20,000 nucleotides of DNA from an uncultured virus (IMG/VR IMGVR_UViG_3300042397_001885) (taxonomy: Duplodnaviria > Heunggongvirae > Uroviricota > Caudoviricetes). Below are positions 1 to 20,000 of this stretch, piece by piece. The translations under genes were made by a program, and so were the position numbers. The notes under the pieces are model-generated. The model saw only the letters and a program-made list of their open reading frames with translations. It was not told the DNA's origin and ran no database searches. The DNA lies in IMG/VR virus record IMGVR_UViG_3300042397_001885; one strand, written 5' to 3'. The stretch's first letter is position 1. Each line of letters begins with the position of its first letter.

Positions 1-2240
1 TAACCCCCTCCTCCACCAATGGATGCTACTGCACTAGAAAACTTTCCAACAATTACCCATCCAAAGCCTGTCCTGACAAGTGTTGCTGCTGCATACTGAT
101 CTATTGTAACATAGCCACTTGTAATTGTATCAGTTTCAGTAAAGTATGCAGGACCAATAGTTAATGGATTTCCTGCTATTGAAAGAACCGTTATCTGAGT
201 TCCAACTGGAACCTGCATACCACCATCTACTATTATGTATGCCTGACCACCTTGATTTCCAAGAATAGTTCTTCCAGCATCTTCTTCTGATAGACTGTAT
301 GTATATGAATTACCAGAATCAAAAACTGGAGTGATTGTTTCTGGAGTAGCAAGTTGATATTCTACTGGCTTTTGTCCTAAAGATAATTGCCAATCATTGT
401 AAGTGTTTTCAGCAGCAACTGTCCATTCAGATACATCTGATACTTCAATTGAATTAACAAAAGAGTTAGATGCAGATCCTATTTCAGTTATCTCACCGTA
501 AAAAGCTGCAGTTGGTTCTGACTTAGAAACTGCCCTTACAAGATTTCCAACTTCAAACAATCCTGGGTCTCCAACAATTGATACAACATCTAATATAGCT
601 GGTTTTGCAAAAGCTGTTGTAGGTGAAAGTGGTGCAGGTGGAATATCTACTGCATCCCAAGGTAGTGGTAGTGGATTAGTTAACTTATATTCTTTTTTAG
701 GAGGGGAAGCAATAGATAGTGTCCAATCATTAAATGTATCTTCTTCACTAGCATCCCAAGTTAATACTTCAAGGGGGTAGATATAGAATTGATCTGCAAA
801 GTTTGCATATCCAATAGATCCAATATAAGCAAATACTTTAATTCCTGGATTTGATCTAGATGAAATAACTACATAGTCTCCAGGATTATAAGATCCACGA
901 TGGTATCCTTCAAAACTTCTTGAAGTTCCATATTGAATATCAGAAAGGAATGTTGAATAACTAATGTTGGTAAATGGAGCTTGAACCATTCCATCAGATA
1001 CACTTATTCTCCTATCAAAATTATATCCAGGCTCAAAATGTGCTGAAAATATTGGAACTATTGCAGCAGCACTTGCAACTGTAGTAGACCAGTCACTATT
1101 ATTTGACCATCTTTGAACAACTATTCTTGCAAATGTTGGATCTAATTGATAAATCCATCCTTCAATATAAGGACTGGCTGGTAGAGAAGGATCTTCAAAA
1201 TGGAATTTTACATAATCTCCAACTCTATAGGAACTGTTTGAAAAATCTCCTGGAACTGTATACTGCATTCCTTCTGCCCAAGATGTGACACTATAAGCAT
1301 TCCATACATAGCTTACATCGTCATAAAGCATATGAACATTTGAATCATATGTTACTTCATATCCTGGACCTTGTGGTCCATCTGAGGCATGAAGGCTAAA
1401 TGATAAAAAATAAGGAATGCTATTAATATCAACATAAACTTCTAAGCATTTTACCTCAAGACCGTCTGTTTGAGTTCCTTCTATATATTTTTGAATACCA
1501 AGAACTTCAAGTATTGCATAATCTTCAGGAATTGCTACACCAAATTCGTCTAAGGATTGCATTCTAATTTTTTGTCCAACTTGATAAAGTCCAGGCTGCC
1601 CTTCAATTACATACTCTTCTCCTACACTTGCTGGTTTTGCAGGAGGTGCTGTCCTCACACCTGCTAAAGAATCTCCAACAGGATATATAAAAGGTGGAAA
1701 TTCATATGTTGCCTTTGGTTCTGGTAAAAGTCCAGTAGTCCATTCACCCAGGGTATTGCCTTCTTGAGACCCACCATTTATTCTTGTAGCAGTAAATCTA
1801 TACTCGTTGTAATTATATTCAGGGTATTTTGTAATATCCCAGATATATCCTTCAACAAAAACATCTGGATATATGGTATTTGCTGTTCCTATTGATCCAC
1901 CACGATCAACATATACTGCTTTTATCCAGTCTCCAGCTTTAAATAATGTATCTGCTCCAAAGATATAATATGAAGCACCAATAGAAGTATTGTTCATAGT
2001 TATTCCAGAGTTGATTGGGGGTAAATTTCCTTGGCTGTCAACAGTTGGATATATATCGTAGCTTAGACCGTCATCTCCTGCAACCTGTGCATATTGAAGA
2101 GAGATCCAAGAGGTATTTGATTTACCTATTTTAAATTTTCCAGTATCTGTTTCAAATCCAATTTCACCATCTGAAAGGGTGGGATCGTTTGCTGTCCAAT
2201 TTGCAGCAGTATCTCTTCTAACTTGGATTCTTGTTGCCAT
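1..2240 (-). CDS. Tail fibre / receptor-binding-like virion protein with Mtd_N (hyaluronidase-N-like) N-terminal domain; about 746 aa, 3' end at window edge
   Basis: Absent from the ORF track (no full stop codon in window). ATG at 2240 reads MATRIQVRRDTAANWTANDPTLSDGEIGFETDTGKFKIG, typical of Mtd_N. The frame continues to ...YAAATLVRTGFGWVIVGKFSSAVASIGGGGG then TA at bases 2-1. Extended -10 TGTTATAAT ends 9 nt upstream. Confidence 0.85.
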   Translation of the reverse strand, partial: MATRIQVRRDTAANWTANDPTLSDGEIGFETDTGKFKIGKSNTSWISLQYAQVAGDDGLSYDIYPTVDSQGNLPPINSGITMNNTSIGASYYIFGADTLFKAGDWIKAVYVDRGGSIGTANTIYPDVFVEGYIWDITKYPEYNYNEYRFTATRINGGSQEGNTLGEWTTGLLPEPKATYEFPPFIYPVGDSLAGVRTAPPAKPASVGEEYVIEGQPGLYQVGQKIRMQSLDEFGVAIPEDYAILEVLGIQKYIEGTQTDGLEVKCLEVYVDINSIPYFLSFSLHASDGPQGPGYEVTYDSNVHMLYDDVSYVWNAYSVTSWAEGMQYTVPGDFSNSSYRVGDYVKFHFEDPSLPASPYIEGWIYQLDPTFARIVVQRWSNNSDWSTTVASAAAIVPIFSAHFEPGYNFDRRISVSDGMVQAPFTNISYSTFLSDIQYGTSRSFEGYHRGSYNPGDYVVISSRSNPGIKVFAYIGSIGYANFADQFYIYPLEVLTWDASEEDTFNDWTLSIASPPKKEYKLTNPLPLPWDAVDIPPAPLSPTTAFAKPAILDVVSIVGDPGLFEVGNLVRAVSKSEPTAAFYGEITEIGSASNSFVNSIEVSDVSEWTVAAENTYNDWQLSLGQKPVEYQLATPETITPVFDSGNSYTYSLSEEDAGRTILGNQGGQAYIIVDGGMQVPVGTQITVLSIAGNPLTIGPAYFTETDTITSGYVTIDQYAAATLVRTGFGWVIVGKFSSAVASIGGGGG

Positions 2241-2454
2241 AATAAAACTATTATAACATATATTCTTTACTATATCTTTACCATTGAAAAATTCCGCAAA
2301 AAATAAAAACGCAAAAAATCGGCGGAAATAGTACACATTTCATCACTTTATAACTACGTTATTCTATGATAGATAAAAAGTTTTTTTAAACATTTACTAT
2401 TTATTAAAATAATACGGGGTAAACATTATATGCAGATAGTCCCTAATGTGAAGA

Positions 2455-3213
2455 CTACAATCTCTTTTGATGATCTTTAAACTTTTCTCCGAAGGCATGT
2501 ATTCCATTAAAATATCTTCTACCTGCAAGATGTGCTTTTTCTCTATCTTCATTTAATCTTTGACGACCAAATTCGTGGGAATCATTTCTTTCATTATTAA
2601 TAAGTTCTTCTGAAAAATATTTATTAGCAGCAAGTAATTCAAATTTATCTACAAAGTATCTTTGAATAGGAATAAAGGCAGCTAGGGCATCACCTTTTTT
2701 AACTTTAACTACCCTGCCTGGATCTGTAAGCTTTAGATTAAAGGAAAAGTCTCTTCTCATTTGATCTGCCTCAATTACTGCTGTCATTGCAACCATTCCT
2801 GGAATAAACATATTTGGTGGCTGAATTGTCATTAGGTTTATGCCTATTGGGGTTTTTAACTGAAAGTTGTTTTGTATAGTTAGGACACCCTCAGCAAATC
2901 CTGGATGAATGTTTTGCATATTTAAGTTATCATCACTATATGTTTTTACTTCTATGTCTTTTGGATTTCCAGATGAACCATCCCAAGTTGCATCAAAGTC
3001 GTATGCTGCCTTTAGGATAAAACCGTATTGATTACCTATGTTAAGGGGTAGACAATAATAGGCATGGTTATTAAACCAGTCTCTTTTAATATTACCCTTT
3101 AAAGATTCTATAATTTCTGGATATCTTTCATACTGTTCATCTCTACCAGTAAAAGGAATAACTACAATTTTATTTCTAGGAACTTCAAATCCATAATCAT
3201 TTATGTAATTCAA
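2455..3213 (-). CDS. DUF6065-family protein
   Basis: 252 aa; WFxxHAYYCLPLNIGNQYG, QPPN and DFSFNLK motifs recognised as DUF6065-like. Confidence 0.7.
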   Translation of the reverse strand: MNYINDYGFEVPRNKIVVIPFTGRDEQYERYPEIIESLKGNIKRDWFNNHAYYCLPLNIGNQYGFILKAAYDFDATWDGSSGNPKDIEVKTYSDDNLNMQNIHPGFAEGVLTIQNNFQLKTPIGINLMTIQPPNMFIPGMVAMTAVIEADQMRRDFSFNLKLTDPGRVVKVKKGDALAAFIPIQRYFVDKFELLAANKYFSEELINNERNDSHEFGRQRLNEDREKAHLAGRRYFNGIHAFGEKFKDHQKRL

Positions 3214-3792
3214 TTACAGAGTCCAACCATCAAAGTATTGCTTATCCTTAGTCCAGAATGAAGCTAGGGTATATCTGATACCATCTTCTATTTTAGAGAC
3301 TCCATGGAGGTGCTCTGGGTCTCCTGGGTGCACTGCAAGTTTTCCAGCAGCTGGGGCAATGTCAAAATTATAATTTGGATAATATGTATGTCCACCAGAG
3401 TAATCATCATTTAAATATATGATTGCTCCATAGTGTCTATGATTAAACCATTCTAATGATTCTTTATGATCTTCATGAGCATCTGTCATATCGTCACAAT
3501 GTGGATGTTGTTCCATACCAGGAAACCATCTAACTACTTGGAATAAGTCTGGATATACCTCAGATAGGTTATACATATCCTTTATTTCTTTTTCCACTCT
3601 TTGACGAATTTTATATAGCATTCCCCCGATTTCTTTGCTATGTAAGTTGTATATGTTTATAGCATTAAGACTTCTATTATCCCAAAAGTCTGATCCGCCA
3701 GATTCCCATGGCTCTATTGCCTTAACAAAATTAATAATAGTTTGTGATTCTTCTTTAGTTAAGAAATTATCTACTGTTTTTGCTTTAAACAT
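3214..3792 (-). CDS. 2OG-Fe(II) oxygenase (prolyl 4-hydroxylase-like)
   Basis: HxD (HCD), IIYLNDDYSGG, distal H (HLHGV) and RYT motifs; abuts the DUF6065 gene. Confidence 0.9.
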   Translation of the reverse strand: MFKAKTVDNFLTKEESQTIINFVKAIEPWESGGSDFWDNRSLNAINIYNLHSKEIGGMLYKIRQRVEKEIKDMYNLSEVYPDLFQVVRWFPGMEQHPHCDDMTDAHEDHKESLEWFNHRHYGAIIYLNDDYSGGHTYYPNYNFDIAPAAGKLAVHPGDPEHLHGVSKIEDGIRYTLASFWTKDKQYFDGWTL

Positions 3793-3816
3793 TTTTATCC
3801 TTTCAAAAATAAAAAA

Positions 3817-3897
3817 TTAGCTACCAGATAGTGTTGACAATAAGATTACTGTTATTGTAATCCAAAAGATGTATCTAGCATATTCTTTGTTACTCAT
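3817..3897 (-). CDS. Membrane micropeptide (26 aa)
   Basis: MSNKEYARYIFWITITVILLSTLSGS; AAGGA RBS upstream. Confidence 0.5.
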   Translation of the reverse strand: MSNKEYARYIFWITITVILLSTLSGS

Positions 3898-3979
3898 TTT
3901 CCTTAATCCTTGTTTTTTCAATAATTTCATCCCCCTGCCCCCTGCAAATTTTTACACTTTTTTGATTCATTGCATTCAT

Positions 3980-4008
3980 AGTATAAGAGTGTTTTTAATG
4001 CTTGTCAA
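3980..4008 (-). promoter_or_regulatory. Canonical sigma70/SigA promoter for the oxygenase operon
   Basis: TTGACA-17-TATACT on minus strand. Confidence 0.75.
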
Positions 4009-4101
4009 ATTGAGTTCCACCAAACATTGAACTATTAAATTATTTGTAACACAATTGTAACATATCATCTCACATATTGAGATATATATTTATATACCCG
4101 C

Positions 4102-4162
4102 AAAATCTGAATATTTTTATATTTGCAGCTAGATCCCATTTTGAAGAAAATCTGAATATTTT
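4102..4162 (+). repeat. 16-bp direct repeat AAAATCTGAATATTTT
   Basis: Copies at 4102-4117 and 4147-4162. Confidence 0.8.
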
Positions 4163-4234
4163 GTTAAAGTGTATGATGCGTAAAAATAGAAAAAGCTCAC
4201 TTTTTTATTAGTGAGCCCATCCTATTAGATAATA

Positions 4235-4420
4235 CTAGATGAATTCGAATTCTGCAACCTCTTCACAGTTCAAACAATTGTCTAAATCTTCACAATAACA
4301 ACCGTGAAACTCTCCAGCACAATCTTGACAATAGAGAACACTCTTTGACTTTGAATTTCTAGAATTGAAAGCCTTTCCAATTCGATGTCCTTGATGTTCT
4401 AAAATTATAGAATTAATCAT
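4235..4420 (-). CDS. Small Cys-rich hypothetical protein
   Basis: 61 aa; CQDC, CYC and CLNC motifs; tightly packed operon. Confidence 0.65.
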   Translation of the reverse strand: MINSIILEHQGHRIGKAFNSRNSKSKSVLYCQDCAGEFHGCYCEDLDNCLNCEEVAEFEFI

Positions 4421-4423
4421 TTC

Positions 4424-4612
4424 TTACCCCTCTAACATTTCACAGATAACAGCACCTATGGCAGATGCTAAGCCAATAATAAAAGTAACTAGCATAACTG
4501 TTGGAGTCATCCAACTAAAGCCAATCACTAAAAGTTGTAGTTGTAGTAGTAGTGCAGGTAGTGAGAACACTGCAATGAATACTAATGGTGCAATTAGATT
4601 GTAAACAAACAT
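4424..4612 (-). CDS. Small two-TM membrane protein
   Basis: 62 aa, hydrophobic; start abuts the stop of the upstream gene. Confidence 0.7.
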   Translation of the reverse strand: MFVYNLIAPLVFIAVFSLPALLLQLQLLVIGFSWMTPTVMLVTFIIGLASAIGAVICEMLEG

Positions 4613-4738
4613 TTAGAATACCTCGTATTCGTCAGGCTCACAGATGATACAGTAACCGTTAGTTTCCCAATCGGTTAGTTTGTCACCACACTCTACACAC
4701 TTTGTAGTAGTGATGTTCTCGTATGCTAGTTCAGTCAT
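4613..4738 (-). CDS. Small CxxC-CxxC Zn-finger protein (41 aa)
   Basis: MTELAYENITTTKCVECGDKLTDWETNGYCIICEPDEYEVF; ACGAAAGGA RBS; paralogue at 6663-6800. Confidence 0.8.
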   Translation of the reverse strand: MTELAYENITTTKCVECGDKLTDWETNGYCIICEPDEYEVF

Positions 4739-4772
4739 TTTGTGACTTCCTTTCGTTTGTTTCTATGTTCTA

Positions 4773-4794
4773 AACTTAGCAGATACCACTGACA
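4773..4794 (-). promoter_or_regulatory. RecA-NDp/PafBC-type promoter 1 (leftward)
   Basis: TGTCAG-tggtatctgc-TAAGTT; matches tTGTCRgtg-N8-TAnnnT exactly. Confidence 0.8.
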
Positions 4795-4840
4795 AAATCA
4801 AGCCAGAATCGCCTTTTTTAGGTTAACATTGGGTGAACAA

Positions 4841-4986
4841 TAATTCACAGGTTATCCACAGGATCCAGGCTGCGCCCCGTTTTCCACAGGTTATCCACAC
4901 CCTGTTAAGAAGGTGTTAATGAGTCCCCATTTTCTGTGTATAAGTATGGTAGTTATGTGTATAAGTTGTTAATAAGATGTGTATAA
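4841..4986. promoter_or_regulatory. DnaA-box cluster
   Basis: TTATCCACA at 4852 and 4891; TTTTCCACA at 4880; degenerate TAATTCACA at 4841; reverse TGTGTATAA at 4935, 4956, 4978. Confidence 0.75.
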
Positions 4987-4990
4987 CTAA

Positions 4991-5006
4991 TGTGATGAGG
5001 GTCACA
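4991..5006. promoter_or_regulatory. CRP/GlxR-type binding site
   Basis: Perfect TGTGA-N6-TCACA (TGTGAtgagggTCACA). Confidence 0.6.
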
Positions 5007-5044
5007 AAAATAATTCTAAAACACCCCCCAAAAAGGGGCAAAAC

Positions 5045-5066
5045 TGTCAGACCCCTCTGCTAAGAT
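5045..5066 (+). promoter_or_regulatory. RecA-NDp/PafBC-type promoter 2
   Basis: TGTCAG-acccctctgc-TAAGAT. Confidence 0.8.
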
Positions 5067-5082
5067 GAAATCATAAAGCAGT

Positions 5083-5137
5083 TGAGAGTGAGCCTAGCAA
5101 ATAATCCCGAAAGGGTGAGCCTAGCAAATAAATCTCA
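5083..5137 (+). ncRNA. Candidate structured 5' leader with 17-nt direct repeat
   Basis: GTGAGCCTAGCAAATAA at 5088 and 5115 around a CCC-GAAA-GGG hairpin, closed by TGAGA/TCTCA. Confidence 0.55.
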
Positions 5138-5159
5138 CACAAACGAAAGGTAAACCAAA

Positions 5160-5309
5160 ATGGCTTACACTAAAATAAAAAATGCAAGACTGCTAGTAGA
5201 TGCAGTCAATGGCTTAGAGTTAATACTCAAGCACGACCCAACCAATCAACGAATGATTGACTACTACAATCTACAAATAAAACTTTTGACTAGACGTGTC
5301 TACCGTTAA
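5160..5309 (+). CDS. Hypothetical protein (49 aa)
   Basis: MAYTKIKNARLLVDAV...LTRRVYR; ACGAAAGGT RBS. Confidence 0.7.
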   Translation: MAYTKIKNARLLVDAVNGLELILKHDPTNQRMIDYYNLQIKLLTRRVYR

Positions 5310-5312
5310 AAC

Positions 5313-5334
5313 TGTCAGACCTCTATGCTAAGAT
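5313..5334 (+). promoter_or_regulatory. RecA-NDp/PafBC-type promoter 3
   Basis: TGTCAG-acctctatgc-TAAGAT. Confidence 0.8.
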
Positions 5335-5366
5335 AAAACTAATAAACGAAAGAAAGGTAAGACAAA

Positions 5367-5576
5367 ATGACTTACACTGAAATAATGGAAGAGGTAGTTA
5401 CCCCAGCAGGTAACACTTTCTACAATACCATTCGCTACTATGACGAATGCGAGATTTGCCAATCTGCTATGGCTAAAGGTGAGATGCCTTTCATCTCTCA
5501 CGATAACTGCCTATACAAGGGTAAGCGTATCATTGGTCACTCACTAGGTCACTGTACCGCAGGGAGTTGCTACTAA
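5367..5576 (+). CDS. Small Cys/His-rich hypothetical protein
   Basis: 69 aa; CEIC and H...HC...C; GAAAGG RBS. Confidence 0.75.
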   Translation: MTYTEIMEEVVTPAGNTFYNTIRYYDECEICQSAMAKGEMPFISHDNCLYKGKRIIGHSLGHCTAGSCY

Positions 5577-5707
5577 TGAATAGATGCGAAAACTGTGATG
5601 AGTGGTCAGAGTGGAAATCCTGCCCTGCCTGTGATGAATCTATCTGTGGCTATTGTGTCTACTATGTAGAGCAAGACCTAACTAGTTGCGACAGATTAGG
5701 TCACTAA
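5576..5707 (+). CDS. Cys-rich Zn-binding micro-protein (43 aa)
   Basis: MNRCENCDEWSEWKSCPACDESICGYC...; TAATG overlap with the upstream gene. Confidence 0.7.
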   Translation: MNRCENCDEWSEWKSCPACDESICGYCVYYVEQDLTSCDRLGH

Positions 5708-5711
5708 AAAC

Positions 5712-5733
5712 TGTCAGACCTCTCTGATAGTAT
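5712..5733 (+). promoter_or_regulatory. RecA-NDp/PafBC-type promoter 4
   Basis: TGTCAG-acctctctga-TAGTAT. Confidence 0.8.
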
Positions 5734-5768
5734 CAACTTAACAAACAAACAAACGAAAGGTGGTCACA

Positions 5769-5993
5769 ATGACTACACTAAACACCAAAGACTTTCTAGA
5801 GTCTTACAAGGCTTTGCACAATGCAAAGTATTCAACACTAAATGCAAATGAGCATCTTGTTCTTGCAACAATTCTAACCGTTTCTATTGAGTGGTCAAAG
5901 TCACTTGATGAGGTTCAGAAATTACTAGACAAGAAAACTCAAGAACAAAATCTTGAACTACAATTCTTCCAAAATGCAAAGGCAGGAAAATAA
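5769..5993 (+). CDS. Hypothetical protein
   Basis: ATG 5769 after GAAAGGTGG RBS; 74 aa. Confidence 0.75.
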   Translation: MTTLNTKDFLESYKALHNAKYSTLNANEHLVLATILTVSIEWSKSLDEVQKLLDKKTQEQNLELQFFQNAKAGK

Positions 5994-5994
5994 A

Positions 5995-6177
5995 ATGATG
6001 ACACGCAAAGACTACATAGCAACTGCAAAGATTTTTAATTCTTATGCAGAAGCAGGACAAGACAACCTTTTGATTTCTTCACTTGTAAAAAGTATGGTAG
6101 AAGATTTTGCAGACTTATTCGCAAATGATAATCCAAACTTTGATGAGCAAAGATTTCTAGATGCGGTAGGTGTGTAA
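5995..6177 (+). CDS. Hypothetical phage protein (MTRKDY...F..DNPNFD..RF type)
   Basis: Start reassigned to 5995, directly after the upstream stop; 60 aa. Confidence 0.8.
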   Translation: MMTRKDYIATAKIFNSYAEAGQDNLLISSLVKSMVEDFADLFANDNPNFDEQRFLDAVGV

Positions 6178-6329
6178 TGAGATTTGCACATAGCAAAATT
6201 GACGGTACTTTCGTAATTGGAATTAGTTTTTCAAATTACTACAATTCAAAACTAGGTTACAAAAATACTTCCCTGATTTTTGACTTAGGAAAACATTCAG
6301 TAGCATTTATTTTTAGAGGTGAACACTAA
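6177..6329 (+). CDS. Hypothetical protein (50 aa)
   Basis: MRFAHSKIDGTFVIGISF...; TAATG coupling at both ends. Confidence 0.65.
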   Translation: MRFAHSKIDGTFVIGISFSNYYNSKLGYKNTSLIFDLGKHSVAFIFRGEH

Positions 6330-6403
6330 TGAATAGTTTTTATTCTTGGGTATTTATTTTATCTATTGCAACTCTATTTTTTTTAGCAGGACAGGAAAAA
6401 TAA
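6329..6403 (+). CDS. Membrane micropeptide (24 aa)
   Basis: MNSFYSWVFILSIATLFFLAGQEK; GAGG RBS and TAATG coupling. Confidence 0.5.
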   Translation: MNSFYSWVFILSIATLFFLAGQEK

Positions 6404-6404
6404 A

Positions 6405-6470
6405 TTGGAAGCAATTTTAATTATTGCAATTAGTTTAATTCTAGTTTTGGTTTGGAGTTTTACAGATTAG
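6405..6470 (+). CDS. Membrane micropeptide (21 aa, TTG start)
   Basis: MEAILIIAISLILVLVWSFTD; AGGA upstream. Confidence 0.4.
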   Translation: MEAILIIAISLILVLVWSFTD

Positions 6471-6475
6471 AAATC

Positions 6476-6505
6476 TCCTGGGGTGTTTTTCATTCCAGGA
6501 TTTTT
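6476..6505 (+). terminator. Intrinsic terminator
   Basis: TCCTGGGGTG-TTTTT-CATTCCAGGA followed by TTTTT. Confidence 0.6.
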
Positions 6506-6516
6506 CCTGCGCCCCG

Positions 6517-6559
6517 TTTTCCACAGCTTGTCCACAGGTCTTTAAGAAGGTGTGGATAA
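6517..6559. promoter_or_regulatory. DnaA boxes
   Basis: TTTTCCACA 6517, TTGTCCACA 6528, reverse TGTGGATAA 6551. Confidence 0.7.
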
Positions 6560-6615
6560 GTCCCCAAGTTTTGTTATAAGTTTGTTACATAAGACACGCC
6601 CTTAAATACCAAAAT

Positions 6616-6637
6616 TGTCAGACCCCTATGATAGGTT
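6616..6637 (+). promoter_or_regulatory. RecA-NDp/PafBC-type promoter 5
   Basis: TGTCAG-acccctatga-TAGGTT. Confidence 0.8.
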
Positions 6638-6662
6638 ATAACTATAACGAAAGAGGAAAAAG

Positions 6663-6800
6663 ATGACTGAATTAGCATTTGAAAACGTAACCAAACTAAA
6701 GTGTGAATCTTGCAATGATAAACTAACCCCTTGGGAAACTAGACTTTGCATTCTTTGCGATAATGAATCTGAACAAGAATTTGAATTTGATGATGAGTAA
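6663..6800 (+). CDS. Small CxxC-CxxC Zn-finger protein (45 aa), paralogue of 4613-4738
   Basis: MTELAFENVTKLKCESCNDKLTPWETRLCILCDNESEQEFEFDDE; GAGG RBS. Confidence 0.8.
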   Translation: MTELAFENVTKLKCESCNDKLTPWETRLCILCDNESEQEFEFDDE

Positions 6801-6803
6801 AAT

Positions 6804-6825
6804 TGTCAGACCTCTATGCTAAGAT
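6804..6825 (+). promoter_or_regulatory. RecA-NDp/PafBC-type promoter 6
   Basis: TGTCAG-acctctatgc-TAAGAT. Confidence 0.8.
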
Positions 6826-6855
6826 AATCCTATACCTACAAACGAAAGGGACACT

Positions 6856-7107
6856 ATGTTCACTTTGACTAATCCAATGAAAGTGATGAATGACCGTTAT
6901 GTCGTTACATCATTACCTTGCCCTGATTGTGGCACAACCAAAACAGTTTCTATCTCATCACAACAATTATTTGCATATAATCAAGGTGCTTATTGTCAAG
7001 ATGTATTGAAAGACTATGATGCAGGTATTCGTGAACGTTTCATTTCTGGAATGTGTGACGATTGTTTTTGCACTATGACTAATTTTGCTAACTGGAATGA
7101 GGAATAA
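6856..7107 (+). CDS. Zn-ribbon hypothetical protein
   Basis: CPDC...RERFISGMCDDC; 83 aa. Confidence 0.8.
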   Translation: MFTLTNPMKVMNDRYVVTSLPCPDCGTTKTVSISSQQLFAYNQGAYCQDVLKDYDAGIRERFISGMCDDCFCTMTNFANWNEE

Positions 7108-7109
7108 AA

Positions 7110-7415
7110 ATGGGACTAAACTTTGCAACTGAATTATCAACAACGGATACTATGCCAATTGAGCAACAAATTAATATCCACTTGCAGTATAACTTCTACC
7201 CTCCAGTACCATCGTCAATGGTACAACCTTGCATAGATGCTATCAATGCTTATTGGAATGAAGATATCTATGCTGAAATAGAAATGCCACAAGGAGTTTC
7301 TTATCGTGGTAGTAACTATGCACCTGCTCACGCTATCGTTGAGCAACATCGTTTGGATCCTTGGTTGGATACTGATGACTACTATGAAGAATATGAATAT
7401 CAGGATATGGAGTAA
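7110..7415 (+). CDS. Hypothetical phage protein
   Basis: 101 aa; HLQYNFYPPVP motif; GAGG RBS. Confidence 0.8.
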   Translation: MGLNFATELSTTDTMPIEQQINIHLQYNFYPPVPSSMVQPCIDAINAYWNEDIYAEIEMPQGVSYRGSNYAPAHAIVEQHRLDPWLDTDDYYEEYEYQDME

Positions 7416-7419
7416 ATAA

Positions 7420-7530
7420 TTGTTTGAAATAATTTCTATAATTATTCTTGCACCATTCATAATAGTTCCGTTGTTAGGATTCATAATTGGAATGATGACT
7501 TCTAATGATGATGGTGATCCTAAATGGTAA
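7420..7530 (+). CDS. Membrane micropeptide (36 aa, TTG start)
   Basis: MFEIISIIILAPFIIVPLLGFIIGMMTSNDDGDPKW; GGAG RBS. Confidence 0.55.
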   Translation: MFEIISIIILAPFIIVPLLGFIIGMMTSNDDGDPKW

Positions 7531-7619
7531 TAAGGCTTGACAAGCCCAGCGAAAGCTGCGCCCTGTGGATAACCTTGTTATCTAATTGTTATTAAGATGA
7601 CTTGAAAAAACCACCAAAT

Positions 7620-7641
7620 TGTCAGACCTTTATGGTAAGTT
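7620..7641 (+). promoter_or_regulatory. RecA-NDp/PafBC-type promoter 7 (leaderless transcript)
   Basis: TGTCAG-acctttatgg-TAAGTT; ATG 6 nt downstream. Confidence 0.8.
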
Positions 7642-7647
7642 TATCTT

Positions 7648-7788
7648 ATGAAACAAAGTGAGAACTACAAACTACCTGCAAGCCCTGAACAGTTGAGGGC
7701 TAGACTTGAGTTGCGTAGAAGCAATGCAGCCGTACCTCACAGAAATAAAAAGGCTTACACACGAAAGACTAAGCACAAGGAATGGTAA
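7648..7788 (+). CDS. Small basic protein with ArfA-like C-terminal motif (46 aa)
   Basis: MKQSENYKLPASPEQLRARLELRRSNAAVPHRNKKAYTRKTKHKEW. Confidence 0.7.
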   Translation: MKQSENYKLPASPEQLRARLELRRSNAAVPHRNKKAYTRKTKHKEW

Positions 7789-7791
7789 AAA

Positions 7792-7813
7792 TGTCAGACC
7801 CTTGTGATAAGAT
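7792..7813 (+). promoter_or_regulatory. RecA-NDp/PafBC-type promoter 8
   Basis: TGTCAG-acccttgtga-TAAGAT. Confidence 0.8.
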
Positions 7814-7841
7814 AAATCTACCTACAAAGAAAGAGAACCAA

Positions 7842-7964
7842 ATGTCAGATACAGAATTAATCAAAGATTTGTTTGAGGGTGTCATTGATGATAATGCCCT
7901 TGCAAAATTATCTAAAGAAGAATTAGATGCAATTAACAAAATGCTAACGGAAGCAGGTTACTAA
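7842..7964 (+). CDS. Small acidic helical protein (40 aa)
   Basis: Start reassigned to ATG 7842, downstream of promoter 8. Confidence 0.7.
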   Translation: MSDTELIKDLFEGVIDDNALAKLSKEELDAINKMLTEAGY

Positions 7965-7965
7965 A

Positions 7966-8304
7966 ATGGGTGCAAGAATTAATTTCGTATTTGATGACGG
8001 AACAGAAGCATTGACCGTTTTGTATTCACACTATGGGGAATACACTTGGCAAGATGATTTAGCAGGTGCATTAGACCACGCTAAACCACGTCACGGAGAC
8101 CATTCATACTTTACCCGTATGGTTATCTCACACTTGATTCAAGATGCTATCCTAGCCCCAACAGGTTTTGGTATCTATGCAATTAAGCGTGATGAGATTT
8201 CAGAGATGTGGGATAAAGTAGTTGTAATAGATTTAGTTAATAATCTAGTTACTGATTTAGACAATAGCAATTCAATTCCATTTTATTCGGAGGTGTTAGT
8301 ATAA
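7966..8304 (+). CDS. Hypothetical phage protein
   Basis: 112 aa; MGARINF...LYSHYG...DHSYFTRM. Confidence 0.8.
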   Translation: MGARINFVFDDGTEALTVLYSHYGEYTWQDDLAGALDHAKPRHGDHSYFTRMVISHLIQDAILAPTGFGIYAIKRDEISEMWDKVVVIDLVNNLVTDLDNSNSIPFYSEVLV

Positions 8305-8453
8305 TGGGACAAATGAAAACAATTGAAATGATTCTAATGGAAAATCATCCCAATGGAATTTATAATGAAGATGATGTATGGGAAGCCATTGCAGAAGCAA
8401 CTGGTATGGACTATTCAGAAATTGCAGATGGAGATTTGGCGGAATGGCTATGA
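8304..8453 (+). CDS. Small acidic protein (49 aa)
   Basis: MGQMKTIEMILMENHP...LAEWL; GGAGG RBS; TAATG coupling. Confidence 0.7.
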   Translation: MGQMKTIEMILMENHPNGIYNEDDVWEAIAEATGMDYSEIADGDLAEWL

Positions 8454-8587
8454 AATTATTTAATAGAAAACCAAAAGAAAGAAATGTAATCTATGCTGAT
8501 ACATTTAGTTACTTAGATAAGTTGATGAGTGAAATGGCATCTACTGAAATTTACATTGAATACCTGCGAGAAAGGGAAAAGGCTTGA
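8450..8587 (+). CDS. Hypothetical protein (45 aa)
   Basis: ATGA overlap with the upstream stop; MKLFNRKPKERN... Confidence 0.65.
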   Translation: MKLFNRKPKERNVIYADTFSYLDKLMSEMASTEIYIEYLREREKA

Positions 8588-8693
8588 AAAAGCTGCGCCC
8601 CATTTTGATCCACTTGTCAAGTATTTACGAAGTGATTAAGGACACACCGAAAAGTGTCCACATAGTGAGATTATAGCGTGTCGGATTTGGAAA

Positions 8694-8715
8694 TGTCAGT
8701 CATTTCTGGTATAGT
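8694..8715 (+). promoter_or_regulatory. RecA-NDp/PafBC-type promoter 9
   Basis: TGTCAG-tcatttctgg-TATAGT. Confidence 0.75.
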
Positions 8716-8761
8716 AGGTACTACAACAAGGGAACAATCCCACAAAAGAAAAGAGAAGCAA

Positions 8762-8920
8762 ATGGCAAAAATCACAGCCCCAACTGTTGGCTCACAGTTC
8801 ACCACAGCAAAAAGCAAGGTTACTGGCGAAGTTCAGGAAGTAGTTAAGAACGCAAACGGTTCATACCGAGTTCGTCTTGACATTGACGGTCAGCCACGCT
8901 GGACTACTTTAACTAAGTAG
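8762..8920 (+). CDS. Small beta-rich (SH3/KOW-like) protein (52 aa)
   Basis: MAKITAPTVGSQFTTAKSKVTGEVQEVVKNANGSYRVRLD...; start reassigned downstream of the promoter. Confidence 0.75.
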   Translation: MAKITAPTVGSQFTTAKSKVTGEVQEVVKNANGSYRVRLDIDGQPRWTTLTK

Positions 8921-8946
8921 TTTTAGTTAGGGGGTCTGGCTAAAAC

Positions 8947-8968
8947 TGTCAGACCCCTATGCTAAGAT
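8947..8968 (+). promoter_or_regulatory. RecA-NDp/PafBC-type promoter 10
   Basis: TGTCAG-acccctatgc-TAAGAT. Confidence 0.8.
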
Positions 8969-9000
8969 TACTTTATACCTACAAAAGAATGGAGTCCCCA

Positions 9001-9477
9001 ATGGGCTTAGATATGTACCTTCGTGCAAGTGAATATGTGTACCGTCACAACTTTAATCGTCAGACGGATGAGGACACAATTAACCCAATCTTTAATGAGA
9101 TTGTTAAGAATCTTGAATTAGAAAATGTTATTGATAGTTCTGGCTTTGCTGGAATTACTGTTGATGTACCAATGGGCTATTGGCGTAAATCAAATATGAT
9201 TCATCATTGGTTTGTAAATAACTTAGCAGATGGTGTTGATGAATGTCAGCCAATCATTGTTCGTAGAGAAGATTTAGAACAGTTGAAAGAAACCTGTATT
9301 GAAGTAATTGCTAATCCAGAATCAGCAGAAGAATTATTGCCAACAGGTAGTGGATTCTTCTTTGGTTCAACAGAGTATGATAAGTATTACTTTGGAGATT
9401 TGAACGATACTGTTGGTATCATCACTAGATGCCTTGATAGTAAGTTCGACTATTTTGAGTACCAAGCCTCTTGGTAA
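9001..9477 (+). CDS. Conserved phage protein of unknown function (MGLDMYL...YWRKxNxIHxWF type)
   Basis: Start at ATG 9001 after GGAG; ends YQASW. Confidence 0.85.
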   Translation: MGLDMYLRASEYVYRHNFNRQTDEDTINPIFNEIVKNLELENVIDSSGFAGITVDVPMGYWRKSNMIHHWFVNNLADGVDECQPIIVRREDLEQLKETCIEVIANPESAEELLPTGSGFFFGSTEYDKYYFGDLNDTVGIITRCLDSKFDYFEYQASW

Positions 9478-9559
9478 GGTAACTCAATAATTAAAAGGTA
9501 GCCAATACCGCCAGGTTGTTGGTGATTGAATGAAAAGATATAAATCCTGGCACAAGCTT

Positions 9560-9636
9560 GGTCTGGTGGCTCAGTTGGTTAGAGCACCGCCCTGTCACGG
9601 CGGAGGTCGTGGGTTCAAGTCCCATCCAGATCGCCA
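9560..9636 (+). tRNA. tRNA-Asp(GTC), CCA encoded
   Basis: Acceptor GGTCTGG/CCAGATC; D arm GCTC/GAGC; anticodon arm CCGCC-CTGTCAC-GGCGG; TTCAAGT loop; G-CCA end. Confidence 0.97.
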
Positions 9637-9711
9637 AGCTGCGCCCTGTTATCAAATCGTTATATAAAGCTATTAAGAGACACACAGATATCTGCCAGTT
9701 TAAGTTGAAAT

Positions 9712-9733
9712 TGTCAGACCCTTGTGCTAAGAT
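9712..9733 (+). promoter_or_regulatory. RecA-NDp/PafBC-type promoter 11
   Basis: TGTCAG-acccttgtgc-TAAGAT. Confidence 0.8.
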
Positions 9734-9766
9734 AAGACTATTAAACAAACAAACAAAGGAAACAAA

Positions 9767-10756
9767 ATGGCAGATGCAGTTGAAGTTATTAACGGTGTGG
9801 GCTCTATGTATTCATTTCGTGAACCTGCTTGGCATGGTCTAGGAACTGTTGTTACAGAAGAACACACTACAAGTGAAGTTATGGACATAGCACACTTATC
9901 AAATTGGAATGTACGTCTTGAAGATGTTCAACTACCTGAAGATTACACATCAAGCAAATCTAACTTTCTTGTTGTTCGTGACCACCCAGAAGACGGACAC
10001 CCAGATGTTCTAGCAGTTGTTGGTGAACGATACCAAACTTTACAGAATGAAGAACTATTTGCTTTTGCAGATAATCTTCTTGACGGTGCTCGTTGGGAAA
10101 CTGCTGGTTCTCTAAAGAATGGTCGTGTTGTATTTGGTTCTCTTGCTCTTGAGCGTGAAACCGTACTTGACCCAAGTGGAGTTGCAGATGTTGTGAAGTC
10201 TTACTTACTTGTAAACACATCACATGACGGTTCTCTTGCTGTTCGTGCATCTGTTACACCTGTTCGTGTTGTGTGTGCTAATACTCTTGACATGGCTCTT
10301 CGTGGTGTTAAGCAGTCTTTCAAGATGCGACACACATCAACACTTGAGGGTCGTATTCTGGTTGCTCGTGAAGCATTGGGTCTTGCTAATACTTACATGG
10401 ATGCTTTTGACAAAATGGCTCAAGAACTTATTGAAAAGGAAATCACAAAAGATACTTTTAATAAGATTGTTGAAAAGGCTTATCCAATGCCAAGCAAAGA
10501 TGCTAAGGGTGCTATGACTAAGTGGGAAACCAAAATTGAATTGTTAGATGAGATTTTTGCATCAGATACTAATTCAATGATTAACAATACCGCTTGGGGT
10601 GCTTTCAACACATTGACTGAACGCCTTGATTGGTATCGCTCTGCCCGTAATGGCAACAACGAGGGAATCCTTGCAAGTGCATCAGGCTTTGACCCAGTTA
10701 TCACAGCAGAAAAAAACAAACTACTTTCCATTGTGAAAGAGGTTGCCTTCGCCTAG
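9767..10756 (+). CDS. DUF932 domain protein (phage/plasmid-like, TIGR03299-type)
   Basis: REPAWHGLG, WETAGSLKNG, YLLVNTSHDGS, TPVRVVCANTL and TAWGAFN motifs. Confidence 0.9.
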   Translation: MADAVEVINGVGSMYSFREPAWHGLGTVVTEEHTTSEVMDIAHLSNWNVRLEDVQLPEDYTSSKSNFLVVRDHPEDGHPDVLAVVGERYQTLQNEELFAFADNLLDGARWETAGSLKNGRVVFGSLALERETVLDPSGVADVVKSYLLVNTSHDGSLAVRASVTPVRVVCANTLDMALRGVKQSFKMRHTSTLEGRILVAREALGLANTYMDAFDKMAQELIEKEITKDTFNKIVEKAYPMPSKDAKGAMTKWETKIELLDEIFASDTNSMINNTAWGAFNTLTERLDWYRSARNGNNEGILASASGFDPVITAEKNKLLSIVKEVAFA

Positions 10757-10814
10757 TAGGATAAAATCTGAACGGAAGAGACTCTCATCACACAGAGTAT
10801 AAAAATAGGTGAAA

Positions 10815-10844
10815 TAGACCTGAGCATGTCTAAATAAACTGCTC
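10815..10844 (+). ncRNA. Mini H-type pseudoknot motif copy A
   Basis: TAGAC-CTGAGCAT-GTCTA-AATAAAC-TGCTC. Confidence 0.65.
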
Positions 10845-10915
10845 CCCATTCTGGGCGCAGCCTGGATCCCAGCTCCTCGTTTACGATTAAGGTGGGGTAG
10901 AAATACCCCCAAAAT

Positions 10916-10937
10916 TGTCAGACCTCTGTGCTATGAT
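10916..10937 (+). promoter_or_regulatory. RecA-NDp/PafBC-type promoter 12
   Basis: TGTCAG-acctctgtgc-TATGAT. Confidence 0.8.
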
Positions 10938-10968
10938 GTAATCATAACCTACTAAGAAATGAGACACA

Positions 10969-11742
10969 ATGCCAAACTGGGTATTTAATAGTTTAGTTGT
11001 ATCTGGTGAACAATCAGAATTAGATAAGATGGTTGAACAATTAAATCAACCTTTTGAAAAGCATTTTCCTAATGCAGAATACAATAAAGAATTAGAAAAG
11101 TGGGAACACTTTCCAGATACCCAAATTTATTCTAATCCTGTCTTTGCTTTTTGGAACATTGTAAAACCAACAGACCTTAAGTCATACTATGGTGAAGAAG
11201 TGTTTAAGAAAACTAATCTTGCCCCTGAAGAATTTATGACAGAGTTTGTTCGCTCTATGAAAGAAGACCAAGACTGGTATCACTGGAACTGTCGTAACTG
11301 GGGAACTAAGTGGGACGTAGCAGTAGATGATAAGTCTGAATGGTCAGAAACTCGTATCACTCTTAATGATGATGGCTCTGTTATGTATCATTTCAATACT
11401 GCTTGGTCTCCTGTTGGCGAGGTTTTAATTAAACTATCAGAGATGTATCCAACTCTTGAATTTGACTATGAGTATGAGGAAGAGCAAGGCTGGGGTGGCA
11501 GTTGCACATTCTTGGGTGGAAAAGAGATTGCCTCTAATGAGTATGACACTCCAATGTCTCACGCTGACTACAAGGCACTAGAAAGAGAGTGCCAATGTGA
11601 ATACAATGACGTTGAGTATGCTTTTGAAGATTGCCCAATGGATACCACTAAATTTAAGTGGGATTCAGAACTAGAGGAATGGGTAGAATTGTCAGACCTC
11701 TCTGATACACTAGTTTCAACAACCAACCTACAAGGAGAATAA
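10969..11742 (+). CDS. YubB/DUF1281-like ferredoxin-fold domain protein
   Basis: MPNWxxN start; WYHWNCRNWGTKWD and FNTAWSP motifs. Confidence 0.8.
   Translation: MPNWVFNSLVVSGEQSELDKMVEQLNQPFEKHFPNAEYNKELEKWEHFPDTQIYSNPVFAFWNIVKPTDLKSYYGEEVFKKTNLAPEEFMTEFVRSMKEDQDWYHWNCRNWGTKWDVAVDDKSEWSETRITLNDDGSVMYHFNTAWSPVGEVLIKLSEMYPTLEFDYEYEEEQGWGGSCTFLGGKEIASNEYDTPMSHADYKALERECQCEYNDVEYAFEDCPMDTTKFKWDSELEEWVELSDLSDTLVSTTNLQGE
11690..11711 (+). promoter_or_regulatory. RecA-NDp/PafBC-type promoter 13 (inside the 3' end of the CDS)
   Basis: TGTCAG-acctctctga-TACACT. Confidence 0.75.
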
Positions 11743-11743
11743 A

Positions 11744-12238
11744 ATGGAATTCACAAGAAGCGAACCAACATTTGCTAAAGAACTAATAGAAGCAGGGGAC
11801 ATCAAGCCTATCTATGACCCAAAGGCAACCATTGTTGTCCGAAAGGGTTACTACTATGGCACACCATCAGATTCAAAGTTTGACTTAGAAAATGCAGACG
11901 ACATTTCCAGAACTTACTGGAGGCTAGATGCACTACAAGAAACTAACAACCGTAACTCAAGGGCACAAGACAAGTTAAAAGATTATCTTGTTGAGAACTT
12001 TGATGAGATTGGCGAAGAACACGCAACTGAAATTGCAAACATCTTTGGTATTGACTTGTCTAAAGAAGTTGAAGTTGAATTCAATGTAACAATTAAGGCA
12101 ACAGTTTCTATTCCTGTCAATGAAGATGCTTCTGATTTAAGTGTCTATGACTTTGACATCACAATCGAATCAAATGAATCTAAGTATGAGATTCAAGAGT
12201 TTGATGCAGACATTGATTCAATAGATGAAAGATACTAG
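11744..12238 (+). CDS. Acidic hypothetical phage protein
   Basis: 164 aa; AAGGAG RBS. Confidence 0.85.
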   Translation: MEFTRSEPTFAKELIEAGDIKPIYDPKATIVVRKGYYYGTPSDSKFDLENADDISRTYWRLDALQETNNRNSRAQDKLKDYLVENFDEIGEEHATEIANIFGIDLSKEVEVEFNVTIKATVSIPVNEDASDLSVYDFDITIESNESKYEIQEFDADIDSIDERY

Positions 12239-12261
12239 GTTTATCTAGTAGGTAGGTAAAA

Positions 12262-12287
12262 GTGCTGAGCATCACGTTAAACTGCTC
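12262..12287 (+). ncRNA. Mini H-type pseudoknot motif copy B
   Basis: GTG-CTGAGCAT-CAC-GTTAAAC-TGCTC. Confidence 0.6.
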
Positions 12288-12373
12288 CTTCAAGCTGCGC
12301 CCCCATTTAATAAGTCTATTAGTCTTAGAACATGATTAAGAAGACTTAAAAACACCCCCAAGCCGTGCAAAAA

Positions 12374-12395
12374 TGTCAGACCTCTGTGGTAGGAT
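12374..12395 (+). promoter_or_regulatory. RecA-NDp/PafBC-type promoter 14
   Basis: TGTCAG-acctctgtgg-TAGGAT. Confidence 0.8.
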
Positions 12396-12425
12396 ACAAA
12401 GTATCAACCTACAAAAGGACAAAAA

Positions 12426-12596
12426 ATGATTGACACAACAGACCCACGACTAAGTGAGTTAGCAGACCACTTTGTTGAATTACATAATGTTGGTGGTATT
12501 GAATTAGAACAATGGGATACCGCCTATCAGTTTGTAAAACATTTTTATAACACAGAAGAAATGGTTCAAATAGTTATTAGGGAGAAAAAGGTATGA
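12426..12596 (+). CDS. Hypothetical protein (56 aa)
   Basis: MIDTTDPRLSELADHF...; AAGGA RBS; ATGA overlap with the next gene. Confidence 0.7.
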   Translation: MIDTTDPRLSELADHFVELHNVGGIELEQWDTAYQFVKHFYNTEEMVQIVIREKKV

Positions 12597-12850
12597 CTTA
12601 TCTAGTAGCAACAACAGAGATTATTTATTCAGAAGAAGCATTAATTAAAATGATGTTAGCAACAGGTGAGTATGGTATTCATGGTTATCCTATTAGTCAT
12701 GAGGCTATGATTGAATTTGTTAAAGATCAAGAATGGCAGATAGAACATAATTTATTCCTTGACAAATTTGATGTACCTGCACAGATTAGCATTAAAGATG
12801 AGGACGGTACAGATTTATTCTTTGCCAAGAACAGACTGGAGATAGTGTAA
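12593..12850 (+). CDS. Hypothetical protein
   Basis: 85 aa; coupled operon. Confidence 0.75.
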   Translation: MTYLVATTEIIYSEEALIKMMLATGEYGIHGYPISHEAMIEFVKDQEWQIEHNLFLDKFDVPAQISIKDEDGTDLFFAKNRLEIV

Positions 12851-13095
12851 TGAAACTAAGAGGAATCTTTGAGGGAACTTTTGAATCAGTATGGAGTATG
12901 GACGTACCTGATCAACTATGGAATTTGTATTTACTACACAACCCTGACTTTGACGAAAATGACCGTGACGACATTCAGGAGATGTGGGAGCATTTTAAGA
13001 GTGAGGGTTGTTATGATGAGATTGACGACACAGTAGACACAGATGTAGTAATGACAGGTATAGAAACCTATGGAGTAGAAGTGGAGATTAACTAA
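12850..13095 (+). CDS. Highly acidic hypothetical protein
   Basis: 81 aa; TAATG coupling. Confidence 0.75.
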   Translation: MKLRGIFEGTFESVWSMDVPDQLWNLYLLHNPDFDENDRDDIQEMWEHFKSEGCYDEIDDTVDTDVVMTGIETYGVEVEIN

Positions 13096-13283
13096 TGGAT
13101 TTGTATAATTATAGTGTAGAGTTTGTATTAGAACGTATGGTAATTATTACAAGTGTTCAACTAAATGAGCCAGACTTATCTGATGAGTTTATTATTGAGG
13201 AAGCAAAGAATACCTTAATGGACTATTATAAGATTGACCCCGAAATTATGTATCTACAAGATGTAATCGTACACGAGGTATAG
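13095..13283 (+). CDS. Acidic hypothetical protein
   Basis: 62 aa; TAATG coupling. Confidence 0.75.
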   Translation: MDLYNYSVEFVLERMVIITSVQLNEPDLSDEFIIEEAKNTLMDYYKIDPEIMYLQDVIVHEV

Positions 13284-13285
13284 TA

Positions 13286-13396
13286 ATGACTAATGAATTA
13301 ACTCTTGATGAAGTATTAGATGTTATTAATCAAATGAAAGATGAGGGTAATTATCATAATCCTACCCTTGACGAACTGGAAGATAGGTTACAGTAA
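13286..13396 (+). CDS. Small acidic protein (36 aa)
   Basis: MTNELTLDEVLDVINQMKDEG...; GAGG RBS. Confidence 0.6.
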   Translation: MTNELTLDEVLDVINQMKDEGNYHNPTLDELEDRLQ

Positions 13397-13524
13397 TGTT
13401 AATGGATAAAGTAAAATGCTGTATGTGTGAGGCTGTATCGTTTGTAGACTTATGGGCTGATGATTGTCCAGAATGTAATAAAACTGGTTATCTTATGGAC
13501 ATAGAACAGGAAGTAGAAGTATGA
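13396..13524 (+). CDS. Zn-ribbon micro-protein (42 aa)
   Basis: KCCMC...DCPEC; coupled at both ends. Confidence 0.65.
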   Translation: MLMDKVKCCMCEAVSFVDLWADDCPECNKTGYLMDIEQEVEV

Positions 13525-13757
13525 GTTACGAATATCATTGGGTAGTTGTTTATGATGAGGATTGGGGAGCTTTCATGGTTGATGTAGAAACAACAATGAT
13601 AAATATGGCAGACCACCCTGGTCTTATTTATAATAAAACTAGTGGACGTTGGGAAGATGATCTAAAAGAGGGTTCAGAACTAGAAACTGAATACCAGAGG
13701 CTAGAAGAAGTCTTGGCATATCAACTAACAAGACTTGACATTCCAAAGAAAGTTTAG
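13521..13757 (+). CDS. Hypothetical protein
   Basis: 78 aa; ATGA overlap. Confidence 0.75.
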   Translation: MSYEYHWVVVYDEDWGAFMVDVETTMINMADHPGLIYNKTSGRWEDDLKEGSELETEYQRLEEVLAYQLTRLDIPKKV

Positions 13758-13763
13758 TAGGAT
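13735..13763 (+). promoter_or_regulatory. Canonical SigA promoter, leaderless
   Basis: TTGACA-17-TAGGAT; ATG 6 nt downstream. Confidence 0.7.
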
Positions 13764-13769
13764 ACGACT

Positions 13770-14204
13770 ATGAAAACATTAGAAGGCGTAACGGTAGAAT
13801 ACACACAGACAATCCCTACAAGTAAGCAGATGCCAGAGTTTTATGTGTGGCAGGAGGGTGCAGAGTCTTATGCAACTATCACATACTTGGACCGTGTGGT
13901 AGAGATTGAACGTAATGGTGAGATGAGTCTATCACTACCAAACTTAGTTAATGGTGAACTATCTGATGAAGGTGTCACTATTGTGAGATACTCTGACGAC
14001 TTAGAGGCTGCAGGTATCAACGATGACATTCAGTTGATGCAGTTTATTAAAACTATTAGCAATAGTGGATTTGAAGTTTATCGTATGAATCCTTGGTGGG
14101 AAGTGTTTGCACACAATGAAGATATGGGTGAAGTGTATGACACATTCTACGAAGCAATTGATGCTGGTATTGACCACATTATAGACGACCAATGGTGGAA
14201 CTAA
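13770..14204 (+). CDS. Acidic hypothetical protein
   Basis: 144 aa; NPWWE motif. Confidence 0.8.
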   Translation: MKTLEGVTVEYTQTIPTSKQMPEFYVWQEGAESYATITYLDRVVEIERNGEMSLSLPNLVNGELSDEGVTIVRYSDDLEAAGINDDIQLMQFIKTISNSGFEVYRMNPWWEVFAHNEDMGEVYDTFYEAIDAGIDHIIDDQWWN

Positions 14205-14359
14205 TGGATACAGCAATTAATAGATTTATTAAACATACCATAGCCAACCTTGAGGGGGCTTTGGAAAAAGATGAGCCGCAACTAACGTGGGCTGTTCTAA
14301 AGAATCTATCAAGTGTGATAGAATCCTATGTGGAGGCGATTGAACTTGAGCGACTATGA
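14204..14359 (+). CDS. Hypothetical protein (51 aa)
   Basis: MDTAINRFIKHTIANLEGALEK...; TAATG coupling. Confidence 0.6.
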   Translation: MDTAINRFIKHTIANLEGALEKDEPQLTWAVLKNLSSVIESYVEAIELERL

Positions 14360-14549
14360 AATATATGACTATGTAATAGTTAACTTTGTAGAGCCTGGAG
14401 ATTTAATTAATTTTGCAGGTGGAGACTTTAGAGTGTTAGAAATAGAACCAACAGAAGATGGTTGGATCCTAGAGGTATTAGATCGTATGGAAGATCAAAT
14501 AGATTTATTTGTTCCAGACGGTGAAGTAATAGCCTTATTAGAAGAATAG
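14328..14549 (+). CDS. Small SH3-like beta-barrel protein (start uncertain)
   Basis: VEPGDLINFAGGDFRVLEIE pattern. Confidence 0.65.
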   Translation: MWRRLNLSDYEIYDYVIVNFVEPGDLINFAGGDFRVLEIEPTEDGWILEVLDRMEDQIDLFVPDGEVIALLEE

Positions 14550-14551
14550 AT

Positions 14552-14580
14552 TTGACAACCCTGTCAAAAAATGGTAAGAT
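14552..14580 (+). promoter_or_regulatory. Canonical SigA promoter
   Basis: TTGACA-17-TAAGAT with extended TG. Confidence 0.75.
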
Positions 14581-14610
14581 AAATACAAGGTAACTCTTAA
14601 GGAGAGAACA

Positions 14611-14772
14611 ATGACAAGAGAGCAAATGCGTACTCTGAAGAAGCAACGTTTCACATCACTTGAAAAGTGGGGAGACACAGAACGTGTAGTAATTCGTGAC
14701 GGTCTAGGACATTTTATCCACAACGTCAATCTAACATCACTACGCCGTAACAAGGTAGTAAAGTCCCGTTAA
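14611..14772 (+). CDS. Small basic protein (53 aa)
   Basis: MTREQMRTLKKQRF...IRDGLGHF...; AAGGAG RBS; own promoter and terminator. Confidence 0.75.
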   Translation: MTREQMRTLKKQRFTSLEKWGDTERVVIRDGLGHFIHNVNLTSLRRNKVVKSR

Positions 14773-14785
14773 GGCTGGCTGGAAG

Positions 14786-14813
14786 GGGGCAGGGAAGGTC
14801 CTTGCCCCTTTTT
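14786..14813 (+). terminator. Intrinsic terminator
   Basis: GGGGCAGGGA-AGG-TCCTTGCCCC followed by TTTTT. Confidence 0.75.
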
Positions 14814-14834
14814 GTCAGACCTCAATGATAGAAT
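14813..14834 (+). promoter_or_regulatory. RecA-NDp/PafBC-type promoter 15
   Basis: TGTCAG-acctcaatga-TAGAAT. Confidence 0.8.
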
Positions 14835-14843
14835 GGGAACACT

Positions 14844-15059
14844 ATGGGAAAAACACCAAACGAGAAAATAGCAGATAAGTTGATTGCCCTATTTTCAGAC
14901 AGTAGAATCGGAATCGTAGATTGGCAACACTACATTCCATTTTACATCACACAGCAAAACTATCACGTTATTGCAAATGCTAAAAATCTGGCAGACGGAA
15001 TAAATGAACAACTTGCTGACAATGAAATCGGGCTAAGCAAAGAACAGTTAGGAAAATAA
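14844..15059 (+). CDS. Hypothetical protein
   Basis: 71 aa, directly after promoter 15. Confidence 0.75.
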   Translation: MGKTPNEKIADKLIALFSDSRIGIVDWQHYIPFYITQQNYHVIANAKNLADGINEQLADNEIGLSKEQLGK

Positions 15060-15355
15060 TGTTAGACACAAGAGAAAAAGCAGAAATCATTTTTGAGTTT
15101 ATCAATGGGTATAGAAGTGATGAAGCCTTTGAAGATTTCTTTTCATACAATGATTTAGGCGTACCAATGTCAGTAATGATTGTAAATGAATTAGTTATTC
15201 TAACAGACAAGGGTCTACAAGTAATTGATGAGACCTGGTTGGAACTTTGTTCGGTTCTAAATAATGCTGACCCAAACTATGACTACCAAGACCTTGATGA
15301 ACTAATTGAAATGGCTGTTCCTTTTGAAGATCAAGCAGACTTAGAAGATGAGTAA
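15059..15355 (+). CDS. Acidic hypothetical phage protein
   Basis: 98 aa; F..YNDLG.P and IDETW motifs. Confidence 0.8.
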   Translation: MLDTREKAEIIFEFINGYRSDEAFEDFFSYNDLGVPMSVMIVNELVILTDKGLQVIDETWLELCSVLNNADPNYDYQDLDELIEMAVPFEDQADLEDE

Positions 15356-15455
15356 ATGGGATAGCAGAGAACCATACACAAATGTTGGAACTGGAATAAT
15401 TGGTGGATTTATGTCTATCTTATTATTCTTTATTTTGATATCAGCAATTTTTTAA
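15348..15455 (+). CDS. Membrane micropeptide (35 aa)
   Basis: MSKWDSREPYTNVGTGIIGGFMSILLFFILISAIF. Confidence 0.55.
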   Translation: MSKWDSREPYTNVGTGIIGGFMSILLFFILISAIF

Positions 15456-15461
15456 ATTGTT

Positions 15462-15538
15462 GGGGTGGTAGCTCAGTTGGTTAGAGCCCTGAACTCATAA
15501 TTCAGTAGTCGTCAGTTCGAGCCTGACCCACCCCACCA
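15462..15538 (+). tRNA. tRNA with CAT anticodon (elongator Met or Ile2), CCA encoded
   Basis: GGGGTGG/CCACCCC acceptor (paired 1-72, so not initiator); CTGAA-CTCATAA-TTCAG anticodon arm; TTCGAGC loop; A-CCA end. Confidence 0.95.
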
Positions 15539-15646
15539 AGTGGGCGCACACAAATTTAATTTTGTCAAATAAGATTAAGAACGACCTTTTAAATCGCCCA
15601 TTTTTCAATATTTTTAAAATCAAGGAAGAGAGAGTATAATAGTATT

Positions 15647-16174
15647 ATGACTATAGTAATTGGACTCATAGATAATGGTATTGTCTATATGGGATCAGAT
15701 AGAGGTATGTCTGATGAATATTCTATATCTTCTCCTATTACCCCGAAAATAAAAAAGAATGGACAATTCTTAATTGGTTATGCTTCTTCAAGGGGATCTG
15801 GACAAGTAGCTCATTATATTGATTTTCCTAATGTAGTTAAAAAGGATGTAGATAAATATATGAGAACAGATTTTATTCTTACCCTGAAAAAAGCTATAGA
15901 TCCATATGGTATTGATATATCAGATGATGACAAAGCTGCTGCAGATTTTTTGGTGGGAATTCATGGAAGATTATTTAATATATCTACTAATGACTGGCAA
16001 GTAAATGAATATGATAAATATACAGCTATTGGATCTGGTAATAGTTTTGCAATAGGATCATTAGATACTTCATATACCTGGAAAGATCCTATAAAGAAAA
16101 TAAAGACAGCTTTAGATAGTGCTATAAAGAATTCTCCTCAATGTGATTATCCAATAGATATTTTACATTCTTAA
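15647..16174 (+). CDS. HslV/proteasome beta-type Ntn-hydrolase (Thr protease)
   Basis: N-terminal M-T-IVIG, GSD and AIGSG motifs; TATAAT 6 nt upstream of ATG (leaderless). Confidence 0.85.
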   Translation: MTIVIGLIDNGIVYMGSDRGMSDEYSISSPITPKIKKNGQFLIGYASSRGSGQVAHYIDFPNVVKKDVDKYMRTDFILTLKKAIDPYGIDISDDDKAAADFLVGIHGRLFNISTNDWQVNEYDKYTAIGSGNSFAIGSLDTSYTWKDPIKKIKTALDSAIKNSPQCDYPIDILHS

Positions 16175-16650
16175 AAAGGATTACGAACCCCCTAAATATG
16201 CCCCCAGTTTTTGCGGGGGATAAATATTCCTGGCATCAATATTACCTATATAACTATATATAAGAATCTTTAAAAAAGATTACGAAAGGGCTTAAAAAAT
16301 GCCCAAAATATATGATTATCTTTTAAAATGTATATAGAATTTGCCAGAATATAAACACACCATATATACAAATTTGACATTACGATTAAGATGTGGTATG
16401 CCCCCTCACCCATATATCTCCACTATACTCCATTTCTATCCATTTTAATCCAATATATATCATATAGATTAGCCAGACATAGTTATATTATGCTATTTAA
16501 AGGCTCTATAAGCCATTCTAAGAGACTTTCTTCTGGTTTATATAATCATATGCGAAGCATCATTTATTATGTTTATATAGTCTATTAGTTGTATATATAG
16601 TTATTGTTATATAGGTAATAAGGGTATATCATTTACTTCCCCCGCAAAAA
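16169..16650. other. AT-rich non-coding region between convergent genes, with repeats
   Basis: Degenerate ~38-bp direct repeat at ~16169 and ~16268; TTACGA at 16181, 16280, 16380; 13-bp inverted repeat at 16208-16220 and 16638-16650. Confidence 0.6.
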
Positions 16651-16866
16651 TTAAACGTCTGCTTTCCAATGCAAATAGGATCTTATATAGACTGCTCCAT
16701 AGGCAATAGCTGAAACAATGAATCCATATTGCTGTGTTGCAATAGCATAAGCAATCCAAATAGTTTCATTAAATAGCAATACAAACCATCCCCAGATAGT
16801 TTTTCTACCAACAAAATAGATTCCAGCTACCCCAATGACAGCCAATATCCAAGACCAATATTCCAT
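16651..16866 (-). CDS. PnuC-like small membrane protein
   Basis: 71 aa, three hydrophobic segments; WGW and QYG motifs, terminal W-K. Confidence 0.7.
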   Translation of the reverse strand: MEYWSWILAVIGVAGIYFVGRKTIWGWFVLLFNETIWIAYAIATQQYGFIVSAIAYGAVYIRSYLHWKADV

Positions 16867-16887
16867 AATTATTCCTTTACAAAGAAA

Positions 16888-16924
16888 TTCTCCCCTTGTG
16901 TAGATCGTACACAGAGGGGGAGAA
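16888..16924 (-). terminator. Intrinsic terminator
   Basis: Minus strand TTCTCCCCCTCTGTGTA-CGATC-TACACAAGGGGAGAA followed by TTTCTTT. Confidence 0.6.
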
Positions 16925-17014
16925 CAAGACTTATTTATTATATCATATAGTTGCTCATGTTGAGCATATGTATACTAATTTCCGCCGATTTTTTCGACTT
17001 ATTTTTTGCGATTT

Positions 17015-17749
17015 TTATAGTGCTGTAATATCTGTAATGATTCCATTAGTTACAGTCACTGTGTGTGAAGCAGTTGTAAATGATCCTGTAGCCCCAGTTG
17101 GAAGGTCTCCAATAGTTGCAATTTGATTATCTGGAACATCTTGATTTTCTAAGAATACCCCCATACCCTCACCACTGCTGATAACAACATTAGAACCTGA
17201 TGATAGCCAAAGATCATTATCTCCATTTAGGATACCTGAAACAAATAGTCCACCCATTGCAGGTCCACTTAGATATCCATCTGAAGTAAAACGCCATATG
17301 TATGTATTTAAATCATCTGAAGTAGTTCTAATATCTACATAATCTCCAGTGTCAGAAACAAGAACATTGGTGTTTTCTGCACCAATAATTAAATCTGCAG
17401 TTGAAGCATCCTGTTCTCCACCAGCACGAATGTGAATGTGGTTGGGTGCAGTAGGGTCAATAATTAGATACTGGTCTGAGGTAAGGCTTCCGTCTGGAAC
17501 AAGCTCAATAGTTCCCAAGTTAGCACCATCGCCTGATGCTGTACCAGCACCAACAATTTTAACACCATCAAATGTAATATCTCCAGTGTCTGCTGCCCCA
17601 CCTGAGCCACCTACAGACACCCAAGAATCATTTGACTCATTGTATCTATTAATTGTATTCTCTTCTGTATCAATCCAAACTACTTCATTGTTTGGTGCTT
17701 TTGGTAATTCTACACCAACCTCTAGCCTATCTACTCTTTTATTGCTCAT
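17015..17749 (-). CDS. Virion structural / fibre-like protein
   Basis: 244 aa, G/S/T/D-rich; VWIDT...WVSVGG, DTGDITF and C-terminal TVTVTNGIIT motifs. Confidence 0.7.
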   Translation of the reverse strand: MSNKRVDRLEVGVELPKAPNNEVVWIDTEENTINRYNESNDSWVSVGGSGGAADTGDITFDGVKIVGAGTASGDGANLGTIELVPDGSLTSDQYLIIDPTAPNHIHIRAGGEQDASTADLIIGAENTNVLVSDTGDYVDIRTTSDDLNTYIWRFTSDGYLSGPAMGGLFVSGILNGDNDLWLSSGSNVVISSGEGMGVFLENQDVPDNQIATIGDLPTGATGSFTTASHTVTVTNGIITDITAL

Positions 17750-17971
17750 ACTTGTTATACCTCATTTTAATTAATTGAATTTACCCATTATTATAATGAG
17801 CATTAGTTATATTATATCTTATCTATTAGTTTTATTTATCGTAATCGCTGCCAATAGAATTTATATAGGAAATTTTTTTCTTCTTATCCCAGGAATATCT
17901 CTTTACATTTACATAGCAATTTAATGCCACAAAGAATAGGATTAGCATTTCAGCTATTGAGTGTGAGAATT

Positions 17972-18127
17972 TCAAACTGATTCCCTGAATGATATTCCAC
18001 ATTTGCACTTTCCATCAATGCCATCCCCTACTCTGAACGAGCAGGTATGCTTAAATTTAGACATTAGCTTATATGCATGGACCAAGCCATAGTAGTATGC
18101 ATTGTTTAGTTTATTATATAGTTTCAT
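17972..18127 (-). CDS. Hypothetical protein (51 aa)
   Basis: MKLYNKLNNAYYYG...HTC...CKCG; ATGA overlap. Confidence 0.5.
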   Translation of the reverse strand: MKLYNKLNNAYYYGLVHAYKLMSKFKHTCSFRVGDGIDGKCKCGISFRESV

Positions 18128-18282
18128 TTATTTCCCTGTCCTAATGCTGTATAGATACGATCAGCAATTAAATTATAGGAAACCTTTTCTTCTGCTGATT
18201 CGCTTTCAAACTTCTTTGCTAACTCACGAACACGATGGATCGCTTCTCGCATTTCTTTATATTCTATTAGTTTTTCAAACAT
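18124..18282 (-). CDS. Hypothetical protein (52 aa)
   Basis: MFEKLIEYKEMREAIHRVRELAKK... Confidence 0.6.
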   Translation of the reverse strand: MFEKLIEYKEMREAIHRVRELAKKFESESAEEKVSYNLIADRIYTALGQGNK

Positions 18283-18332
18283 TGTATTCTTTCTTATAAA
18301 CGAGCGTCTGCCTCCGAATAATTAGTATAGCA

Positions 18333-18731
18333 TTATTTGGATCTTTTAGCAAGTAGGGAATCAAAGTCTTTCTTCTTTGTTCCCCCATCATATTCCCAGG
18401 CATAGCCTTCAGAAATCATCTTTTCATTAAGAGAAATATCTTCATCATTAATAAATAGCCATCCTAAAATACGACCATATTTTTCAGAACTATCTGGCTT
18501 CTCTGTTTGAATAACAATGTCTTCAGCACCATCTAATAGATTCTTTAGATATTCTTTTACTTCTAAACCAAGTGCCTTTTCTTTAAGATCAGTTGTTCTA
18601 GATTCAGGGGTATCAATACCAGCAAGCCTTACTCTTTGAGTAAAAGATACACTAAAACCAAGATCAATATCAACATCAATGGTATCACCATCAACTATTT
18701 TTAATACTTTTTTAACACGATATTCATACAT
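18333..18731 (-). CDS. Thermonuclease (SNase-like) family nuclease
   Basis: VDGDT, RVRLAGIDTPE and KYGRILG motifs. Confidence 0.92.
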   Translation of the reverse strand: MYEYRVKKVLKIVDGDTIDVDIDLGFSVSFTQRVRLAGIDTPESRTTDLKEKALGLEVKEYLKNLLDGAEDIVIQTEKPDSSEKYGRILGWLFINDEDISLNEKMISEGYAWEYDGGTKKKDFDSLLAKRSK

Positions 18732-18760
18732 AGTAATTCTATTATATATCTATTTTTGAG

Positions 18761-18833
18761 TCCCCGATAAGAGATTCGAACTCCTGACCTGTAGGGTAGA
18801 AACCTATCGCTCTATCCACTGAGCTAATCGGGG
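18761..18833 (-). tRNA. tRNA-Arg(TCT), no encoded CCA
   Basis: CCCCGAT/ATCGGGG acceptor; loop TTTCTAC; TTCGAAT T-loop. Confidence 0.92.
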
Positions 18834-18836
18834 GAA

Positions 18837-18893
18837 GTCAGTTTGCCATGCCATCTAACATGTGGGAGTATATGCAACTGACAAACATATACT
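18837..18893 (-). ncRNA. Candidate pseudoknotted RNA in the inter-tRNA spacer
   Basis: AGTATATG/CATATACT stem; loop GTCAGTT pairs with downstream AACTGAC; inner CATGTT/GGCATG hairpin. Confidence 0.5.
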
Positions 18894-18897
18894 GCTG

Positions 18898-18970
18898 CTC
18901 CCCAACCTAGACTTGAACTAGGAACATTCAAATTAACAGTTTGACGCTCTGCCGATTGAGCTATTGGGGA
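18898..18970 (-). tRNA. tRNA-Asn(GTT), no encoded CCA
   Basis: TCCCCAA/TTGGGGA acceptor; TCAAA-CTGTTAA-TTTGA anticodon arm; TTCAAGT loop; G discriminator. Confidence 0.95.
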
Positions 18971-18980
18971 TTGGACTGGA

Positions 18981-19109
18981 TTAACGATTCTTGGCGTAAC
19001 CAGTTTTTTTCTTGTTCATAGATCCAGGAGTATTATACCCACCTCTATTAGGAACATTCTTAATACGAATCTCTAAAGCTTTTGCAACTTTATCGTGATG
19101 TTTTCCCAT
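18981..19109 (-). CDS. Small basic protein (42 aa)
   Basis: MGKHHDKVAKALEIRIKNVPNRGGYNTPGSMNKKKTGYAKNR. Confidence 0.65.
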   Translation of the reverse strand: MGKHHDKVAKALEIRIKNVPNRGGYNTPGSMNKKKTGYAKNR

Positions 19110-19307
19110 TTACTTTTCTTTCTTTGATGATTCAACGTGAAGTTTACTTTCATTTAACTGCTTTAGTTGAGTAATTTCAGCATCTTTTGATTGAAGGGCT
19201 TCATTTGCCTGTACCTTTAGCAGTGCTAACTGGGTTTCATACTGGCTTGTAATTTGACCAATACGATTTTGCAATTCTTGAACCAACATCTCTAGTGTAT
19301 TTGACAT
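19110..19307 (-). CDS. Coiled-coil hypothetical protein
   Basis: 65 aa, heptad-like; GAAAGGG upstream. Confidence 0.75.
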   Translation of the reverse strand: MSNTLEMLVQELQNRIGQITSQYETQLALLKVQANEALQSKDAEITQLKQLNESKLHVESSKKEK

Positions 19308-19430
19308 TACATTAATCCCTTTCTAAGGATAGAATCTTTTTCTTTTTCTTTAGACTTTTGATCTAATACATATTCCTTAATCTCATTAAGAATAAATATA
19401 TTTGTTACCAATATTGCTAATAAAATAATC

Positions 19431-19697
19431 TCAGCCATTTTCTGGGAACACCCTCTTTAAGAAAGCAAACTTAGGCTTTGCACCAATAATACGATCTACT
19501 TCTTTGCCATCTTTTAGAATAACATATGTAGGAACTGACTGAATTTTATACTGCTCAACCATATCTTTGTCAGAATCAATATCAACTCTTGTAATGGTTA
19601 AATCAGAATATTCTTTTTCTACCTCGTCAAGAATTGGATTCATAAGTTTACAAGGACCACACCATGTAGCCCAAAAGTCAATTACTTCCGTCTTCAC
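19431..19697 (-). CDS. trxA: Thioredoxin
   Basis: DFWATWCGPCK active site; SVPT cis-Pro motif. Confidence 0.95.
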   Translation of the reverse strand: MKTEVIDFWATWCGPCKLMNPILDEVEKEYSDLTITRVDIDSDKDMVEQYKIQSVPTYVILKDGKEVDRIIGAKPKFAFLKRVFPENG

Positions 19698-19867
19698 TTC
19701 TTATCCTTGTCTTCTTTATAGCTCCAAGAGGCTAGGCTAAAGTTTGGCTTAAGGTCTTTTTTAATACCTTTTACAATATCTTTTGCTTCTGCCTCATCTT
19801 TTACGTTATAAAAAAATGATCGTCTTGACCCACTTGGTTCTTCAATAATAATTTTTAATTTATCCAT
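19694..19867 (-). CDS. Hypothetical protein (57 aa), leaderless
   Basis: MDKLKIIIEEPSGSRRSFFY...; GTGA overlap with thioredoxin. Confidence 0.7.
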   Translation of the reverse strand: MDKLKIIIEEPSGSRRSFFYNVKDEAEAKDIVKGIKKDLKPNFSLASWSYKEDKDKK

Positions 19868-19873
19868 ACCTAG

Positions 19874-19902
19874 ATTTTACACCATATCCTTTGCTTTGTC
19901 AA
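19874..19902 (-). promoter_or_regulatory. Canonical SigA promoter, leaderless
   Basis: TTGACA-17-TAAAAT; ATG 6 nt downstream. Confidence 0.75.
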
Positions 19903-19910
19903 GTTTAAAT

Positions 19911-19939
19911 GAGCAGTTTAATGTCTTTGCTCAGGACAT
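19911..19939 (-). ncRNA. Mini H-type pseudoknot motif copy C
   Basis: ATGTC-CTGAGCAAA-GACAT-TAAAC-TGCTC on minus strand. Confidence 0.65.
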
Positions 19940-20000
19940 CTAATTAAACTAGTAAATTAATACCAGCCCTTTTTCTTGAATGCACCCCATGCTCCACAGG

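Follow-up and report, generated by a model that had tools for sequence, protein, structure and literature searches.

The question raised by this locus is which factor reads the element TGTCAG-N10-TAnnnT, which recurs in front of small genes in a 10-kb block of a tailed-phage genome. The window (the whole stretch of 20,000 nucleotides that was analysed) contains 15 exact matches, 14 on the plus strand and one on the minus strand (4794 down to 4773), whereas 200 dinucleotide-preserving shuffles of the window gave a mean of 0.35 matches and a maximum of 3. The scan recovered all 15 copies at the coordinates given in the preliminary description. The spacer between the hexamer and TAnnnT, which had been called invariant there, is exactly 10 nt in every case and always ends in TGn, i.e. 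in an extended −10 with TG at −15/−14. The wider consensus of the sites is aAAAy-TGTCAG-ACCyCTnTGn-TAaGAT. No −35 was found at the 15 sites: the best match at a spacing of 16–18 nt averages 2.87 of 6 positions, compared with 2.60 for all TAnnnT sequences in the window, and a score of at least 5/6 is reached at a single site. The 15 sites are predicted to be real promoters of a dedicated class.

An ORF begins 6–93 nt past each of the 15 sites, in agreement with the earlier claim that every copy lies directly upstream of a gene. The gap between the end of the −10 and the ORF start is 20–34 nt in 11 cases, 46 and 93 nt in two and only 6 and 9 nt in the remaining two, for which leaderless or nearly leaderless mRNAs are predicted. 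The genes headed by these promoters presumably act early or in the takeover of the host. Named family matches in the block are DUF932, a DUF1281_C-like protein and an HslV/proteasome-like peptidase (Table 1).

Table 1 Putative promoters and other features of the block (positions refer to the window)
Feature	Position	Strand	Remarks
Leftward promoter TGTCAGTGGTATCTGCTAAGTT, recA-like TGG subclass	4773..4794	−	41-aa ORF 4738-4613 begins 34 nt past −10
Promoter TGTCAGACCCCTCTGCTAAGAT, first of the rightward series	5045..5066	+	Exact motif
Promoter	5313..5334	+	ORF 5367-5576, 32 nt past −10
Promoter	5712..5733	+	ORF 5760-5993, 26 nt past −10
Promoter	6616..6637	+	ORF 6663-6800; terminator-like hairpin 6476-6500 upstream
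Promoter	6804..6825	+	ORF 6856-7107
Promoter, leaderless-type layout	7620..7641	+	ATG 7648, 6 nt past −10
Promoter	7792..7813	+	ORF from 7842
Promoter TGTCAGTCATTTCTGGTATAGT, non-ACC subclass	8694..8715	+	Exact motif
Promoter	8947..8968	+	ORF to 9477 (172 aa)
Promoter of DUF932 gene 9767-10756	9712..9733	+	Motif and family match
Promoter of DUF1281_C-like gene 10969-11742	10916..10937	+	Motif and family match
Promoter within the end of the preceding gene	11690..11711	+	ORF 11744-12238
Promoter heading a run of ~10 small ORFs (12426-14549)	12374..12395	+	Exact motif
Promoter	14813..14834	+	ATG 14844, 9 nt past −10; terminator-like hairpin 14785-14803 upstream
Canonical promoter TTGACA-17-TAGGAT	13735..13763	+	−35 replaces −26 element; ATG 13770, 6 nt downstream
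Canonical promoter TTGACA-17-(TGg)TAAGAT	14552..14580	+	−35 plus same −10 type
Block of ~35 small ORFs, mostly without family match	5160..16174	+	
HslV/proteasome-like peptidase gene	15647-16174	+	Family match
tRNA-Asp	9560-9636		
tRNA-Met	15462-15538		

Positions 5556–20000 of the window are identical to the end of another virus record (G001), and the window could therefore be joined to the rest of that record in a composite of 78,497 bases. All 15 matches to TGTCRG-N10-TAnnnT in the composite lie between 4773 and 14834, i.e. within 12.8% of its length, which upholds on this larger scale the earlier remark that none occurs in the flanks; G001 taken alone carries 12 sites, all of them in the final 9 kb, and lacks the motif in the preceding ~64 kb. 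Stoperators of cluster A mycobacteriophages are asymmetric sites that occur in large numbers genome-wide and are accompanied by a phage repressor. The element does not match repressor sites of this type: it is confined to one 10-kb block and constantly joined to a −10, and no repressor or integrase family was detected by Pfam scans of 65 ORFs of G001 and 143 ORFs of a complete relative (G006).

The block has its own promoter class. The sequence TGnTATAAT occurs 12 times in the composite, 11 times on the coding strand outside the block and not once within it, and thus constitutes a second promoter class which is mutually exclusive with the TGTCAG class. Two promoters in the block have a perfect TTGACA at 17 nt from the same TAAGAT or TAGGAT hexamer. 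These shared hexamers suggest that the −10 of the TGTCAG promoters is of the SigA type and that the −26 element substitutes for a −35.

Even relatives with only ~45% protein identity to the phage retain this element in the corresponding block. Five other phage records have 4–17 sites each, clustered and on one strand, compared with 0–1 for a control pattern; three of the five share only 46–53 of 111 ORFs with this phage, at 45–48% mean identity. A relaxed scan of four phages gave 43 sites (TGTCAG 33, TGTCTG 6, AGTCAG 1), 41 of which retain GTC. A scan made without the hexamer gave 44 GTC-bearing sites, divided into TGTCAG (39), TGTCTG (3) and TGTCAT (2); TGTCGG was absent from these 44, although tGTCgg is the consensus of M. 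smegmatis. The T at hexamer position 5 in G006 falls outside the published R. The trinucleotide ACC follows the hexamer in 31 of 40 distinct phage strings. No such cluster was present in four of four cultured high-GC relatives (Tomas 4, Grayson 0, BillNye 0 and NiceHouse 1 matches).

In spite of the 36% GC of the phage, an actinobacterial host is very probable: the genome includes a WhiB gene, and the closest relatives in culture have Streptomyces and Rhodococcus as hosts. The phage is best explained as lytic, low in GC and living on actinobacteria of aquatic habitats. The only RNA-library run consists of contigs of relatives at 90–99% likeness, a form of data in which transcription starts are not marked.

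The preliminary description had matched the sites to the actinobacterial RecA-NDp/PafBC promoter, and their core and spacing do equal the published forms as given in the excerpts of these sources. The PafBC promoter is described as tGTCgg(N10)tA(N3)T lacking a −35, the 5′ part spanning −23 to −28, in an excerpt of PMC8635444, in which ChIP-seq and cryo-EM place PafBC on the element and PafB reads its GTC. The RecA-NDp consensus is tTGTCRgtg-8nt-TAnnnT (excerpt of PMC5656591), the Streptomyces rimosus recA promoter reads TTGTCAGTGGC-N6-TAGggT (excerpt of PMC2375139), and a primer upstream of M. tuberculosis recA also contains TTGTCAGTGGC (PMC2211405).

A new element of this analysis is a scan of bacterial recA promoters in metagenomes, in which the motif was sought 90–120 nt before codons for the RecA sequence GKGxxM. 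At least 120 matches were obtained; the scan selected for the motif, so the counts are no measure of its share among recA genes. A RecA ORF lies downstream in 110 of the 120 matches listed. Among these, 81 RecA proteins are at least 75% identical to the actinobacterial-type RecA of locus L389, lineages with a GC of 44–48% included. The RecA of L389 scores 604 bits with the best group of RecA chains, which we take to be mycobacterial, and 491 bits with the next group; the gene order is pgsA-cinA-HTH_3-recA-recX, and an identical protein is named by NCBI as RecA of an Actinomycetota MAG. In L389 and L410 (GC 0.44) and in L395 (GC 0.48), TGTCAG-N10-TAnnnT lies 32–33 nt before the recA ATG, and the islands conserved in their alignment are AGATGTCAGT, the −10, a GAAC-N4-GTTC box and the ribosome-binding site. 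Low-GC Actinomycetota therefore carry the same element before recA.

The likeness extends beyond the hexamer. In the 53 distinct promoter strings of the 81 loci listed, position 7 is W and positions 8 and 9 are S (TGG 15, TGC 9, ACC 7), and the phage set has A/C/C there at ~85% despite a GC of 36–43%; the W-S-S pattern, ACC included, is thus common to phage and bacterial recA promoters. Site 4794 of the window reads ttTGTCAGTGGt, and TGTCAGTGGCAGG, found in relatives of the phage, coincides with bases 1–13 of the bacterial recA string that is most frequent among the matches listed. The closest single match among those listed, L342, whose phylum is unsettled, equals site 5045 in the first 18 of 22 bases. 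The TGn before the −10 is found in only 2 of 99 bacterial recA promoters among the matches listed, a near-absence that the preliminary description had overlooked.

Taken together, the reader of the sites is probably the host SigA polymerase with a host PafBC-type activator. The promoters would be hybrids of a SigA-type −10 (TAnnnT) and an extended −10 TGn, lacking a −35, with TGTCAG at −28 to −23 corresponding in place, sequence and spacing to the '−26 element' of actinobacterial recA P1/RecA-NDp. Transcription from promoters of this type would begin 6–8 nt past the −10. The housekeeping SigA polymerase would be adapted to them by the WYL-domain activator of the host, switched on by single-stranded DNA (ssDNA). 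PafBC is present in almost every actinobacterial species according to an excerpt of PMC8635444, and we infer that the host has pafBC and that PafBC, rather than another factor, reads the sites. The trigger would be ssDNA made in infection, from DNA ends, nuclease products or replication. The requirement of PafBC for ssDNA agrees poorly with genes that have to be expressed first. The lack of TGTCGG among the 44 sites, the T at position 5 in G006 and the missing cluster in the four cultured high-GC relatives likewise count against this reading. The constant TGn, so rare before bacterial recA, suggests that the phage promoters may work without the activator, and it probably confers a basal, activator-independent activity. 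The block would then start at once through this activity and be boosted when ssDNA appears. Of the interpretation put forward in the preliminary description, the match to the published motif and the probable actinobacterial host are supported, and the recA element of low-GC Actinomycetota adds to this support; the proposed WYL/HTH mimic encoded by the phage is not supported.

Such a mimic was not borne out by family searches. The WYL family (PF13280, E up to 0.1) was found in none of five phage records, three of them at least 90% complete, although control genomes matched. WhiB was the sole transcription factor in Pfam scans of 143 of the 163 ORFs of G006, and no sigma, HTH, MotA or AsiA family was found in these 143 ORFs, 65 ORFs of G001 and 30 ORFs of the window, a search that distant analogues could escape. 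The ORFs scanned thus include no recognisable reader of TGTCAG encoded by the phages themselves. Some two thirds of the phage ORFs lack any family match, which leaves room for an unrecognised one, and an activator encoded by the phage or carried in the virion could bridge TGTCAG to SigA as MotA/AsiA do at T4 middle promoters. In that case the block would belong to a middle class, activated by a phage product made earlier, with the perfect TGnTATAAT and TTGACA promoters elsewhere able to fire first, and the likeness to recA P1 would reflect convergence or deliberate competition with PafBC. The position of the element, the same as that of the T4 MotA box (excerpt of PMC8635444), and a hexamer far more uniform than the bacterial one, together with the frequent ACC, speak for such a factor. 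We nevertheless consider it unlikely in view of these searches and because the recA likeness reaches positions 7–9 and the exact spacing, which a private factor would not need.

Extended −10 promoters can function without a −35, and the TGn of all 15 sites could in itself suffice for plain SigA polymerase. TGTCAG would then be a shut-off operator for a repressor or a boundary word for cassette recombination; in the RNA-library run mentioned above, contigs of related phages join different cassettes at or beside promoters (e.g. 5076 to 6874 and 9641 to 12370). This appears improbable. A polymerase-linked element accounts better than a free operator for the constant distance of 10 nt from the −10 and for the uniform orientation, the G001 and G006 ORFs scanned include no repressor-like gene, and the same element stands without TGn before recA in the 81 actinobacterial-type loci listed, where, in the excerpts of the published work, it is known to activate. 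The P1-type motif might also be read by another host factor in place of PafBC, for instance a ClgR-type HTH protein, once reported to bind RecA-NDp, or a second WYL activator: ClgR recognises the P1 motif in work cited in an excerpt of PMC5656591, recA of L389 is immediately preceded by an HTH_3 gene, and further WYL activators are listed for mycobacteria. The ChIP-seq and cryo-EM placement of PafBC on the element, with PafB reading GTC (excerpt of PMC8635444), makes this very improbable.

If the host SigA–PafBC pair is the reader, a bolder proposal is possible, which we put forward only tentatively: this phage family, abundant in lakes, may use the ssDNA alarm of the host as both ignition and timer, drawing PafBC and SigA off the repair regulon. 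Upgraded copies of recA P1, combining the −26 element with an extended −10, would give a basal start of the takeover block and a surge upon ssDNA, and 10–20 strong sites per genome copy would divert PafBC and SigA polymerase from host repair. If true, a virus would for the first time be seen to exploit sigma adaptation by means of a host WYL activator, and a DNA-damage sensor would be a dependency factor for a lytic phage.

Of the known systems, the closest is that of PafBC/RecA-NDp in Mycobacterium, Streptomyces and other Actinobacteria, which, in the excerpts of its published descriptions, shares TGTC(A/G)G at −28 to −23, the 10-nt spacer, TAnnnT and the lack of a −35, to which the recA promoters scanned here add the W-S-S triplet. 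The phage differs in having its 15 sites in 10 kb before small genes rather than repair genes, in its constant TGn, in the A-run just upstream and in a hexamer nearly fixed as TGTCAG, without TGTCGG. T4 middle promoters (MotA box at −30 plus −10) likewise place an activator box instead of the −35 before a host −10 (excerpt of PMC8635444), but MotA and AsiA have no family match here and the box equals a host promoter element, so that no phage factor is needed in principle. The terminal-repeat block of Tomas and its kin (Stanwilliamsviridae) shares the DUF932 gene (53% identity) and a layout of numerous short cassettes in which every unit has a hairpin and a promoter to itself. In contrast, the promoters of the homologous Tomas block are TTGTGC-17-TAGACT, preceded by GACCGGCCCGGTC and AAAAGATC, and GTC-N12-TAnnnT is not enriched in Tomas (5 found, 5.84 expected). 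The terminal redundancy of Bacillus phage SPO1 and the pre-early region of T5 are host-takeover modules with many strong early promoters, which are plain host sigma promoters with a −35. The block described here shares with them the dense array of promoter–small gene–terminator units that precedes the genes for replication and structural proteins.

All 15 positions of TGTCAG-N10-TAnnnT named in the preliminary description were reproduced exactly by a pattern scan of the window (14 matches on the plus strand and one on the minus strand), whereas the shuffled window gave a mean of 0.35 and a maximum of three matches. The consensus of the aligned sites is aAAAy-TGTCAG-ACCyCTnTGn-TAaGAT. The TG one base ahead of the −10 motif, described earlier as the constant end of the spacer, was found in 15/15. 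The sites had also been said to lie directly upstream of genes, and an ORF start does follow each of them, at 20–34 nt from the −10 in 11 of the 15; two sites have larger gaps, of 46 and 93 nt. At two further sites this gap is 6 and 9 nt, so that leaderless or near-leaderless mRNAs are predicted there. The best match to a −35 element at 16–18 nt scored 2.87/6 against a background of 2.60/6 and was thus not above background. The flanks were free of sites, as had been claimed: all 15 occurrences of TGTCRG-N10-TAnnnT in the 78.5-kb composite of the window and the rest of virus record G001 fall within 4773–14834. Judged from these sequence patterns, the 15 sites are real and constitute a dedicated class of putative promoters.

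A second promoter class serves the rest of the genome: TGnTATAAT occurs in 12 copies in the composite, 11 of them on the coding strand outside the block of small genes carrying the TGTCAG sites and none within it. Several perfect TTGACA-N17-TAnAAT promoters were also seen outside the block, e.g. ahead of the gene at G001 47097. Within the block, two promoters have an exact TTGACA set 17 nt ahead of TAGGAT or TAAGAT, the same −10 as at the TGTCAG sites. This identity argues that the −10 of the block promoters is of the housekeeping type and that TGTCAG would stand in for the −35 at most of them. In a metatranscriptome-library run (X1) compared with window 4000–17000, contigs of relatives cover much of the block, although they show no start, strand or level and DNA carry-over is possible. 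These contigs splice different cassettes at or beside promoters (junctions 5076 to 6874, 9641/9645 to 12370 and 12242 to 12371), which suggests that related phages exchange cassettes at the promoter element. The minus-strand stretches 3–2336 and 2455–3792, to the left of the divergent promoters 4794/5045, carry genes for an Mtd-N-domain tail-fibre-like protein, a DUF6065 protein and a 2OG-Fe(II) oxygenase. In actinobacteria, pafBC sits within the proteasome locus, which makes the HslV-like gene at the end of the block notable.

Features of the phage sequences and of the low-GC recA loci
Feature	Location	Strand	Remarks
tRNA-Asp	window 9560–9636	+	inside promoter block
tRNA-Met	window 15462–15538	+	inside promoter block
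175-aa HslV/proteasome-like protein	window 15647–16174	+	end of block; PHROG HslV family, E 6e-16; Pfam proteasome-subunit match weak, E 3e-4
TGnTATAAT-class example	window 16945	−	
Promoter example outside the block	L015:7036–7096		
tRNA-Arg	window 18760–18833	−	
tRNA-Asn	window 18897–18970	−	
Structural genes	rest of G001		portal, protease, capsid; 3135-aa protein with minor-tail domain
Replication genes	rest of G001		DnaB, primase, PolIII-alpha-type polymerase
Further genes	rest of G001		MazG, RecA, RuvC, SSB, FtsZ, M23 peptidase, WhiB
recA promoter TGTCAGttagggcagtTATCTT	L389, L410, ahead of recA		GC 0.44; two contigs, identical promoter
recA promoter TGTCAGtgcagttaccTACGGT	L395, ahead of recA		GC 0.48

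The GC content of the window is 31–41%, and its part 5556–20000 is identical to the end of G001 (72.9 kb; CheckV 68% complete), the remainder of which is encoded on the strand opposite to the block. Although the GC is low, both the WhiB gene and the closest cultured homologues indicate that the host is an actinobacterium: the phage WhiB is 42–51% identical to WhiB of ~130-kb Rhodococcus and Streptomyces phages, and the DUF932 protein is 53% identical to that of Streptomyces phage Tomas and its kin. Nothing about the host could be learned from the phage RecA, either among PDB entries (scores about equal across all bacterial RecAs) or among representative sequences (mostly divergent RecA forms); the best 120 of its 5153 matches all had at least 77% identity and lay on short contigs, apparently of phage type. 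Neither megablast of the block nor tblastn of a 676-aa ORF just ahead of the portal gene (without a Pfam match and at first taken for the large terminase) produced a match among GenBank phages. A search over genome contigs with the phage WhiB yielded two contigs only, neither in an actinobacterial genome. Their WhiB proteins are 51–59% identical to that of the phage, and the contigs, found in MAGs labelled Arenimonas and Woesearchaeota (100.9 kb in the latter case), are probably phage contigs binned under the wrong organism. Since no integrase or repressor family was found among the scanned phage ORFs, the phage is probably lytic. Host-like genes were observed in G001 (FtsZ, RecA, PolIII alpha, a GMP-reductase/IMPDH-family enzyme and thioredoxin; loci L013–L017) and in the complete relative G006 (class Ib ribonucleotide reductase with NrdI, Cpn10, glutaredoxin, carbamoyltransferases and sugar-nucleotide enzymes; loci L195–L200).

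The pattern TGTCAGACC-N4-TG-N-TAnnnT matched at least 174 stretches in IMG/VR; the matches listed fall, by hand count, on ~120 viral contigs, 44 of which have two or more, and those with a single match may be due to chance. Five long relatives carry 4–17 sites each, clustered on one strand (0–1 with a reversed control pattern), and WhiB is encoded in four of the five. The relatives G002, G005 and G006 (GC 38–43%) have 46–53 of the phage's 111 ORFs in common with it, at 45–48% mean identity. When up to two mismatches were allowed in the relatives' blocks (n = 43 sites), the hexamer was TGTCAG in 33 and TGTCTG in six (all in G006), with AGTCAG, TATCAG, TCTCTG and TGTCGT found once each. A hexamer-free scan anchored on ACCCCT-N-TG-N-TAAGAT returned 123 rows, 79 of them unrelated background; the 44 with GTC comprised TGTCAG (39), TGTCTG (3) and TGTCAT (2). 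The trait is absent from the cultured relatives, in which the only matches were scattered ones (Tomas 4, NiceHouse 1, Grayson 0, BillNye 0). The homologous block of Tomas has a hairpin, GACCGGCCCGGTC, AAAAGATC and TTGTGC-17-TAGACT. In this terminal-repeat block (record 1–14568) nearly every intergenic gap contains an element in the order GC hairpin, GACCGGCCCGGTC, AAAAGATC, TTGTGC/TTGCAT, ~17 nt, TAGACT, and the palindrome in this stereotyped control element looks like a dimer-binding site.

On the bacterial side, metagenomes were scanned for TGTCAG-N10-TAnnnT 90–120 nt ahead of codons for GKGxxM, which we take to be a short RecA motif. At least 120 loci were obtained, and among the matches listed 110 of 120 preceded an ORF matching RecA representatives; the scan being pre-selected for the motif, this is the share of RecA among listed motif matches and not the motif frequency among recA genes. 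Among the loci listed, 107 aligned to the RecA of metagenome locus L389, 81 of these at 75% identity or more (GC 0.44 to 0.73). The 53 distinct promoter strings of these 81 listed loci had A/T at position 7 in 85%, G/C at position 8 in 95% and G/C at position 9 in 92%, the bases after TGTCAG including TGG (15), TGC (9), ACC (7) and AGG (6). In the 40 distinct strings of the phage set, A, C and C occur at ~85% each despite the AT-rich genomes. Since the free positions of the bacterial strings are non-random and include ACC, the ACC form of the phage sites is one that bacterial recA promoters show naturally and is not phage-made. According to a rough estimate, chance recA-linked matches across bacteria are possible, and the signal therefore rests on three things: actinobacterial-type loci are in excess, the free positions are non-random and islands are conserved. 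Two loci (L403 and L453) were set aside as chance matches because their RecA appeared Bacteroidetes-like by eye. The low-GC recA loci of group A (L368, L437, L441 and L450; GC 0.41–0.44) were not taken as support because their TGTCAG forms one arm of a palindrome, CTGACA-N6-TGTCAG, and their phylum is unclear. This 6-bp inverted repeat overlaps a TATATT −10 ahead of recA and may be a different, repressor-type site with the TGTCAG word in common.

In the recA loci L389, L410 and L395, the −10 ends 32–33 nt before the recA ATG, and alignment of the otherwise diverged DNA left four conserved islands, namely a GAAC-N4-GTTC box, AGATGTCAGT, the −10 and the ribosome site. GAAC-N4-GTTC is presumably the LexA box of the actinobacterial group; the phage window has 0 copies of it. 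The conserved GAACACTTGTTCGA box ~60 nt upstream of the recA TGTCAG element (L389 2185–2200, minus strand, and the aligned part of L395) fits a LexA box, so that low-GC Actinomycetota appear to have retained the two damage pathways. L389 was placed in actinobacteria by its RecA scores against PDB chains (604 bits to one group, which we take to be the mycobacterial chains, and 491 to the next), by its gene neighbours (TRAM-domain gene, pgsA, cinA, HTH_3 gene, recA, recX) and by an identical protein named by NCBI as RecA of an Actinomycetota MAG. The two-promoter layout is like that of mycobacterial recA in PMC5656591.

We consider it rather probable that the reader of the TGTCAG sites is the host's SigA polymerase, adapted by a PafBC-type (WYL-type) activator that also belongs to the host. 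The WYL mimic of the phage's own that had been offered as an alternative was not found: PF13280 (WYL) matched 0/5 phage records (completeness was 90% or more for three of these) but did match the control genomes. Similarly, WhiB was the only transcription factor in G006 in a Pfam scan of 143 of its 163 ORFs, which omitted five locus-border ORFs and a further 15 that are long and in most cases structural or replicative. As about two-thirds of the ORFs have no family match, the lack of a phage-encoded reader is a weak negative; we regard a private phage activator as unlikely. That the sites are plain extended −10 promoters in which TGTCAG has another role seems about as unlikely to us, and the same motif being read by some other host factor very unlikely. 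We also infer that the block genes may be early, that ssDNA may be the trigger and that PafBC may be titrated, the first and the last as proposed in the preliminary description.

To our knowledge, PafBC-type sigma adaptation is known solely as a bacterial DNA-damage response. Our literature searches found no description of PafBC-type promoters in phage and turned up nothing of use on WYL, PafA or the proteasome in Nanopelagicales. A 2025 article by Rafique et al. (ACS Infect Dis) reportedly concerns pafBC and mycobacteriophage resistance and may be relevant. The freshwater phage family is very common, with thousands of RecA relatives and at least ~120 motif-bearing viral contigs (hand count). 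If it runs its takeover genes from a PafBC-type promoter, a host stress sensor would be a phage dependency factor, and phages would reveal how promoters are built in the uncultured low-GC actinobacteria that they infect. The idea would be open to test with M. smegmatis polymerase, PafBC, ssDNA and deletion strains.

According to PMC8635444, the PafBC promoter is tGTCgg(N10)tA(N3)T, with its 5′ part at −23 to −28 and without a −35; its GTC triplet is contacted by PafB, and PafBC is located between the DNA and SigA domain 4. The RecA-NDp consensus is given as tTGTCRgtg-8nt-TAnnnT in PMC5656591, and PMC2375139 has TTGTCAGTGGC-N6-TAGggT for Streptomyces rimosus, whose recA promoter is UV-inducible; in PMC2211405, TTGTCAGTGGC is contained in a primer upstream of M. 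tuberculosis recA. PafBC is activated by ssDNA and binds only polymerase already sitting at such a promoter, as stated in PMC11804915. The likeness to the RecA-NDp/PafBC promoter proposed earlier was borne out, the phage sites agreeing with it in sequence, spacing and the absence of a −35. In contrast to bacterial recA promoters, in which TGn is rare (2/99), all phage sites have TGn; they also have an A-run ahead of the hexamer and, unlike the bacterial promoters, an almost fixed hexamer. TGn, the A-run and the near-fixed hexamer are perhaps marks of a stronger, partly activator-independent version of this promoter.

Follow-up and report, generated by a model that had tools for sequence, protein, structure and literature searches.

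The window analysed here is a stretch of 20,000 nt from a lake siphovirus, a distant relative of the Streptomyces cluster-BE phages, for which sequences of the same phage were merged to 78.5 kb. GCGC occurs eight times in the window (Table 1), and an exact count returned every position listed in a first-pass annotation of this DNA, together with its spacings of 1637, 1049, 1037, 1046, 1214, 1442 and 3247 bp. All eight sites are non-coding, as had been claimed (P ~8e-5, with 31% of the sequence non-coding). The distances from each GCGC to the start of the next TTAAG were also as annotated, and TTAAG keeps to the downstream (+) side even at the two inverted cores (10855 and 15544). When eight positions were placed at random in 200,000 draws, the TTAAG offset was never met by even four of the eight.

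Each GCGC lies in a GC-rich core of 9-11 nt. Boxes that differ from unit to unit occupy the next ~20 nt (half-sites of GTTATC type, in some cases complete DnaA-box 9-mers), and after them come TTAAGAA-type A/T-rich repeats, a variable gap and a promoter. TGCGCCC is common to all eight units, and GGATCCAGGCTGCGCCC at 4861 does recur as an inverted copy at 10853-10869. DnaA-box 9-mers adjoin the cores, with five copies in 78.5 kb, all within the unit region; dense DnaA-box clusters were also observed in distant relatives. A hairpin or a tRNA stands upstream of seven of the eight cores, within about 8 nt of the core (0-4 nt in phage Angela), and unit 1 is in the divergence region, so the units indeed follow a transcript-end-like feature or the divergence point. 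The sole + strand terminator call adjoining a window unit (6476-6500) is upstream of the core.

We searched for promoters with the pattern TGTCRG-N10-TANNNT and obtained 15 sites in the window against 0.29 expected. The box TGTCAGACC is exact in 13 of the 14 + strand promoters and is found nowhere else in 78.5 kb; a distance of 10 nt separates it from the -10 hexamer, corresponding to the -26 box/-10 geometry of PafBC-type promoters. As described in PMC8635444, PafBC-dependent promoters have the bipartite consensus tGTCgg-N10-tA(N3)T, and judged by this pattern the earlier PafBC-type call is right in geometry. Seven of the eight units precede such a promoter by 61-173 nt (annotated as 60-175 bp), and no TGTCAG promoter was found downstream of unit 8. 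Half of the + strand promoters (7 of 14) have no unit, some of them standing directly after a terminator; since same-family promoters occur without a unit, the unit is dispensable for promoter activity and termination. The host-gene search gave a best match of only 38%, to an unrelated MAG.

Table 1. Features of the unit-bearing region in window coordinates (offset: nt from the GCGC start to the TTAAG start)
Feature	Position	Strand	GCGC	TTAAG (offset)	Description
Putative collapsed direct terminal repeat and early region	4150..15700	.			~11.5 kb; holds all 8 units
Fifteenth promoter	4773..4794	-			same geometry; TGTCAGTG...TAAGTT; leftward from divergence point
Unit 1	4861..4909	+	4872	4905 (33)	divergence region; core GCTGCGCCCC at 4869-4878; flanking DnaA-box 9-mers TTATCCACA at 4852 and 4891
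Fourteen promoters	5045..14834	+			TGTCAG-N10-TAnnnT, pattern scan; starts 5045, 5313, 5712, 6616, 6804, 7620, 7792, 8694, 8947, 9712, 10916, 11690, 12374, 14813
Unit 2	6506..6546	+	6509	6542 (33)	terminator-like hairpin 6476-6500 and T-run, 5 nt before core; core CCTGCGCCCC at 6506-6515
Unit 3	7555..7596	+	7558	7592 (34)	core GCTGCGCCC; mini-hairpin CAGC-GAAA-GCTG before it, TGTGGATAA and GTTATC half-sites after it
Unit 4	8592..8642	+	8595	8636 (41)	core GCTGCGCCCC after mini-hairpin GCTT-GAAA-AAGC; TTGTCA-N17-TAAGGA at 8614-8642, overlapped by GTGAT...CAC near-palindrome
Unit 5	9638..9677	+	9641	9673 (32)	tRNA-Asp 9560-9636, core starting 2 nt after; core GCTGCGCCC, then GTTATCAAATCGTTAT
Unit 6	10851..10891	+	10855	10887 (32)	inverted core GGGCGCAGC at 10853-10861, 8 nt after hairpin 10822-10844; part of inverted 17-mer copy of 4861-4877; TTAAG keeps + orientation
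Unit 7	12294..12340	+	12297	12336 (39)	core GCTGCGCCCCC, 6 nt after hairpin 12267-12287
Unit 8	15541..15579	+	15544	15575 (31)	tRNA-Met 15462-15538, few nt before core; inverted partial core GGGCGCACA
TTTAAA-16-TATAAT site	15613-15640				downstream of unit 8, before HslV-like gene

Confinement of the cores and palindrome avoidance

Cores occur only in a single region of about 11 kb, namely 10.7 kb of 78.5 kb in this phage and 11.3 kb of 101.5 kb in the complete genome of a relative (G002), and in Angela most of the motif matches (54 of 62) fall inside its two 11,179-bp terminal repeats. Contigs of the lake phage break at 4138-4167 and 15686-15715, and the perfect-match contigs inside the putative repeat have a depth of about 1.5-2 times that of the flanks, an increase which could also come from co-occurring strains. 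The terminal repeats of the BE relatives are about 11 kb long and carry DUF932 and the core motif. On the basis of contig depth and the BE relatives, we propose that the unit-bearing region of about 11 kb is probably a terminal repeat holding early genes. Most of the early ORFs are without any family match. Pfam gave no DNA-binding or nuclease domain above the cut-off in 33 early and neighbouring ORFs, and PHROGs named no DNA-binding protein, repressor or integrase among 75 ORFs.

GCGC had been described as otherwise absent, which holds for both the window and the 78.5 kb, but the eight sites in the window equal the dinucleotide-shuffle expectation of 8.6. The absence is therefore significant only at the 78.5-kb scale, where GCGC outside the cores was observed 0 times against 18.5 expected. 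Because GGCC (0 vs 56 expected), CCGG (0 vs 16) and CGCG (0 vs 6) are also missing from the 78.5 kb, the cores are an exception to a general avoidance of palindromes; palindromes purged from the rest of the genome persist in them. We found no support for a purge of GCGC as the recognised word: the palindrome alone is depleted, and the core's other sub-words occur as often as expected. As for the regular spacing that had been noted, the run of 1037-1049 bp is present in the window but is not kept in lineage-A relatives (859, 1105 and 1074 bp in L017; 978, 1278 and 1050 bp in L020), and the only conserved feature of spacing is the scale of about 1-1.5 kb per cassette.

Core identity and cassette order among relatives

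Conservation of the units extends from uncultured lake phages as far as cultured Streptomyces BE-cluster phages. The core is uniform within one genome and different between relatives, with the forms GCTGCGCCCC, GCCGCGCCCC, GCCCGCCCC (L022/L023) and GGCATGCCC (L029), and GTCCGGsCCGGACA in Angela; all 10 units of G002 contain CGCGCC. Per genome, the core of 8-11 nt is 100% identical over 7-10 units while the flanks diverge by 10-25%, and information content has its only peak at aGC(C/T)GCGCCCC when the distinct units of 14 loci (82 direct, 13 inverted) are compared. Such uniformity could also reflect recombinational homogenisation or parallel escape from restriction, a counterpoint to recognition. 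At orthologous units the flanks remain homologous where the core type differs. Form A is without the CGCG of form B, and C1 is form B minus 1 nt, losing both CGCG and GCGC. GCGC is missing from the orthologous units of L022/L023 and L029, and since the core differs between relatives, GCGC itself is not essential.

Cores inverted in place were found not only in the window but also in L015 (2933 and 4453), and the counts of direct and inverted cores are 6:2 in the window, 7:2 in L015, 9:0 in L028 and 7:3 in G002. A motif that is uniform per genome, different between genomes and biased in orientation is what an operator array presents. The Angela core is a near-palindromic 15-mer, like the operators of dimeric proteins, whereas lineages A, B and C1 have non-palindromic cores. 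In predicted folds the core is not consistently paired; because inversion is tolerated and pairing is inconsistent, recognition as double-stranded DNA is favoured over RNA structure.

The first-pass annotation had suggested, as one of three options, that the units are cassette-recombination joints, with breakpoints between relatives then expected to fall at them, and the alignment bears this out in part. Two cassettes have changed places between lineages, and the breakpoints coincide with the cores at 9641, 10855 and 12297 (lineage B homology starts exactly at 9641), and six of the eight cores lie inside a rearrangement junction. However, roughly half of the ~18 junction clusters are without a core, and junctions are about equally frequent at unit-less promoters or gene boundaries.

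Possible roles of the boundary units

We tentatively read the units as PeSL-like boundary cassettes in which the core is both a lineage-specific recognition site and a crossover point, with a probability of about 0.4. In this reading the GCGC sites are the GC-rich cores of composite boundary units, which split the ~11-kb early region into transcription cassettes of about 1-1.5 kb. The core may be recognised by a candidate sequence-specific protein of phage or host, and we propose that this protein would act as a mark or an insulator where each early unit begins, by analogy with stoperators and plasmid operators. As PeSLs do in T4-type phages, the core might also serve as the crossover point for cassette shuffling, because it is the sole sequence common to all boundaries.

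PeSLs are composites at the early-gene cassette boundaries of T4-type phages, described as an intergenic stem-loop resembling a terminator, combined with an AT-rich stretch and a strong early promoter (PMC4122927; PMC2839356). The window units likewise join an intergenic stem-loop terminator to an early promoter, and, like the PeSLs of these accounts, they are present in many copies within a hyperplastic block of small orphan genes, at the breakpoints where cassettes have been inserted, deleted or swapped between relatives. PeSLs belong to T4-like myoviruses, whereas the phage here is a siphovirus related to Streptomyces BE phages; their promoter is of the sigma-70 -35/-10 type rather than a PafBC-type -26 box/-10, and the array here has an extra GC core (sharply conserved, genome-specific, invertible and often outside the stem) and lies in a putative terminal repeat. 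A terminal repeat full of short early operons is also found in Bacillus phage SPO1, where the host-takeover module lies in the terminal redundancy and is packed with such operons, every one of which has a strong promoter and a terminator of its own. To our knowledge, a shared genome-specific GC core has not been described at the SPO1 operon boundaries. The stoperators of Cluster A mycobacteriophages, whose motifs are genome-specific and orientation-biased in the description of PMC6550527, are similarly short, asymmetric, intergenic actinophage repeats, mostly in one orientation relative to transcription and uniform per genome. They are spread genome-wide in temperate phages and bound by a known immunity repressor, whereas here 8-10 sites are in one region of ~11 kb and no repressor is named among the 75 ORFs.

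It is unlikely that the core acts only in cis, with no dedicated protein, as a GC clamp or terminator arm (polyC and then a T-run) which aids upstream termination or pausing and owes its uniformity to PeSL-like recombination and restriction-site avoidance. (N)TTTT directly follows most cores, several cores of lineage B and L028 form pairs with a G-run upstream (for example L028 1692 and 3444, and L015 5162 and 6227), and the L029 core GGGGCATGCCCC followed by TTTTT makes a small terminator. PolyG followed by polyC is often present in PeSL stem-loops as presented in PMC2839356, GC-richness is independent of orientation, and the changes separating forms A, B and C1 remove CGCG and/or GCGC. However, the + strand terminator scan of the window lists no site including a core, and the core, rather than being the GC-rich stem before a T-run, is unpaired beside the strongest upstream hairpins (window 6509; L022 3639 and 9864; L029 4336). 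Two units directly follow tRNAs, the ~12-nt homogenised tract is short for gene conversion, and a generic clamp would not need complete identity between such diverged flanks.

That the cores are programmed nick sites of the T5 type, at which a phage nickase would cut one strand of virion or replicating DNA, is rather improbable. Such nicks might promote recombination or terminal-repeat duplication, let the DNA enter in steps, or provide PafBC with the single-stranded DNA, gaps included, that activates it (PMC11804915). They would also explain the cores as recombination joints. The core complements agree with the T5 major-nick consensus 5'-R/GCGCRGG-3' given in PMC3517423 at 8/8 positions (6509, G/GCGCAGG), 7/8 (six units) or 6/8 (15544), but a match at three of the four remaining positions is not rare given GCGC in a GC-rich 10-mer. 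T5 also has a terminal repeat of ~10-11 kb with its earliest genes and DnaA-box 9-mers, and its nick at 9748/9749 sits in this 10.2-kb repeat with pre-early genes, in a non-coding hairpin-CTGCGC-T-run element (hairpin GGGCAATTGCCC, then TGCGC/TTTT) of the same layout as the units here. Unlike the 8-10 evenly distributed sites here, one major nick is annotated in the T5 repeat, and GCGC is not avoided by T5; since T5 has 56 GCGC in 12 kb, its recognition needs more context than GCGC. No sequence similarity between T5 and the window phage was detected in this analysis. Cutting of one strand is at odds with the inverted cores, two of eight in the window and three of ten in G002. The nicks of T5 are known from one strand. 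In phage tf, one strand carries 14 of 14 nick sites (PMC3517423). Besides, the orthologous units of L022/L023 and L029 without GCGC argue against nicking, as does the sole HNH gene seen, which is missing from the complete relative G002.

It is very improbable that the cores serve the DNA metabolism of the terminal repeat (Chi-like signals halting host exonucleases that enter from the genome ends, replication initiation or concatemer processing) and not transcription. The motif keeps within the terminal repeat in Angela and within the putative repeat in this phage, the last unit (15544), some 150 bp away from the putative boundary of the repeat, is inverted, the core is G-rich on one strand like Chi sites, and DnaA boxes adjoin the cores and form clusters in distant relatives; but the lineage B array opens with an inverted unit and has mixed orientations, so that core polarity toward the genome ends is inconsistent, and the tight placement after hairpins or tRNAs and before promoters points to transcription. 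We also give very little credit to a site-plus-enzyme system carried by a lytic phage in its terminal repeat, in which a lineage-specific nickase or recombinase would cut the boundaries, driving integron-like cassette exchange and making the single-stranded DNA that switches on downstream PafBC-type early promoters.

In conclusion, the conservation of the unit into cultured Streptomyces BE-cluster phages provides a harmless host in which it is testable at the bench. As a recognition site, the core would point to a specificity factor that organises early transcription across a large actinophage group; as a nick site, it would add a second, comparable system, regularly beside promoters, to the long-unexplained T5-type nicks. 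Either way, a fast-evolving "host-takeover" gene set is packaged as exchangeable cassettes, and a short functional site can survive where restriction-type palindromes have been purged genome-wide.

Core sites and palindrome avoidance

An exact count of GCGC in the window returned the same 8 positions that the first-pass annotation had listed by eye, and none besides. Six of these sites have the GC-rich core GCTGCGCCC (the copy at 10855 is inverted), the core at 6509 is CCTGCGCCCC, and that at 15544 is GGGCGCACA, a partial form in inverted orientation. The reported inverted copy of the 17-mer from 4861 was found at 10853-10869, and each of the 8 sites is indeed followed by TTAAG at 31-41 nt; when 8 positions were drawn at random 200,000 times, even 4 of 8 with such spacing was never reached. 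None of the 8 sites falls in a coding sequence (P about 8e-5). The regular spacing held only in part: intervals of 1037-1049 bp exist in the window, but the near-exact value is not conserved in the relatives' loci L017 and L020, and a strict periodicity of ~1045 bp was rejected for this reason.

GCGC was also claimed to be otherwise absent. Within the window, the 8 occurrences match the dinucleotide-shuffle expectation of 8.6, so the count alone is unremarkable there. The virus record G001 (72,942 bp) holds window 5556-20000 at 100% identity, and in the merged sequence of 78,497 bp (78.5 kb) the claim stands, as the 8 core sites are the sole occurrences (with cores masked, 0 vs 18.5 expected). 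GGCC (0 vs 56 expected), CCGG (0 vs 16) and CGCG (0 vs 6) are missing too, and nearly all of the most depleted tetranucleotides are palindromes. Thus, the lack of GCGC reflects avoidance of restriction-type palindromes, to which the cores are the exception. The pattern is repeated in G002, a complete lineage-B genome (101,664 bp, end overlap 123 bp), where GGCC (0 vs 71 expected) and CCGG (0 vs 29) are absent and all CGCG sites (10 of 10) are in cores, confined to one 11.3-kb span. Restriction-type palindromes are very strongly avoided in both genomes. Core sub-words without a palindrome are near expectation (CGCCC, 13 vs 12.6; GCCCC, 36 vs 32.8), and a self-recognition purge of core-like words was rejected, the depletion being limited to the palindrome GCGC. 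Besides, in the merged sequence and G002, CATG, GTAC, ACGT and TCGA fall far below expectation, and GCATGC, GGTACC, GACGTC and CCTAGG have zero occurrences.

Anatomy of the units and their promoters

Along the + strand (5' to 3'), the elements of a unit are a transcript-end former, the core, a specific stretch of ~20 nt, TTAAG(A), a C-rich box and a promoter. The suggestion that units follow transcript-end-like features was borne out by the tRNAs, hairpins or mini-hairpins found upstream of the cores. The ~20 nt after the core differ from unit to unit and are conserved between orthologous positions; for instance, GTTATCAAATCGTTAT stands ahead of DUF932, and TGTGGATAAC or GTTATCCACA at other units. 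TTAAG(A) is often TTAAGAAgtTTAAGAA in relatives, while the C-rich box is CCCCCAA in the window, CCCCTGAA in lineage B and CACTGAAA in lineage C. In a set of distinct units drawn from 14 loci (82 direct, 13 inverted), a sharp information-content peak is restricted to aGC(C/T)GCGCCCC. In Rfam, the two tRNAs were the only above-threshold matches and no family covered the units.

Features of the early region in the window
Feature	Position	Strand	Remark
GCGC sites	4872, 6509, 7558, 8595, 9641, 10855, 12297, 15544		exact count, 8 in window
tRNA-Asp, tRNA-Met	3' ends few nt before their cores		transcript-end former
Terminator-like hairpin	6476-6500	+ reading	transcript-end former
GAGCA...TGCTC hairpins	10822-10844; 12267-12287	+ reading	transcript-end formers
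Mini-hairpins, GAAA loops	7544-7555; 8581-8592	+ reading	transcript-end formers
Perfect DnaA-box 9-mers	4852, 4891, 6551, 7564, 14714
PafBC-geometry promoters	14 sites	+	TGTCRG-N10-TANNNT match
PafBC-geometry promoter TGTCAGTG...	4773-4794	-	at divergence point, directed leftward

The DnaA-box 9-mer TTATCCACA has 5 copies in 78.5 kb, every one in the early region and 4 of them at most 45 nt from a core. Distant relatives contain dense clusters of 4-8 DnaA boxes (L062 6734-6830; L064 9268-9371; L030 14847-14902), which look like replication origins. The actinobacterial SOS-box-like GAAC-N4-GTTC has no occurrence in the window. In lineage B it lies just before one or two cores (L024 4312 and 5470; L026 2887 and 3952; G002 9218), with the full TCGAAC-N4-GTTCGA at L024 5470 and L026 3952; these palindromes resemble the actinobacterial LexA box. 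A gene for an HslV/proteasome-like peptidase (15647-16174; PHROG E-value 6e-16) is directly 3' of the last unit.

The published PafBC motif (PMC8635444) is tGTCgg(N10)tA(N3)T. TGTCRG-N10-TANNNT gave 15 matches within window 4773-14834, against 0.29 expected by chance, and TGTCAGACC has 13 + strand copies, which fall between 5045 and 14813, with none elsewhere in 78.5 kb. It was confirmed that 7 of 8 units precede such a promoter, with distances of 61-173 nt to the TGTCRG-N10-TANNNT site; of the 14 + strand promoters, 7 stand without a unit. The hairpin GGGGTCTG...CAGACCCC (window 8925-8955) has the promoter box at 8947 as its 3' arm, so that this promoter overlaps a terminator-like stem. In unit 4, TTGTCA-N17-TAAGGA (8614-8642) is overlapped by a GTGAT...CAC near-palindrome, with GTGAT-N4-ATCAC at the equivalent position in relatives; the arrangement resembles an ordinary promoter carrying an operator. 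In the freshwater RNA-library run X24, contigs ~90-93% identical to parts of 9756-14732, and also to 18838-19105, cover DUF932 plus several more early genes and leave 1-4000 almost uncovered. This is a weak hint that the early region of a related strain is transcribed, with DNA carry-over possible.

Relatives, rearrangement and a putative terminal repeat

The closest cultured relatives are Streptomyces cluster-BE phages (amino-acid identity 51% for DnaE and 53% for DUF932), and no near-identical phage was found in the phage collection searched. This kinship and the promoter type suggest an actinobacterial host; the host-like dehydrogenase gene did not reveal the phylum, its one match, at 38%, being to an unrelated MAG. 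A crAss-like phage with virion-RNA-polymerase promoters was ruled out, since the polymerase is of DnaE type and the 3135-aa product is a tape-measure protein. Runs holding the stretch (24 rows, 20 studies) have mostly lake-water labels, and in 7 of the 24 public-run rows at least half of the words sampled were present.

A DUF932 search gathered 52 loci of relatives on viral contigs. Orthologous units have homologous flanks, and the core is uniform within each genome and differs between genomes: GCTGCGCCCC in the window, L014, L017 and L020; GCCGCGCCCC in L015-L021 and L024-L028; GCCCGCCCC in L022 and L023; GGCATGCCC in L029; and GGCCCGGC-type cores in L063 and L055. The variants are single changes repeated in every unit, T vs C between lineages A and B and a 1-nt deletion between B and C1. 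Since orthologous units carry other cores in relatives, GCGC itself is dispensable.

The order in the window is tRNA-Asp, a DUF932 cassette (9641-10849), an Api92-like cassette (10899-12291) and then 12367 onward, and the two cassettes are reversed in 12 lineage-B and lineage-C loci. The homology breaks of this swap coincide with the cores at 9641, 10855 and 12297. The proposal of cassette-recombination joints was supported in that 6 of 8 cores fall within rearrangement junctions, but roughly half of the ~18 junction clusters have no unit and sit at promoters without one or at plain gene boundaries. Judged from these breaks, the units are recombination joints, though other joints exist too.

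Direct terminal repeats of ~11 kb are described for BE1 phages (PMC5764925). In these phages, DUF932 is 1-2.5 kb from the genome end, with two copies per record. Contig joints with sides of 20-38 letters are promoter-consensus matches in variant strains and were set aside. We estimated depth from perfect-match contigs of three lake-water DNA runs. It turned out that depth is roughly 1.5-2x that of the flanks within about 4138-15715 (39-47 inside and 25-27 outside in X1; 55-85 and 26-35 in X2; 25-33 and 16-18 in X3), with contig breaks at 4138-4167 and 15686-15715. Because contig depth is coarse and possibly raised by co-occurring strains, we take it as a hint that ~4150-15700 is a collapsed direct terminal repeat of ~11.5 kb with all 8 units inside. 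The host-takeover module of Bacillus phage SPO1 is a comparison system, in which a terminal repeat contains many short early operons.

In the Streptomyces phage Angela, small-gene gaps of the repeat contain a terminator hairpin, (T)GTCCGGsCCGGACA 0-4 nt on, and then a promoter; 54 of 62 motif matches (<=1 mismatch) are within the two copies of its 11,179-bp terminal repeat. Additional cGGACAt half-sites stand alongside this core. The promoters of the repeat (L066, Angela 1-13000) differ from the TGTCAG type: they are CTTG...N17...TAGACT, with a conserved leader ATCGAAAGGGAG after them. Among the repeat genes are one for an Lsr2-like protein and two for proteins with ParB-like nuclease domains. 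A summary-level search of the BE-cluster or Stanwilliamsviridae literature found no description of the boundary unit.

Possible functions of the core

Among predicted folds, no consistent RNA hairpin including the core was found, and the core is unpaired in the units with the strongest upstream hairpin. It is rather unlikely that the core works only in cis, as a GC clamp or terminator arm whose copies are kept alike by recombination and whose sequence is shaped by the avoidance of restriction sites.

For the major nicks of T5, the consensus is R/GCGCRGG (PMC3517423). The core complements fit it at 8 of 8 positions at 6509, 7 of 8 in six units and 6 of 8 at 15544, and the T5 repeat nick at 9748/9749 is in a non-coding injection-stop region, where a hairpin is followed by TGCGC|TTTT. 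This likeness seems real but short. T5-type nicking at the cores is nevertheless improbable: 2 of 8 cores are inverted, orthologous units of relatives lack GCGC, T5 carries 56 GCGC in 12 kb, and the sole HNH gene seen has no counterpart in the complete relative G002, which ruled out this endonuclease as the core's partner. That the cores are a DNA-metabolism element of the terminal repeat, such as a signal comparable to Chi sequences, is very unlikely.

In conclusion, our leading reading, at a probability of about 0.4, is that the units are boundary cassettes of the kind of PeSLs (promoter-early stem-loop cassettes of T4-type phages), in which the core would be a lineage-specific recognition site, like the stoperators of Cluster A mycobacteriophages, as well as a crossover point.
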